Positions 1 to 64,000 of a stretch of 64,000 nucleotides of DNA are shown here, piece after piece; positions within the stretch are counted from its first letter, which is position 1; each line of letters begins with the position of its first letter. The position numbers and the translations under genes are program-made. The stretch spans positions 2,080,001 to 2,144,000 of the forward strand of contig CAWAIF010000003.1 of NCBI GenBank assembly GCA_963782055.1, in the 5' to 3' direction. The notes under the pieces were generated by a model, which was not told the DNA's origin, searched no databases, and worked only from the letters and a program-made list of their open reading frames with translations. The stretch comes from an uncultured delta proteobacterium. Its GTDB lineage: Bacteria; Myxococcota_A; Polyangia; Polyangiales; Polyangiaceae.

Positions 1-204
1 CTTGCCGGCGCCGTTCGGCCCGATGAAGCCGAAGATCTCGCCTTGCCCGACGTCGAAGGTCACGTCGCGCAGCACGTCCAGCCTGCCGAAGCGGTGCCAG
101 AGGTGCCGCACGCGGATGGCGGGCACCGTGGCGGGGGCGAGCCACCCGGAGGAGGGCGGCGCCTGGCTCGAGGGCGGCGCCTCGTGGCTCGTCTGCGCGC
201 TCAC
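1..204 (-). CDS. ABC transporter ATP-binding protein, N-terminal part (runs off the window edge)
   Basis: Manual translation from GTG at 204 gives ...AIRVRHLWHRFGRLDVLRDVTFDVGQGEIFGFIGPNGAGK, ending in the Walker A motif. The GTG overlaps the upstream gene's TGA (GTGA). Confidence 0.85.
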   Translation of the reverse strand, partial: MSAQTSHEAPPSSQAPPSSGWLAPATVPAIRVRHLWHRFGRLDVLRDVTFDVGQGEIFGFIGPNGAGK

Positions 205-2506
205 GGCGTACCTCCTGTGCCGACGATGCGGACCATCATCCGGTCCATCTCCACCGAGAGGCCCGTGTCCGACTTCACCTTCTCTCCGCCCTCCAGCTCT
301 CCCATCACCACCGGCTTGTCGTCCGGCCACCAGTCGACGGCCTCGCCCGCGCTGGAGGTGAAGGGCGTCCACTCCTTCTGCAGGCGGTCGAGGTCCTTCT
401 TCGCCACGCCGGAGGACATCAGCCCGGAGGGGTCGAACGGGTGCACCGTCATGGCGCCCGCGCCCACCCCGCGTCGCGAGACCGCGCTCAGCACCAGCTT
501 GCCGCTACCGGAGCTCACCGTCTCGCCGCTCTTGATCTTCTCGAAGTAGTAGACGCCGTCACCCGGCGCGTACACCAGCGCGTCGAGGAGCGTGGAGCCG
601 GTCTTGTTGGTCACGTCCAGCCCGCCCGACTTGGACGTCTTGACGACCACCGGCCCCTTGAGGTCCGTGAAGCCGTGCTCCCGGACGACGAGCGTCTGCC
701 ACGGAAGGGAGCGGATGTTCTCCAGCGACAGGCCGTTGCGGTCCACGCGGAGCACCGCGGCGTCGTCCATCGCCGAGTCGCTGGACATCACGTCCACGGT
801 GGCGGAGCGATCGGTCGCCGGGATGCTCAGGGTGCGCGTCTCGCTCGTGTAAAACCCGCGGAAGCGCACGATGCCACCGCGCGTGCTCCCGGCGGCCGTC
901 TCCAGGAGCGCCAGGTGGCGGGCGCGCCCCCGCCACCCCTTCACGATCAGCCCCACGCCGACGATCAGCCCGAACGTCGCTGCGCTCAAGATGGGCGTGA
1001 GCACGAGCGGGCGCAGCGGCTTGCCGCGACGCGACGAGCGGATGAAGCTCACCGGACCGACGAGCACGGAGTAGAGCACGAGCAGGATCGCCGCGAAGCC
1101 GAGCGCCGGGCGGAAGTTCTCGTTGGGGTCCAGCGCGCGACGCACCTCGTCGGTCCGCCCGCTGCTGCCGTAGTAGCCGTACATGGCACCGGTGGAGCGC
1201 GGGGACGCCCCCGTGGGGAAGACGATCGCCGCGCGCCGGTCCCACGCGTGATCGACGAAGTCCACCATCCGGCTCTGCACCCAGGTGTCGTCCAGCATGG
1301 GCGACACCGTCGGGTCGAAGGCGAGCAGCTCGACGTCGCCGCGCCCGTAGTGCGCGCCGGAGCCGTAGCCGTTGGGCACCAGCGTCCCGCCCGAGAAGCC
1401 AACGAGCTTGGGGCGCACCGCCGGGCCGGGGCCGCCGGCGGCGGCGCCCCCTGCGCCGCCGGTCACGCTGGGGCTGGTGCGGATGGGGATGTACGCGCCG
1501 CCCGCGGTGTCGGGGTGAAAGTCCAGCGGGTCGTTCAGGTCGTCGTCGGTGCCGGTTCCGGACGGCGCGGGCGCGCCGAAGCCCCCGCCCGTGCCGCCGC
1601 TGCCGCTGCCGAAGGGGCTGGGCGTGGGCGCGCCGCCGCCCGAGCGCGGCACCGCCGGGATGGAGAAGAGCGCGGGGTTGACCGGCGCCGAGGTGACGCC
1701 CGGCCCGGCCATGCGGGTGATCTCCGGACCGTGCAGGTCCTCCGGGCGTGCCACCACGACCGCGAGCGACCCGCCGCCCGCCACCCAGTCGAGCAGCGCG
1801 TCACGCTGCTCCGGCTCCAGCCGCGCGAGCGTGTCGGAGTGGACGAGCACGGCGGTGACGCCCGAGTACGCCGACGCCCGCACCGGGAGCACCGGGTCGC
1901 CGGTAGCCGGGTCGAACGACGGCGACGCCACGGCGAGGGTCATCGCGGGCGTCGAGCTCCCGTACGGGTAGGCGTACGCGTAGCTGGGCGTGAGCGAGTA
2001 GGAGACCGTCGCCGGCCAGCCGCGCAGGTTGATGGCGAGGCGCGGCGGGTTGTCGATGTCGACGAGCGTCGGCGCGACGGCCATGTTGGCCGTCACCGGC
2101 ACGGAGGTTATCTCCTTGCCGTCGTCGCCGGTGACCGTCAACGACAGCGTGGGCACCTGGTCGTTGATGCCTCGCGTGGGGAGCCGCACCACCGCCGAGT
2201 GGCTCGCCGGGACGTTGAACGGCGCTCGGGAGACGAAGGCGTTCTTCCCCGCCCACGAGAGCGTGGTGCGAAGCTCCAGCGTGCCCTTGCGCGGCAGCGC
2301 GCCGGTGTTGTTCAGCGTGACCAGGATGTCCTCCCAGCCGTAGCCGACGCTGGCCTCCGCCCCGAAGATGGGCACGGCGCGCACCGCGAGGGTGGCCGCC
2401 GCGGGGGCCGTGGCGGGCGCGCTGCCGGCCGCACGCGGCGCGGCGTCGGCGTGCGTCGGCAGCGCGCACGCGACGGCCACCGCGAACGCGGCGATCCCCC
2501 AACCCT

Positions 2507-2510
<4 letters not shown>
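201..2510 (-). CDS. Large exported/membrane hypothetical protein in a MoxR operon
   Basis: 769-aa ORF with signal peptide (...THADA), Gly/Pro-rich linker and two TM helices (LGFAAILLVLYSVLVGPV; LVLTPILSAATFGLIVGVGL). ATGA overlap with the MoxR stop. Confidence 0.75.
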
Positions 2511-3547
<1,037 letters not shown>

Positions 3548-3644
3548 ACGGTTTCTCCCGGGTCGCGCCCGTCGCGCGATCGTCGTGGTCGGTCCGGCCG
3601 TGCGCCCGCGCGCGCCGTCCGCGTCCGCCGGCGCGAACGCATCA

Positions 3645-5660
3645 TCATGGCTGGAAGTACTGACGTACCTGATCCCGATATTCCTGGGGGACGTCACTTC
3701 GCTCCACACCGTCGATCTCCTCCGGCCCGACGACCTTCAGGTCTCCGGTGCCCCGGGTGTTGGCGGTGCCGCCGGCGCGCCCCGCGCTGTACGTCGTGAC
3801 GGCGCCGGGCATCCCCACACCCTTGTTGAGGTGGCCGTGGGCGTGGGCCTTGAGGGTCTGGCCGTCCACCGGTCCGGTCGAGCCGGTGTGATCGCCGGTG
3901 CCCGTGTCGTGCGAGCCGCCGGCGCCGCTGCCCGTCTGCGCTTGGCCGCCGAGCGGAACAGGGAGCCCCATGCCCTGTCCCTGCCCTTGCTGGCCCTGAC
4001 CCTGCTGTCCCTGGCCTTGCTGTCCCTGGCCCTGCTGACCCTGGCCCTGCTGGCCCTGGCCCTGCTGGCCCTGCTGGCCCTGCTGACCCTGGCCCTGCTG
4101 ACCCTGCTGACCCTGGCCCTGCTGACCCTGCTGACCCTGGCCTTGCTGACCCTGCTGACCTTGACCCTGCTGTCCCTGGCCCTGCTGGCCGTGCTTGTCC
4201 ACGTCCTTCTGGGCGTCATCGGTGCCCTTCTGGGCATCGTCCAGGCTCTTCTGGCGCTTGGACTCGCTCGTCTCGTCGTCCTCCTTCGCCATGTCCTTGA
4301 GCTTGTCCTCCAGCTCCTTCTGACCCTCCGGCGAGGAGAGCTGGTCGGCGAGGTCCTTGAGGTCCTGCGGGTCGCTCTGCGCGCCCGCGCCGCCCTTCTG
4401 CGCCTGCTCCTTCAGCTTGTCGGCGAGGCGCTTGCGCTCCTCCGGCGTCATCTTGGACAGCGCCTTGCTCATCGCGTCGGCGAGCTTCTTCGCCGCCTCG
4501 TCGGTGCCCTTGCGGTCGAGCGCCTCGCTCTGGCTCTCCACGCCGTTGTCGTGGATGCCCTCCGACTTCATCGCGCCTGCGAGATCGCGCAGCGCAGAGG
4601 CGCGCTTCTCGCGGGCCTCCATCGACTTCTTCTCGTCCTCCAGGGCCTTGGCGACGTCCGGCGCGCCGTCGGCCTTCGCGGCGTCCGCCGCGTCGTCCAG
4701 CGCCTTCTTGGCGAGCGCGCGGTCCTGCTTCTCGCGCTGGTTGGCGAGCCGCTCCGCCTGCGCGTCCATCGACTCCAGGTCGTGATCGCCGAGCGCCTTC
4801 GCCGCGTTCTTGGTGACGTCGGTCTCCTGCAGCTTGGAGACGGCGCTCTCCAGCCCGGCGCGGTGCTCGCCGTCGCCGAGCGACAGCCGCTCCGCGGAGA
4901 GCTGCTCCTTGATCCGCGCGATCTTGTCCTGCGCGTCGCGCTTCTCCATCCCCTTGGAGAGCTCCTCCTTCAGCTTCTGCGCGTCGTGCGCGATCTTGTC
5001 CAGGCGCTGGCGCTGCGCCTCGTCGCGCGCGGAGAGCTGGCCGAGCTTCGCCACCTTCTCCAGGCCCTCCACCTCCGAGAGCTGCACGTTCGTCGTGCCG
5101 GGGATCGACGCGACGACGGGCGCGGGCGGCAGCGGCGCCCGCGCGACGACCACCAGCCCCGCCGCGGCGAGCGGGATGAGCGCGTGCACCGGCTTGAGCC
5201 ACGACGGCCGCGCCTGCTTGCGACCGCCGGTGGCGAGGGCGCGCGCCGCCGACTGCACGACCACCGCGCGCGTGACGTCTTCCTCGCGATCGGCGTCCTC
5301 GGTTTGCGTCATCTCCACCGCGGTGGAGATCGCCTCTTCGCTCGCCAGCTCGCCGTCCAGGTAGAGCGCGACGTCCTCGTCCGTCCACCGCTTGCGTCGC
5401 GCGACGACGATGCCCGCGGCGAGACCGAGCAGGCCGGCGGTCGCCGCGTACGGGCGGAGGGTGCCGTGCCGTGTCTTCCACGCGAGCGCCGCGGGCACCA
5501 GGGCGAGAGACAGACCGATCGCCGCGCCGGTGAGCGCGCGCCGCAGCGCGAGGCGCCGCCGCACGCGCGAGGCCCATCGATCGAAGAGCGGAGCGAAGCG
5601 CGCTTCCGTCCCTCCGGCGTGAGCCGTGGAGACGGGCTTGTCCTGCGATGCTTCGGTCAT
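3645..5660 (-). CDS. Membrane-anchored coiled-coil protein with Gln/Gly repeat (MoxR-operon associated, DUF4175-like architecture)
   Basis: N-terminal TM helices, a long K/E/A/L coiled-coil, a QGQ repeat and a C-terminal VPQEYRDQVRQYF motif. Confidence 0.75.
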   Translation of the reverse strand: MTEASQDKPVSTAHAGGTEARFAPLFDRWASRVRRRLALRRALTGAAIGLSLALVPAALAWKTRHGTLRPYAATAGLLGLAAGIVVARRKRWTDEDVALYLDGELASEEAISTAVEMTQTEDADREEDVTRAVVVQSAARALATGGRKQARPSWLKPVHALIPLAAAGLVVVARAPLPPAPVVASIPGTTNVQLSEVEGLEKVAKLGQLSARDEAQRQRLDKIAHDAQKLKEELSKGMEKRDAQDKIARIKEQLSAERLSLGDGEHRAGLESAVSKLQETDVTKNAAKALGDHDLESMDAQAERLANQREKQDRALAKKALDDAADAAKADGAPDVAKALEDEKKSMEAREKRASALRDLAGAMKSEGIHDNGVESQSEALDRKGTDEAAKKLADAMSKALSKMTPEERKRLADKLKEQAQKGGAGAQSDPQDLKDLADQLSSPEGQKELEDKLKDMAKEDDETSESKRQKSLDDAQKGTDDAQKDVDKHGQQGQGQQGQGQQGQQGQGQQGQQGQGQQGQQGQGQQGQQGQQGQGQQGQGQQGQGQQGQGQQGQGQQGQGQGMGLPVPLGGQAQTGSGAGGSHDTGTGDHTGSTGPVDGQTLKAHAHGHLNKGVGMPGAVTTYSAGRAGGTANTRGTGDLKVVGPEEIDGVERSDVPQEYRDQVRQYFQP
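3973..4190 (-). repeat. Coding tandem repeat of 6-9-bp units encoding (GQ/GQQ)n
   Basis: Units ccctgctga, ccctgg and ccctgctgg repeat on the + strand and encode GQQGQGQQGQG... Confidence 0.9.
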
Positions 5661-5993
5661 GGCGCCTTTCCTGGTCTGCGAGCCCCTGCCTCGGGACAAC
5701 GGAGCCCGCTTTGATTGTAGTCCCGTTCGGTTTGTACGAAACGGGTGCCGGTTTGTTCTCCTCGCTTGATGTAGGACATTGTCTCACCTCACGCCGGCCT
5801 GCACCCGACCCTCAGGCATCCAGCCTGGATCGTCCGACCCCCGGGTCTGGATGGCGCCCACCGGATGCGCCCAATGCACTACCTTATCCTACATCCGCGA
5901 ACTCCCGGCTTTTCCTGGGTCCGGTGGGGCATGGGTGTCTGAAGGCGGATGGACCGAGTTCTGCAATACCAGTGTCCGAACCAGGAGGACGAC

Positions 5994-7166
5994 GTGCTCC
6001 CCTTCCACAAGCGCCCGCGCCACCCCAGCGAGATTGAGATTGAGGCCGACGAGCTCGAGCCGGTCCAGCTTCCGGCCGTGAGGCCGCCGAGCAGCCGCCC
6101 CGCCCCGCTCTCCAGCCGCCCGGCCCCCCTGTCCAGCCGCCCCGCGCGGCTGTCCAGCCCGGTTCGCCCGAGCCGCCCCGCGCTCTCCTTCGCCAGCTAC
6201 GGCGACGACGAGCAGACGGTGCTCCTGCAGAAGCGTCCGACGCTCACGCCCCCGCGCGAGACCCTGGACTTCCGCAGCCCGCGCATCCCGCTGAGCCCCC
6301 GCGCGCCGCACTTCGGTGACGACGAGCCGGCGACGCAGATCCGCACCGGACACCAGGTGCTCTCGATGGGCACGCCGAGCGTGGTGGTGGAAGCCCACGC
6401 CGATCAGTCCGGCCGTCACGAGGTGACCGCGCCCTCCTCGCACCGCGTCCTCCCCGACCAGACCTCCGCGCAGCGCGCCCTGCCCGAGCCGCCGAAGTCG
6501 GCCGCCGCAGTGGACCTGAGCATGACCATGGGCGGGTCCATCGCCCCCGCGGCGATGTCCGCCGGCCGTCCTGCGCCGATCTGGGCTGCCGCGCTCCTCG
6601 CGCTCGGTGTGTTCGGCGGCCTCGTCACCGCGGTGCTCGCCCGCGGCGACGGCGGCTCCTCGATGGCCTCGCTGGTCGACCCGAGCCACGTCACCGCGAC
6701 CGCCGACCTGCAGCCCGCCGTCGCGCACGCCGCGGCCGCGCTCCCCGGCGTCGCCGCCGGCGCCGCCGCGCAGATCTCCCACCCCGCGGCTTCCTGCGTC
6801 CCCAACGCGGTCCCCCAGCAGACCGTCAAGTCGGTCACCAAGGCCCCCGAGCCGAAGGCCGACGAGGACACGACGGCGGCGGCCGACACCAAGGCCGACG
6901 ACAGCGCCTCGCACGTCGTCGCGCCGGTGCACGTCGCTCCCGCGCACAAGACGGTGGTGGCGGCCAGGCCGGTCACCAAGCCCGCCGCGCCCAAGCCGGC
7001 GGTCCACCACGCGCCCGCGCACCACGTGGTGGTGGCGACGCACCACGCGGCTCCGCACAAGACGGTGCACGTCACGCATCACGCCTCGCACGGCGACGAG
7101 CTGGACAGCGCGAGCGCGGCCGACGCCCTCGCCAAGGCCCAGCTCGAGGCGGCGCTCGGCGAGTGA
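5994..7166 (+). CDS. Single-pass membrane hypothetical protein with Pro/Ser/Arg-rich N-terminus and His-rich C-terminus
   Basis: AGGAGG at 5983-5988 precedes GTG 5994. TM helix IWAAALLALGVFGGLVTAVL. Flanks are low-complexity. Confidence 0.7.
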   Translation: MLPFHKRPRHPSEIEIEADELEPVQLPAVRPPSSRPAPLSSRPAPLSSRPARLSSPVRPSRPALSFASYGDDEQTVLLQKRPTLTPPRETLDFRSPRIPLSPRAPHFGDDEPATQIRTGHQVLSMGTPSVVVEAHADQSGRHEVTAPSSHRVLPDQTSAQRALPEPPKSAAAVDLSMTMGGSIAPAAMSAGRPAPIWAAALLALGVFGGLVTAVLARGDGGSSMASLVDPSHVTATADLQPAVAHAAAALPGVAAGAAAQISHPAASCVPNAVPQQTVKSVTKAPEPKADEDTTAAADTKADDSASHVVAPVHVAPAHKTVVAARPVTKPAAPKPAVHHAPAHHVVVATHHAAPHKTVHVTHHASHGDELDSASAADALAKAQLEAALGE

Positions 7167-7199
7167 GGTGACCCGGCGACGGGGGGGTGCCAGCGCCCG

Positions 7200-8267
7200 T
7201 CAGGGTCTGGTGCACGCGGCCCCGGTGCCCTCGACCGAGACGATGGTGTCGCTGCACGGGCCGAGCCCGTAGGACGCGCACCTCACGGTGACGACCCGCC
7301 CCGCGACGCACGCGCTGAGGTCGGCGCCGCTGCAGGTGTCCTTGCTGCAGCCGGAGGTGCGGGCGCACGCCGCCGCGACCGGCGTGCCGGGCGGCGCCGA
7401 GGGGATCGGGTTGCACGCCTGCGCCCCGGAGATGGCGTTGCAGTCCACCTGCTCGGCGAAGCCGCTGGCGCAGCCCTGCGCCTCGCCGCCGGCGGTGCAG
7501 GTGATGTCCGCGGTGCCGGCGCACGCGCTCGACCCCTCCGGCTTGCACGCGGGGACCGCGCCCGCCGTGACGCACTGACCGGCGCCGAAGAGGGAGCAGT
7601 CGAGCCCCTGGTCGACGCCGGCGTCGTCGCAGGCGACCAGGTTGGAGCCGGAGCACTGGGAGGCGGTGCACCCGCGCCGCTTCACGCCCACGCAGAGGGC
7701 GTTGCGGTTGCTCGCGTCGGGGTCGATGGCGTCGCACGTCTGGCCGTAGGCGGCGCAGTTCTCCCCGCGGGTGGGCGACCCCTTGGCCTCGCAGTCCAGG
7801 CGGGTGGCGGCGTTCTTGGCGAAGTCGGTGCAGCCGACGAAGCCGGCGCCGGTGCAGGACTGCACGCCGCCGGGCAGCACGCACGCGTCCACGTCGACGC
7901 AGGTGTTCGCGTTCTGCATGCATCCCCAGAACACCTTGGCGTCCAGCTTGGGCTTGCGGTTGGGGTTGGCGCGGCAGTTGTAGGCGAGGATGGCGTTGAC
8001 CATGCACTTGCCGGTGGCGTTCTGGCCGATGGGGAGCTCGCAGGCGGCGAGCAGCGCGCATGCCTTGGCCGCACGCGCCTCGGCGGTCGGGTCGTCCGGC
8101 GCGCAGAGGTCGACGACAGGCGGGGCGCCGCCGTCCTGCGCGCACCCGGGCGCCGCGGCGTCCAGATCGCAGAGGGTGGGGACGTCGGTCGAGTGGAAGA
8201 TGTCGCCGCACGCGAGGAGGCTCGCGAGCGTCACCGCGGCGCCGGCGTAGACGAAGGAGCGGCGCAT
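7200..8267 (-). CDS. Cys-rich lipoprotein
   Basis: MRRSFVYAGAAVTLASLLAC lipobox and many Cys. The start overlaps the stop of the PEGA gene. Confidence 0.8.
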   Translation of the reverse strand: MRRSFVYAGAAVTLASLLACGDIFHSTDVPTLCDLDAAAPGCAQDGGAPPVVDLCAPDDPTAEARAAKACALLAACELPIGQNATGKCMVNAILAYNCRANPNRKPKLDAKVFWGCMQNANTCVDVDACVLPGGVQSCTGAGFVGCTDFAKNAATRLDCEAKGSPTRGENCAAYGQTCDAIDPDASNRNALCVGVKRRGCTASQCSGSNLVACDDAGVDQGLDCSLFGAGQCVTAGAVPACKPEGSSACAGTADITCTAGGEAQGCASGFAEQVDCNAISGAQACNPIPSAPPGTPVAAACARTSGCSKDTCSGADLSACVAGRVVTVRCASYGLGPCSDTIVSVEGTGAACTRP

Positions 8268-9265
8268 CAGAAGCTGCCCTCCAGCGCCGCGCCGCCGGGC
8301 CGGACCACCAGACGCGCCGCCGGCCGCTCCGAGCTGGTGGAGGAGGGGAGCACCCAGAGGACGACCGAGACCACGGCAAGGGCGCCGGCCCCGATCCAGC
8401 TCGTGAGGGCGAGGGCGTCCCAGGTGTGGATCTCGCTCTTGGCGTCGCCGCAGTCGACGACCACGGCGCACGTCGCCGGGAGATCGCCCGCCTTGCCGTC
8501 GGCCACGAAAAACGCGCCCACTCCGAACCCTGCCACGGCGACCGTGGCGGCGGTGGCGACAATCGTGCCGACGCGGCTCCGGCCGTGGTGCCCGGCGCCC
8601 TCGTCCGGCTCGCCGCCCTCGCCGTCGCCTTCGCCCGGCGTCCCGCCGCCGGTGGCCCCGGTGGCGTCCGCGCCCTCGTCGAGCGGCAGCGCCGGCGCGT
8701 CGGTGAGCTTCACCGTGGCCGTCTGCGTCTCGCGCTCGGCGAGGGTGACCGTCGTGGTGAAGGCGTTCTTGCCGGGGGCGCGCGCCTCGACCCGGTGCGC
8801 GCCGAGCTCCACGGGCATCGCGATGCCCCAGAGGCCGACCGGAACCGGCTTTCCGTCGAGGAGGACGGTCGCGCCCTTGACCGCCGGCACCTGGATGGTG
8901 AGCGTCGGGACGCGCGCCTGCAGCTTGCGCAGCGGCTCGGCGACGGCGTCGAGGACGTCCTTGTTGTTCTCCACGCGCGCCTGCTGCTGCGACGCGGTGT
9001 AATCGGCGAGGGCGGCGACGAGGTGGCCGAGCTTCTCCTCGCAGAGGGCGATGTGGAACCGGATGCCCGCCGTCATCTTGACGCTGGACGCGCGCTTGAG
9101 CTTCTCCAGCGCGGCCGCCCAGTGCTGCGCGTCCTCGTCCTTCTCCGCCTGCGCGAAGAGCGCGCGCGCTGCCTGGATCTCGCCCGGTGTCGGCTCTGCC
9201 CAGGCGGGGGCCGCGGCGGTGGCGACGACGAGCGCCAGGGCGAGCGAGGTGCGCGACGATCGCAT
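8267..9265 (-). CDS. TPR-like + PEGA-domain exported protein with C-terminal hydrophobic hairpin
   Basis: Signal peptide (MRSSRT...AWA), helical ARALF...WAAALEK...IALCEEKLG segment and a PEGA-like GATVLLDGKPV...LGAHRVEARAPG. Confidence 0.75.
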   Translation of the reverse strand: MRSSRTSLALALVVATAAAPAWAEPTPGEIQAARALFAQAEKDEDAQHWAAALEKLKRASSVKMTAGIRFHIALCEEKLGHLVAALADYTASQQQARVENNKDVLDAVAEPLRKLQARVPTLTIQVPAVKGATVLLDGKPVPVGLWGIAMPVELGAHRVEARAPGKNAFTTTVTLAERETQTATVKLTDAPALPLDEGADATGATGGGTPGEGDGEGGEPDEGAGHHGRSRVGTIVATAATVAVAGFGVGAFFVADGKAGDLPATCAVVVDCGDAKSEIHTWDALALTSWIGAGALAVVSVVLWVLPSSTSSERPAARLVVRPGGAALEGSF

Positions 9266-9302
9266 GGTTCGGCCCCGTTCTATCAGAAGTCGGCGCCGTA
9301 GT

Positions 9303-10613
<1,311 letters not shown>

Positions 10614-10630
10614 CGGCCCAAGCGTAGCAG

Positions 10631-11113
10631 CTAGTTACCCCCGCCGAGCCCGCCGAGGAAGGGCAGGCAATCGGAGCCGCACTTGCCGGTGATGCACTGC
10701 ACGGCGGCGAAGGCCTCGGCCAGCGCGGAGAGGTCGTTGCCGGCGCACTGCTGCAGGCACTGAGGGTCGAGGCCGCTGCCGCCGAGGAGGCACTTCTGCG
10801 TGACGCACTGGAGGATCTGCTGGCAGGGCGGGTCGGTGAGGCACGTCTGCAGCTTGGAGCCGCACTGCTGGAAGATGCACTGGCCGCACTGCAGCGGCGT
10901 GGGGGCGGCCTCCGTCGCGGCGTCGGCCGGAGAGGCGTCGGCGTCGGCGGCGTCGCCCTGAGCCGCGTCCGCCGCGGCGTCGTCCGCGGAGGCGTCGACG
11001 CGCCCGCCTACCGGGTCGTCGAGCAGCGGGCCGCGGCTGCCGCACGCCGCGACGCCGAGCAGGGACACGGAGGCGAGGATGACGCCCATGCGCGCGACGC
11101 GGCCGATCGACAT
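10631..11113 (-). CDS. Small Cys-rich lipoprotein
   Basis: LLGVAAC lipobox, Asp/Ala-rich linker and repeated CxxC/CxxxC helical domain. Confidence 0.75.
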   Translation of the reverse strand: MSIGRVARMGVILASVSLLGVAACGSRGPLLDDPVGGRVDASADDAAADAAQGDAADADASPADAATEAAPTPLQCGQCIFQQCGSKLQTCLTDPPCQQILQCVTQKCLLGGSGLDPQCLQQCAGNDLSALAEAFAAVQCITGKCGSDCLPFLGGLGGGN

Positions 11114-11177
11114 GCCGGAACGCTAGCAGAGCGCAGGGAGTCGGGCGCGTCTCAATTGGACTATGCTCCGCCGCCCG

Positions 11178-12035
11178 ATGGTCGACATCCTCCGTGTCCC
11201 TGGAGAATTTCAGCGACGCTGCGAGCAGGCGCGTCGCGCGGGCGCGCGCGTGGGCTTCGTGCCCACGATGGGCGCACTTCACGAAGGCCACCTGGCGCTC
11301 GTGAAGGAGGCGCGCCGTCGCGCGTCCTTCGTCGTCGTGTCCATCTTCGTCAACCCCACGCAGTTCGGCCCGAACGAGGACCTGGCGCGCTACCCGCGCG
11401 ACCTGGAGGGTGACGTTCGCAAGCTGGCGGCCGAGGGAGTGGACGCGGTGCTCGCCCCGGAGCCCGGCGCGATGTATTTGCAGGGGGAGCAGACGCGGGT
11501 GCAGGTGGGCGCGCTGGCCGAGCCGCTGTGCGGCCCCTTTCGACCGGGCCACTTCGAGGGGGTGGCCACGGTCGTGGCGAAGCTCTTCGCGCTCGCCGGG
11601 CCCTGCGCGGCGGTCTTCGGCCGCAAGGACTACCAGCAGCTCGCCATCATCCGGCGGATGGCGGCGGACCTCTTCTTCCCGGTGGAGATCGTCGGACACC
11701 CGATCGTGCGGGAGGCGGACGGCCTGGCGCTGAGCTCGCGCAACGCGTACCTGTCGGGGGAGCAGCGGGCGCGCGCGCTCTGTCTGGTGCGGGCGCTGCG
11801 GGCGGCGAGCGACACCTTCGCGACGGGGGAGCGCGACCCGGGCGTGCTGGAGGCGGTGGCGCGCGCGGAGGTGGACCGGGGCGCCAATCGCGTCGACTAC
11901 GTGAGCGTGCTCCACCCCGACACGCTGGCGGCGCCGGCGGCCGGCGCGCCCCGCGCGCTGCTCGCCATCGCGTGCCACCTGGGCAAGACGCGGCTCATCG
12001 ACAACATGGTGCTCGGGGAGGATCCGCGTCCCTGA
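11178..12035 (+). CDS. panC: Pantoate--beta-alanine ligase
   Basis: [54 protein letters not shown]. An alternative start lies at 11163. Confidence 0.96.
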
Positions 12036-12130
12036 GAGCGTCGGGCGTCGCGACCTGGGCTCTCTTCGCAGACGCCGCGGGGACGCCACGGTTGTCAGGC
12101 GGCAGGGCGTGGGCTACACGCCGGGGCCTC

Positions 12131-12772
12131 ATGAGCCAGGGTCGCTTCGTGGTGCTGGAGGGGATCGACGGTGCGGGCACGACGACGCAGTGCGCGCGGC
12201 TTGCCCGCGTGCTGCGCGACGGGGGCACGTCCGCGCGGGTGACGCGCGAGCCGAGCGACGGCCCCATCGGCTCGCTCATCCGGCAGATCCTCGCCGGCCG
12301 CGTCGTCGGCGCCCGCGATCTCGCCCCCGGCTGGGCCACGATGGCGCTGCTCTTCGCCGCCGACCGGATGGACCACGTGGAGTCGGAGATCGAGCCCTTC
12401 ATGCAGGCCGGCGGGGTGATCCTCTCCGACCGATACGACGCCTCCAGCCTCGCCTACCAGAGCGTGATGAGCGGCACCGGCGGCGCGCAGGCGCTGGAGT
12501 GGATCCGCGTCCTCAACAAGCACGCGCGCCGGCCGGACCTGACTATCGTGCTGGACGTTCCGGCGGACGTGGCCGCGGCGCGCCGCGAGGAGCGAGGCGA
12601 CGCCGCGCAGCTCTACGAGCAGAACGAGGTGCAGCGCGCGCTGTCGGTGTTCTACAAGGATCTGCAGAAGCACCTGCCGCGCGACCGCGTGGTGCTCGTG
12701 GACGGCGCGGGGGACATCGAGTCGACGGCGGCGAAGGTGCACGCCGCGTACGTCGAGGCGTTCGGGGCCTGA
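12131..12772 (+). CDS. tmk: Thymidylate (dTMP) kinase
   Basis: FVVLEGIDGAGTTTQ, TREPS, LLFAADR, SDRYDASSLAYQ, PDLTIVLDV. Confidence 0.92.
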   Translation: MSQGRFVVLEGIDGAGTTTQCARLARVLRDGGTSARVTREPSDGPIGSLIRQILAGRVVGARDLAPGWATMALLFAADRMDHVESEIEPFMQAGGVILSDRYDASSLAYQSVMSGTGGAQALEWIRVLNKHARRPDLTIVLDVPADVAAARREERGDAAQLYEQNEVQRALSVFYKDLQKHLPRDRVVLVDGAGDIESTAAKVHAAYVEAFGA

Positions 12773-12834
12773 CCCGACGCCCGCCGGCGGCGAGGTGGTG
12801 GCCGCTGACGGGGAGTGGGCTATCGTGTGAGGCG

Positions 12835-13458
12835 ATGGACGAGTGGGTGCTGCTCCGCCGCTACGACGACGGCTTCGAGGCCGAGCTGGCCCGTAACTTC
12901 CTGCGGGACCACGGCATCGCGGTCGGGGTGCGCGGCAACAGCGGCGCCACCAGCGTGATCAACCGGTTCGACAGCGTGCTCGACGTGCGCCTCGTCGTGC
13001 GGCGAGAGGACCTCGCGCTCGCGCGGGAAGCGCTTCACGCGATGGAGGCGCCGCCCGCCTGCCAGGGGGAGGAGCCGCTGGAGGAGATGGACATCGTCGC
13101 GGGCCACCCGTACCGCGCATACGCCGCGCGCGGCGAGACGATGCCTCGCTACCGGCGGGCCGCCTTCGCGCTGGCGCTCGTGCTGCCCATCGGCGCCGGT
13201 CACTTCTACGCGCGGGAGGAGACGGCGGGGTTGGTCTTCGCCGGGAGCATCGCCGCGACCCTCGCCGCGGCCGCCGTCCTGGGCGAGCGCTGGCTGGCCG
13301 CCGGGTGGATGCTGATGGCCCTCGCCGACGCGGTCGGGGCGGTCGCGGCGGTGCGGCGCCACAACGCGGGCGCGCCCCTGGGCCGACGCGCGCAGGCGCT
13401 CCGCGCGTCCGGTGCGGTGATGGCCGCGATGCTGATCGCCGCCGTCGTGGCGCGCTGA
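12835..13458 (+). CDS. DUF2007-like N-terminal domain membrane protein
   Basis: W...YDDGFEAELARNFLRDHGI...VRLVVRREDLALARE, followed by several TM segments (IGAGHFYA). Confidence 0.65.
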   Translation: MDEWVLLRRYDDGFEAELARNFLRDHGIAVGVRGNSGATSVINRFDSVLDVRLVVRREDLALAREALHAMEAPPACQGEEPLEEMDIVAGHPYRAYAARGETMPRYRRAAFALALVLPIGAGHFYAREETAGLVFAGSIAATLAAAAVLGERWLAAGWMLMALADAVGAVAAVRRHNAGAPLGRRAQALRASGAVMAAMLIAAVVAR

Positions 13459-13534
13459 GGGCGGTCGCGGCGCTGCTGTAAGGTCCGGGGCGACCGCGCC
13501 GTTGAGGCTCTCGTACGCCATCAAGGAGACCCCC

Positions 13535-15061
13535 ATGCGCCGCGTCCTCTTCGCCCTTGGCCCCCTCGTCCTCGCCGCCTGCGGCGCTCCGTATCGCGAC
13601 GGCGCACCCGCCTACGCGCCCGCGGCGTACGGCTCGCCCACGTCCCCGTCGCTCGCCGGCGCCGCCATCGCCGACGCGCCCGCCGGGGCGAAGGGCACCG
13701 AGCAATACCAGGACTACGGCGTGAACCCGGTGGTCGACCCGGCGAAGGACCGGCTGTCCACCTTCGCCATCGACGTGGACACCGCCTCGTACTCCATCAC
13801 CCGGCGCAAGCTCCTGCAGGAGCACACGCTGCCGCCCTACGCCGCGGTGCGCGCGGAGGAGTACATCAACTTCTTCGGCTACGACTACCCGCAGCCGAAG
13901 CAGGGCGCCTTCGGGGTCACCCTCGACGCGGCGCCGTCACCCTTCGAGAAGGGGCACTCGCTGGTGCGTGTCGCGCTGCAGGGAAAGCGGGTGCAGGGCG
14001 CCGACCGCAAGCCGGTGCACCTGACGTACCTCGTCGACACCAGCGGCTCGATGGACGCGCCCGACCGCATCGGCCTGGCGAAGAAGTCGCTCGAGATGCT
14101 CACCGAATCCCTCCGCCCCGGCGACACGGTGGCCCTCTGCACCTACGCCGGGAGCGTGCGCGAGGTGCTCGCGCCCACCGGCATCGACCAGCGGGCGAAG
14201 ATCCTCTCGGCGATCGACGACCTGGGCGCCGGCGGCTCGACGGCGATGTCCAGCGGCATCGAGCTCGCCTACCGCCTCGCCAGCAGGACGCTGGTGCCCG
14301 GCGAGGTGAACCGGGTGGTGGTGCTCTCCGACGGTGACGCCAACGTGGGCAACACCTCGCACGAGGCGATCCTCCAGACGATTGCACAGTACAAGGAACG
14401 CGGGATCACCCTGTCCACCGTGGGCTTCGGCTCGGGCAACTACAAGGACGTGATGATGGAGCAGCTCGCCGACAAGGGGGACGGCAACTACGCCTACGTC
14501 GACAGCGAGGCGCAGGCGCGTCACGTCTTCGGGGAGGCCACCGACGGCCTGCTGCAGGTGATCGCGCGGGACGTGAAGGTGCAGGTGGACTTTGACCCCG
14601 CCGCCGTCAGCGAGTACCGGCTCATCGGCTACGAGAACCGCGACGTCGCCGACAAGGACTTCCGCAACGACAAGGTCGATGGCGGGGAGGTGGGCGCCGG
14701 CCACTCCGTCACCGCGTTCTACGACGTGGTGTTCAAGCCGGGCGCGAAGGCCTCGCCCATCACGGTCCGCGTGCGCGCCAAGCCCCCGCTTGGCTCGGAG
14801 ACCGCCACCGAGACGAGCTACGCGCTCGACCGGGCGTCCATCGCCCCCACCTTCGACGCCGCCCCGCAGAGCTTCCGCTTCGCCGCGGCCGTCGCCGGCT
14901 TCGCCGAGATCCTGCGCAAGAGCCCGCACGCCCACTATGGCTTCGACCTCGTGGCGCGCATCGCCGAGGGCTCGACGGGCGACCGGCCGGGGCGGCGGGA
15001 GTTCGTCACCCTGGTGAACGCCGCGGCTGGGCTGTCCAGCTCGAGCGCGCTGGCGAAGTGA
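13535..15061 (+). CDS. VWA-domain lipoprotein (YfbK/DUF3520-like)
   Basis: AAGGAG RBS, LVLAAC lipobox, STFAIDVDTASY, MIDAS motif DTSGSM, LSDGDANVG, YRLIGYENR, DGGEVGAGHSVTA. Confidence 0.9.
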   Translation: MRRVLFALGPLVLAACGAPYRDGAPAYAPAAYGSPTSPSLAGAAIADAPAGAKGTEQYQDYGVNPVVDPAKDRLSTFAIDVDTASYSITRRKLLQEHTLPPYAAVRAEEYINFFGYDYPQPKQGAFGVTLDAAPSPFEKGHSLVRVALQGKRVQGADRKPVHLTYLVDTSGSMDAPDRIGLAKKSLEMLTESLRPGDTVALCTYAGSVREVLAPTGIDQRAKILSAIDDLGAGGSTAMSSGIELAYRLASRTLVPGEVNRVVVLSDGDANVGNTSHEAILQTIAQYKERGITLSTVGFGSGNYKDVMMEQLADKGDGNYAYVDSEAQARHVFGEATDGLLQVIARDVKVQVDFDPAAVSEYRLIGYENRDVADKDFRNDKVDGGEVGAGHSVTAFYDVVFKPGAKASPITVRVRAKPPLGSETATETSYALDRASIAPTFDAAPQSFRFAAAVAGFAEILRKSPHAHYGFDLVARIAEGSTGDRPGRREFVTLVNAAAGLSSSSALAK

Positions 15062-15114
15062 GGAGCTGACGCCGAAAACTTGCGTACTCCGGCGGCTCGC
15101 GGCAGCTTGAGCGC

Positions 15115-15597
15115 ATGCTCCCCAGGTTGTTCGTCGCGGCCGGCGCCGCTGTGGCCCTCGTCGCGTGCGGAGGGGCCGCCCCGCACGAGGCGGCCCGGCA
15201 CCCCGGCGCCGCGGTCGCCTCGGCCAAGGTGAACGGCGCGGCCCCCAAGCCGTTGCCCGCGCCGGTGCTCTCGCTCAAGCGCTCGGAGGTCGACCAGATC
15301 GTGGCGGCGGGGCTCGGCGCCTTTCTTCAGCGCATCTCGCTCGACGACCACCCGGTCTTCCTCGCCGGCAAGTTCCACGGCTTCCGCATCGTCGCGCTGC
15401 AGGGCGGGCCGGCGGCGTGGGGCGGCGTCGACATCAAGCCGGGTGACGTCGTCACCTCGGTCAACGGCTTCCCCATCGAGCGGCCGGAGCAGGCGCTGCA
15501 GGCCTTCCAGTCGCTGAAGGTCGCCAGCGAGCTGCGCATCGACTACGAGCGCAACGGCGAGCCGCGATCGCTCCGGGTCGCCATCGTCGACGATTGA
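15115..15597 (+). CDS. PDZ-domain lipoprotein (GspC-C-terminus-like)
   Basis: ALVAC lipobox; GFRI...IKPGDVVTSVNG PDZ signature. Confidence 0.75.
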   Translation: MLPRLFVAAGAAVALVACGGAAPHEAARHPGAAVASAKVNGAAPKPLPAPVLSLKRSEVDQIVAAGLGAFLQRISLDDHPVFLAGKFHGFRIVALQGGPAAWGGVDIKPGDVVTSVNGFPIERPEQALQAFQSLKVASELRIDYERNGEPRSLRVAIVDD

Positions 15598-15606
15598 GGG
15601 GCGCGC

Positions 15607-17409
15607 GTGCCTGACCCGCCCGCGCCGCCGCCACCCGACGACAGGAAGGGTGGGCTGGACGAGGTGGAGCGTGCCCTCTCGGTGCTGGGTGGGCGGCACC
15701 CCGAGCAGGTGCGCGCGGAGCGCGAGGCGGCCGAGGCGGCGGCGCGCCGCCGGCGGCAGCTGGAAGGGGAGATGGCGGCGGAGCGGGCGGCGGCCCGGCG
15801 CCGCGTGCTCGTCTGGGGGGTGGCGGCGCTCGCCCTGGCCGCCGCTGGCTTCTTCACTTACCGCCGCGTGGCCGCCCGTCGTGCGCTCGAGGCCGCCGTC
15901 GGCGTGCCGATGGCTCCCTTGGAGGCCGCCGGCTTCACCCCGCTGCCGCGTTCGTGGACGGACTCGCAGGTGCGGGCCGAGCTCGATACCGCCGACGGCA
16001 CCTGCTACGCGCTCGTCGCCCTCCCCGCGGGCGCGAAGGTGCACGTCGACCGTCCCACCGGCGCGGCCGACGCCGTGAGCGGATCCATCATGTGTGCGTG
16101 CGGCTCGGAGCACGTCGTCGCCACCACGCCGCCGGGCGCCGGTCACGCGCTGCGCGTGCTGAGCGTCGCCGGCGCGTCGCTCGGCGGGCCGCGGGCCCTG
16201 GCCTTCCACTTCGCTCACGTCCCGCCGGTGCTGCCCGGCGCCGGCGCGTGCGCCGACGACATGCTCGAGTCGTGGGTGCAGAGCGGCAAGCTGCCGCCGG
16301 CGGACCTGGACGCGAGCTGGCTCGCCGCGCACCCGGCGATGAAGGAAGCGGGCTTCGTGCCCGTCGGCGCCGCCGCGCCGAACCTTCCGCTGGTGGCGGT
16401 CACCGCCGCGAGCCCCGACGCCGCCGCGGGCGCCGGCTCGCCCGCGAGCCCCGACGCCTCCGACGCCGGCGCCGCGACCGCCGCGGCGGCGCGTTGCTTC
16501 GTCGCCGCCAGCGACGCGCCGGGCGATCGTCTGGGCCTCTCCGGGCCGCGTGGCCTCCACCCCGTCGACGGCGCCCGCGGCGCGATCGCGTGGTGCGACT
16601 CCCTGAACGAGACGCTCCTCGTCTCGCGTAAGGGCACCGGAAAGGTCTACGTCTCCGCCGCGCCCTCACGGCGCCTGGGCGGCCCGCTGGGCCTGCGCGA
16701 ATTGTTGCAGACTGCAAGTATCGCCCCCGTGGAGGTGTGGGAGCCGGACGACGAGCGCGCCGCCCTCGCCGCCGACACCCTGCGCGCGAGCGTCGTGCCC
16801 GACCCCAAGGTGCGAGTGGCCGACGCGCTGCTGGTCGCGCAGGCCGCGGACGCGCGGGTGCTGGCGTTCTCCATCGCCGGGGGGCGCGCGTACGTGCCGA
16901 CCGACGCGCCCGACGCCTTCTTCCTCTGCGCCCCGCCGATGAGCGCCGCCACGCCCGACACCGTGTGCGTGCAGTCGCGCGCGATGGACTGGCACCTGCC
17001 CGGGCCCGACGTGATCGGCGGGGTCGCCTACGGGCCGCTGCCCTTCTGGATGGGGGCGCTGGCGGGCGAGAAGGACCCCGAGGTGCTCGGGCCGGAGATG
17101 CAGCTGCTCGCCCTCTCCCGCGCCCTGTCGCGCCGCGGCTTCGACCCGACCATCATCGAGGGCGTCACCGAGCGCCCGGACGGCGTGGAGATCCTCGGCC
17201 GCAGTGGGGAGGACGCGGTGGTGGCGGTGGCGGTGTGGCCCGCGCGCCCGTGGGTCCGCCCCTACACCGACGGCCCGTCCTGGGAGCTCGACGGCGGCCC
17301 CCGGGTCGTGCCCCTCGCGGGGGGGCAGCGCGTGGTGCTGCACACCGATGTGCGCGCGCCGGTTGGCCTCGACGCCCGCCGGACGGTCGTCTTCCGCCAC
17401 GCGCACTGA
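15607..17409 (+). CDS. Membrane-anchored hypothetical protein
   Basis: 600-aa ORF with high-GC codon pattern and one N-proximal TM helix (VLVWGVAALALAAAGFF). GAGGG lies upstream. Confidence 0.65.
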   Translation: MPDPPAPPPPDDRKGGLDEVERALSVLGGRHPEQVRAEREAAEAAARRRRQLEGEMAAERAAARRRVLVWGVAALALAAAGFFTYRRVAARRALEAAVGVPMAPLEAAGFTPLPRSWTDSQVRAELDTADGTCYALVALPAGAKVHVDRPTGAADAVSGSIMCACGSEHVVATTPPGAGHALRVLSVAGASLGGPRALAFHFAHVPPVLPGAGACADDMLESWVQSGKLPPADLDASWLAAHPAMKEAGFVPVGAAAPNLPLVAVTAASPDAAAGAGSPASPDASDAGAATAAAARCFVAASDAPGDRLGLSGPRGLHPVDGARGAIAWCDSLNETLLVSRKGTGKVYVSAAPSRRLGGPLGLRELLQTASIAPVEVWEPDDERAALAADTLRASVVPDPKVRVADALLVAQAADARVLAFSIAGGRAYVPTDAPDAFFLCAPPMSAATPDTVCVQSRAMDWHLPGPDVIGGVAYGPLPFWMGALAGEKDPEVLGPEMQLLALSRALSRRGFDPTIIEGVTERPDGVEILGRSGEDAVVAVAVWPARPWVRPYTDGPSWELDGGPRVVPLAGGQRVVLHTDVRAPVGLDARRTVVFRHAH

Positions 17410-17444
17410 CTCACCGCTGGAGCGAGTACTGCTAGGATGAGCGC

Positions 17445-18761
17445 GTGGGATCCCCTCGCGCCTTGCTTCCGCTTGCCGCGCTCGGCGGCCTCTTCGTCGC
17501 GGTGTTCGGCCAGAGCTGCGCCACGGCCGGACCGTGCCAGCACAACAGCGACTGCGACGTCGGGTTCTACTGCAACCTCGGCCGCGGCGCGTGCGTCCGC
17601 AACTGCGTCGACGCCGTCCGCGACTGCGCGCCCGGGGAGGTGTGCGACGTGAACGGGCAGTGCCGCTCCACCGACGGCGGCGTCCCGGAGGCCTCCACCG
17701 ACGGCTCCCCCGACGACGCGCCGGTGACGACCGACGGCCCCCCCGTGGTGGACACCGGCATCGACGTGTCGGTGAAGGACGGCGGCGGTCCGCTCGAGGG
17801 CGAGCTGGACCTGTGCGCGTCGGACGCCGAATGCAAGGCCGGGCTGCTCTGCCGCTCCCTCTACCAGGGCGGCGCCACGCGCTGCACGCGCACCTGCACG
17901 CAGAGCGCGCAGTGCTGGACGCCTGGCCGCTGCGTCACCATCAACAAGGACAGCTACTGCGTGTCCGCCGACGTGGGTCGCACGTGCGACGTCAACTCGC
18001 CCACGGCGTGCAGCTACGCCTGCGTCTCGCCGGGCTACTGCACCATGCCCTGCACCTCCGGCAGCGACTGCCCCGGCGGCTACGGCTGCGCGACCGTCTC
18101 CAACCAGAAGGTGTGCGTGCGCGCCGAGCAGTACTGCGGCCAGGGCGCGACCCAGAGCTGCACGTCCCTTCAGTGCGACACCGGCGTGCTCGTCTCCAGC
18201 TGCACGCTCCCCTGCACCGGCGCGAGCGACTGCCCCCAGCGCGCCTCGGTGCTGGCCAAGTGGACGTGTCAGGGCGGCTACTGCCGGCGCCCCGCGGACG
18301 TCTACGGTCCGCTCGCCCAGGGCGAGCCCGCGGAGTACGCGTGCTCGGGCAACACCGAGGTCGACCTGTGCAACGACGCCCAGCACATCGACTTCGACAA
18401 GTTCACCATCCCCAGCCCGCCCAGCCTGACGTGCCCGGTGGGCTCGTCGGTCTCCGGGGTGCAGGGGGACGCGTGCGTCGACACCTGCCGCTTCACCGGC
18501 GCGTGCGCCTTCGGGTATGCGTGCACCTCCGTCGGCAACCTCTCCAACGCCCGGGTGGGCCTGTGCCTGCCCTCCAACGGCGGCGGGGAGGTGGGCGACG
18601 CCTGCACCAAGGACCGCGACTGCGCCTTCGGCTACTGCAGCCAGAACAAGTGCTCGCGCGACTGCTCCGCCGACGGCCTCTGCCCGACGGGGTCCGCCTG
18701 CACCGCCGTGGGGGGCAACTACCCGAACGTCGAGGGGATCCCCTTCAAGCGGTGTCAGTAG
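17445..18761 (+). CDS. Highly Cys-rich secreted protein or lipoprotein (Dickkopf/EB-like modules)
   Basis: Hydrophobic N-terminus then GQSC, with repeated CxxxxDCxxGxxC modules. Confidence 0.8.
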   Translation: MGSPRALLPLAALGGLFVAVFGQSCATAGPCQHNSDCDVGFYCNLGRGACVRNCVDAVRDCAPGEVCDVNGQCRSTDGGVPEASTDGSPDDAPVTTDGPPVVDTGIDVSVKDGGGPLEGELDLCASDAECKAGLLCRSLYQGGATRCTRTCTQSAQCWTPGRCVTINKDSYCVSADVGRTCDVNSPTACSYACVSPGYCTMPCTSGSDCPGGYGCATVSNQKVCVRAEQYCGQGATQSCTSLQCDTGVLVSSCTLPCTGASDCPQRASVLAKWTCQGGYCRRPADVYGPLAQGEPAEYACSGNTEVDLCNDAQHIDFDKFTIPSPPSLTCPVGSSVSGVQGDACVDTCRFTGACAFGYACTSVGNLSNARVGLCLPSNGGGEVGDACTKDRDCAFGYCSQNKCSRDCSADGLCPTGSACTAVGGNYPNVEGIPFKRCQ

Positions 18762-18872
18762 ACGGTTTACACGGCTCTCCGCGGCAAGCTACCGTCTCCT
18801 CTCCTCCGGGACCCGGCGCCGGGTTATCTTCGGCGCGGGGCGGGCGCCCCAGGGCGTCCGGAAAGGCGGTCC

Positions 18873-19586
18873 ATGCATCCAGGTCTGCGCGTCGTCGCCA
18901 TCTCCGTGCTGCTGCTCGGGATTCCGCTCGCTCGTGATGCCTCCGCCGGGCAGGTCCGGGGCAAGATCAAGGGGGCGAACAAGCTCCTGCCCGCGGTCTA
19001 CGCCGACGCGGCCAAGCCGGACTCGCACCGCTACACGTGGCGCGAGCCCTCCCCGACTGTCCGGCAGGAGTTCCGGGCCCTCTCGGCCAACCCCTCCCGG
19101 GACATCTGCATCGCGGCGATCTCGTCCGGGCAGGCCCAGAAGCACGATCCCATCCAGATCACCCTGACGGGGGGGCACACCATCCCGACGACCATCGTGG
19201 TCTCGCCGGGCACGCTCCTCTCCTTCGTCAACCACGACCCCTTCCCCCACCGGCTCTTCCAGGTGGGCAACGACTCCTTCAAGGCCGAGGAGACGTCCGC
19301 CAACGGCCGCCGCGACTGGACGGCGTCCGGGCCGGGCCGCTACGAGTTCCGCGACGAGCTCTTCCCCACCGTGCGCTTCTTCGTGGTGGTGGATCCGGGC
19401 GTGGTGGAGGTGGTCTACCCGGGCCGCACCGGGTCCTTCGCCTTCCACGACCTCCCCGACGGCGACTACTACCTGAAGGCTTTCTTCGAGGGGAAGCCCG
19501 TCGGCAAGCCCGTCGCGGTGGTCGCGGCCAAGAGGACGGTCGACATCAAGGACCCCATCGACGTGGGCGAGGAGGCTCCCAAGTGA
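18873..19586 (+). CDS. Exported beta-sandwich protein (cupredoxin-like/carboxypeptidase-regulatory-like)
   Basis: Signal peptide ending ASA; VVSPGT..SFVNHDPFPH; GSFAFHDLPDGDYYLK. Confidence 0.65.
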   Translation: MHPGLRVVAISVLLLGIPLARDASAGQVRGKIKGANKLLPAVYADAAKPDSHRYTWREPSPTVRQEFRALSANPSRDICIAAISSGQAQKHDPIQITLTGGHTIPTTIVVSPGTLLSFVNHDPFPHRLFQVGNDSFKAEETSANGRRDWTASGPGRYEFRDELFPTVRFFVVVDPGVVEVVYPGRTGSFAFHDLPDGDYYLKAFFEGKPVGKPVAVVAAKRTVDIKDPIDVGEEAPK

Positions 19587-19629
19587 CCCTTCGCTCGACG
19601 TGGGCCGGCAAGTCCGGGAGTGACGCACC

Positions 19630-21459
19630 ATGATGCTCTTGTCCCGTTTCTGGTACGCGATCCTCGCCGTCCTGGCCGGGTTCGCGGTGTACTCGTTGAT
19701 GCTCTCCGTCGGCGAGTACAACCGCCGCAGCACCGTGGCGACGGACGAGTCGCTAGCTTCCGACACGCAGGTGGTCCGCTGGGCCCTGCAGATCGACTCC
19801 CGCCACCGGCTCGACGCCCTGCTCATCGGCTCGGTGGACAAGGGCGTGCAGGACGCGCTGGTCGCCACGATCGACAAGGACAAGATCCCGGCGAAGGCCA
19901 AGGCGGACGCCGCCAAGGCGCTCGTGGCCATCAGCCAGAAGCTGCCTCCGGAGTACAAGGAGGACGCCCTCTTCGCCGTCGACCGCAACGGCCGGGTGGT
20001 CGCGCAGGTGGGCTACGACAAGGCCAACGCGTTCGAGGACTTCGAGCTCGGCGGCTACACCGCCGTCAACGACGCCCTCCATGGCTACCTCCGCGACGAC
20101 ACCTGGGTGTGGGGCGGCGAGATCTACCGCGTCGTCGCGCGGCCGGTGGAGTACGACGTGACCCAGCCGCCGGCGGGCGCCATCATCGGCCTGAAGGCGG
20201 TGGACCGCACCTTCGCGCAGGACATCGCCAAGCTCACGCGGACCAACATCGCCTTTTACTCGCAGGGGCAGCGCGTCGCGTCCGCGGGCCAGGACGGCTT
20301 CGACGAGAGCCAGTTCGACCTCGTCACGACCGAGCTGCCCAAGCTCGGGGCCGACACCGCCTACAAGGACAAGGGCCGCACCGAGATCCGCCCGCTCGGC
20401 AAGGGCGTGCTCGACGGCATCTTCACCAAGCTGGACGGCGACGCCTTCGAGCTCGGCTCCGGCTTCGCGGTCGTGCGCCCGCGGGTGACGCTCGGCGGCC
20501 CGCTGGCCGTGCTGTCCAGCGCCGACGACACCGACAAGAAGGGCGTCAACCTGGGCCTCGTCATCGGCATCGTCGTCTTCGGCCTGATCGTCGGTGTGGG
20601 GCTGACCCTGCTCGAGCACGACCGCCCGATGCGCGGCATGGCCAAGCAGGCCAAGCGCCTGGTCAAGGGCGAGGTGGACCTGCTGCCGCTGCCGCTCTTC
20701 CGCGCCGGCTACCGCGACATCGCCACCGACATCAACGCCGGCATCGAGCGGGTGGCGGAGAAGGGTGGGGGAGCCCCCCGCAAGACGGCGGACCTGGAGG
20801 CCATCGTCGGCCCGGTGTCCGCGCAGCCCGCGATGAGCGCCTTCGCCTTCCCGCTCGCGGGCGGGGACGGGGGACAAGGGCCGGTGATGCCGCCCCCGCC
20901 CGGTCCCCCGCGCTCCGCCCCGCAAGCCGGCGGGTCGCCGGCGTCGGGGCCCAAGCCGCCGCCGCCCCGCCCCGCGCCGTCTCCCGGCCCCGCGGCCGCG
21001 CCGGTCGCGCCCAACCCGGCGCCGCCGTCGCCCCTGGCGTCGCTCCAGCAGCCCCCGACGAGCCCGACGGTCGTCGCGCCGATGCAGATCCCGCAGCAGC
21101 CCAACGGCCCGCCGCGCGCCGCCCCGTCGCGTCCGGGGGGCATGCCCGCCGCGCCCGGCAGCGGTCACGAGGAAGAGGAGGCGACGATGGTCGCGTCCGT
21201 CCCGCAGGAGGTGCTCGCGCGCGCCGCCGGCGCGGACAACCCGGACGAGGCCGAGTGGCCCATCGTGTACGAGGAGTTCATCAAGACCAAGAAGCAGTGC
21301 AACGAGCCGACCGAGGGCCTGACTTTCGAGAAGTTCCGTCAGACGCTCAAGAAGAACCGGGACGCTCTCGTCCAGCGCCACAACTGCAAGCGCGTGAAGT
21401 TCACCGTGTACGTCAAGGATGGCCGCGCATCGCTGAAGGCCACGCCCGTCAAGGACTAG
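19630..21459 (+). CDS. MXAN_5187-family membrane protein
   Basis: Two TM helices around a periplasmic sensor-like domain, a HAMP-like segment and a Pro-rich linker. The C-terminus VYEEF...CNEPTEGLTFEKF...VKFTVYVKDGRASLKATP is typical of this family. Confidence 0.75.
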   Translation: MMLLSRFWYAILAVLAGFAVYSLMLSVGEYNRRSTVATDESLASDTQVVRWALQIDSRHRLDALLIGSVDKGVQDALVATIDKDKIPAKAKADAAKALVAISQKLPPEYKEDALFAVDRNGRVVAQVGYDKANAFEDFELGGYTAVNDALHGYLRDDTWVWGGEIYRVVARPVEYDVTQPPAGAIIGLKAVDRTFAQDIAKLTRTNIAFYSQGQRVASAGQDGFDESQFDLVTTELPKLGADTAYKDKGRTEIRPLGKGVLDGIFTKLDGDAFELGSGFAVVRPRVTLGGPLAVLSSADDTDKKGVNLGLVIGIVVFGLIVGVGLTLLEHDRPMRGMAKQAKRLVKGEVDLLPLPLFRAGYRDIATDINAGIERVAEKGGGAPRKTADLEAIVGPVSAQPAMSAFAFPLAGGDGGQGPVMPPPPGPPRSAPQAGGSPASGPKPPPPRPAPSPGPAAAPVAPNPAPPSPLASLQQPPTSPTVVAPMQIPQQPNGPPRAAPSRPGGMPAAPGSGHEEEEATMVASVPQEVLARAAGADNPDEAEWPIVYEEFIKTKKQCNEPTEGLTFEKFRQTLKKNRDALVQRHNCKRVKFTVYVKDGRASLKATPVKD

Positions 21460-21462
21460 CCC

Positions 21463-23103
21463 ATGAGCAATCGCCGCCGGTCGTACGGCTTGCTGGCCGC
21501 CAGCGCCGCCGTCGTCCTCATCTCCTCCGCGCGCGACGCGCACGCTACCGACGTCCTGGAGTTCCCCGACAACGGCTCCGAGCAGATGGCGCGCGGAGGC
21601 GCGTGGCTCGCGCGCGCCTCCGACCCGCTCGCCGCGTTCTACAACCCGGCGGGCCTGGCCGGGCAGGACACCAAGCTGACGCTGCAGGCCAACCTGGCCT
21701 TCGAGCAGACGTGCTTCACGCGCGTGAAGGCGGCGGGCGACACCACGCTGGACCCCCTGCTGCCCAGCGGCAGCACCTACCCGAAGGTGTGCAACGACTT
21801 CGGCACCTTCCCCAACCCGCAGATCGGCTTCAACTGGCGGGTGAACGACCGCGTGGGCCTCGGCTTCCTCTTCTTCGGCCCGAGCGGCGTCGCCGGCACG
21901 GTGTGGCCGGAGTTCGTCCAGGACTCGAAGGGCACCTACCAGCCGTCCCCGCAGCGCTACCTCCTGCTCGACGCCAACACGCTGCTGCTCACCCCGACGA
22001 TCGCCGCGGGCTTCGAGGTGGTCGACAACCTCCGGCTCGGGGCGAGCTTCCAGTGGGGCATCGCCACCGCGCAGTTCTCCAACGCGTCGATGGGGCTCAA
22101 CCAGGACAGCCCCGACCCGCGCAGCAACGACATCAAGGCTCAGCTGAGCGCGTCGCAGCCCTTCATCCCCGGCTTCACCATCGGCGCGCTCTGGAGCCCC
22201 GCGCCGGTCATCGACGTGGCCGCGTGGTTCAAGTGGAGCGCGCCCATCGACGCCGACGCCGACGTCAAGACCTCCGCCTCGTACTGGAACCTGTCTCAGC
22301 AGGTGATCGAGGGCGACACCAAGGTCGCCGACTGCGGCACGGGCAACACCTCGGTGACGGTTTGCAAGCCTGGCATCGGGCACATCAAGGTACCCATCCC
22401 GATGGAAGCCAAGATCGGCTTCCGCTTCCACGTCCCCCGCTCGATGCACCCCGACCCTCATCACCGTGACCCGCTCTCCCAGGACAAGTGGGACGTCGGC
22501 GCCGACTTCACCTGGGCGAACGACTCGTCCTTCGACAACCTGGAGATCCGCTTCCCGGGGGACGCGCAGGGCAACGGAGTCATCCCGGTCAACGGCACCG
22601 GCGGCACGCTCCCGCCCAACGCCGACGTGCCGCACCACTTCAGCGACGTCTTCGGCGTGCGCGTGGGCGGCGACTACAACGTCATCCCCGACAGGCTCGC
22701 CGTGCGGGCCGGCGCCTTCATCGAGACGCCCGGGCAGGACAAGCAGTTCCAGAACATCGATTTCACCGGTGGCCCGCTGCACGGCGGGCTCGCGCTGGGC
22801 GCCACCCTCCGCATTCCGCTCAAGAAGGGCGCGGCGGGCGAGCCGTCGAAGGGAGGGGCGCTGGAGTTCTCCCTCGGCTACATGCACATGTTCATCGCCG
22901 ACAGCAGCAACAACGATCCCAACGCCTCCGGCATCCGGGCCCTCGCCGGCACGCCGTGCATCACCGGCAGCCCCACCGGCGGCGTCTGCAACAACGCGGA
23001 CGGCACCACCAGCCCGGCCTACCGCAGCACCTTCCCGATCAACCTCGGCACGATCGAGAGCTCCCTCAACGTCATCAACCTCGGCGCGTCCTACCGCTTC
23101 TGA
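21463..23103 (+). CDS. FadL/TodX/OmpP1-family outer membrane transporter
   Basis: Signal peptide; MARGGA..ARASDPLAAFYNPAGLA hatch motif; C-terminal GASYRF. Confidence 0.85.
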   Translation: MSNRRRSYGLLAASAAVVLISSARDAHATDVLEFPDNGSEQMARGGAWLARASDPLAAFYNPAGLAGQDTKLTLQANLAFEQTCFTRVKAAGDTTLDPLLPSGSTYPKVCNDFGTFPNPQIGFNWRVNDRVGLGFLFFGPSGVAGTVWPEFVQDSKGTYQPSPQRYLLLDANTLLLTPTIAAGFEVVDNLRLGASFQWGIATAQFSNASMGLNQDSPDPRSNDIKAQLSASQPFIPGFTIGALWSPAPVIDVAAWFKWSAPIDADADVKTSASYWNLSQQVIEGDTKVADCGTGNTSVTVCKPGIGHIKVPIPMEAKIGFRFHVPRSMHPDPHHRDPLSQDKWDVGADFTWANDSSFDNLEIRFPGDAQGNGVIPVNGTGGTLPPNADVPHHFSDVFGVRVGGDYNVIPDRLAVRAGAFIETPGQDKQFQNIDFTGGPLHGGLALGATLRIPLKKGAAGEPSKGGALEFSLGYMHMFIADSSNNDPNASGIRALAGTPCITGSPTGGVCNNADGTTSPAYRSTFPINLGTIESSLNVINLGASYRF

Positions 23104-23114
23104 CCCCAGGCAAC

Positions 23115-24068
23115 ATGTCCGAACCTCGCAACGTCATCGTCATCGGCTCCGGTCCCGCCGGCCACACGGCCAGCATCTACGCCGCGCGCGCCAACCTGCA
23201 GCCCCTCATGTTCGAGGGCATGGTCCGCGGGGGCATCCCCGGGGGCCAGCTCATGATCACCAACGACGTGGAGAACTACCCCGGCTTCCCGTCCAAGATC
23301 GCCGGGCCGGAGCTCATGGCCGCCTTCCGTGAGCAGAGCCTGCACCAGGGGGTGGAGGTGCTGACGGAGGACGTGAACAAGGTCGACCTCTCCGCGCGGC
23401 CGTTCAAGGTGTGGGCGGGCGACGAGGACGTCCTGTACACCGCGCACACGCTGATCCTCGCCACAGGCGCGCAGGCCAAGTGGCTCGGGCTGGAGAGCGA
23501 GCACGCCCTCAAGGGGCGCGGCGTCTCCGCCTGCGCGGTGTGCGATGGCGCCTTCTTCCGCAATCAGGACGTGATGGTCGTGGGCGGCGGGGACACGGCG
23601 ATGGAGGAGTCCATGTACCTCTCCGGCCTCTGCAAGAGCGTCACCCTGGTGCATCGCCGCAAGGAGTTCCGCGCCAGCAAGACGATGCAGGAGCGCGTGC
23701 TGGAGAACCCGAAGATCAAGGTCCTGTACGACTCCGCCGTGGACGAGATCCTGGACGTGTCCAAGGGGGAGGTCTCCGGCGCGCGCGTGAAGAACGTCAA
23801 GACGGGCGAGGCGCAGGTGGTGCCGGTGACGGGTTTCTTCGTCGCCATCGGCCACACGCCCAACACCGACCTGTTCGTCGGGCAGCTGGACCTGCACGAC
23901 AACGGGTACGTGCGGACCAAGCCGGGCACCACGCAGACCAGCGTCGAGGGTGTCTTCGCCGCGGGGGACGTGCAGGACTTCGTCTACCGGCAGGCCGTCA
24001 CCGCCGCGGGCACCGGCTGCATGGCGGCGCTCGAGGCGGAGCGCTGGCTCGCTGCGAATCGTCACTGA
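23115..24068 (+). CDS. trxB: Thioredoxin-disulfide reductase
   Basis: IIGSGPAG, VENYPGF, GVSACAVCDG, VGGGDTAMEE, GVFAAGDVQD, QAVTAAGTGC. Confidence 0.97.
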   Translation: MSEPRNVIVIGSGPAGHTASIYAARANLQPLMFEGMVRGGIPGGQLMITNDVENYPGFPSKIAGPELMAAFREQSLHQGVEVLTEDVNKVDLSARPFKVWAGDEDVLYTAHTLILATGAQAKWLGLESEHALKGRGVSACAVCDGAFFRNQDVMVVGGGDTAMEESMYLSGLCKSVTLVHRRKEFRASKTMQERVLENPKIKVLYDSAVDEILDVSKGEVSGARVKNVKTGEAQVVPVTGFFVAIGHTPNTDLFVGQLDLHDNGYVRTKPGTTQTSVEGVFAAGDVQDFVYRQAVTAAGTGCMAALEAERWLAANRH

Positions 24069-24237
24069 GTCGACTCTCGCCCTCCCGGGCGAAGGCTCAC
24101 GGGCCGCCACGGACGTCAGGCGTCGGGACCTCGGCGCGGGAAGGCCCCTGGCGCTCGCGTTTCGCGCCGGCGCGACACCCGAGGCCCGGGCGGGCCGAGA
24201 TTGGCCCACCGGCGCGCGTTTCTTGTAGTCTCACCCC

Positions 24238-24729
24238 GTGAGCGCCGCCCAGGCCACCTCAGCCAGCGAACGCGAGGACCAGCTCGCGCGCGTGCCATTC
24301 TTCGACGGCCTGACACGGGAGTCGCTGTCGCTCATCGCCCAGGTGACGACGGAGGAGACGCACGCTCTGGGCACCAAGATCTTCCAGTACGGCGATCCGG
24401 GCGACAAGCTCTTCATCATCCTGGACGGCAAGGTGCGCATCTCGCGGGAGATCGCCGGAATGGGAGAGGAGGCGCTGGCCGTTCTGGGACCGGGTGAGGT
24501 CTTCGGCGAGATGGCCCTTCTGGACGAGTCCCCGCGCTCGGCCGACGCGCGCGCGCACGAGCGCTGCCGCCTGCTCGTCATCACCAAGGACGCCTTCGAC
24601 GACCTGCTCTTCCTCCACAAGGACCTGGCCTACGAGGTCCTATGGGCGTGCGTGCGCATGCTCAGCGGGCGCCTGCGCGAGATGAACGACAAGCTCGCCT
24701 TCCTCTCGACCAGCAACAAGTTCGAATGA
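24238..24729 (+). CDS. Stand-alone cyclic-nucleotide-binding domain protein
   Basis: IFQYGDPGDKLFIILDGKV and FGEMALLDESPRSADA phosphate-binding cassette. No HTH domain. Confidence 0.88.
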   Translation: MSAAQATSASEREDQLARVPFFDGLTRESLSLIAQVTTEETHALGTKIFQYGDPGDKLFIILDGKVRISREIAGMGEEALAVLGPGEVFGEMALLDESPRSADARAHERCRLLVITKDAFDDLLFLHKDLAYEVLWACVRMLSGRLREMNDKLAFLSTSNKFE

Positions 24730-25433
24730 CGACGAACCGGCATCGCGCGCGTCACACCTCCCTCCTGCTGCTCGTCGCCCTGACCCTCGGGGCGGTCGCG
24801 GCCGCCTGCGGGGGAGGGGCCGCCGCCGGTCCGGAGCCCGCCGTGCCAGCCGGCTCGGCGTCCGGTGCTCCCTCGGCGTCGGCAGCGCCGTCGGCGTCGA
24901 GCGCCGCCTCGGCTGCGCCGGTCGCGTCGGCGTCGGCCGCGCCCGTGTTCACGGGGCCCATGAAGTCGCCGGTGCCGACGGCCATGGCAGCGGATCTCCA
25001 GGCGCTGGGGCTGGACCCGAAGAACCTGCCCCCCCTCGGGAAGCTGCAGCCGGAGAAGCTGCGCAAGGTGATGAAGCTCATCGCCAAGTCGCTGGGGGCC
25101 AAGTGCCGCGACTGCCACGCCGACGAGATGAGCGACCCGACGCCGCGCAAGCGCGTCGCCGAGAACATGTGGAACCTCTTCGTGCAGCGCCTCTCCTTCG
25201 CCGACGGCTCGCCCGTCTTCTGCGACTCCTGCCACCAGGGCACCATCAGCCCGCTGCTCGACCGCCGCGACAAGAAGGCGCTCTCGCGGTGGATGGACGC
25301 CAACTTCGTCGACAGGCTCGCGCGCCGCGACGGCAAGGAGCACGACTGCCCGACCTGCCACGGGGAGGAGCAGGAGAACCACTTCATCGACCTGTGGAAG
25401 GCGGGGAAACCCTTCATCCCGACGTCCGACTGA
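24726..25433 (+). CDS. Tri-heme c-type cytochrome lipoprotein
   Basis: AVAAAC lipobox, SASAAP linker and three CxxCH motifs (CRDCH, CDSCH, CPTCH). Confidence 0.82.
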   Translation: MTTNRHRARHTSLLLLVALTLGAVAAACGGGAAAGPEPAVPAGSASGAPSASAAPSASSAASAAPVASASAAPVFTGPMKSPVPTAMAADLQALGLDPKNLPPLGKLQPEKLRKVMKLIAKSLGAKCRDCHADEMSDPTPRKRVAENMWNLFVQRLSFADGSPVFCDSCHQGTISPLLDRRDKKALSRWMDANFVDRLARRDGKEHDCPTCHGEEQENHFIDLWKAGKPFIPTSD

Positions 25434-25614
25434 AGGGCCTCCCCACCCGCGGACTCTGCCGCAGCGCGGCCCGAAGCCCGTCGCCCGTCCCCCGCCAGCC
25501 CGCCAGTCGACACGCTCAACCGGCAGATCGTTAGCGTGCACATGAACCGGCGCTTGTCCGCGTGGGTCGTGGGGGGGGCTCGCCGGGAGGGGTTGGCCCC
25601 AAAAAAGCCACGAA

Positions 25615-25623
25615 TTATCCACA
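25615..25623 (+). promoter_or_regulatory. Perfect DnaA-box consensus TTATCCACA upstream of lexA
   Basis: Exact 9-mer in the lexA upstream region; function is inferred. Confidence 0.5.
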
Positions 25624-25659
25624 GCTTACGTCCCTCCTCACCCGTTTAGGGGTGAATTG

Positions 25660-25688
25660 TTGACGCCGTGACGCGCGTTCAGTACGCT
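25660..25688 (+). promoter_or_regulatory. Sigma70-type lexA promoter with overlapping LexA-box-like site
   Basis: TTGACG (25660-65), 17-bp spacer, TACGCT (25683-88). The spacer contains CGTGACGCGCGTTCAG, resembling the Myxococcus LexA box ending in GTTCAG. Confidence 0.6.
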
Positions 25689-25700
25689 ACATCCACCCTC

Positions 25701-26354
25701 ATGCAAGGACTCACCCAGCGCCAGCAGATGGTCCTCGACTTCATTCGCCAGTCGATCGCCGATCGCGGTTATCCCCCCACCCTGCGCGAGATCGGGGCGC
25801 GGATGGGCATTCGCTCGACCAACGGCGTCAACGACCACCTGCGTGCCCTGGAGCGCAAGGGCTACCTCACGCGCGAGGACATGAAGTCGCGCGCCCTGCG
25901 GCCGACGGGTGTTCAGCTCCCGCTGCCCACCGGCGATGCGCCGCAGGCCGCCAACGACGATGATCTGGTGGAGGTGCCGGTCCTCGGCCGCGTCGCCGCC
26001 GGCGTGCCGCTGCTCGCCGAGGAGCACGTCATCGATACCGTCCGGATCGACCGCGGCCTGGTCAAGGGCGGACGAGAGGTCTTCGGCCTCCGCGTCCACG
26101 GCGACTCCATGGTCGACGCCGGGATCCTGACCGGGGACTACATCTTCGTGCGCAAGCAGCTCACCGCGAGCCGGGGCGACATCGTCGTGGCGCTCATCGG
26201 CGACGAGGCGACGGTGAAGTACTACTACCCGGAGAAGGACTACGTGCGCTTTCAGCCGGCGAACAAGACGATGGCCCCCATCCTGGTGCGCGCCATGGAC
26301 TTCAAGCCGACGATGCTGCTGGGCGTGGTCATCGGGCTCTATCGCAAGCTTTGA
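25701..26354 (+). CDS. lexA: SOS repressor LexA
   Basis: LTQRQ...GYPPTLREI...HLRALERKGY wHTH; VAAG cleavage site; GDSM and ATVK catalytic Ser/Lys. Confidence 0.97.
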   Translation: MQGLTQRQQMVLDFIRQSIADRGYPPTLREIGARMGIRSTNGVNDHLRALERKGYLTREDMKSRALRPTGVQLPLPTGDAPQAANDDDLVEVPVLGRVAAGVPLLAEEHVIDTVRIDRGLVKGGREVFGLRVHGDSMVDAGILTGDYIFVRKQLTASRGDIVVALIGDEATVKYYYPEKDYVRFQPANKTMAPILVRAMDFKPTMLLGVVIGLYRKL

Positions 26355-26467
26355 GGCCCCTCGCCCGGGCTGCCGGCCCGGAGGCCCAAGACCCCCGGCC
26401 AAGGACCGCAATCCCGCGGGTTTCTCGGCTTGACCGACTGCCGCGCGGAGCGTTAGCGTCAGCCCCG

Positions 26468-26782
26468 ATGGCTCGCGTCTGCGTTCGCTGGTCGCTCGTG
26501 GTGGCGGTGCTGGCGTTCTTCGCCACGGGCTGCGGCGGCACCCTCTACGCCGTGAACGCCTCGGGGGCCTCGTCTCGGCTCGAGGAAGCCAAGGCGATGG
26601 GCGCCGACGAGCTGGCGCCGTACGAGTACTACTACGCAAAGGCGCACCTGGAGCAGGCGCAGGTGGAGGCGAGCGGCGCCAACTACTCCGACGCGATCCA
26701 CTACGCCGAGACGGCGGAGGAGTACGCCGGCAAGGCCATCGAGCTGTCGCGTTCGGCGCAGCGGGCGTCGGGCCGCGAATGA
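26468..26782 (+). CDS. DUF4398-like lipoprotein
   Basis: FFATGC lipobox; GADELAPYEY..AKAHLEQA helical pattern. ATGA overlap with the OmpA gene. Confidence 0.75.
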   Translation: MARVCVRWSLVVAVLAFFATGCGGTLYAVNASGASSRLEEAKAMGADELAPYEYYYAKAHLEQAQVEASGANYSDAIHYAETAEEYAGKAIELSRSAQRASGRE

Positions 26783-27906
26783 GCACGGCGGTTCGCGCTG
26801 GCGGGCGCTGGGTGTCGCGCAGCGCGCTGGCGGCGCTCGCGGTGGTCCTGCTCGGCGCCTGCTCGGCCGGCGCGCAGCTCCGCGGCCGCATCCAGGGCCT
26901 GCAGGAGATCGTCGACTCGGCGGAGAAGAACGGCGCGATGCGCTGCGCCCCGCGCGAGCTGGCGCTCGCCAAGTCGCACCTGGAGTTCGCGACGACGGAT
27001 CTGGATCAGGGCGAGCTGTCCAACGCCGGCTCGCAGGTGGACCTGGCCGAGCCGAACGCGCGCGCCGCCATGGCCAACAGCCCGGCGGACCGCTGCGCCA
27101 AGCGCCGCTTCATCACGCCGAAGGTGGGCGACAAGGACGGCGACGGCATCCTGGACACGGTCGACAAGTGCCCGACCGATCCGGAGACGTACAACGGCTT
27201 CGAGGACGAGGACGGCTGTCCAGACGATCCCGACACCGACGGCGATGGCATCCCGGACTCCAAGGACCAGTGCATGCTGGCCCCGGAGGACAAGGACGGC
27301 TACCTGGACGACGACGGCTGCCCCGACCTGGACAACGACGCCGACGGCATCCCGGACACGGCGGACAAGTGCCCGCTCAAGCCGGAGGACATGGACGGCT
27401 TCCAGGACGAGGACGGCTGCCCCGACCCCGACAACGACGGCGACACCGTCCTCGACGTGGACGACTTCTGCCCGAACACGCCCGGCGCGACCGGCGGCGA
27501 GAGGCCCGGCTGCCCGAAGAAGAACACCCTGGTCGTGGTGACGGCGAAGGAGATCCGCATCACCCAGCAGATCCAGTTCGCCTTCAACAAGAGCAAGATC
27601 AAGGGGCAGATCTCGTTCAAGATCCTCGACGAGATCGTGCAGATCCTGAAGGACCACCAGAACATCAAGCTGGAGGTCCAGGGGCACACCGACAACGTCG
27701 GGCGCGCGGCCTACAACATGAAGCTGTCGCAGGCGCGCGCGGACTCGGTGCGCGCCTACCTGGTGGCGCACGGCGTGGACCCGTCGCGCCTGACGGCCAA
27801 GGGCTATGGCATGACCAAGCCGCTGGTCCCGAACAACAGCGCCGCCAACCGTGGGCTGAACCGACGCGTCCAGTTCATTCGGACCGAGGCCCCGACCACC
27901 CCCTGA
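26779..27906 (+). CDS. OmpA-family peptidoglycan-binding lipoprotein with TSP3 (Ca-binding) repeats
   Basis: LLGAC lipobox; repeated DxDGDGIxDxxDxCP..ED.DG..DEDGCPD; IQFAFNK, GHTD, LSQARA, NRRVQF. Confidence 0.92.
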   Translation: MSTAVRAGGRWVSRSALAALAVVLLGACSAGAQLRGRIQGLQEIVDSAEKNGAMRCAPRELALAKSHLEFATTDLDQGELSNAGSQVDLAEPNARAAMANSPADRCAKRRFITPKVGDKDGDGILDTVDKCPTDPETYNGFEDEDGCPDDPDTDGDGIPDSKDQCMLAPEDKDGYLDDDGCPDLDNDADGIPDTADKCPLKPEDMDGFQDEDGCPDPDNDGDTVLDVDDFCPNTPGATGGERPGCPKKNTLVVVTAKEIRITQQIQFAFNKSKIKGQISFKILDEIVQILKDHQNIKLEVQGHTDNVGRAAYNMKLSQARADSVRAYLVAHGVDPSRLTAKGYGMTKPLVPNNSAANRGLNRRVQFIRTEAPTTP

Positions 27907-28111
27907 CGGGTGGGGTGGCCTGCCGGCGGTCGCTCAAGAGTTCCGGGTCGGCCTGGAAGTCTGCTACCGTGGGCACGCTTCGGGCTCCCAGGGCGTAAAA
28001 ACCGTGGCCGTCCGAAGACGTTTCGTTGTAAGTCGCAGCTTGAGACAAGGTGCCGCGCTCGCTCCCCGCGCCGTGAGAAGGGGAGGGCCTGCGCGGCAGG
28101 GAGACACCGAC

Positions 28112-29956
28112 GTGAGCCGACTGGATCGAACGCCCGCTTCTTCATGGCTCCCCCGCGGGGCCGCAGCCAGGGTCACCGCCGCGCTCTTCGTCGCGCTGCT
28201 GACGATGCTCGTCGGCGCCGGGACCGCTCTGGCCCAGAACGACTCGAAGGCCGAGGCGCTCGACAAGAAGGCGATGGGCGAAGACTACCTCGTCACCGAC
28301 TTCAGCAAGGCGCTTCAGAAGCTTCAGGAGGCGGCGAAGCTTTGCGGCACGAACAAGTGCAGCGCCAAGCTGCGCGCGACAATCCAGCGCGACATGGGCA
28401 CCGTGTACGTCGGGGGTCTGGGCAAGACCACCGAGGGCACCGCCGCGTTCGCCGAGGCGCTGGCGATTGACCCGAGCATCCAGCTCAACTCCGACCTCAA
28501 GACCAAGGAGATCGAGTCCGCGTTCGCCGCCGCGAAGGCCGGCGCCGGTGGAGGCGGTGGTGGTGGAGGCGGCGGTGGCGGTGGTGGCGGCGGTGGCGGT
28601 GGCGGTGGCGGTGGTGGAGCGGCCGGGCAGCCCGAAACCACCGACATGACGCACACGCCGCCCGACGAGGCGCTCGTGCGCACGCCGCTCGCGCTCTACA
28701 CCGAGTACACGGGCAAGGAGACCATCAAGCGGGTCACCATCCGGTACAAGGGCTGGGGCATGCCGGACTTCAAGACCATGGACATGAAGAAGGTCGGGTC
28801 CGGCTACGGCGTGGAGGTGCCCTGCATCGACGCGCAGCAGGGCGACTTCAAGTACTACTTCCAGGCCTACAACGACTCCGACGACAACGTCGGCAACGCC
28901 GGGAGCAAGAAGACCCCGTACACCGTGCCGGTGAAGAAGGCGATCTCCGGGGAGGTCCCCTCGCTCCCCAACCAGCCCGCCCCCAAGCAGTGCCTGGAGA
29001 CCGCAGCCTGTCCGGAGGGTCCCGCCGGCGACAGCTGCCGCGGCACCTCCAGCGGTGGCACCAAGGGCGCCGGCGAGGACTGCGAGGACGACGACGAGTG
29101 CAAGAGCGGCTCCTGCAGCGACGGCGAGTGCACAGCGCCGCAGCTCAAGAGCGAGGGCGAGGACTGCGAGGAGAACAGCGAGTGCTCCTCCAACCTGTGC
29201 AAGGCTGAGAAGTGCGCGCCCAAGGCCAACAAGACGCCGAAGATTCGGATCGGCGCGGAGGTGGCCTTCGACCTCAACTTCGTCCCCGGCGCAGAGGGCG
29301 TATGCGCCCTCTACGGGGGCAGCGCGACCAACGGCACGCCCGGCACGCCGCAGAACGGCGGGGGCTACTACTGCACCGACCCGAACAACAACAACGTCTA
29401 CGTGCCGGCCACCCCCGGCGAGAACGACGCCTACGTGGACGCCAGCGGTGCGCCCACATCGCGCTCCGGCGCGGTGAGCGGCGGCCTCGTCCCGGGTAAC
29501 TTCCGCGTCAAGCTGTCGTTCGACTACGCGGTGATGCCGGCCTTCATGATCGGCGTGCGCGTCGGCATCTACGTCCCCACCTTCCCGGACAACCAGGACG
29601 GTTACCAGGCGGTGCCACCCTCGCGCATCCCCTTCCTCGACGCCGAGGTGCGCGGCACGTACATCGTGGGCGGGACGGCCGCCAAGGCGGCGCCCTACAT
29701 CCAGGCAGGCGTGGGCGTGTCGACCTTCGAGGGCAAGGTCGGAGGCATCCCGGTCACGCCGACGGGCCAGGCGCAGAAGTCGCTCGACGCCTGGACGTTC
29801 GGCGGCCCGGTCTACGTCGCCGCGGGCGGCGGCATCCGCCTCGGGGTCAGCCCCAACGCAGGCGTCATGATCGGCGCGCGCGTCGCCTTCGCGATTGGCA
29901 GCCCGGCGCTCGTCATCGCGATCCAGCCGCAGCTCGGCTTCCAGTACGGCTTCTGA
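28112..29956 (+). CDS. Multidomain exported/outer-membrane protein (TPR-like, poly-Gly, Cys-rich, beta-strand C-terminus)
   Basis: Signal peptide ending ALA, a 24-Gly run, two GEDCE..EC.S..C modules and C-terminal GFQYGF. The start is uncertain (ORF open from 28004). Confidence 0.75.
   Translation: MSRLDRTPASSWLPRGAAARVTAALFVALLTMLVGAGTALAQNDSKAEALDKKAMGEDYLVTDFSKALQKLQEAAKLCGTNKCSAKLRATIQRDMGTVYVGGLGKTTEGTAAFAEALAIDPSIQLNSDLKTKEIESAFAAAKAGAGGGGGGGGGGGGGGGGGGGGGGGGAAGQPETTDMTHTPPDEALVRTPLALYTEYTGKETIKRVTIRYKGWGMPDFKTMDMKKVGSGYGVEVPCIDAQQGDFKYYFQAYNDSDDNVGNAGSKKTPYTVPVKKAISGEVPSLPNQPAPKQCLETAACPEGPAGDSCRGTSSGGTKGAGEDCEDDDECKSGSCSDGECTAPQLKSEGEDCEENSECSSNLCKAEKCAPKANKTPKIRIGAEVAFDLNFVPGAEGVCALYGGSATNGTPGTPQNGGGYYCTDPNNNNVYVPATPGENDAYVDASGAPTSRSGAVSGGLVPGNFRVKLSFDYAVMPAFMIGVRVGIYVPTFPDNQDGYQAVPPSRIPFLDAEVRGTYIVGGTAAKAAPYIQAGVGVSTFEGKVGGIPVTPTGQAQKSLDAWTFGGPVYVAAGGGIRLGVSPNAGVMIGARVAFAIGSPALVIAIQPQLGFQYGF
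28547..28618 (+). repeat. (GGN)24 poly-glycine tract
   Basis: 24 consecutive Gly codons. Confidence 0.9.
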
Positions 29957-30124
29957 CACGACGCCGCCGGCGCCCTCGCTCGCTGAGTTACCGCGGCGTC
30001 GCCGAGCGGCGGCTGCGTGATCAGGCGGTCGCCTGCTCCGGCGCCTCCGGCTCGGGCTGGTGCTGCCCCCCCAGACTCCGCCAGCCGCCCAGCGTCCTAC
30101 CGGACGCCAGAGGGTGTCCGGGGA

Positions 30125-30239
30125 CACTCCCCATGCCACCCCTGCCCCCCACGTTTCGAGGCCAGATCATTAGCAAGCACTCGAAAGGGCCTCGAAACGT
30201 GGGGGGGGGCGGGGGGGAGAAGGGGGGGCACGGGGTGTG
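30125..30239. repeat. Long inverted repeat with perfect 19-bp core, upstream of the MarR gene
   Basis: CCCCCCACGTTTCGAGGCC (30145-63) pairs with GGCCTCGAAACGTGGGGGG (30188-206). Outer arms 30125-42 and 30222-39 match at 15/18. Confidence 0.85.
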
Positions 30240-30253
30240 CAGTGGGGGAGGGG

Positions 30254-30760
30254 ATGGATGCCATCATGTTCGGGCTCAAGCGGGCCTATCAGTCGACGCT
30301 CACCCTCGGGCGCGCCATCTGTTCCAAGTTTGCGCAGGGGCTCACGCCGGCGCGGCTGGACATGATGTACGCGATTCACGACAACGCGATGAACTACGTG
30401 ACGCAGATGAAGCTGCGCCGGCTGCTCGGGGTGTCGCGGCCGACGGTCAGTCGCATGTTGAAATCGCTCGAGGAGCTGGGCTGGGTGGAGCGCAGCCCGG
30501 GGCCGCACCTGGACAGGCGGACCCGCAAGGTGCGGCTCACCGAGCGGGGCGTCGCGCTGCTCAAGCGCGTGCTCGCCGCCGTCCTCGCCACCGACATGGT
30601 GAAGTTCATCGTCGACACCTCGCTCTCGATGGGGAGGTTCTGGGACGCCGGCCGCTGTCTGGTGGAGCGCGACCGCACCGAGGGCATCCTGCGGCGCATA
30701 CGGCACGACTTCGGCGACACCGCGAGCATCGAGTACCCGTGGGACCACCCCGACGACTGA
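30254..30760 (+). CDS. MarR-family transcriptional regulator
   Basis: GLTPARLDMM...LGVSRPTVSRMLKSLEELGWVER...DRRTRKVRLTERG. Confidence 0.9.
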   Translation: MDAIMFGLKRAYQSTLTLGRAICSKFAQGLTPARLDMMYAIHDNAMNYVTQMKLRRLLGVSRPTVSRMLKSLEELGWVERSPGPHLDRRTRKVRLTERGVALLKRVLAAVLATDMVKFIVDTSLSMGRFWDAGRCLVERDRTEGILRRIRHDFGDTASIEYPWDHPDD

Positions 30761-30835
30761 CGCGCCGCGCGGCCGCGCGCCCTCGCGCGGCACCCGCCCC
30801 GTCTCGAAGGCGTGGGCGGCGAGGCGCCGAGCGCC

Positions 30836-32246
30836 TCACGCGATGACGTGGACGCGGATGGAGTTGGTGGTGCCCGTCACGCCGATGGGCGCGCCGAAGA
30901 CGATGACCACCCGCTCGCCGGGGGAGGCGAGGCCGGAGGCCATCAGAATCGCCCGTGCACCAGTCGACGAGGGCGTCGGAGTTGTGGATGGGGGGCATCT
31001 CCCGGGGGACCACACCCCAGAAGAGCGCCATCCGCCTGCGAGCCTTGGCGTTGGGCGAGAAGGCGATGATTGGCACGTGCGGCCTCGCCAGGCTCACCGT
31101 CATGGCGCTCTGGCCCGACTCGGTGAAGGCGACGATGTAGCGCGCCCCGATCTCCCGTGCGGTGTTGCAGGCGCCGCGGGCGATGGCCTCCGCCGTGCTG
31201 GTGGCGCGGCTGGCGTAGGGTGCGTGCTCGAAGAAGGGGCTCTTCTCCGCCTCCAGCGCGATGCGGCTCATCATCGACGCCGCGAGGGTGGGGTAGTCGC
31301 CGTTCGCCGTCTCCCCCGAGAGCATGATGCAGTCGGCGCCGGAGTAGACCGCGTTGGCCACGTCGCTCGCCTCCGCGCGCGTGGGCCGGGTGTTCTTCGT
31401 CATCGACTGCAGCATCTCGGTCGCGACGATGACCGGGCGCCGCACGCGGCGCGCCACGCCGAGCATCTGCCGCTGGATCACCGGCACGCGCTCCGGCGGG
31501 AACTCCACGCCCAGATCGCCGCGGGCGACCATCACGCCGTCGGAGGCGGCGATGACCGACTCCAGGTTCTCCACCGCATCGGGTGTCTCCACCTTGGCGA
31601 TGATGGGCGTCGGCGCGCCCCAGGCCTGGCAGATCTCCCGGACCAGGCGGATGTCCTCGGCGCGGCGCACGAAGGACAGGGCGATGTAATCCACTCCGAG
31701 GGAGAGACCGAAGAGCAGGTCCGCCTTGTCCTTCTCCGTCAGCGCGCCGCCCCGCATGGTGCGGCTGGGCAGGTGCACGCCGATGTGGTTGCGCATGCCG
31801 CCGCCCTGGTCCACGTGCACCTTCACCGTGTCGCCCTCGACGGCGGTGACGTCCAGGACGATGCGGCCATCGTCGAAGAGGATCTTGTCACCCACGCGCA
31901 CGTCCTGGGCCAGGCCCTCGTACTCGATGGGGATGACACGCTCGTCGGTGGAGTCGTGGCCCTCGACCAGCGTCGCGTCGGCCCCCGCGGGCAGCTCGAA
32001 GGGCGCGGGATAGTTGCCGGTGCGGACCTTCGGGCCGCAGAGGTCCTGAAGCGCGGCGACCGAGCGCTTCTTCTCCTCCGCCGCCTTGCGCAGGCGGCCG
32101 AGCCGCGCGGCGTGCTCCTCGTGGGTGCCGTGGGAGAAGTTGAGCCGAGCCACGTCCATGCCGGCGTCGATGAGCTCCGTCAGGCGCTCCTGCGAGTCGC
32201 TCGCGGGGCCCAGCGTGCACACGAGCTTGGTGCGGCGGATGGTCAC
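30836..32246 (-). CDS. pyk: Pyruvate kinase with a +1 frameshift near the 3' end (possible pseudogene or sequencing error)
   Basis: RRTKLVCTLGP, ARLNFSHG, DGVMVARGDLGVE, ATEMLQSM, PTRAEASDVANA, MLSGET. The canonical C-terminus (PGERVVIVFGAP..GTTNSIRV) lies in another frame after 30947. Confidence 0.93.
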
Positions 32247-32334
32247 GACCGAAGCATGCCAAAAAAAGCGGCGCGGTGACGGATCATTTGCGGGTGGCCT
32301 TGCGCCGGCGTCGCGCGGGCAGTACCAAGCGGCT

Positions 32335-33615
32335 GTGCCGGCGACTCGCGACGCACAAGGGCGCCTCTGCCTGGGGGGCCTCGCGCTCGACCGCGTCCTC
32401 GACGATTCGGCGTCCGGGACGCCCGCCTACGTCTACGATCTCGACGCCATGGCGCTCGAGGCCACGCGCATGCGCGAGGCCTTCGAGGGGGCGGCGCACC
32501 TCGTCTGCTTCGCCGTGAAGGCCAACAGCGCCGGCCCGGTGGTGCGCGCCATCGCCTCCACCGGGTGCGGTGCGGACGTGGTGAGCGGGGCGGAGCTGCT
32601 CCTCGCGCTGCGCTGCGGCATCGACCCCGACCACGTCGTCATGAGCGGCGTCGCCAAGACCGACGAAGAGCTGGACCTCGCCATCGCGACCGGGCGCGAG
32701 GGCATCGGCGCCATCCAGGCGGAGAGCGTGGAGGAGGTCGCCCGGATCGAGGCGCGCGCACGGACGATCGGCCGGCCCGCGCGCGTCTCGCTGCGCATCA
32801 ACCCGGGCGTCGCGATCGAGGACCTGGACACCCACGTGCACGTGGCGACCGGCCACGACGAGGCCAAGTTCGGCATCGCCGCCGGCGATCTCGGCGTGGC
32901 GCTCTCGGAGGTCGACCGCGCCGCGCACGTCCAGCTCGTCGGCCTCGGGACTCACGTCGGCTCCCAGTTCACGACCACGACCGCGTACCTCGAGGCCGCC
33001 GGTATCCTCTTCGACCTCGCGAAGGACGTCCTCGCCACCCACCCGCTGCGCTTCCTCGACACCGGCGGCGGCTTCGGTGTGGACTACGGCGCGGGCTGTC
33101 CGGCCGCTCCCGCGGACTTCATCCGCGCCGCGACCCGGCTCGCCGGTTCGCGCGGCCTGGGCGATCTGCCCCTGCACATCGAGCCGGGCCGCTCGCTGGT
33201 GGCCCCGCACGGCCTGCTGGTGGCGCGCGTCATCCAGCGCAAGGAGCCGCCCTCCGGCGGGGAGCGACGCTGGCTCATGATCGACGCCGGCATGAACAAT
33301 CTCGTCCGCCCGGCCCTCTACCAGGCCCTCCACCGCATCGTCCCGCTCGCCGCCGTGCCCGGTCCCACGCTGCCGTGGCGCGTGGTGGGCCCCGTGTGCG
33401 AGAGCTCCGACGACTTCGGCACCCACGAGCTCCCGGTCGCGGCGTTCGATCGCGTGGCCATCCTGGATGCCGGGGCGTACGGCTACACCATGGCCAGCCG
33501 CTACAACGGCCGCCCGCTCCCCGCCGAGGTCTTCCTGCGGGCCGGCGCCGTCGCCGCCGTCGTGCCCCGCCGGGACCTGTCGGAGTGGGCGGACGAGCGC
33601 GCGTCGGTGCGGTGA
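32335..33615 (+). CDS. lysA: Diaminopimelate decarboxylase
   Basis: GTPAYVYD, FAVKAN, KFG, HVGSQ, GGGFG, EPGRSLV, DAGMNNLVRPALY, GPVCESSD, GAYGYTMASRYN. Confidence 0.93.
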   Translation: MPATRDAQGRLCLGGLALDRVLDDSASGTPAYVYDLDAMALEATRMREAFEGAAHLVCFAVKANSAGPVVRAIASTGCGADVVSGAELLLALRCGIDPDHVVMSGVAKTDEELDLAIATGREGIGAIQAESVEEVARIEARARTIGRPARVSLRINPGVAIEDLDTHVHVATGHDEAKFGIAAGDLGVALSEVDRAAHVQLVGLGTHVGSQFTTTTAYLEAAGILFDLAKDVLATHPLRFLDTGGGFGVDYGAGCPAAPADFIRAATRLAGSRGLGDLPLHIEPGRSLVAPHGLLVARVIQRKEPPSGGERRWLMIDAGMNNLVRPALYQALHRIVPLAAVPGPTLPWRVVGPVCESSDDFGTHELPVAAFDRVAILDAGAYGYTMASRYNGRPLPAEVFLRAGAVAAVVPRRDLSEWADERASVR

Positions 33616-33678
33616 TCTTCACCCGCCACGCCGAACGGCATGTCGCTTCGCGCGGGACTACACTTCGCCCGCTGCAAG

Positions 33679-36312
33679 ATGACCACAGCCCTCCACCACC
33701 ATCCTCCAGTCACGCCAGTCGCCCTGCGCGCGTGGCTCACCCTCGGGCTGTTCGTGCTCCTGGTCGCAGGATGCGCGCGCACGCGTCCCCCCGCGGTGGT
33801 GCATGCCGCAGTCGCGCCGCCGCGCCCTAGCCTGCTACTCGCCGACGGGGGCAAGGCGGTCATGCCCATCGTCATCGCCGCGGACGCCTCGGCGTCCACC
33901 CGTGGCGTCGCCGCGGAGCTGGCGGGCTACCTCCGCCGGATCAGCGGCGCCAGCTTCGAGGTGCAGAGCGGCAACGGCACGGCGGGGATCGTGCTCGGCA
34001 CGCTGGCCGAGTTTCCCGACCCCGCGCTCGTCGCGCCACTGCAGATCCGCGATGGGATCGACGGAAAGGAGGCCTACGCCATCCGCACCGAGCCCGGACG
34101 CCTGCGGCTCATCGGGGCGACGGATCTGGGCGTGTCGCACGCGGCGTTCCGCCTGCTGCAGGCCCTCGGTTGCCGGTGGTTCTTCCCGGCGAAGGAGTGG
34201 GAGATCGTGCCGCCCCGGCCCCACCTGACCGTCGGTCTGGACGAGACCTCCCGACCCGCCATCCTCTCCCGCCGTATCGGCTACGGCTACGGCTTCATGC
34301 GGGATCCGAAGAACCCGGAGGATTCGCGCAGGAGCAACGCCGACTTCGAGGCCTGGTGCCGGCACAACCTGATGGGCGACTCCTTCCACGTCTACGCCAG
34401 CCATGCGTGGCAGGCGATCATCGCCAAGCACAAGGCGGAGTTCGACGCGCACCCGGAGTACTACGCGATGGTCGACGGCAAGCGCCCGCCGTCCTCCAAG
34501 TTCGAAGTCGCGAATCCCGCCGTGCGAAGGATGGCCGTCGACTGGGCGCTGGACTACTTCCGCGCGCACCCCGACGCCGACATGGTCTCGCTCGAGCCGT
34601 CCGACGGCGGAGGCTTCTCCGAGAGCCCCGAGTCCACGGCGCTCGGCTCCGTGTCGGATCGGGTCTTCGGCCTGGCCAACGAGGCGGCGAGGGCCGTGCA
34701 GAAGGAGTTCCCGGGGAAGATGGTCGGCCTGCTTGCGTACGGCTGGCACTCCGACCCGCCGGACTTCGACCTGGAGCCCAACGTCTACGTGGAGCGCACC
34801 GCCGGCTTCACCTACAGCAAGCACTCCGCCGAGGAGCTCACCGCCCTCTGGGAGAAGCGCTCCCGTCACGTCGGCATCTACGAGTACTTCTCGGTGTGGC
34901 TCTGGGACTGGGACCTGCTCCCGGGCGGGCGAGGTGCCGACACTTTCTACCTCCGGCGGAAGATCCGCGGCTACGCCGACGCCCACGCGATGAGCATCAC
35001 CGCGGAGAGCAGCAACAGCTGGGGACCGAACGGGAGGGGCTACTACCTGGCCAGCAAGCTGATGTGGAATCCGGACGTCGACGCGCAGGCGGTGCTCGAC
35101 GACTTCTACGCGAAGGCCTTCGGCCCGGCGGCGCCCGCGATGCGCCGCTACTACGAGCGCCTCGACCCGGGCGGCGACCCGCTCCTCTCGAGCGACCTGC
35201 TCGCGCGTGCGTACCGCGACGTGGACGAGGCCAGCCGGCTGGCGAGGGCGCGTCCCGACGTCCAGGCGCGCCTCGACGACATCAAGCAGTACCTCCACTA
35301 CAACTACCTGCACTGGCGTCTGGACCGGACGAAGTCCGAGGAGGAGCGCAAGGCGCTGACCCTGGCGATCCTCACGCACCTTTACCGCACGCGGTACTCC
35401 TACATGAACCACTGGGAGGCGGTGCGGCAGTGGTGGACCCCGCGGGCGGCGAAGGAGTTCGACGAGCCGGCGTGGAGCTTCCGCGATCCCACGCCGGACA
35501 AGGCCTGGAGGGTCGCGGCCCCGCCGACCCACGAGGAGACGGAGAAGGCGTTCCGGGAGGGCCTGGCGTACTTCCAGCCGGAGCACGTCGTGCAGAAGTC
35601 GTTCTCCACCGACCTCGTCCCCGTGCAGTTCGACACCGGGCCGCACATCGCCAGCGTGCAGCAGTTCCAGCAGGGGCAGCGATACGCGCTCTACAGCCTA
35701 CACGGGGAGCCGCTGCGCCTGACCCTGGCCGCGGGGCTCATCGCGATCTACCGGGGCAAGCCGGACGCGCGCTACACGCTCACCGACGCGGCCGGCAAGG
35801 AGGTGGCCGCCGGGAGGTTGCCGCTCGATGGACAGAAGCGCGATCTGACCCTCACCGCGCCGCGCGCAGGGCTCTACTTCCTCGACGTGGACGACTCCGG
35901 CGCTGGCTGGCAGATCCGCCTGGAGGCGGATCGAGCGGCCTCGGTGGCCCTGTCGCGTACCCACGATCTCAGGTCGGCCGGCCTGATGCAGCACATGTAC
36001 TTCTACGTGCCGCGCGGGACGAAGACGATCGACTACTACTTCCGCGGCAAGCCGCACCACGTGCTCGGGCCGGACGGGAAGGTCGTCCAGGAGGTCGTTG
36101 TGCTCTCTGACTACGTGAGCGTCCCGGTGCCGCCGGGCCTCGACGGGAAGGTGTGGTCCTTCTCCGGGCTGGTACCGCGGAAGCTCGCGCTCCTCGACGT
36201 ACCCAACTACATCGCGGCGTCACCGGCGGCGCTGCTGGTACCCCGGGAGGTCGCGCGAGCCGACGGGCTCCGGATCCTCACTTCGGCACGGGAGGGATCA
36301 CCACGGCGTTGA
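33679..36312 (+). CDS. DUF4838-like large lipoprotein (GH20/GH67-type N-terminal domain, putative glycan-active)
   Basis: LLVAGC lipobox; AAELAGYLRRISGA...EAYAI...LGCRWFFP; HPEYYA; LASKLMWNP; FYAKAFGPAAPAMRRYY. The start is uncertain. Confidence 0.7.
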   Translation: MTTALHHHPPVTPVALRAWLTLGLFVLLVAGCARTRPPAVVHAAVAPPRPSLLLADGGKAVMPIVIAADASASTRGVAAELAGYLRRISGASFEVQSGNGTAGIVLGTLAEFPDPALVAPLQIRDGIDGKEAYAIRTEPGRLRLIGATDLGVSHAAFRLLQALGCRWFFPAKEWEIVPPRPHLTVGLDETSRPAILSRRIGYGYGFMRDPKNPEDSRRSNADFEAWCRHNLMGDSFHVYASHAWQAIIAKHKAEFDAHPEYYAMVDGKRPPSSKFEVANPAVRRMAVDWALDYFRAHPDADMVSLEPSDGGGFSESPESTALGSVSDRVFGLANEAARAVQKEFPGKMVGLLAYGWHSDPPDFDLEPNVYVERTAGFTYSKHSAEELTALWEKRSRHVGIYEYFSVWLWDWDLLPGGRGADTFYLRRKIRGYADAHAMSITAESSNSWGPNGRGYYLASKLMWNPDVDAQAVLDDFYAKAFGPAAPAMRRYYERLDPGGDPLLSSDLLARAYRDVDEASRLARARPDVQARLDDIKQYLHYNYLHWRLDRTKSEEERKALTLAILTHLYRTRYSYMNHWEAVRQWWTPRAAKEFDEPAWSFRDPTPDKAWRVAAPPTHEETEKAFREGLAYFQPEHVVQKSFSTDLVPVQFDTGPHIASVQQFQQGQRYALYSLHGEPLRLTLAAGLIAIYRGKPDARYTLTDAAGKEVAAGRLPLDGQKRDLTLTAPRAGLYFLDVDDSGAGWQIRLEADRAASVALSRTHDLRSAGLMQHMYFYVPRGTKTIDYYFRGKPHHVLGPDGKVVQEVVVLSDYVSVPVPPGLDGKVWSFSGLVPRKLALLDVPNYIAASPAALLVPREVARADGLRILTSAREGSPRR

Positions 36313-38077
36313 TCGGCTGGATGTTCATGCCCGCGGGGAAGGAGTAGGAGACGTTGGACGTGAAGGTGCTGGTGAGCGGCGTGCCCCAGCCCCAGACGTG
36401 CAGGCCGAAGGCCCCGTCGGAGCTCATCTCGTGGCGGCCCGTCGAGCACTTGCCGACGTTCTGGAAGTCGCCGGTGATGAGGTCCTGCCGCGTCCACTCG
36501 TAGTCGCCGACCGTCTGCCACCCGCCGAGCACCCCCGCGCAGTCCAGCGTGACGTCGTGGAAGTTGCCCTTGTCGTCCTTCTTGCGGATGACGACGAGGT
36601 TCGTCTCCGGGAAGGTGGGGTCCGTCATGAAGACGTAGTTGGTCATGAACTGCGCGGGCGGCGCCACGTAGGAGAAGTCGGCGTCGCCGTAGCCGCCGGT
36701 GTTCTTCATCTGCGTCCACTGCGAGCCGCTCATGTACTCGAAGAGCATGAAGGGGTGCTTGTCGTCCTGGCTCTTGACCACGAACGGCGCGCCCGTGATG
36801 AACTCGCTGTAGCTACCCTGGTTGAGCGACGCGGGCGCGCCGCTCACCTGCGGCGAGTAGGTGAGGGTGGTGCCGTCCACCGCGCCCACCACGCGCCAGA
36901 TCGCCGGCTCGCCGGTGCGCGAGCGGTACATCACGCCGACGTACTCGCTCGCCATCGCGCGCACCGGCGGGATCATCTGCTCGCCGTGGTCCGCGTAGGC
37001 CGTGCCGACCGGGATGCGCATGCCCGGGTTGCCGGCCATCACCCCGATGGGCTTGTCCGAGGAGATGACGCTCCCGATGAGGTCCGCCTTCTGCGAGAGC
37101 TGCGCCTCCTGCCCCTTGTTCAGCGTGAAGGTCGCCGGGGTGTTCGCCGCGCTGCTGGGGAGCCCGCCGCCTCCGGCGAGCGCCACCTTCGGCAGGATGG
37201 TGACCTTCGTCGCGTCCTGGGCGGCGATGATGTTGACCTCTGGGTTGTAGAGGTCCGCCGAGGCGGTGGTGGCGATGTAGTTGGTGTCCCTCGCGCTCAC
37301 CGGGAGCAGCAGCGACGCGCCGGTGACCGCGACGTTGCCGCCGCCGTAGGGGTTGATCTGGTACATCACGACCGGCACGTCGGTCGTGACGTGGAAGGAG
37401 CTGCCCTTGCCGTTGCCGATGACCATCGGCGCGGTGCCCTTGGCGCTGGCGATGGGGCAGCTCGGGACGTTGCCCGGACCGTTGCCGCCCAGGAAGAGGA
37501 TGGCCACCTCCCCCGCGGGCAGGCCGCTGTTGGCGTCGTAGGGCTGGTACGTCAGGTTCTTGCCCTGACCCTGCGGGATGCGCGCGAAGCCGGCGACCGA
37601 GAGGGTGGAGCCCTGGTACTCGACGCCGATCTTCGCCGGGCCGTTCCAGGTGTTGGCGACGAAGGCGGCGTAGCAGTAGCCCGCGCCCACGTCGGACTCC
37701 ATGTCGGTGGCGTAGTACTCGCAGCCCACCGACTGCTTGTTGTTCACCGCGGCGTCGCAGGCGTTGGTGCACTGCACCTTGGAGATGTCGCAGCCGTTGG
37801 TGCCCGTGCACGTCTGGACCGTCTGGCCGTTGCAGTCGACGATGCTGTGCAAATCGTTGGAGCAGCGCGACGCGCAGCCGCCCCCGTCGGAGCCGCCGGT
37901 GTCGCCGAAGCCGAACGCGTCGTCGATGGTGAGGACATCGCTCGCCCCGGAGTCCTGGTCGGGCGTGCCGCCGTCGCCGAAGGTGCTGTTGCCGGAGGAG
38001 CCGCAGCCGGACGCCCAGCACGCCGCGGCCGCCACCCCCGCCGCCGTCAACCCGAGCCAAGCACCTCTCGCCCGCAT
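36278..38077 (-). CDS. IgGFc-binding-protein N-terminal-domain lipoprotein (intact paralogue)
   Basis: GGAGG RBS; WASGC lipobox; SVGCEYY, ASLLLPVSA, IAAQDATKVT, GSVISSDKPIGV, DHGEQMIPP. Confidence 0.85.
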   Translation of the reverse strand: MRARGAWLGLTAAGVAAAACWASGCGSSGNSTFGDGGTPDQDSGASDVLTIDDAFGFGDTGGSDGGGCASRCSNDLHSIVDCNGQTVQTCTGTNGCDISKVQCTNACDAAVNNKQSVGCEYYATDMESDVGAGYCYAAFVANTWNGPAKIGVEYQGSTLSVAGFARIPQGQGKNLTYQPYDANSGLPAGEVAILFLGGNGPGNVPSCPIASAKGTAPMVIGNGKGSSFHVTTDVPVVMYQINPYGGGNVAVTGASLLLPVSARDTNYIATTASADLYNPEVNIIAAQDATKVTILPKVALAGGGGLPSSAANTPATFTLNKGQEAQLSQKADLIGSVISSDKPIGVMAGNPGMRIPVGTAYADHGEQMIPPVRAMASEYVGVMYRSRTGEPAIWRVVGAVDGTTLTYSPQVSGAPASLNQGSYSEFITGAPFVVKSQDDKHPFMLFEYMSGSQWTQMKNTGGYGDADFSYVAPPAQFMTNYVFMTDPTFPETNLVVIRKKDDKGNFHDVTLDCAGVLGGWQTVGDYEWTRQDLITGDFQNVGKCSTGRHEMSSDGAFGLHVWGWGTPLTSTFTSNVSYSFPAGMNIQPINAVVIPPVPK

Positions 38078-38127
38078 CGCCGCACCTCCGGTGAGCGATT
38101 CTAGCACCCCCCCGCCGGGGGAGCGGG

Positions 38128-38514
38128 TCAGGACGAGGCCTTGACGTGCTCCTCGTACGCCTTCTTGTCCAGCAGGCCGGCGGGGGCGCCGCTCGTCTCG
38201 ATGACGACCATCCACGCCTTGCCGTAGCAGTCCTCGTTCACCAGCTCCGGCTTGTCGGTGAGCGCGCCGTTGATGGCGACCACCTTGCCGGCCACGGGCG
38301 CAAACAAATCGCTCAGGGTCTTGACGCTCTCGATGGTGCCGAACGCCTTGCCCTCGGTGAGCGTGTCTCCCACCTTCACGTCCAGGTTGACGAGGGTGAT
38401 GTCGCCGAGCTGCTCGACGGCGAACCCGGTGATGCCGACGGTGACCTTGCCGGCCTCGACCTTCGCCCACTCGTGGTCCTTGGTGTAGAGGAGGCCCTCG
38501 GGAAATTCGCTCAT
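38128..38514 (-). CDS. gcvH: Glycine cleavage system H protein
   Basis: YTKDHEW, VGITGFAVEQLGDI, lipoyl-Lys motif ESVK, PELVNEDCYGKAW. Confidence 0.96.
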   Translation of the reverse strand: MSEFPEGLLYTKDHEWAKVEAGKVTVGITGFAVEQLGDITLVNLDVKVGDTLTEGKAFGTIESVKTLSDLFAPVAGKVVAINGALTDKPELVNEDCYGKAWMVVIETSGAPAGLLDKKAYEEHVKASS

Positions 38515-38539
38515 CGATGTCTCTCCTGCGCTCGGTGGG

Positions 38540-39652
38540 TCACTTGGCCCGCTTGTAGAAGGGGGTGGGCACGACCACCGCCTCGACGTTCTTGCCGCGG
38601 CAGTCGACCAAAAACTTCTGGCCGACCTCCGTCATCGCCGTGGGGAGATAGCCGAGGCCGAGGTTCTTGCCAACGGTGGGGCAGGGGCTGCCGCTCGTGC
38701 AGACGCCCACGTCCTTGCCGTCCGCGTCGCGCAGCACGTAGCCGTGCCGGGCGATGCCCCGGCCCACCATCTCGAAGCCGGCGAGCTTGCGCGGCAAGGG
38801 CTTCCCCTTGATCTCGGCGAGGGCCGCCTTGCCGACGAAGTCGCTCGCCTTCTGGAGCTTGACCACCCAGCCGAGGCCCGCCTCGATCGGGTTGGTCGTC
38901 TCGTCGATGTCGTTGCCGTACAGGGAGAGGCGCGCCTCGAGGCGCAGCGTGTCGCGCGCGCCCAGGCCGGCGGGCTTGATGCCCAGATCCTTGCCGAGGA
39001 GCATGAGCTGGTCCCAGAGCTTCGGCGCGTCGTCCCAGGCGCAGAAGATCTCCACGCCGTCCTCCCCGGTGTAGCCGGTGCGGGCGACGGTGCAGCGCAC
39101 GTCGGCGACGACGGCGTCGCGGAAGTGGAAGCTCTTGAGCTCGGAGAGCTTCGCCGCGTCCGCCCCGCAGCGGGCGAGCACCTCGAACGCCTTCGGCCCC
39201 TGCAGGGCGATGAGCGCGGTCTCGTCGCTGACGTCGCGGTAGTCGCAGTGGTTCTCCGCCGCCTTGCGGAAGACCTCGGTGATCTTCGCGCGGTTGGAGG
39301 CGTTGCAGACGATGAGGAAGCGGTCGGCGGCCGCGCGGTAGACGATGAGGTCGTCCAGGATGGTGCCCTTCGCGTTGCACGCGCACGTGTAGAGCGCCTG
39401 GCCGTCCACCAGCTTCGACACGTCGTTGGTGACCAGGTAGTCGACCACCTGCCCGGCGTACTCGCCGCGCATCTCAATCTCGCCCATGTGGGAGACGTCG
39501 AAGAGCCCGCAGGCGGTGCGGACGGCCTGGTGCTCGTCGGTGATGCCCGTGTATTGTACAGGCATCTCGAAGCCGGCGAAGGGCACCAGGCGCCCCCCGG
39601 CCTTGACGTGGGCATCGTACAGGGAGGTTCGGCGGAGGGTCTCGTCGCTCAT
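38540..39652 (-). CDS. gcvT: Glycine cleavage system aminomethyltransferase T
   Basis: FAGFEMPVQY, GLFDVSHMGE, ALQGP, RTGYTGEDG, GLGARDTLRLEA, LYGND. Confidence 0.96.
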   Translation of the reverse strand: MSDETLRRTSLYDAHVKAGGRLVPFAGFEMPVQYTGITDEHQAVRTACGLFDVSHMGEIEMRGEYAGQVVDYLVTNDVSKLVDGQALYTCACNAKGTILDDLIVYRAAADRFLIVCNASNRAKITEVFRKAAENHCDYRDVSDETALIALQGPKAFEVLARCGADAAKLSELKSFHFRDAVVADVRCTVARTGYTGEDGVEIFCAWDDAPKLWDQLMLLGKDLGIKPAGLGARDTLRLEARLSLYGNDIDETTNPIEAGLGWVVKLQKASDFVGKAALAEIKGKPLPRKLAGFEMVGRGIARHGYVLRDADGKDVGVCTSGSPCPTVGKNLGLGYLPTAMTEVGQKFLVDCRGKNVEAVVVPTPFYKRAK

Positions 39653-39697
39653 CGGAGTGGGGCGCAGCCTAGACGGGCCGGGCTCGCCGGTCGAGCG

Positions 39698-40174
39698 TCA
39701 GAAGCGCGCGGCGAGCGAAATGCCCGCGAAGGTGGGTGCCACGGTGGGGGTGAGCACCAGCGCGGCGCGCCGCGCCCCCGTCGGCTCCAGGAAGTGCCAC
39801 ACCAGCCCGGTGATGAGCGCCGTGCCGCCCGCGGCCGCCATGACCACGCCGATGACGTTCATGGCGTGCTCGCCGTCCACGTTGGTCTGCAGGTGTGTCG
39901 CGTCGACGCCCGCCGGGCACACGACCTGGGGGCTGGTCGAGCAGCCCTTCTCGTTCGCCTCCGTCTGGGCGTCGTCGTTCGCCTTGGCGGCGCCCACGAA
40001 GGACAGCGCCCCGATGGCGGCCACCCCCGCGCCCACGCCCGCGAGGATCCAGGGCGCGGCGGTGTGGTGCCGCTCCGGCTGCGGCGCCGGCGGACCTGAA
40101 TCGTCTGCGCGGGCCTGCACCGCTTGCGCGAGCACCAGCCCCAGCGCGCCCACCAACACCGGCAGTTTCTTCAT
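39698..40174 (-). CDS. Small exported protein with hydrophobic hairpin (PEGA-protein C-terminus-like)
   Basis: AAGGAG RBS, signal peptide MKKL...QARA, two hydrophobic helices and C-terminal LAARF. Confidence 0.65.
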   Translation of the reverse strand: MKKLPVLVGALGLVLAQAVQARADDSGPPAPQPERHHTAAPWILAGVGAGVAAIGALSFVGAAKANDDAQTEANEKGCSTSPQVVCPAGVDATHLQTNVDGEHAMNVIGVVMAAAGGTALITGLVWHFLEPTGARRAALVLTPTVAPTFAGISLAARF

Positions 40175-40248
40175 CACCTGGCTCCTTGCGGGCGCCAGGT
40201 GCATCGGCCACGCCACCTTCGCAGGTCAGCGTCCGCGCGGAGTCGCCC

Positions 40249-41343
40249 TCAGTTGCACGTCACGCTGTTGATGATGGTTCCCGCGCCGTGGTTCGCGAGG
40301 ATGCTCGTGCTCTGGTAGTAGACCGCGATGTTCACCCCGTACTCCGGCATCGTCCCGAGGTTGGTGCCGTAGCTGCCCCCCCAGCAGGGGAAGCCGCCGG
40401 TGGCCTGGGCAGTCGCCGTGGTGAAGCTCGCCGCGGTGGAGGCGGAGTTACCCGTCAGCAGCTTGCAGTACAGGTCGGCGTCGGCCTGATCGCAGCCGGA
40501 GCCGCCCGCCCAGGTGCAGGAGCCGTTGCAGTACAGCTGCGGCACCTTGGAGAAGTCGAACTTGCACTCGTTGGTCGACCCGCCCGGACGGCAGGTGATC
40601 TGGTTGCCCGCCGGGACGCCGAGCGTGCCGTCGCACCGCTCGCCGTTGTCGATGACGCCGTTGCCGCAGAGGGTGGCGGCGCACTTGCCCTGCACGCAGA
40701 CCGGCGTCTGCGAGGGGCACACGGTGCCGCACGTGCCGCAGTTGCTCTCGTCGGACGTGAGGTCGGCCTCGCAGCCGTCGGTCGCCTGCTTGTTGCAGTC
40801 GTCCCAGCCCTGATCGCAGGAGCCCACGCCGCACGCGCCGGCCACGCACCCCGGCTGCCCGTGGTCGATCGCCGCGTCGCAGACGGTGCCGCACGAGCCG
40901 CAGTTGTTGTCGTCGGTCTGCGGGTTCACGCAGGCGAGGCCGGCGTCGACGCCGGCGTCGTCGGCGGTGTCGCAGGGCGTCTCCGGCGCGGTGCACTTGA
41001 GCGTGCACTTGCCGGCGACGCAGGAGAGGCCCTGCGGGCAGGCCTGCGCGCACGCGCCGCAGTTCTTGTCGTCTGCGAGCAGGTCGATGCAGTCGTTGCC
41101 ACACTTGTTCTCGGTGGCGGCGCACGAGGACGAGCAGACGCCCTTGTCGCACACCTCGCCGGCCTTGCACCCCGCGTCGCAGGGGGTGCCGGAGGGCGCG
41201 TCGCTCGGGCCGGCGTCGCCGCCGCCACCGGCGTCGCCGGGGAGGTCGGCGACCTTTCCGGTGGCGCACCCCGACGCGAAGCAGACGGCGGCGAAGAGCG
41301 CGGCCCCGGCCACGGCGAGGACGCGAGGAAGGCGAGGCTTCAT
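40249..41343 (-). CDS. Cys-rich lipoprotein with Stig1-like and myxobacterial Cys repeats
   Basis: FASGC lipobox, three DxxNCGxCxxxC repeats and CGNGVIDNGERCDG. Confidence 0.82.
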   Translation of the reverse strand: MKPRLPRVLAVAGAALFAAVCFASGCATGKVADLPGDAGGGGDAGPSDAPSGTPCDAGCKAGEVCDKGVCSSSCAATENKCGNDCIDLLADDKNCGACAQACPQGLSCVAGKCTLKCTAPETPCDTADDAGVDAGLACVNPQTDDNNCGSCGTVCDAAIDHGQPGCVAGACGVGSCDQGWDDCNKQATDGCEADLTSDESNCGTCGTVCPSQTPVCVQGKCAATLCGNGVIDNGERCDGTLGVPAGNQITCRPGGSTNECKFDFSKVPQLYCNGSCTWAGGSGCDQADADLYCKLLTGNSASTAASFTTATAQATGGFPCWGGSYGTNLGTMPEYGVNIAVYYQSTSILANHGAGTIINSVTCN

Positions 41344-42709
41344 GGGATCCTCAGTGCGGGGTGGGCGGGATGACGACGGTGTTGATGGGCTGGACGTTCA
41401 TCCCGCCGGGGTACGCGTAGGAGACGTTCTCGGTGAAGATGCTGGTCTTGGGCGTGCCCCAGCCCCAGACCCAGAGGCCGAAGGGCGCCTTGCTCTCGAG
41501 CTCGTGGCGGCCGTTGGAGCAGCCATTGACGCTCTGGAAGTCGCCGGTGGAGACGTCCTGCCGCGTCCACTCGTAGTCGCCGACCGCCTTCCATCCGGTC
41601 AGGGGGGACTTGAGGCAGTCGAGGGTGACGTCCTGGAACTGGTTGTTTTCGTCCTTGCGGCGCACCACCACCAGGTTGGTCTCCGGGAAGGTGGGGTCCG
41701 TCATGATGACGTACTGGTTCATGTACTGCTGCGGCGGGACCATGACGGAGAAGTCGGGATCGCCGTAGCCGCTCTTGTCCTGCATCTGCGTCCAGTTGGA
41801 GCCGCTCATGTAGGCGAAGAGCTCGAAGGGGTGCTTGTCGTCCTGGCTCTTCACGACGAAGGGCGTGCCCGTCGTGAACTCGACCATCTGGCCTTCCTTC
41901 ACTGTGGCCGGGGCGCCGGCGATCTGCGGGGTGTAGGTGAGCTTGGTGCCGTCCACCGCGCCGACGACGCGCCAGATGGCCGGCTCGCCGGCGCGCGGCC
42001 GGTACATCACGCCGACGTACTCGCTGCCCAGGGCGCGCACCGGCGGGATCATCTGCTCGCCGTGGTCGCAGAAGATGGTGCCCTGCGGCATGTTCATGCA
42101 CGGGTTGCCCGCCATCACCCCGATGGGCGCGGTGGAGGAGATGACGCTCCCGACGAGGTCGGCGCTCTGCTTGATCTGCGCCTGCCCGCCCTTGTTCAGG
42201 GTGAAGGTCACCGGCGAGTTGGCGCCCGCGGAGGGGATCCCGTTGCCGCCGGCCAGCGCGACGCTGGGGAGGAAGGTGATCTTGTTGTTGTCGGTCGCCG
42301 AGATGATGTTGATCGACGGGGCGTCGACCGTCTGCGGCGAGGCGGTGGAGGCGATGTAGTTGGTGTCCCACGCGCTGACGGGCAGGAGCAGCGAGGCGCC
42401 GGTGACGGCGACGCTGCCGCCGCCGTAGGGGTTCATCTCGTAGGCGACGACGGGGACGTCGGTGGTGATGTGGAAGGAGTGGCCCCCGTTGCCCGAGCCG
42501 CCGGACGGCGCGTACATCGCCGCGGTGCCCTGGAAGGTGGGCGCCGGGCAGAGCGGCTTGGCGCCCTGGTTGCCGCCGAGGAAGACGATGGCGACCTCGC
42601 CCGCGGCCAGGCCGGTGGCGGAGCTGTAGGCCTGGTAGGTGAGGCTCGCCCCGGAGCCCTGCGGGATGCGCGTGAAGTTGTCGATGTTGGTGACCTTGGT
42701 GCCGTTGAA

Positions 42710-44364
42710 CCTGGATTTCGCTCGCACCGGTCCTCGGAGCGGGCGCGGGCGTCGCACGGGTCGGCGCGTCCCGGATCGGTGCCCGGCACGGCTGCCGCGC
42801 ACGATAAGCGCGTAGCGTGAGCACACGTCCCCCTTTCCCCCGCCTCGCAAACCAAGTTGTGTGCCGGTCAATTCAGCATCGGGCGAGGAGCGAGTCGCAG
42901 CTGCCAGCGACCCCCGACGCGCAGCAGGCGAGCGGGCACCAGGACGCAGGCGCGACGCATCCAGGTCGCGCGCCAGTGTGCCACGGCGGTCCCCGGGCAC
43001 AGCGACAGCACCCAGCGACGCATCAGGTTGTAGGCCAGCAGCTTGAGCAGCAACGCGGCCTCGTTGGCGTCGAAGGTGTTCGTCGGGGCGTAGCCGATGC
43101 CGAAGGCGTTCTTGAGCTCGGCGAAGAGCGGCTCGATCCCCGCCCGGCCGTCGTAGAAGCGCGCCACGTCGTCGGCGTCGCGGTCGTGATCGTTGGTCAG
43201 GTAGACCTGCGCCGAGTAGTCGAGGTCCTCCCAGAGGTGGACCTGCTTGCCGGTGTCGCGCTCGCTGGTCCGCACCGCCACCACGCGCCAGCCGGGAGGC
43301 CAGTCGTCGCGGCGGAAGTCCACCACGGCGACCTGTCGCGTCGGCTCGCCGAAGGCATCGCGATCGGTCGTGCGCCAGCGCGTCGTGCGCGCGACGGCGC
43401 TCATCAGGTTGGCGGTCTGCCGCATCTTCGCCACGAAGTACGCCCCGCCGCGCTCGACCGCAGAAAGCAGCGCTGCAGACTCTCCGCCGGAGTCGATCCG
43501 CATCGTCACCACGGCTTTCGGCGCGGCGCGATGCAGCCGTCCGATCCACTGCGCGATGTCCTCGACGTCGTCCTCGCCGATGCCCGTGTCGCCCGGCCGC
43601 AGCCGCGCTCCGAGCATCGTATCGGTCTCGGCGATGCGCGCCAGGATCGGGTGATAGCTCACGCGGCCGTGGTAGCGCGGGTTGTAGCCGACGTGCGCTC
43701 CCTCTTGCTCGCCGAACAGCGGCGTCACCGTCGTGTCCACGTCGATGGTCAGCTCCTTGGCGCGGAGCTTGGTGAGCGGCTCGAGCCCCTGCTCGGCCAT
43801 CAGCTCTTCCAGCCTCTCGAGCTCGCGGCCCCTGAAGCGCCGCAGATCGTCGTAGAGCACGTCGATGCTCGGCACGATGCCGCCGGCGAGGTGCCGGAAC
43901 ACCGGGTCCGTCGCGAGCACCTCGAAGTCGAAGATGCGCCGCGCTCCCGCCACCGACGCGTCGAGCAGAAGCTGAATCTGCGCCGCCATCGGATAGACCA
44001 CCTGCGCTCCGGTCTTGAGGTGCCCGAAGTCCCGCCGAAGCCGACGCCCGAGTCCAATCCCCTGCACGAACGCGTTGAAGGACGCGAGGCCCCCGAGTCC
44101 CGACAACCTCGGGTCCGGCCGCCCCACCTCCAGCCCGCTCGCGCGTGCTCGCCGCACCCGGCGATTCGCCCGCTGCCACTCCCACCCCTCGGGACGCTTG
44201 CTTCCGAGCTGCTCTCGTCGCACCTTCTGGGTGCTCGGCGTGTCGCTTGCTGTTGTCTTCATCAACTCCATCAACCGGCGCGCCGAGCGCTAAATTCCAG
44301 GGCGCGCGTCGATTTTCAGGAGCGTGCATCATGCAACCGTCGCCGGAATGGAGCGAAATCTAGG
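42710..44364 (-). mobile_element. IS1380-family insertion sequence (1655 bp)
   Basis: Terminal IRs CCTGGATTTCGCTC and GAGCGAAATCTAGG match at 13/14. A 5-bp TTGAA direct repeat sits at 42705-09 and 44365-69. One transposase gene. Confidence 0.92.
42868..44274 (-). CDS. IS1380-family DDE transposase
   Basis: LTIDVDTT..LFGEQEGA..GYN...YHP; LRPGDT; RIDSG; FYDGRAGIE..FAELK; FDANEA. Confidence 0.9.
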   Translation of the reverse strand: MMELMKTTASDTPSTQKVRREQLGSKRPEGWEWQRANRRVRRARASGLEVGRPDPRLSGLGGLASFNAFVQGIGLGRRLRRDFGHLKTGAQVVYPMAAQIQLLLDASVAGARRIFDFEVLATDPVFRHLAGGIVPSIDVLYDDLRRFRGRELERLEELMAEQGLEPLTKLRAKELTIDVDTTVTPLFGEQEGAHVGYNPRYHGRVSYHPILARIAETDTMLGARLRPGDTGIGEDDVEDIAQWIGRLHRAAPKAVVTMRIDSGGESAALLSAVERGGAYFVAKMRQTANLMSAVARTTRWRTTDRDAFGEPTRQVAVVDFRRDDWPPGWRVVAVRTSERDTGKQVHLWEDLDYSAQVYLTNDHDRDADDVARFYDGRAGIEPLFAELKNAFGIGYAPTNTFDANEAALLLKLLAYNLMRRWVLSLCPGTAVAHWRATWMRRACVLVPARLLRVGGRWQLRLAPRPMLN

Positions 44365-44963
44365 TTGAACTCCACCGCGATGTGCACCGGCGTGTTCCAC
44401 GTGTTGGCGACGAAGGCGGCGAAGCAGTCGCTGGCGCCCGCGTAGGTCTGCATGTGCGTCGCGTAGTAGTCGCAGCCCACCGACTGCTTGTTGTTGACCG
44501 CGGCGGTGCACGCGTTGGTGCACTGGCCGGTACCGATGTCGCAGCCATCGGTGCCGCTGCACGTCTGGATGACGTTGTTGTTGCAGTCGAGGACGCTGTG
44601 CAGATCGCTCGAGCACTTGCCCTGGCACACCGTGCCGTCGCCCCCGCCGTCGCTCGGCGGGAAGAAGGGGTCCCCGTCCTGCGTCAGCACGTCCATGTCG
44701 GTGGCGTCGACGCCTCCGTCGTCCTGGCCGAAGGCGCTCGGCCCGGTGCCACCGCAGCTCGAGACCGCCAACGTTCCCCCCACCAACCCGACCGCCACCA
44801 GAGAGAGGACCGTCACGCGCATCGCAAGCACCTCCAAGTCCGTCCACTTTAGCGCATTTTTCCGCCCGAGGACCCTCGGCACCGAGCCCACATGTGCGCA
44901 CGCGCGCCGCCATCGGCGCCCGAAGCTGCCGACACCCCGCGGCTTCGCGCTATGCTGCGCCCC

Positions 44964-45812
44964 GTGACGACTCTCTGGGACCGCGCGGCTCCTGGCTATC
45001 TCGAGGAGTGGGTTCCCCGGCTCGCCCCGTACCACACCGACTTCGTGACCGAGCTCTGCGTCCACGCCGGGGATCGCGTCCTCGTCGTGGCGTCGGGGCC
45101 GGGGTCGGAGGCCGTGGCGGTGGCGCGCGTCGTGGGGGAGGAGGGCTTCGTACGGCTGGTGGACTCCAGCCGCGCCATGCTCGACCTCTGCGAGGCGCGC
45201 CTCGCGCAGGCGGCGGTCCCGTGCCGCACCGAGACGGTGTGCGCCGAGCCGAGCGACGCGAGCGGTGGTCCCTACCACGCCGTCGCCTGCGCCTTCGGCT
45301 TGCTCGGGCTCCCGGATACCGGCGCCGCCCTGCGCGCGTGGCGCGACGCCCTCGCCGAGAGCGGCAAGGTGGGCGTGATGGTGTGGGGACCGCCGGCGGC
45401 AGACGATCCGTACGAGCTCTTCGCCCGCGTCGCGGTGGAGCTGGAGCCCGACATGCACGCTGCCTGCCACCATCCCGGCGTCGTGGATCGCGCGGGGATG
45501 GCGGCCATGTTCGAGGAGGCCGGGATGGCGATGGTCCGCCACACGGTGGTGGCCCACACGCTCGTCTTCAAGCGGGCAGAAGACTTCACCCGCGCGCTGC
45601 TCTCCTCGTGCGCGTGGCGTGACGAGCTCAGGGCGATCGGAGCGGCGCGCGCGGCGAAGATCTCTGCGCGCTTCTTCGAGGCGGTGGGCGGGCCGGACGC
45701 GCCGCTCACCTACCGGCCGCCGGCCACCATCGCCCTCGCGGGGCTGCCGGGCGCGCAGATCGAGCTGCCGCACAGGCCGAGCGTGCGCATCCCGGCGGTG
45801 TCGCCGTCGTGA
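44964..45812 (+). CDS. Class I SAM-dependent methyltransferase-like protein
   Basis: WDRAA..Y; GDRVLVVASGPG (degenerate motif I); LVDSS..ML; CAFGL..LPD..AAL. Alternative ATG at 44952. Confidence 0.72.
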   Translation: MTTLWDRAAPGYLEEWVPRLAPYHTDFVTELCVHAGDRVLVVASGPGSEAVAVARVVGEEGFVRLVDSSRAMLDLCEARLAQAAVPCRTETVCAEPSDASGGPYHAVACAFGLLGLPDTGAALRAWRDALAESGKVGVMVWGPPAADDPYELFARVAVELEPDMHAACHHPGVVDRAGMAAMFEEAGMAMVRHTVVAHTLVFKRAEDFTRALLSSCAWRDELRAIGAARAAKISARFFEAVGGPDAPLTYRPPATIALAGLPGAQIELPHRPSVRIPAVSPS

Positions 45813-46675
45813 CACACCCCGCGCACGACGTCATCGTGGCTTCGCTACGCGCCTCGCGGCTCCTGATGCGTCGGGACGGCGGCGACCCGTCGACGCTCCG
45901 GACGCTGGACGTGGTGCTGGACGGCTCGGACGAGCAGGCCGAGGCGGTGACCGCGCGCGTGCGCGAGAGGCAGGGCGTGCGCCTGCCGGTCGTCGCCGCG
46001 TGCGCGAAGGGTTGCGGGTTGTGCTGCCACCAGGGGATCATCCTGGGCGCGCCGGAGGCCGTTCGCATCGCCGAGCGACTGCGCGCCACGCGCGGGCCGG
46101 AAGAGCTCGCGCGGATCAAGGATCGGCTGCGCGACTACGCCGACCGCGTGCGCCCGCTGAAGAGCACGCTGGAGCGCCACGAGGCGCGGCTGCCTTGCCC
46201 GCTGCTCCACCCCGAGGAGCAGGCGTGCACCATCCACGAGATGCGCCCCGCGCCGTGCCGCGGGCAGAACTCCTCCAGCGTCTCCGCCTGCCTCGCGGCC
46301 TACGAGGGCCACGACCCGGCGGCGCAGATCCCCGCCGCGGACCAGGGGCAGCAGCCGGTGACGCAGGCGGTGTGGCTCGGCATGCTCGCCGCGTACGCGA
46401 TGGAGGGCTACGACGCCCGCCCGGTGGAGCTCGCCGCCGGCCTGCTCTACCTGCTGGAGCACCCGGATGCGGTCGAGCGCTGGCTGCACAAGGAGCCGGT
46501 GCTCGCCGCGGCGGAGACGCCGCGCAGCAAGGAGTTCACCGCGAGCCGCCGCTCGACGATGGAAGAGGTCATCGCCGCCGTCCGGCAGATCGAGGCCGGG
46601 GGCGCCGGGAAAGAGGCCACGGGCGACGCCGCGCGGCGCGAGCGCAACCGCCGGAAGCGCGCGCGTCGCCGGTAG
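45809..46675 (+). CDS. YkgJ-family cysteine-cluster (Fe-S/Zn) protein
   Basis: CAKGCGLCC and CPLL..C.IHEMRP..CR. GTGA overlap with the upstream gene. Confidence 0.82.
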   Translation: MTHPAHDVIVASLRASRLLMRRDGGDPSTLRTLDVVLDGSDEQAEAVTARVRERQGVRLPVVAACAKGCGLCCHQGIILGAPEAVRIAERLRATRGPEELARIKDRLRDYADRVRPLKSTLERHEARLPCPLLHPEEQACTIHEMRPAPCRGQNSSSVSACLAAYEGHDPAAQIPAADQGQQPVTQAVWLGMLAAYAMEGYDARPVELAAGLLYLLEHPDAVERWLHKEPVLAAAETPRSKEFTASRRSTMEEVIAAVRQIEAGGAGKEATGDAARRERNRRKRARRR

Positions 46676-46789
46676 AATCGCCTTCACTTTTCCGAAGCCT
46701 GACCGGCCTGCTTGCGCTAAGGTTCGCGCCCCCGGGGCCGGAATGGACCGCCCCGCGTCTGCCCTTGAACGGGCGAGGGAGTCTTGCCG

Positions 46790-48067
46790 ATGCCGCGTTA
46801 CCGCTTCACGTCCGAGTCCGTCACCGAAGGCCATCCCGACAAGCTCTGCGACGCCGTCAGCGACGGCATCCTGGACGCGTTGCTGGCCCAGGACCCCCAC
46901 GCGCGTGTCGCGTGCGAGACACTCGCCAAGACGGGCATGGTCGTCGTCGCCGGGGAGGTCACCACGTCTGCGGTGGTGGACTACGCGTCCATCGCGCGGA
47001 ACACGGTGCGTGACATCGGCTACACCAGCTCGGAGATGGGCTTCGACGCGGACACCTGCGCGGTGCTCACGGCGGTGGAGAAGCAGAGCCCGGACATCTC
47101 CCAGGGTGTGACCGAGGGCGAGGGCCTGCACAAGGAGCAGGGCGCCGGCGATCAGGGGCTGATGTTCGGCTACGCCTGCGACGAGACCGAGAACCTCATG
47201 CCCGCGCCCATCGATTTCGCCCACCGGCTCGCGCGGCAGCTCGCCGGCGTCCGCAAGAGCGGCAAGGTCGACTTCCTCCGGCCGGACGGCAAGACGCAGG
47301 TCACCCTGGAGTACGAGGACGCCCGGCCGGTCCGCGTGGACGCCGTCGTCGTCTCCACGCAGCACTCGCCCAGCGTGAAGTACAAGACGCTGCGCGAGGC
47401 GGTGATGGAGCTGGTGGTCGAGAAGGTGCTCCCGAAGAAGCTCATCGACAAGGCGACCAAGTTCCACGTCAACCCGACGGGCCGCTTCGTCGTCGGCGGG
47501 CCACTGGGCGACTGCGGGCTCACCGGCCGCAAGATCATCGTCGACACCTACGGCGGCATGGGCCGTCACGGCGGCGGCGCCTTCAGCGGCAAGGACCCGT
47601 CCAAGGTGGATCGCTCCGCCTGCTACTACGCGCGCTACGTCGCCAAGAACGTCGTCGCGGCCAAGCTCGCCAGCCGCTGCGAGGTGCAGGTGGCCTACGC
47701 CATCGGCGTGGCCCAGCCCGTGGGCGTCCACGTCAACACCTTCGGCACCGGCAAGGTCTCCGACGAGCGCCTGGAGCGCTACATCATGGAGCACTTCGAC
47801 ATGCGACCGAAGGCGCTCATCGACGAGCTCCGCCTGCTGCGCCCCATCTACCGGCAGACCGCGGCGTACGGCCACTTCGGCCGCTCCGAGTTCTCGTGGG
47901 AGAAGACCTCCCGCGCCGAGCAGCTCGCCGCCGACCTCCTCGGCGGGAAGGTGAAGGGACGCGCCTTCACCAACGGCAAGCTGAACGGCCACGGCGCCAC
48001 GGTCTCCAAGAAGACGAAGAAGAAGGACAAGAAGCGCAAGAAGAAGGATCTGGCCGCGCAGGCCTGA
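46790..48067 (+). CDS. metK: S-adenosylmethionine synthetase with Lys-rich C-terminal extension
   Basis: [66 protein letters not shown]. Confidence 0.98.
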
Positions 48068-48110
48068 GCCTCACTCCCGGCGCCCGGCGTGCCCGAGTAG
48101 AATGGGGCGC

Positions 48111-48935
48111 GTGAACGACACCCCAGACCCGCGCAGCGGAGGGCTCCTGCAGGCGCTCGCGCTGCTGGCGCGCCCGGCGCGCTTCGAGGCTCTCGAGCCG
48201 ACGCACGGCGCCGTGCCCTACGCGCGCGTGAAGCGGCGCGGGGTCCGGCCGCTCTGCGACGTGTACCTGCCGCCGGAGCCCGGCCCGCGCCCGTCGGTCA
48301 TCGTGGTGCACGGCGGGGGCTTCCTCATCGGACACCGGCGCATGAAGCCCGTGCGCTTCGTCGCGACGCGCCTCTGCCGCGCGGGCTTCGCCGTGTGCGC
48401 CGTCGACTACCGCCTGGTGCTCCGCGGCGGCGGGCTGGACGCGCAGGTCGCCGACGTGACGGCGGCGGCGACGTTCTGGCGGTCCGAGCTCGACCGCTTC
48501 CGGTGCGACCCGGCGCGCGTCTCCATGCTGGGCTTCTCTGCGGGGGCCTCGCTCATGCTCCTGCACGCCGCCGCGAGCGCGCCGTATCACCGGCTGGTGA
48601 ACGTCTACGGCGCGATGGATTTCGACCGGATGGGGGGGCGCCGCGCCGAGCTCTTGATCCGCATGGTCACCGGCACGGCCGACCGGTCCGCGTGGCGCGA
48701 GCGCTCGCCGGGCGCGCACGCGCACATGGCCTCGCCGCTGCTCACGATCCACGGCACGCGCGACGAGCTCGTCCCCGTCGCCCACGCCACGCGCCTGCAC
48801 GAGGCGCGTCGCGCGCGCGGCCTCCCGAGCGAGCTCGAGCTCGTGCCCGGCATGCCGCACGGGTGGATCAACGACGCGTCGCTGCCGGAGACGGAGCGGG
48901 CGGTGGAGCGGGTGATCGCGTTCCTCCGCGGCTGA
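48111..48935 (+). CDS. Alpha/beta hydrolase (HSL-like esterase/lipase)
   Basis: VHGGGF, DYRL, nucleophile elbow GFSAG, HGTRDELV, GMPHGW. Confidence 0.9.
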   Translation: MNDTPDPRSGGLLQALALLARPARFEALEPTHGAVPYARVKRRGVRPLCDVYLPPEPGPRPSVIVVHGGGFLIGHRRMKPVRFVATRLCRAGFAVCAVDYRLVLRGGGLDAQVADVTAAATFWRSELDRFRCDPARVSMLGFSAGASLMLLHAAASAPYHRLVNVYGAMDFDRMGGRRAELLIRMVTGTADRSAWRERSPGAHAHMASPLLTIHGTRDELVPVAHATRLHEARRARGLPSELELVPGMPHGWINDASLPETERAVERVIAFLRG

Positions 48936-48944
48936 CCCGCTTCG

Positions 48945-50379
<1,435 letters not shown>

Positions 50380-50383
<4 letters not shown>

Positions 50384-50430
50384 CACCCGCGTAACGCGCG
50401 AGTGCCGAGTCACCCGCCCGTCACCAGCGC
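50380..50430. promoter_or_regulatory. 11-bp-periodic direct repeats, Pho-box/OmpR-family operator-like
   Basis: GTGAC (50380), GTAAC (50391), GTGCC (50402); GTCACC at 50409 and 50420. Confidence 0.5.
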
Positions 50431-50598
50431 GCGCGGACGCGCCGTGAATGTCGCGGGAACGCGACGGCGAGGCGCGACGCACCGAGGCACGCAAACGTCA
50501 CGACCGACCCACCGACGCGCCATCGCCCACCCATACGGTGCGCGCGCTCCCGACGAAGAACGAAAGTCAACGCGTCGCCGGGAGCAGGGAGGTTACTC

Positions 50599-51816
50599 AT
50601 GCGAAGGTCTCACAAGGGCGTCGCGGTGCTCGCTTCGTGCACCGCCGTCCTCGCTGCATCGACGGCGCACGCGGCCAATCCGCCGTGCGACAACACCGGG
50701 CTCGCGGGCACGGTCATCTACGTCGGCGGTTCGAGCGCCGCCAAGCCGATGCTCAAGCAGGTCAGCGGCACGCTGGCCAAGCTGAGCTCCCCCATTCGCG
50801 TCATCTACCAGAGCCTCGGCTCCTGCGCCGGCCTCACCGACATCACCACGGACACCAAGGAGTCCACCACCGGCGTCTACTGGGACGAGAGCAACAACCT
50901 GCAGGAGCTCTCCTGCGACCCGCCGCAGGGCGGCTCGGCGCTGGACGTCGCCGTCTCCGACGTGTTCCCGACGTCGTGCACCAACATCACCCTCAAGGGT
51001 AACCAGCAGGACAACCAGGGCTCCGCCCAGGTGTTCATGTTCATCACCTCGCCGTCCTCCAAGGAGAACGTCGTCAGCGAGGAGGCGGCGTTCGTCGCGT
51101 ACGGGTGGGGCGGCAACACGCACGTCGTCGACCCGTGGAACGACAATGCCTACGTCTTCTTGCGCGACCCGGCGAAGTCGGGCACGTACTCGATGCTCGC
51201 CAAGCTCCTGGCGCTCGACCCGGCCAAGGAGAAGGGGACGATCCCCGGGGCCGGCAAGACGCCGGACATCGTCAACGCAGTCCACGCGGCGGACTCCACC
51301 AAGCCCGACGCCTCCATCGGCGTGGTCTCGGCGGACTACGGCGACGCCAACCGCAGCGGCAACTCGGCGGTGAAGATCCTCGCCTACCAGGACAAGGGCG
51401 CGGCCTGCGGCTTTTACCCTGACTCCGGCGGAACCACCTTCGACAAGATCAACGTGCGCACCGGGCTGTACCCGTTCTGGGGTCCCATCCACTTCATCGC
51501 CGACAAGAGCCCCAAGGCCGAGGTGGCCACGCTCCTGTCCTTCTTCACGCGCGAGGGCCTCTCCGACGCGAACAAGAAGCAGATGATCGACAACGAGGTC
51601 GCCGCGTTCACCGTCCCGCAGTGCGCGATGAAGGTGAAGCACACCGCGGAGACGTCCCCGGGCGCCTCGCTCAACCTCACCCCCTACGACTCCCCCGAGC
51701 CTTGTGGTTGCTACTACGAGTTCAAGGCGACCGGGACCACGAGCTGCACCGCGTGCACCGATGACGGGCCGTGCGGCGGCGGCAAGTGCCGCTACGGCTA
51801 CTGCGAGGCCAAGTGA
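50599..51816 (+). CDS. PstS-like (PBP type 2) substrate-binding protein with Cys-rich tail
   Basis: GGAGG RBS and signal peptide. GGSSA, YQSLGSCAG, DVAVSD and RDPAKSGT parallel the PstS phosphate-binding motifs. Confidence 0.72.
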   Translation: MRRSHKGVAVLASCTAVLAASTAHAANPPCDNTGLAGTVIYVGGSSAAKPMLKQVSGTLAKLSSPIRVIYQSLGSCAGLTDITTDTKESTTGVYWDESNNLQELSCDPPQGGSALDVAVSDVFPTSCTNITLKGNQQDNQGSAQVFMFITSPSSKENVVSEEAAFVAYGWGGNTHVVDPWNDNAYVFLRDPAKSGTYSMLAKLLALDPAKEKGTIPGAGKTPDIVNAVHAADSTKPDASIGVVSADYGDANRSGNSAVKILAYQDKGAACGFYPDSGGTTFDKINVRTGLYPFWGPIHFIADKSPKAEVATLLSFFTREGLSDANKKQMIDNEVAAFTVPQCAMKVKHTAETSPGASLNLTPYDSPEPCGCYYEFKATGTTSCTACTDDGPCGGGKCRYGYCEAK

Positions 51817-52070
51817 TGAAGACCCGAACGCTGCTCCTCCTCGCGGTGGCCGTCACCGTGCCGGTGTTCTCGCTCGCCGCGTGCGGCGGAGACGACAACA
51901 ACAACGCGGACGGCGGCCCGCAGAACCAGGTCGACGCCGGCAACGACGTCACGACCGACACCGGCACCGGCACCGACGCGGGCGCGGACGCTCCCAACGC
52001 GTGCGCGACCGGCATCGTGTTCGACAACGCGGGCCGCGTGCCCAGCTGGCCGAACCCGCCGCAACCCTGA
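51816..52070 (+). CDS. Small lipoprotein (84 aa)
   Basis: TGATG coupling to the upstream gene, LAAC lipobox, DAG/DTG linker and C-terminal C...FDNAGRV. Confidence 0.75.
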   Translation: MKTRTLLLLAVAVTVPVFSLAACGGDDNNNADGGPQNQVDAGNDVTTDTGTGTDAGADAPNACATGIVFDNAGRVPSWPNPPQP

Positions 52071-52093
52071 ACGAGAACCGAACCGTGGGCCCG

Positions 52094-52122
52094 GGGGGCG
52101 GAGGCAGTGCGCCTCCGCCTCC
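52094..52122 (+). terminator. Intra-operon GC stem-loop (attenuator or mRNA stabiliser)
   Basis: GGGGGCGGAGGC-agtgc-GCCTCCGCCTCC, with no U-tract. Confidence 0.45.
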
Positions 52123-52147
52123 GCGGGAGAGGAAAGGATCTGCCGTC

Positions 52148-53563
52148 GTGAAGGTGACGCTCTCGCGGCTCCTGGCGCTCGTCGTGGTGACCGCTTCGTG
52201 GCTGGGCTCGGCACCGGTCGCGCGGGCACAGGACGACGACGACCTGGTCGTCTCGGCCAACCCCGGGGCGACGGCGCCGCCTCCCGCGCCCGCGCCGAGC
52301 GCGGCGACCGCCGCTCCCTCCGGCGTCGAAGCCCGGCTTCGCGCGCTGGAGGAGAAGAACGCGGCGCTGGAGGCGCGCGTGAAGCGCGACTGGCTGCACG
52401 TCCTGCTGGCGCCGCTCCACGGGAGCGCCTTCGTGCAGGGCGACTACCACGGCAGCCAGCTCTCCGAGGACCAGGTCCAGCAGGGCGGCGTGCTCTACAA
52501 CGAGGACCGCTTCCTGCTGAAGACGGCGCGCGCGCGCCTCGACGCGCGCTGGAAGTACGCGGGCGCCGAGCTGGAGCTCGAGGCCAACACCGTCAGGGGT
52601 CCGACGCTGCGGATGTACCACGCGTTCGGGACGCTCCGGCTCCCCAACCCGAAAAACCACGAGGTGCCCATCGCGGCGGCGAGCATCGGCCAGATCGACA
52701 CGCCTTACGGCTACGAGCTGCCGGAGTCGCCGCGCACGCGCTACTTCGTGGATCGCACCACCTCCTCGCGCGCGCTCTTCCCCGGCGTGCCCGACCTGGG
52801 CCTGTGGCTGCACGGCGGGCTCGGCCCCTTCCGGTGGAGCTTCGCCGCGATGAACGGCAACCCGCTCGACACCATGTACGCCGACCTGGCGCCTGTGAGC
52901 GCGAAGCAGGTCGTCTTCCGTCTGGGCTTCGAGACCCACGCGCGCAAAGACCTGGAGATCGCCGGCGGCGTCTCCGGCCTGCGCGGCAAGGGCTTCCACC
53001 CCGGCACCGACGCGAGCAAGAACCTCGTCGCCTGGACCGACAGCAACGAGGACGGCGCCATCCAGCCGTCGGAGCTCTCCGGGGAGGCGGCCACCGCGGC
53101 GGTGCCCTCCATGCTCTTCGACCGCTGGGCGATCGGCGCCGACCTGCAGGCGCGGCTCCATACGCGCCTCGGGACGACCACCGTGTACGGCGAGGTCACC
53201 GTCGCCGACAACCTGGACCGCGGCCTGTACGTGGCCGACCCGGTCTTCCTCGGCCAGGACGTGCGCGAGCTCGGCGCCTACGCGGCGGTCACGCAGCAGG
53301 TCACGCGCTGGGGCGTCGTCGGCTTCCGCTACGACTACTACGACCCCAACCTGGATGCCTTCGACAGGCGGGAGGGCAAGCTCATCCCGACCAGGCAGGT
53401 CATCCAGACGTTCTCGCCGCTGGTCGGCCTGGTGCTGCCCGGACGGGCGCGGCTGCTCTTCGAGTACGACTTCGTCCGCGATTCGCTGGGTCGGAGCACG
53501 GCGGGCATCCCGGCGGACCTGAGCAACGACGCGTGGACCCTCCGCCTGCAGGTGTCGCTGTGA
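52148..53563 (+). CDS. Outer membrane porin, OprO/OprP-like
   Basis: GGAAAGGA RBS, signal peptide and short coiled coil. RFLLKTARARL and GQIDTPYGYE..SP resemble OprO/P-type motifs. C-terminal beta-strand TLRLQVSL. Confidence 0.68.
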   Translation: MKVTLSRLLALVVVTASWLGSAPVARAQDDDDLVVSANPGATAPPPAPAPSAATAAPSGVEARLRALEEKNAALEARVKRDWLHVLLAPLHGSAFVQGDYHGSQLSEDQVQQGGVLYNEDRFLLKTARARLDARWKYAGAELELEANTVRGPTLRMYHAFGTLRLPNPKNHEVPIAAASIGQIDTPYGYELPESPRTRYFVDRTTSSRALFPGVPDLGLWLHGGLGPFRWSFAAMNGNPLDTMYADLAPVSAKQVVFRLGFETHARKDLEIAGGVSGLRGKGFHPGTDASKNLVAWTDSNEDGAIQPSELSGEAATAAVPSMLFDRWAIGADLQARLHTRLGTTTVYGEVTVADNLDRGLYVADPVFLGQDVRELGAYAAVTQQVTRWGVVGFRYDYYDPNLDAFDRREGKLIPTRQVIQTFSPLVGLVLPGRARLLFEYDFVRDSLGRSTAGIPADLSNDAWTLRLQVSL

Positions 53564-54528
53564 GGCGCGCGGCCGTCGCCGTGCTCGCCGGCGGGTCGCT
53601 CGCCCTCGCGTCGTTCGCGGCGTGCGACGACGGCGCGGTCCACACCCTCGGCCTGAGCGAGCCGCTGCGCGTGCACGACGCGCAGTTCATCCCAGGCCCG
53701 CTGCCCGGAGCGGCGCCCGACGCCGGGGCGGGGACGGGGCCGCAGATCACCAACGTCACCCTCACCAACCCCACGGTGCTGCCCGGCCAGGCGGGCAAGG
53801 CGATCAACGGGCGCGCGAAGGACTCCGCCAGCGCCGTGGGCCTGCGCTTCGCCGACATGGGGTCCGGCTACTGGGTCGTGCCGATGGGACCGGCGGACAA
53901 CCAGTTCCCCGGCGAGCTCACCTGGCAGGCCATCACCGACGTCAGCCCCCTCGTCGCGAGCGCCCCCGGCTTCCACGAGGTGCGCGCCGTCGCCTTCGAC
54001 GCGCAGGGCAACGCCGGGACCCAGAACGACTTCACGCTTTGCATCGAGCCGGCCATCCCGGACAACGGCGCCACCTGCAATCCGAGCAGGACCCCGCCGG
54101 CCGCGCTCGTCTCCCTCACGTGGGACCCGGGCGTGGACATCGACCTGGTGCTCGTCGGCCCGGGCGGCAAGGTCGTCGACGCCAAGCACCCCACCACGCT
54201 TGGCCCCGACGCCGGGCTGGCCGACGGCGGGCCGGACCCGACCGGCGGCCGGCTCGATCGCGACTCGCTCGCTGGGTGCGTCGAGGACGGCCGCCGGCGC
54301 GAGGACGTCGTCTGGCAGCAGCCCCCCGCCAGCGGCACCACCTACGACGTCTACGCCAACCTCTTCGACGCGTGCGGCGAGGTGAGCGCCTCCTACGTCG
54401 CCACCGTCTACGCCGCGCAGGACGGCCGGCTCACGGCCGTGCAGAGCGCGAAGGGCGGCTTCACCCGGTACGACGCCAACGGCGGCGCGGCCCTCGGCAC
54501 GTACCTGTTCTCGTACTCCTTTCCCTGA
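53560..54528 (+). CDS. Lipoprotein with YfaP/DUF2135-like domain
   Basis: FAAC lipobox; SLTWD..VDIDL...LDRDS..C...EDVVW...YDVY. GTGA overlap. Confidence 0.72.
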   Translation: MRRAAVAVLAGGSLALASFAACDDGAVHTLGLSEPLRVHDAQFIPGPLPGAAPDAGAGTGPQITNVTLTNPTVLPGQAGKAINGRAKDSASAVGLRFADMGSGYWVVPMGPADNQFPGELTWQAITDVSPLVASAPGFHEVRAVAFDAQGNAGTQNDFTLCIEPAIPDNGATCNPSRTPPAALVSLTWDPGVDIDLVLVGPGGKVVDAKHPTTLGPDAGLADGGPDPTGGRLDRDSLAGCVEDGRRREDVVWQQPPASGTTYDVYANLFDACGEVSASYVATVYAAQDGRLTAVQSAKGGFTRYDANGGAALGTYLFSYSFP

Positions 54529-54551
54529 CTCCGCATCCCAAGGAGACTCTC

Positions 54552-55259
<708 letters not shown>

Positions 55260-55262
55260 CCG

Positions 55263-55676
55263 ATGGGCGCCGCACTCTCCTCCGGCAACGGCAAGCGCGC
55301 GGGCATCGTCGCCATCAACATCACGCCGATGGTGGACGTCATGCTCGTCCTCCTCGTCATCATGATGGTCTCGGCGACGTACATCGTCTCGCAGAGCCTG
55401 AAGGTCGAGCTCCCCAAGAGCGCCAGCACCGACGACAGCGTCGCCCGCCTGGCGGCGGTGAGCATCGACAAGGACGGCAAGTACTTCTTCAACGAGAAGC
55501 CCGTCACCGAGGCGCAGCTGGTCGCGAAGATGCGCGATGCCAAGGAGGCCGACAAGGACGTCAGCCTGGTGATCAGCGGCGACGCGCACACCTTCCACGG
55601 CAACGTGGTGCACGTCATCGACCTCGCCAAGCAGCAGGGCATCGTCAAGTTCGCCATCAACGTCGAGCGCGAGTAG
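55263..55676 (+). CDS. exbD: ExbD/TolR family protein
   Basis: INITPMVDVMLVLLVIMMV, VELPK, ISGD. Confidence 0.92.
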   Translation: MGAALSSGNGKRAGIVAINITPMVDVMLVLLVIMMVSATYIVSQSLKVELPKSASTDDSVARLAAVSIDKDGKYFFNEKPVTEAQLVAKMRDAKEADKDVSLVISGDAHTFHGNVVHVIDLAKQQGIVKFAINVERE

Positions 55677-55680
55677 GCGG

Positions 55681-56415
55681 ATGCGCAGCAAGCTCCAGCT
55701 GGCCATCGTGAGCGGAAGCCTCACCCTCCACTTCATCGGGTGGGCGTGGGTCGGCCTGCTCGGCAAGGAGCACCACTACGACACCGTCGCCATCGAGCTG
55801 GCGGAGGCGAAGAAGAAGAAGCCGGAGAAGAAGCCGCCGCCGCCCCCGCCGGTGGAGGTGAAGCCGGAGAAGAAGAAGGCCAAGATGCTGCCGAAGCCGG
55901 TGGTGAAGCAGGCCGCGCCGCCGCCCCCGCCGGAGGCGCCGCCACCGCCGAGTCACCCCGGCAAGGGCGGCGACGACATGTCCGGCTTCCAGGACCTCGG
56001 CCTGAGCCTGAGCGGCGGCACCGGCAGCGACGGCATCGCGGTGCCTGCGGGCGGCGGCGGGGCAGGGGGCGCGCCGGCGCCGAAGCCCGCCCCGACGCAC
56101 AGGAAGGTGGAGCGCCTCGCGGCGCCGGCCGACGACTGCACCGAGGATCTCGTCAAGCCGAAGCTGCTCCACCCGGTGCAGCCCGCGTACACGCAACAGG
56201 CTCGCCAGGCCAACGCCGAGGGCTTCGTGCAGCTCGAGCTCACCATCGACGCCAGCGGCCGCGTGGTGGCGGTGAAGGTCCTCAGGAGCCTCGGCTTCGG
56301 GCTGGACGAGGCGGCCATCTCCGCGGCGAAGCAGTGGACGTTCGCGCCCGCGACGCGCTGCGGGAAGGCCGTGCCCACCACCGTCAAGCCCAGGGTGCGC
56401 TTCACGCTGTCATGA
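55681..56415 (+). CDS. tonB: TonB-family energy transducer
   Basis: TM helix containing SLTLH, Pro/Lys-rich spacer and TonB_C domain (PAYTQQAR..EGFV...GLDEAAI.A.KQW.FAPA). Confidence 0.88.
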   Translation: MRSKLQLAIVSGSLTLHFIGWAWVGLLGKEHHYDTVAIELAEAKKKKPEKKPPPPPPVEVKPEKKKAKMLPKPVVKQAAPPPPPEAPPPPSHPGKGGDDMSGFQDLGLSLSGGTGSDGIAVPAGGGGAGGAPAPKPAPTHRKVERLAAPADDCTEDLVKPKLLHPVQPAYTQQARQANAEGFVQLELTIDASGRVVAVKVLRSLGFGLDEAAISAAKQWTFAPATRCGKAVPTTVKPRVRFTLS

Positions 56416-59072
56416 GGCTCGCGCGAAGGGCATCGGTGTGGTTCGCGTGCGTCGCGCTCGCCGGCGCGGGCGCCACCGCGCGCGCGCAGGACCTCTCCGG
56501 CGAGACGCACGTCGGCCCGGAGAAGCGGGTGATCGTCCCGCCGAAGCTCCAGAGGTTCGTCGAGGCCGCCTACCCGCAGGACAGGAAGGCGGCGGGCGTC
56601 CAGGCGACGGTCACCCTGCAGATCGGCATCGACGAGACGGGCGCGGTCGCCGCGGTGAAGGTGCTGGGGTCCGCGGGGCCGGACTTCGACGCGGCGGCGG
56701 TCGCGGCGGCGAAGCAGTTCGTCTTCGCCCCGGCCACGGTGAACGGCAAGGCGGTGCCGGTGAAGATCACCTACCGCTACCAGTTCGTCATCCGGCAGGA
56801 GGTCAAGAAGCCGACCACCGCCGAGATGACCGGACAGGTCGTCGACCGCGGGACCAGCAAGCCCGTGGCGGGCGTCACCGTCGCGCTGGACACTGGCCAG
56901 AACGCGGTGACCGGCGCCGACGGCAAGTTCGTCATCCACGGCGTCGCGCCGGGCAAGCACGGCGTGACCCTCACCGGCGAGAAGCTCACGCCCATCGGCA
57001 CCGAGGAGAGTTTCGAGGCGGGCAAGCAGCTCGACGCCACCTACGACGTGGAGCTGAAGACGGAGAAGGCCCCCGACGACGACAGCGACTTCGAGATCGT
57101 GGTGACCGCCCCGCGGCTGGGCAAGCAGGTGATCTCCACCGAGATCACCGCCAAGGAGGCCACCAAGATCCCCGGCACGCAGGGCGACGTGCTCAAGGTG
57201 GTGGAGAGCATGCCCGGCGTCGCGCGCGCGGCCGTCGGCTCGGGCGCCATCGTGGTGTGGGGCTCCGCCCCGGAGGACACCGGCGTCTACGTCCAGGGCG
57301 TGCGCGTCCCGCGCCTCTATCACGACGGCGGCTACCGCTCGGTGGTCCACGGCGATCTGGTCAAGTCGGTGGAGCTCGTCCCCGGCGGCTACGGCGCGCA
57401 GTACGGCCGCGGCCTTGGAGGCCTCATCACCGTCGCCCTGCGCCCCATGGACGACGACAAGGTGCACGGGTCGGTCAGCGCCGACGTCATCGACGCCGCC
57501 GCCTCGGTGCGCGGGCCCATCGGCGACAAGCTCCACTTCACCCTGGCCGGCCGCAAGGGCTATCTCAAGGAGGTGGTGGAGGGCGTCGGCTCGGCGAGCG
57601 TCGCCGACGTCGTGCCGCTGCCGCAGTTCTGGGACGCGCAAGCGCGCCTGCAGTACGACCTCAGCCCGAAGGAGTCGCTGGAGCTGGGCGGCCTGCTCTC
57701 CTCCGACCAGACCGACTACAACCTGGTCGATCCCGACCCGGCCCAGACCAAGCGCGAGTCGCGTGGGCTGACCTTCGGGCGCGTGTGGGTCCGCTACTCC
57801 AAGGTCACCGAGCACAACGACGCCATCTCGGTGCTCCCGTACTACGGGCGCAACGTCTCCTCGCTCGCCGACAGGTTCGGCGCCACGCCCACCACCCTGG
57901 ACGCCACCGGCGACGTGTTCGGCCTGCGCGCGAGCTACCGCACCCAGCCGGCGAAGTGGCTCACCGTGACGGTCGGCCTGGACTCGGAGGTGACCGCCAG
58001 CACCGTGCGACGGCAGGGCTCGGTCACCTCGCCGGCGCGCGAGGGTGACGTGCACGTCTTCGGTCAGCCGCCGGCCGATCAGGTCAACGTGGACGACTGG
58101 AACACCGTCGTCGGCGGCTTCGCGCCCTTCGTCGAGGCGGACGTGGCGCCGCTGGGCGATCGCCTCCACGTCATCGGGGGCATGCGCCTGGAGCCGTACC
58201 TCGTCTCGGTCTCCAGGTCGCGGCCCATCCGCGGCGACGAGCCCCCGGTCGGCCTCTTCTCGGAGGACACCGCCGTCGAGCCGCGCATCGCCGTCCGCTA
58301 CCAGGTCTCGCCCCGCTTCACCGCGAAGGCCGCCTTCGGCATCTACCACCAGCCCCCCGCGCCCGGCGACCTGTCGGCGGTCTTCGGCAACCCGACCCTC
58401 GGCCTCTCCCTCGGCCGCCACACCCTCGCCGGCGGCGCCTTTCACCTGACCAGGACGCTCTCGCTGGAGGTGACGGGTTTCTACAACGTGATGGAGAGCC
58501 TGGTGGCGCGCAGCAGCTCCCCCGCGCCGGAGCTCGCCAGGGCGCTGGTGCAGGACGGCTCCGGTCGCGCCTACGGCGTCCAGTTCATGCTCCGGCAGGA
58601 GCGCATCGGTCCCTTCTTCGGGTGGCTCAGCTACAGCATCTCGCGCAGCGAGCGGCAGGACGCGCCCGGCCAGCGGTACCGCCTCTTCGACTACGACCAG
58701 ACGCACACCCTCACCGCCGTCGGATCGCTCGACCTGGGCAAGGGGTTCGAGGTCGGCCTGCGCTTCCGCGTCTCCACCGGCTTCCCTCGGACGCCCGTCG
58801 TCGGCTCGTACTACGACGCGCGCACCGACAGCTACCAGCCGCTCTTCGGGGCGAAGAACACCGAGCGCATCCCGGCGTTCGTGCAGCTCGACGCGCGCGT
58901 GGCCAAGACCTTCAAGATCGGCAAGACGGAGGCGGAGGTGTACCTGGACGTGCAGAACGTGACCGACACGTCGAACGCCGAGGAGATCGTCTACGGCTAC
59001 GACTACCGCCAGAGGGCGTACATCACCGGCCTGCCCATCCTGCCGGTCCTGGGGGCGAAATGGTCTTATTGA
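56412..59072 (+). CDS. TonB-dependent receptor with N-terminal TonB_C-like and carboxypeptidase-regulatory-like domains
   Basis: Signal peptide; AAYP...FDAAA..AAKQFVFAPA; TGADGKF; plug domain (PGTQGDVLKVVESMPGV, PGGYGAQYGR..GG); barrel ending LDVQNV..ILPVLGAKWSY. Confidence 0.9.
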   Translation: MRLARRASVWFACVALAGAGATARAQDLSGETHVGPEKRVIVPPKLQRFVEAAYPQDRKAAGVQATVTLQIGIDETGAVAAVKVLGSAGPDFDAAAVAAAKQFVFAPATVNGKAVPVKITYRYQFVIRQEVKKPTTAEMTGQVVDRGTSKPVAGVTVALDTGQNAVTGADGKFVIHGVAPGKHGVTLTGEKLTPIGTEESFEAGKQLDATYDVELKTEKAPDDDSDFEIVVTAPRLGKQVISTEITAKEATKIPGTQGDVLKVVESMPGVARAAVGSGAIVVWGSAPEDTGVYVQGVRVPRLYHDGGYRSVVHGDLVKSVELVPGGYGAQYGRGLGGLITVALRPMDDDKVHGSVSADVIDAAASVRGPIGDKLHFTLAGRKGYLKEVVEGVGSASVADVVPLPQFWDAQARLQYDLSPKESLELGGLLSSDQTDYNLVDPDPAQTKRESRGLTFGRVWVRYSKVTEHNDAISVLPYYGRNVSSLADRFGATPTTLDATGDVFGLRASYRTQPAKWLTVTVGLDSEVTASTVRRQGSVTSPAREGDVHVFGQPPADQVNVDDWNTVVGGFAPFVEADVAPLGDRLHVIGGMRLEPYLVSVSRSRPIRGDEPPVGLFSEDTAVEPRIAVRYQVSPRFTAKAAFGIYHQPPAPGDLSAVFGNPTLGLSLGRHTLAGGAFHLTRTLSLEVTGFYNVMESLVARSSSPAPELARALVQDGSGRAYGVQFMLRQERIGPFFGWLSYSISRSERQDAPGQRYRLFDYDQTHTLTAVGSLDLGKGFEVGLRFRVSTGFPRTPVVGSYYDARTDSYQPLFGAKNTERIPAFVQLDARVAKTFKIGKTEAEVYLDVQNVTDTSNAEEIVYGYDYRQRAYITGLPILPVLGAKWSY

Positions 59073-59083
59073 GGTCCCGGGCG

Positions 59084-60118
59084 GTGAGATCAATCGCTGT
59101 CCTGCTCGCCCTGCTCGCCGGGGGGTGCAAGCCGGACCTGAGCGGGCGCTCCTCGCAGATCACCGGCACGCGCGTGCTCGCGGTGCAGTCCACGCCGGCG
59201 GAGGTGGAGACGCAGGACGCGGTCACCTACGACGCGCTTGTGGTGGACCCCTCCGGAGAGGTCGCGGCGCCGGGGCTCGACTGGGCGTACTGCGCGCTTC
59301 GCAAGCCGCTCGACGAGCTGGACTCGGTCAACCCGGCGTGTTTGCAGGCGTCGGGCGACGGCATCGTGGAGCTGGGCGCCGGCGCCACCGCGTCCGGGAC
59401 AATCCCGCGCGACGCGTGCCGCAACTTCGGGCCGGACGTGCCCTCGGCGAGCCCGGGGCAGCCGCAGGGGAGGCCCGTCGATCCGGACCCGACCGGCGGC
59501 TACTACCAGCCGCTGCGCGTGCTGCTCTCGGCGGGCGACGGCGTGGCCCCCGTCATCGGCACCACGCGCGTCGCGTGCGGCCTCGCCAGCGCCTCGGCGT
59601 CGGACTCCGCCGTCTTCCGGGCGCGCTACCACCCCAACCAGAACCCGTCGGTCCTCTCCGTCACCTCCGCCGCGAGCGGCGGCGCGCCGCTGGGCGAGGA
59701 CGACGCGGACGCGACCCCGGTCACCGCCGGCGCGGCGATCACCCTCACCGTGAGCTGGCCCGACTGCCCGGCGAGCGACGCGTGCGGTGACGGCGTCTGC
59801 GGGGCGGACGAGTCGAAGGCGACGTGCTCCGCCGATTGCACGACGCCGGTGGGCTGCGGCGGCGCCGAGCGCTACGTCTACTACGACCTGGAGCAGCGAG
59901 CGGTGACCGTCGTGCGCGAGTCGATGCGCGTCTCCTGGTTCACCACCGGCGGCGCCTTCGCCTCCGACCGCACCGGCCGTGAGGGATCCGACACCGCCAC
60001 CACCACCTCCGACGTGCTCACCCTCCCCCCCGACCCCGGCCTGGTCCACGGCTGGGTCGTGCTGCGCGACGACCGCGGCGGCGTCGGCTGGAAGCCCTTC
60101 GTCCTGGACGTCAAGTGA
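59084..60118 (+). CDS. Lipoprotein partner of the TonB-dependent receptor
   Basis: LAGGC lipobox; RVLAV..PAE; NQNP; CGDGVC repeat; C-terminal WVVLRDDRGGVGW. Confidence 0.78.
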   Translation: MRSIAVLLALLAGGCKPDLSGRSSQITGTRVLAVQSTPAEVETQDAVTYDALVVDPSGEVAAPGLDWAYCALRKPLDELDSVNPACLQASGDGIVELGAGATASGTIPRDACRNFGPDVPSASPGQPQGRPVDPDPTGGYYQPLRVLLSAGDGVAPVIGTTRVACGLASASASDSAVFRARYHPNQNPSVLSVTSAASGGAPLGEDDADATPVTAGAAITLTVSWPDCPASDACGDGVCGADESKATCSADCTTPVGCGGAERYVYYDLEQRAVTVVRESMRVSWFTTGGAFASDRTGREGSDTATTTSDVLTLPPDPGLVHGWVVLRDDRGGVGWKPFVLDVK

Positions 60119-60128
60119 CGCCTCTTCT

Positions 60129-60168
60129 CCCCCTCTCCACGAAGTGGAGAGGGGGTTGGGGGGTGAGG
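60129..60168. repeat. REP-like hairpin between convergent genes (probable bidirectional terminator)
   Basis: CCCCCTCTCCAC-GAA-GTGGAGAGGGGG followed by TTGGGGGGTGAGG. Confidence 0.7.
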
Positions 60169-60169
60169 C

Positions 60170-60778
60170 CTACAAACTCACCTTCGGCGCGGCCTGCGCC
60201 TCCTGCGACGCGCTGAAGTACTCCCGCTTCTTGAACGGCTTGCCCGTCGCCTTGTTGACGACCTGGCCCCGCACCTTGCCGAGCTCGGCGTTGTAGTCCT
60301 TCACAGCGCCGTTGTACTCGTCGCGCGCCCGGGCGATGCGGTTCTCCGTCCCCTCCAGCTCCACGCGCAGATCGTGGAAGCTCTGGCTGGCCTTGAGGTC
60401 GGGGTAGTTCTCGTTGGCGACCAGCAGGCGCGTCAGCGCGGAGGAGAGCTCCCCCTGCGCCTTGGAGAAGGCCTCCATCTTCTTCGGGTCAGTCAGGTCG
60501 TCGGAGGTGATCTTCATCTGCGTGGCGCTGGCGCGCGCCTCGGTCACCTTGGTGAGGGTGTCCTGCTCGTACTTGGCGGACGCCTTCACGGTGGTCACCA
60601 GGTTGGGGATGAGATCGTAGCGGCGCTGGAGCTGCGTCTGCACGTTGGCCCACTTCTCGTCGCAGTTGGCGTCGAGCTGGACGAGGCGGTCGTAGTTCTG
60701 GCAGCCGGCGACGAGCGAGAGCAGCGCGGCGAGCGCGACGGTGAAGAGCAGCGGGACCGAGAGGCGTGAGCGCTTCAT
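60170..60778 (-). CDS. lemA: LemA family protein
   Basis: WANVQTQLQRRYDLIPNLV, ENYPDLKA, LEGTENRI..AR..YN. Confidence 0.93.
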   Translation of the reverse strand: MKRSRLSVPLLFTVALAALLSLVAGCQNYDRLVQLDANCDEKWANVQTQLQRRYDLIPNLVTTVKASAKYEQDTLTKVTEARASATQMKITSDDLTDPKKMEAFSKAQGELSSALTRLLVANENYPDLKASQSFHDLRVELEGTENRIARARDEYNGAVKDYNAELGKVRGQVVNKATGKPFKKREYFSASQEAQAAPKVSL

Positions 60779-60869
60779 CGCGGCTCAACGTAAGCGCACC
60801 CGGGGCCTCGCGCAATCGGGCCACTCCCGGGCGCGGACGCTTCGTCGGCCGCGTCGTGGGGACGGCCAG

Positions 60870-60896
60870 CCCCTCTCTCCTCGGCGGAGAGAGGGG
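60870..60896. terminator. GC hairpin downstream of the cytochrome gene, related to the 60129 element
   Basis: CCCCTCTCTCC-TCGGC-GGAGAGAGGGG. Confidence 0.55.
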
Positions 60897-60904
60897 CGGC
60901 GCGC

Positions 60905-61459
60905 CTACTTCTTCATGGTGTGGCAGCCGTGGCAGCCGAAGCCCTCGTGCGTCTTGGGGTCGAACGGCTTCTCCCCGAGCATCTGTGCCATCTGCGGCAC
61001 CACCGTCTCCGACATGAACTTCATGGCCTTCGGCTTCTTGGCCTCCAGCTTCTTGAAGCCGTCGGGGGTGGAGGGCAAAACGGGGAGCTTGGGGTTGGGC
61101 ATCTTGAAGGAGCCGTCCTTCACGCCCGCGCCGTGGCACGTCTTGCAGTCGATGTCGCCGAACTCCTTCGCGTTCCAGGACGCGAACTCGGTCTTCATCT
61201 TCGGCAGCACGGTGCTCTTCATGAACTCTCGGCGCTGGTCCTTGCTCATGTCCTTGAAGGCCATGGGCGCCGCCGACGCGGAGGCGCTGGGCGCGGCCGA
61301 CGCGGTGGGGGCGGCGGAAGCGCTCGGCGCCTCCGTCGCGCTGGGCGCCGCCGACGCGCTGGGCGCAGGAGGCGTCTCCACCGGTGTCTGTCCTCCGCCA
61401 CACGCGGCCGCAAGGGCGCCGCCAACCAGCCCGACTACAACGATGAACGAACCTTTCAT
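60905..61459 (-). CDS. Di-heme c-type cytochrome lipoprotein
   Basis: AAGGAG RBS, LAAAC lipobox, (APSASA)n linker, CKTCH and CHGCH. Confidence 0.82.
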   Translation of the reverse strand: MKGSFIVVVGLVGGALAAACGGGQTPVETPPAPSASAAPSATEAPSASAAPTASAAPSASASAAPMAFKDMSKDQRREFMKSTVLPKMKTEFASWNAKEFGDIDCKTCHGAGVKDGSFKMPNPKLPVLPSTPDGFKKLEAKKPKAMKFMSETVVPQMAQMLGEKPFDPKTHEGFGCHGCHTMKK

Positions 61460-61575
61460 GGTCTCTCCTTGGATGCCCCCCTGGCGGGCCCCCGCGTTGC
61501 CTGGGGCGTTGTGCGGGTCCCGTTCGTCGCCTGGCCGACGGGCCGGGCTCGAATCTTCGAAGCGGTCTCGGCGTG

Positions 61576-63552
61576 TCACTCCTCGTTGGCGCGCAGCTTG
61601 GCCAGCACGCTGAAATCCTCCAGCGTGGAGGTGTCGCCCGTCGTCTCGACGGCGCCGGAGGCGATCTCCTTGAGGAGGCGCCGCATGATCTTGCCGCTGC
61701 GCGTCTTGGGGAGGGCGTCGGTGAAGCGGATCTGGTCCGGCCGCGCGAACTTCCCGATCTCCTTGTCGATGTGCACCGCGAGCTTGTCCTTGAGGTCCTT
61801 GACTGCCTGCTGCCCGCTCTTGAGCGTGACGAAGACCACGAGCGCCTGACCCTTCAGGTCGTCCGGCTTGCCGACGGCCGCCGCCTCCGCGACCGCGGGG
61901 TGGCTGACGAGGGCGCTCTCGATCTCGGCGGTGCCGATGCGGTGGCCGGCGACGTTCAGCACGTCGTCGATGCGGCCGACCACCCAGTAGTAGCCGTCGT
62001 GATCGCAGCGCGCACCGTCTCCGGTGAAGTACATGCCCGGGAGCTGCGACCAGTACGCCTCGCGGTAGCGCGCGTCGTCCCCGTAGAGGGTGCGCGCCAT
62101 CGACGGCCAGGGGCGCTTGATGGCGAGCTTGCCGCCGTCGTTGGGGCCGACGGGCGTGCCGTCGTCGTTCACGATGACCGGCTCGCACCCGAAGATGGGG
62201 AGGCCGGTGGAGCCGGGCTTGGAGTAGCAGGCGCCGGGGAGCGTCGTCATCATGATGGCGCCGGTCTCCGTCTGCCACCAGGTGTCGACGATGGGGCACC
62301 GGCCGCCGCCGATGGCAGTGTGGTACCAGACCCACGCCTCCGGGTTGATGGGCTCGCCCACGCTGCCGAGCAGGCGGAGGCTGGAGAGGTCGTGCTGCTT
62401 CGGCCACTCGTCGCCGGCGCGGATGAAGGCGCGGATGGCGGTCGGCGCGGTGTACAGGACGGTGACGCCGTGCCGCTCGATGATGTTCCAGAAGCGGCCC
62501 CAGTCGGGGAAGTTGGGGGCGCCCTCGTACATCAGGCAGGAGGCGCCGCAGGAGAGCGGCCCGTAGACGATGTAGCTGTGGCCGGTGACCCAGCCCACGT
62601 CGGCGGTGCACCAGTACAGGTCGGAGTCCTTCAGGTCGAAGACGTACTTGGTGGTGACGTGCGTCCCGGCGAGGTAGCCCGCCGTCGTGTGCAGCACGCC
62701 CTTCGGCTTCCCGGTGGAGCCGGAGGTGTAGAGGATGAAGAGCGGGTGCTCGGCGTCGAAGGCCTCCGGCTCCTGGGCGCGCTTGAGCGCGGCGCCGCTC
62801 GGCGGGCGGGCGAGGGCGTCGGCCCACCACACGTCGCGCCCCTCCTTCATGATGATGGGGGCGCGGTCCTCGCCGATGCGCTTGAGCACGACGACCTTCT
62901 CGATCGTCGGCGTCGCCTCGAGGGCCTTGTCCGCCATGTTCTTGAGCGGCACCACGTTGCCGCGTCGCCACGCCGCGTCCTGCGTCAGCAGCACCTTCGC
63001 CTTGCAGTCGTTGATGCGGTCGCGCAGGGCCTCCGACGAGAAGCCGCCGAAGACCACGGAGTGCGTCGCCCCGAGGCGCGCGCACGCGAGCATTGCCACC
63101 GCGGCCTCCGGGACCATGCCCATGTAGATGGCGACGCGGTCGCCCGGCGAGACGCCCAGGTCCGCCAGGGCCGCCGCCAGGCGCACCACCTCGCGGTGCA
63201 GCTCGAAGTAGGTCAGCGTGCGGACCTCCCCGGGCTCGCCCTCCCACACGATCGCCGCGCGCGTGCGCGTCGCGGTGCGAAGGTGCCGGTCCAGGCAGCT
63301 CTCGGTGATGTTCAGCTTGGCGCCGACGAAGAACTTCGCGCTGGGCAGGTTCCACTCGGAGAACTTGTCCATCGGCTTGCGCCACACCAGGTCCAGCGTC
63401 TCCTCGCGCCAGAACGCCTCCGGCTGGTCGAGCGACTTGCGGTACAGCGCCTCGTACTGCTCTTTGGAGCGCACGCGCGCGCCGGCGGAGAACGCCTCGC
63501 TGGGGGCGAACCTGCGGTCTTCCTTGAGGTGGGAGACGATGGCGTCGGACAT
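61576..63552 (-). CDS. acs: Acetyl-CoA synthetase (acetate--CoA ligase)
   Basis: [60 protein letters not shown]. Confidence 0.97.
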
Positions 63553-63702
63553 GGGTCTTTTCCCTTCGAAGGAGGAGCGGCGGCGCGGGGGACGAGCCTC
63601 CCCGCGCGGATGGGCCGCCGAGACTAGCAACGTTGAGCCCGGCGCGCGACCGGCTGTGGAGGGACCGGGCCAAGGGGCCCCCGGACGTTGTATGCTGCAC
63701 CC

Positions 63703-64000
63703 ATGGCTTGGCGTAGGTGGGTGCTGGGGGCGCTGGTGGTGGGGGCCGCGGGGTCCGGCTGCTCGGTGATCGTGGACGGCGCCGAGCACCAGTGCGACAT
63801 CGACGCCGACTGTCAGGCGCGCGGCCTGCCGGCCAACGCCACCTGCAGCCCCGATCACGTCTGCGTGGGGCCCGGTGGCGCGTGCACCACCAACGCCCAG
63901 TGCGGCGCGCAGAACGGTGGGCAGCCGGCCATCTGCCGCGCGTCCGACCACACCTGCGTCCCGCTCCTCTCGTCCGACTGCGAGCGGGTCATCGGCCCGT
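63703..64000 (+). CDS. Cys-rich lipoprotein, N-terminal part (runs off the window edge)
   Basis: Manual translation [34 protein letters not shown]...CVPLLSSDC, with a lipobox and no stop before the edge. Confidence 0.72.

Follow-up and report, generated by a model that had tools for sequence, protein, structure and literature searches.

A conserved operon joining a PstS-like protein, an OprP-like porin fold and a Ton motor: a candidate phosphate-capture system in Myxococcota

Introduction

The passage of phosphate across the outer membrane is regarded as a passive process by way of porins. The operon described here lies in a stretch of 64,000 nucleotides (the window), and it raises the question of what a PstS-like binding protein does when it is encoded with a porin, a Ton motor, a TonB-dependent transporter and three lipoproteins and lacks an ABC partner in cis. 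A first-pass annotation had proposed that these genes scavenge phosphorus by a combination that is not a characterised system. The pocket residues, Pho-box-like repeats and PhoB/pst neighbours presented below give good support to phosphorus scavenging, and our search of the literature (mainly the main texts of openly readable articles) returned nothing relevant, with no description of such a system. The Pho-box-like sites, the fusion that links g1 and g2, a sulfur-linked sister clade and the TonB-box-like strand of the porin were absent from the annotation.

Results

Nine co-oriented genes (g1 to g9) had been annotated, and all nine open reading frames were verified at their places on the plus strand, with GC3 values of 0.94–0.99. 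Long minus-strand frames overlapping them are shadows, with GC highest at the first codon position. Four of the eight junctions are overlaps (g1/g2 1 nt, g3/g4 4 nt, g7/g8 4 nt, g8/g9 13 nt), the others being gaps of 77 nt (g2/g3), 23 nt (g4/g5), 3 nt (g5/g6) and 4 nt (g6/g7). The upstream neighbour of the operon is a PALP gene, D-cysteine desulfhydrase/CuyA-like. A sigma-70 scan of the locus, uninformative at 72% GC, gave no promoters and no plus-strand terminator. Chance clustering of the genes was considered and rejected. With the genes of related loci assigned by blast (lower-GC loci included), the module order was preserved in 58 of 58 complete relatives, and the synteny check proposed in the annotation thus came out in its favour. 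Of the 401 genomes of the phylum that were sampled, 34 have homologs of g1; five of these 34 are without a strong porin match, hence g1 and g2 can exist without the channel.

The first gene, g1 (50599..51816, +), encodes a secreted PstS-fold protein of 405 aa with 14 cysteines and a Cys-rich C-terminal tail, and most copies carry 12–15 cysteines. At the sequence level it matches PBP_like_2 in Pfam (30 bits, cut-off 27), scores 33.6 bits on the curated PstS model TIGR02136, below the cut-off of 206.6, and shares 13–20% identity with solved PstS proteins. The predicted model (pLDDT 93) has a type II periplasmic-binding-protein fold nearest to phosphate binders. Its best structural match (VIA) reached Z 26.1 (rmsd 2.4, 252 aligned), the top 13 matches (VIA) were all phosphate-binding proteins (Z 26.1–17.8) and Foldseek concurred; sulfate-binding proteins scored Z 15.7 or less, ModA about 14 and iron-binding proteins about 13. 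By sequence alignment, the pocket residues S46/A47/S75/D121/R189/S194/G195/T196 correspond to T10/F11/S38/D56/R135/S139/G140/T141 of the E. coli protein. All seven side-chain or glycine positions of the phosphate site are present in g1 of the window and likewise in 47 of the 51 loci of the Asp type, a group that is defined by the pocket aspartate itself. The annotated PstS-like protein is thus borne out by fold and residues alike. Going by this alignment, the pocket is an orthophosphate-type site, and sequence and model together make phosphate the very probable ligand of g1. We saw no sign of the bulky substrates that had been suggested, polyphosphate or nucleic acid among them: the pocket is of the orthophosphate type, and the transporter g8 hardly changes when the pocket switches.

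The adjoining g2 (51816..52070, +) is an 84-aa lipoprotein without a Pfam match, composed of a flexible linker and a conserved C-terminal motif (residues 61–84). Because 32 of 35 long homologs carry this motif as a fusion with g1, we predict with good confidence that g2 is the tether of g1. Fused g2-g1 lipoproteins were also found in G189 and G219, genomes in which neither g3 nor g9 has a strong match. At L044, L049, L053, L056 and L061, g2-g1 genes, solo or fused, lie downstream of Ser/Thr kinase and TPR/PEGA-like genes, and most of these g2-g1 genes keep the phosphate pocket.

Two Pho-box-like direct repeats precede the operon. One (GTYAY-N6-GTYAY with an 11-bp period; 50380..50395, −) overlaps the stop of the upstream PALP gene and the other (50409..50424, +) is located about 190 nt upstream of g1. 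Pho boxes have been described as 11-bp direct repeats (PMC4415409). These two are the only pair within 150 bp among the 39 exact sites in the 7.58-Mb genome, where the same repeat pattern also precedes pstB. Across the related loci, exact repeats of 11-bp period occur upstream of 16 of 96, against 0–4 at other spacings; among Asp-type loci the exact repeat is found in 15 of 51 (shuffle mean 0.05) and one with at most one mismatch in 40 of 51 (shuffle mean 5.8). PhoB-like regulators were detected beside 28 of 100 loci (825 kb of flank, query locus included), compared with two per 7.58 Mb in the own genome; PhoB is their best match, but they fall below the TIGR02154 cut-off. Four loci are adjoined by pst genes (L077, L080, L089, L112) and purple-acid-phosphatase-like genes flank 4 of 100. 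We consider it highly probable that the operon is under PhoB control. The reported lack of pstCAB genes is correct for positions 44000–64000 of the window, but a complete phoR-pstB-phoU-pstS-pstC-pstA-phoU operon (G000:C3:3108426-3115585), served by a separate canonical pstS, lies in another part of the genome, and in several relatives pst genes adjoin the module; the missing permease is therefore a local absence only. Its absence as the key feature of the system was rejected, pst being present in trans.

In a sister clade the pocket is remodelled and lacks the aspartate, and sigma-54 sites and sulfur genes replace the Pho signals. Exact Pho-like boxes were found at 0 of 31 of these Asp-less loci and PhoB at one of 31, and a sigma-54 motif at 17 of 31 versus 0 of 51 Asp-type loci, although Fisher p-values overstate this phosphate/sulfur contrast because the sulfur type is one clade and represents few evolutionary events. 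Sulfur genes lie beside 10 of 33 Asp-less loci, as detected with queries chosen from those loci; L046 is counted through DUF6691 only, its PALP gene being a Ser/Thr dehydratase and not a cysteine synthase. TauD adjoins three sulfur-type loci. YeeE/DUF6691-like neighbours below the tblastn threshold are present at the Asp-type locus L050. Two loci, placed within the Asp-less clade by a quick tree, have regained Asp121, Gly195 and Thr196 and adjoin ppk1 and phnW/phnX, the latter pair at L065; no Pho-like box was seen at L063 or L065. Of the type-specific switches, six fall in g1, where five lie in the pocket; g8 has two, both conservative, and g3, g4 and g9 have none.

The porin encoded by g3 (52148..53563, +) has 471 aa, a periplasmic linker and coiled coil, and many conserved arginines, with 16 basic positions conserved in the family. 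Its predicted model comprises 16 barrel strands with L3, as positioned from the topology, folded in. The fold search placed OprP first (2o4v, Z 27.8, rmsd 3.4, 303 aligned; next match 24.8), and in Foldseek OprP did not stand apart from general porins. The window protein matched nothing in Pfam, and it has no PDB sequence match to OprP and no plasmid match. When g3 and 34 homologs were scanned, five of them selected for phosphate-porin labels, 13 of the 35 gave weak matches to Porin_O_P (PF07396), eight at or over the cut-off and mostly within the first 120 profile positions. The annotated label of OprP-like finds support in the fold search, but is weaker than written for the window sequence. 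PA0696, the porin of a Pseudomonas aeruginosa cluster discussed below, is presumably of the PF16930 type, a family without a match in the 35 porins scanned.

A candidate TonB-box-like strand is located at the mature N-terminus of g3 (residues 31–37; 52238..52258, +), and it is missing from the porin in 10 of 11 modules without a motor. Using a matrix trained on the g8 box alone to score 70 porins (unplaceable starts dropped), we obtained p ≤ 0.05 for 31 of 56 motor-module porins versus none of the six motor-less porins scored. A regular expression matched 33 of 56 motor-module porins (4.5 in shuffles), while a stricter one matched 16 of 92 locus porins versus 46 of 100 closer homologs; the porin of L143 carries the strand in three tandem copies. 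As 25 of the 56 motor-module porins have no detectable box, coupling between TonB and the porin is not obligatory, and our prediction that TonB binds this strand is a tentative one. A conserved DxNxDG Ca-binding-like motif (residues 298–309; 53039..53074, +) sits in long loop 5, which is probably extracellular, and is a possible docking site; two of the 35 porins scanned gave weak EF-hand matches. The predicted outer loops of both g3 and g8 are near-invariant.

Coupled to the porin gene is g4 (53560..54528, +), encoding a 322-aa lipoprotein of no known family. It had been annotated as YfaP-like, but DUF2135 (PF09906) matched 0 of 91 members at E ≤ 0.01 and Pfam gave nothing useful, which leaves of that label an Atlas lead of 0.84 to a cluster with 65% DUF2135. 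The Atlas search returned unnamed Myxococcota clusters only, and PDB sequence searches with g3, g4 and g9 profiles gave no matches.

The motor genes g5 (ExbB/TolQ; 54552..55259, +), g6 (ExbD/TolR; 55263..55676, +) and g7 (TonB; 55681..56415, +) follow, the last with a membrane anchor, a Pro/Lys-rich linker and TonB_C. Strong Pfam matches for all three uphold the annotated motor, but it is dispensable in cis, since exbB-exbD-tonB is absent from 11 related loci. The TonB-dependent transporter g8 (56412..59072, +) has its own N-terminal TonB_C, followed by CarboxypepD_reg, a TonB box (residues 226–233, D226–A233, with E228 invariant), plug and barrel, and 33 basic positions are conserved. Its score on the SusC model TIGR04056 is 12.9 bits (cut-off 368). 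Coupled to it is g9 (59060..60118, +), a Cys-rich lipoprotein of 352 aa for which no Pfam or PDB match, including SusD, was found at sequence level in 69 members. Transporter-lipoprotein pairs resembling g8-g9 occur elsewhere in myxobacteria.

Discussion

We propose that the operon encodes a phosphate-starvation capture machine, in which the Ton motor encoded in the operon itself drives the unloading of tethered g1 at the outer membrane, and we put the chances of this reading at slightly under even. Phosphate starvation would induce the operon via PhoB, and g1 would capture phosphate while the g2 peptide, through its lipid anchor, keeps it at the cell surface. We mildly favour the outer surface as the location of g1, counting toward it the cysteines of most g1 copies and the near-invariant outer loops of g3 and g8. 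ExbB-ExbD-TonB would then act on g8, and likely also on the OprP-like porin, to unload g1, with g8-g9 and g3-g4 presumably recognising the binding protein and not the anion. Freed phosphate would go on to the ordinary PstSCAB importer, whose genes lie at another place in the genome. By analogy, the mechanism would be akin to a hemophore system, for phosphate. A bolder form of this proposal, which we regard as doubtful, is a reprogrammable oxyanion machine in which a 16-strand OprP-type porin is gripped by TonB through the box on its periplasmic stalk and a lipid-tethered, disulfide-armoured PstS-fold "phosphophore" is the sole specificity part, such that a swap of 5–6 pocket residues and of the promoter would redirect it from phosphate to a sulfur oxyanion, and perhaps to molybdate or tungstate. 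If true, this would be the first TonB-energised classical porin.

The sequence features that tell TonB-dependent import from export are reported as not known (PMC6434023). In the manner of Oar with PopC, g8-g9 and the motor might instead export or display g1-g2 (and g4) across the outer membrane, surface g1 merely concentrating phosphate ahead of diffusion through the porin. The constancy of g8 across ligand types is what would be expected with a protein cargo. The CarboxypepD_reg N-terminal extension of g8 is of the Oar class (PMC6434023), and Psp of Pseudomonas, a PstS relative, is secreted and is encoded next to a secretion system of its own (PMC2225411). However, the same extension is also described in SusC importers (PMC6434023), the fused g2-g1 proteins of G189 and G219 would not need the exporter, and a porin strand that tracks the motor would be left unexplained; we think export unlikely. 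A substrate-specific importer would not be expected to have almost the same conserved positions in both the phosphate and the sulfur type, as g8 does, and this counts against a role of g8-g9 in taking up bulkier phosphorus compounds (phosphate esters, phosphonates, short polyphosphate), with g1 tethered periplasmically as a sink for phosphate that enters via g3 or is freed from these compounds. No hydrolase was found in the conserved module, and a second high-affinity periplasmic sink would duplicate PstS. We would thus not expect bulkier import to hold, even though SftP is a TonB-dependent receptor in a sulfate-ester cluster of P. putida (PMC7711191), the long g2 linker could reach across the periplasm, and the conserved basic positions of g8, the phosphatase-like flanking genes, phnW/phnX at L065 and TauD at sulfur-type loci would all suit it.

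That g1-g2 senses external phosphate or binds a mineral or polymer, the outer-membrane parts relaying a signal or serving as an anchor, appears improbable. The five loci with g2-g1 after kinase and TPR/PEGA-like genes do constitute a signalling context, mostly with the phosphate pocket, and PstS-containing appendages have been reported in P. aeruginosa (PMC2242829); yet no sigma/anti-sigma pair or kinase was found in the module and no STN domain in g8 by Pfam, and the neighbours of the module are nutrient importers and their regulators. Least probable is uptake of iron, cobalamin or sulfur with an incidental resemblance to PstS. The upstream gene is sulfur-amino-acid lyase-like and an N-terminal TonB_C architecture is common to g8 and the myxochelin receptor MxcH, but the MxcH match (NF038079, 78 bits versus a cut-off of 925) covers the TonB_C region only, g1 is PstS-type in fold and pocket, and the Asp-type loci have Pho-like boxes and no sigma-54 motif. 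Iron or B12 uptake was rejected.

If tethered g1 is indeed unloaded by the Ton motor, bacteria of soil and sediment would have, in this energised and protein-mediated capture, a new means of competing for scarce phosphorus. The roles of Ton motors would be extended by a TonB box on a porin without a plug, and such a box could also be relevant to the unexplained exbB2-exbD2-tonB4-porin cluster of P. aeruginosa. The natural phosphate/sulfur switch of the pocket offers a test of how a binding protein discriminates phosphate from sulfate. The proposal can be tested in cultured carriers, namely Labilithrix luteola (both types, L074 and L102), Minicystis rosea (L078) and Chondromyces apiculatus (L107).

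Among known systems, the operon resembles PstS/PstSCAB and OprP/OprO in the E. coli site residues (PMC6549937), the 16-strand porin closest to OprP and the 11-bp Pho-box-like repeats. It differs from PstS in the 14 cysteines and Cys-rich tail of g1, its separate lipoprotein tether and the lack of an ABC partner in cis, and from OprP/OprO in the periplasmic stalk and TonB-box-like strand of g3 and in having a Ton motor and transporter in the same operon. With SusC/SusD and SftP it shares a transporter coupled to a downstream lipoprotein, further lipoproteins and the CarboxypepD_reg extension, whereas g9 has no SusD or PDB sequence match, the core has no hydrolase and g8 matches SusC marginally. 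Oar/PopC, which acts in TonB-dependent protein secretion in Myxococcus xanthus, likewise has a CarboxypepD_reg transporter beside exbB/exbD/tonB (PMC6434023), but Oar is described there as 300–400 aa longer than typical transporters, and g8 has a fused TonB_C and a partner lipoprotein.

The lapA-pdtAB-exbB2-exbD2-tonB4-PA0696 cluster of P. aeruginosa (sigma-VreI), whose Ton system is called "still uncharacterized" (PMC7035377), is similar in its link to phosphate starvation and in combining a PstS relative that is secreted with a putative porin and a Ton motor of its own. It includes genes for two-partner and type II secretion and, among the genes listed in that paper, no TonB-dependent transporter, whereas the present operon has g8 and three lipoproteins and no secretion genes (TpsA/TpsB were not found in the module). 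In P. fluorescens, the Psp/DING protein Psp has been proposed as an extracellular phosphate scavenger for Pst (PMC2225411). The closest parallel to the proposed mechanism is HasA/HasR/HasB, where a TonB-dependent receptor, served by a dedicated TonB, unloads an extracellular binder (PMC11658791); its sequences are unrelated to ours, and here we propose an oxyanion ligand, a tethered binder and an additional porin.

Operon layout and conservation

The first-pass annotation had placed nine co-oriented genes here, and all nine (g1–g9) indeed lie on the + strand at 50599–60118, with GC3 of 0.94–0.99, four of eight junctions overlapping and the remaining gaps 3, 4, 23 and 77 nt. They encode a PstS-fold binding protein (g1), an 84-aa lipoprotein (g2), a porin (g3), a lipoprotein (g4), the ExbB, ExbD and TonB motor proteins (g5–g7), a TonB-dependent transporter (g8) and a Cys-rich lipoprotein (g9). 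Pfam matches to ExbB, ExbD and TonB were clear for g5, g6 and g7, and g8 combined TonB_C, CarboxypepD_reg, Plug and barrel domains. The Pfam scan of window proteins gave no family match for g2, g3, g4 and g9, and profile/member scans detected no relatives of g4 and g9 in Pfam or PDB.

Judged from homolog names and record titles, the family occurs in Myxococcota, mainly Polyangia. Of 401 genomes drawn from the phylum, 34 had a match to the g1 profile; 29 of these 34 had a strong g3 match, and g1 was present in 29 of the 30 genomes with such a match, the first look at the 401 genomes being stricter for g3 than for g1. Besides the window, our locus set comprised 117 loci (L numbers): 39 were taken from the surroundings of g1 matches, and the best 80 of 101 porin matches supplied the other 78; three exact duplicates were removed. 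Synteny across Myxococcota, proposed earlier as a check, proved conserved, as the window's gene order and strand were kept in all 58 loci holding g1, g3, g4, ExbB, ExbD, g8 and g9, with TonB also found in 58/58. In 11 loci g4 is followed directly by g8, with no motor genes (motor-less loci); the remaining loci were truncated by contig ends, diverged, or had g1 without the module. Long insertions separate g1/g2 from g3 at L103, L133 and L149 (about 2.0, 6.0 and 1.7 kb, respectively), and the g1 region of L149 is seemingly extended or doubled.

The g8–g9 pair is a wider myxobacterial design recruited to the module, since a g8 paralog in the window's genome likewise precedes a gene for a lipoprotein similar to g9, and 61 of 401 genomes have weak relatives of g9.

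Directly upstream of g1 and co-oriented is a D-cysteine desulfhydrase/CuyA-like PALP gene (49370–50383, +), a neighbour also seen at L033 and L090, with a P-II gene divergent from it (48945–49283, −). A 468-aa ORF (42868–44274, −), presumably an IS1380-type transposase, apparently splits a long secreted-protein gene, with a lipoprotein-like start at 44488–44967 and the rest ending at 41351.

Binding protein and its likely tether

The 14-cysteine g1 protein carries a cleavable signal peptide and matches Pfam PBP_like_2 at 30 bits (cut-off 27). All of the top 13 structural matches to its AlphaFold model (pLDDT 93) were phosphate-binding proteins (best Z 26.1, rmsd 2.4), against Z ≤15.7 for sulfate-binding proteins and about 14 for ModA, and Foldseek agreed. 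The E. coli PstS phosphate ligands T10, F11, S38, D56, R135, S139, G140 and T141 (PMC6549937) align, in that order, with S46, A47, S75, D121, R189, S194, G195 and T196 of g1. Thus g1 probably works like PstS, yet it is not the PstS of the ABC importer, because it scores far under curated PstS cut-offs and a canonical pstS lies apart from it, in the genome's phoR-pstB-phoU-pstS-pstC-pstA-phoU operon.

In 85 of 90 distinct loci holding g1 and g3, the gene after g1 encodes a small lipoprotein whose C-terminal motif is conserved, and a g2 profile recovered three further loci. We regard g2 as a likely tether of g1 because its motif is fused to the g1 domain in homologs: of 35 database homologs whose N-terminal extension is long, 32 carry it ahead of that domain, and three proteins have it C-terminally. 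At L044, L049, L053, L056, L058 and L061, g1 comes after a Ser/Thr kinase gene, in most cases with TPR/PEGA-like genes as well, and has the g2 motif either as a fusion or downstream, with neither porin nor transporter alongside; these are possible phosphate-sensing kinase modules.

Probable Pho-type regulation and pocket types

Exact matches to a Pho-box-like repeat, GTYAY-N6-GTYAY, lie at 50380–50395 (−) and 50409–50424 (+). Pho boxes are 11-nt repeats in tandem (PMC4415409), and we derived the half-site by simplifying a consensus given in PMC2225411. The genome has 39 exact sites, not more than at several other spacings; the window pair are the only two within 150 bp of each other, and another site lies upstream of pstB. 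Upstream of g1 homologs, the exact repeat occurred in 16 of 96 loci, versus 0–4 at nine other spacings. PhoB-like regulators flank 28 of 100 module loci (~0.2 expected from the own genome's density), PhoB being the best NCBIfam match in 9/9 flanking regulators tested, all below cut-off; at L112 the regulator heads a phoR-pst operon. Two PhoB-like regulators in the window's genome (G000:C3:5551610 and C3:5877367) are unlinked to phoR, and a Pho-like repeat with one mismatch lies upstream of each.

Sorting loci by g1 pocket alone gave 51 of Asp type (with D121, window included), 33 Asp-less (S75A, D121G, G195A, T196A/V) and 7 of a third type. Asp56 is the residue that excludes sulfate from PstS. 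It is a ligand in PstS, which does not adsorb sulfate (PMC6549937). The upstream repeat was exact in 15/51 Asp-type loci and within one mismatch in 40/51 (shuffles, 0.05 and 5.8), with PhoB adjacent in 25/51 and a sigma-54 motif in 0/51, whereas the 31 Asp-less loci with upstream sequence gave no exact box, PhoB in one locus and a sigma-54 motif in 17, with 1 on the reverse strand. Sulfur genes (sbp-cysTWA, TauD, SsuA-like, cysteine synthase, cysteine dioxygenase, DUF6691) were near 10/33 Asp-less versus 0/51 Asp loci by tblastn with queries taken from Asp-less loci; YeeE-like neighbours at Asp-type L050 fell below the threshold of this count. Met usage in g1 and ExbB is about half in Asp-less modules.

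In a quickly computed tree of the porins, Asp-less loci formed a single clade (support 99), and therefore few evolutionary events lie behind the phosphate/sulfur contrast. Nested within it, L063 and L065 have regained D121/G195/T196 and neighbour ppk1 and phnW/phnX, with no Pho-like box at either. Specificity seems to sit in g1 alone, because the two types are set apart by six fixed differences in g1 (five in the pocket), two conservative ones in g8, and none in g3 (one H-to-R shift), g4 or g9. The third type (L038, L041, L045, L048, L055, L064, L149), mostly without motor genes, has ModA-like or HTH-PBP regulator neighbours in 4/7 loci, which suggests a molybdate/tungstate version. The cultured Labilithrix luteola (NZ_CP012333.1) carries phosphate-type L074 and Asp-less, sulfur-linked L102 about 58 kb apart. 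A second Porin_O_P-like porin accompanies Asp-less modules only (L060, L069, L141, L143, L144).

Porin and its TonB-box-like strand

The g3 model (pLDDT 90) is a 16-strand barrel. Its earlier description as OprP-like holds in the fold search, where OprP came first (Z 27.8; next 24.8), but Pfam support for an OprP-type porin is weak and Foldseek ranks general porins equally. By predicted topology, a near-invariant loop bearing a DxNxDG motif would be extracellular, suggesting a partner outside.

The mature N-terminus of g3 is an acidic, alternating-hydrophobic strand resembling the TonB box of g8, followed by a hypervariable linker and coiled coil. The strand also resembles the general TonB-box consensus. 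Using a matrix built solely from the g8 box (p≤0.05), 31 of 56 motor-module porins passed, versus none of the six motor-less ones scored. By eye, the strand is absent from 10 of 11 motor-less porins and the stalk from most, L149 retaining a possible copy. One sister pair behaved as predicted (L127, motor and box; L145, neither), and the L143 porin has three tandem copies. The case for coupling between TonB and porin is weakened by the 25/56 motor-module porins without a detectable box; that g3 is a TonB-coupled porin, which would be a categorically new element, is possible but less likely than not.

A second porin family adjoins the module at L073, L075, L103, L106 and L139. In the window's genome, within G000:C3:3129522-3133773, two purple-acid-phosphatase-like genes lie either side of one member, and a paralog directly follows the pst operon (G000:C3:3115717-3117387).

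Proposed mechanism and known systems

The module is very probably a phosphate-starvation acquisition system. How it works is less certain: a tethered capture protein, g1, would be unloaded at the outer membrane by Ton energy, and the phosphate would feed PstSCAB encoded in trans, a reading to which we give just under an even chance. Oar-like export of the binding protein is rather unlikely, as is, to the same degree, uptake of phosphorus in organic or polymeric form, with a sink in the periplasm. A sensing or structural role is improbable, and uptake of another nutrient more improbable still.

The first-pass annotation did not recognise the combination as a characterised system, and our literature search likewise found no description of it in print; the nine-gene system is real, conserved and without a published description found. 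The closest counterpart is a phosphate-starvation cluster of P. aeruginosa, with LapA, exbB2-exbD2-tonB4 and the porin PA0696, which PMC7035377 also presents as uncharacterised. The system would be a variant of TonB-dependent, binding-protein-assisted uptake.
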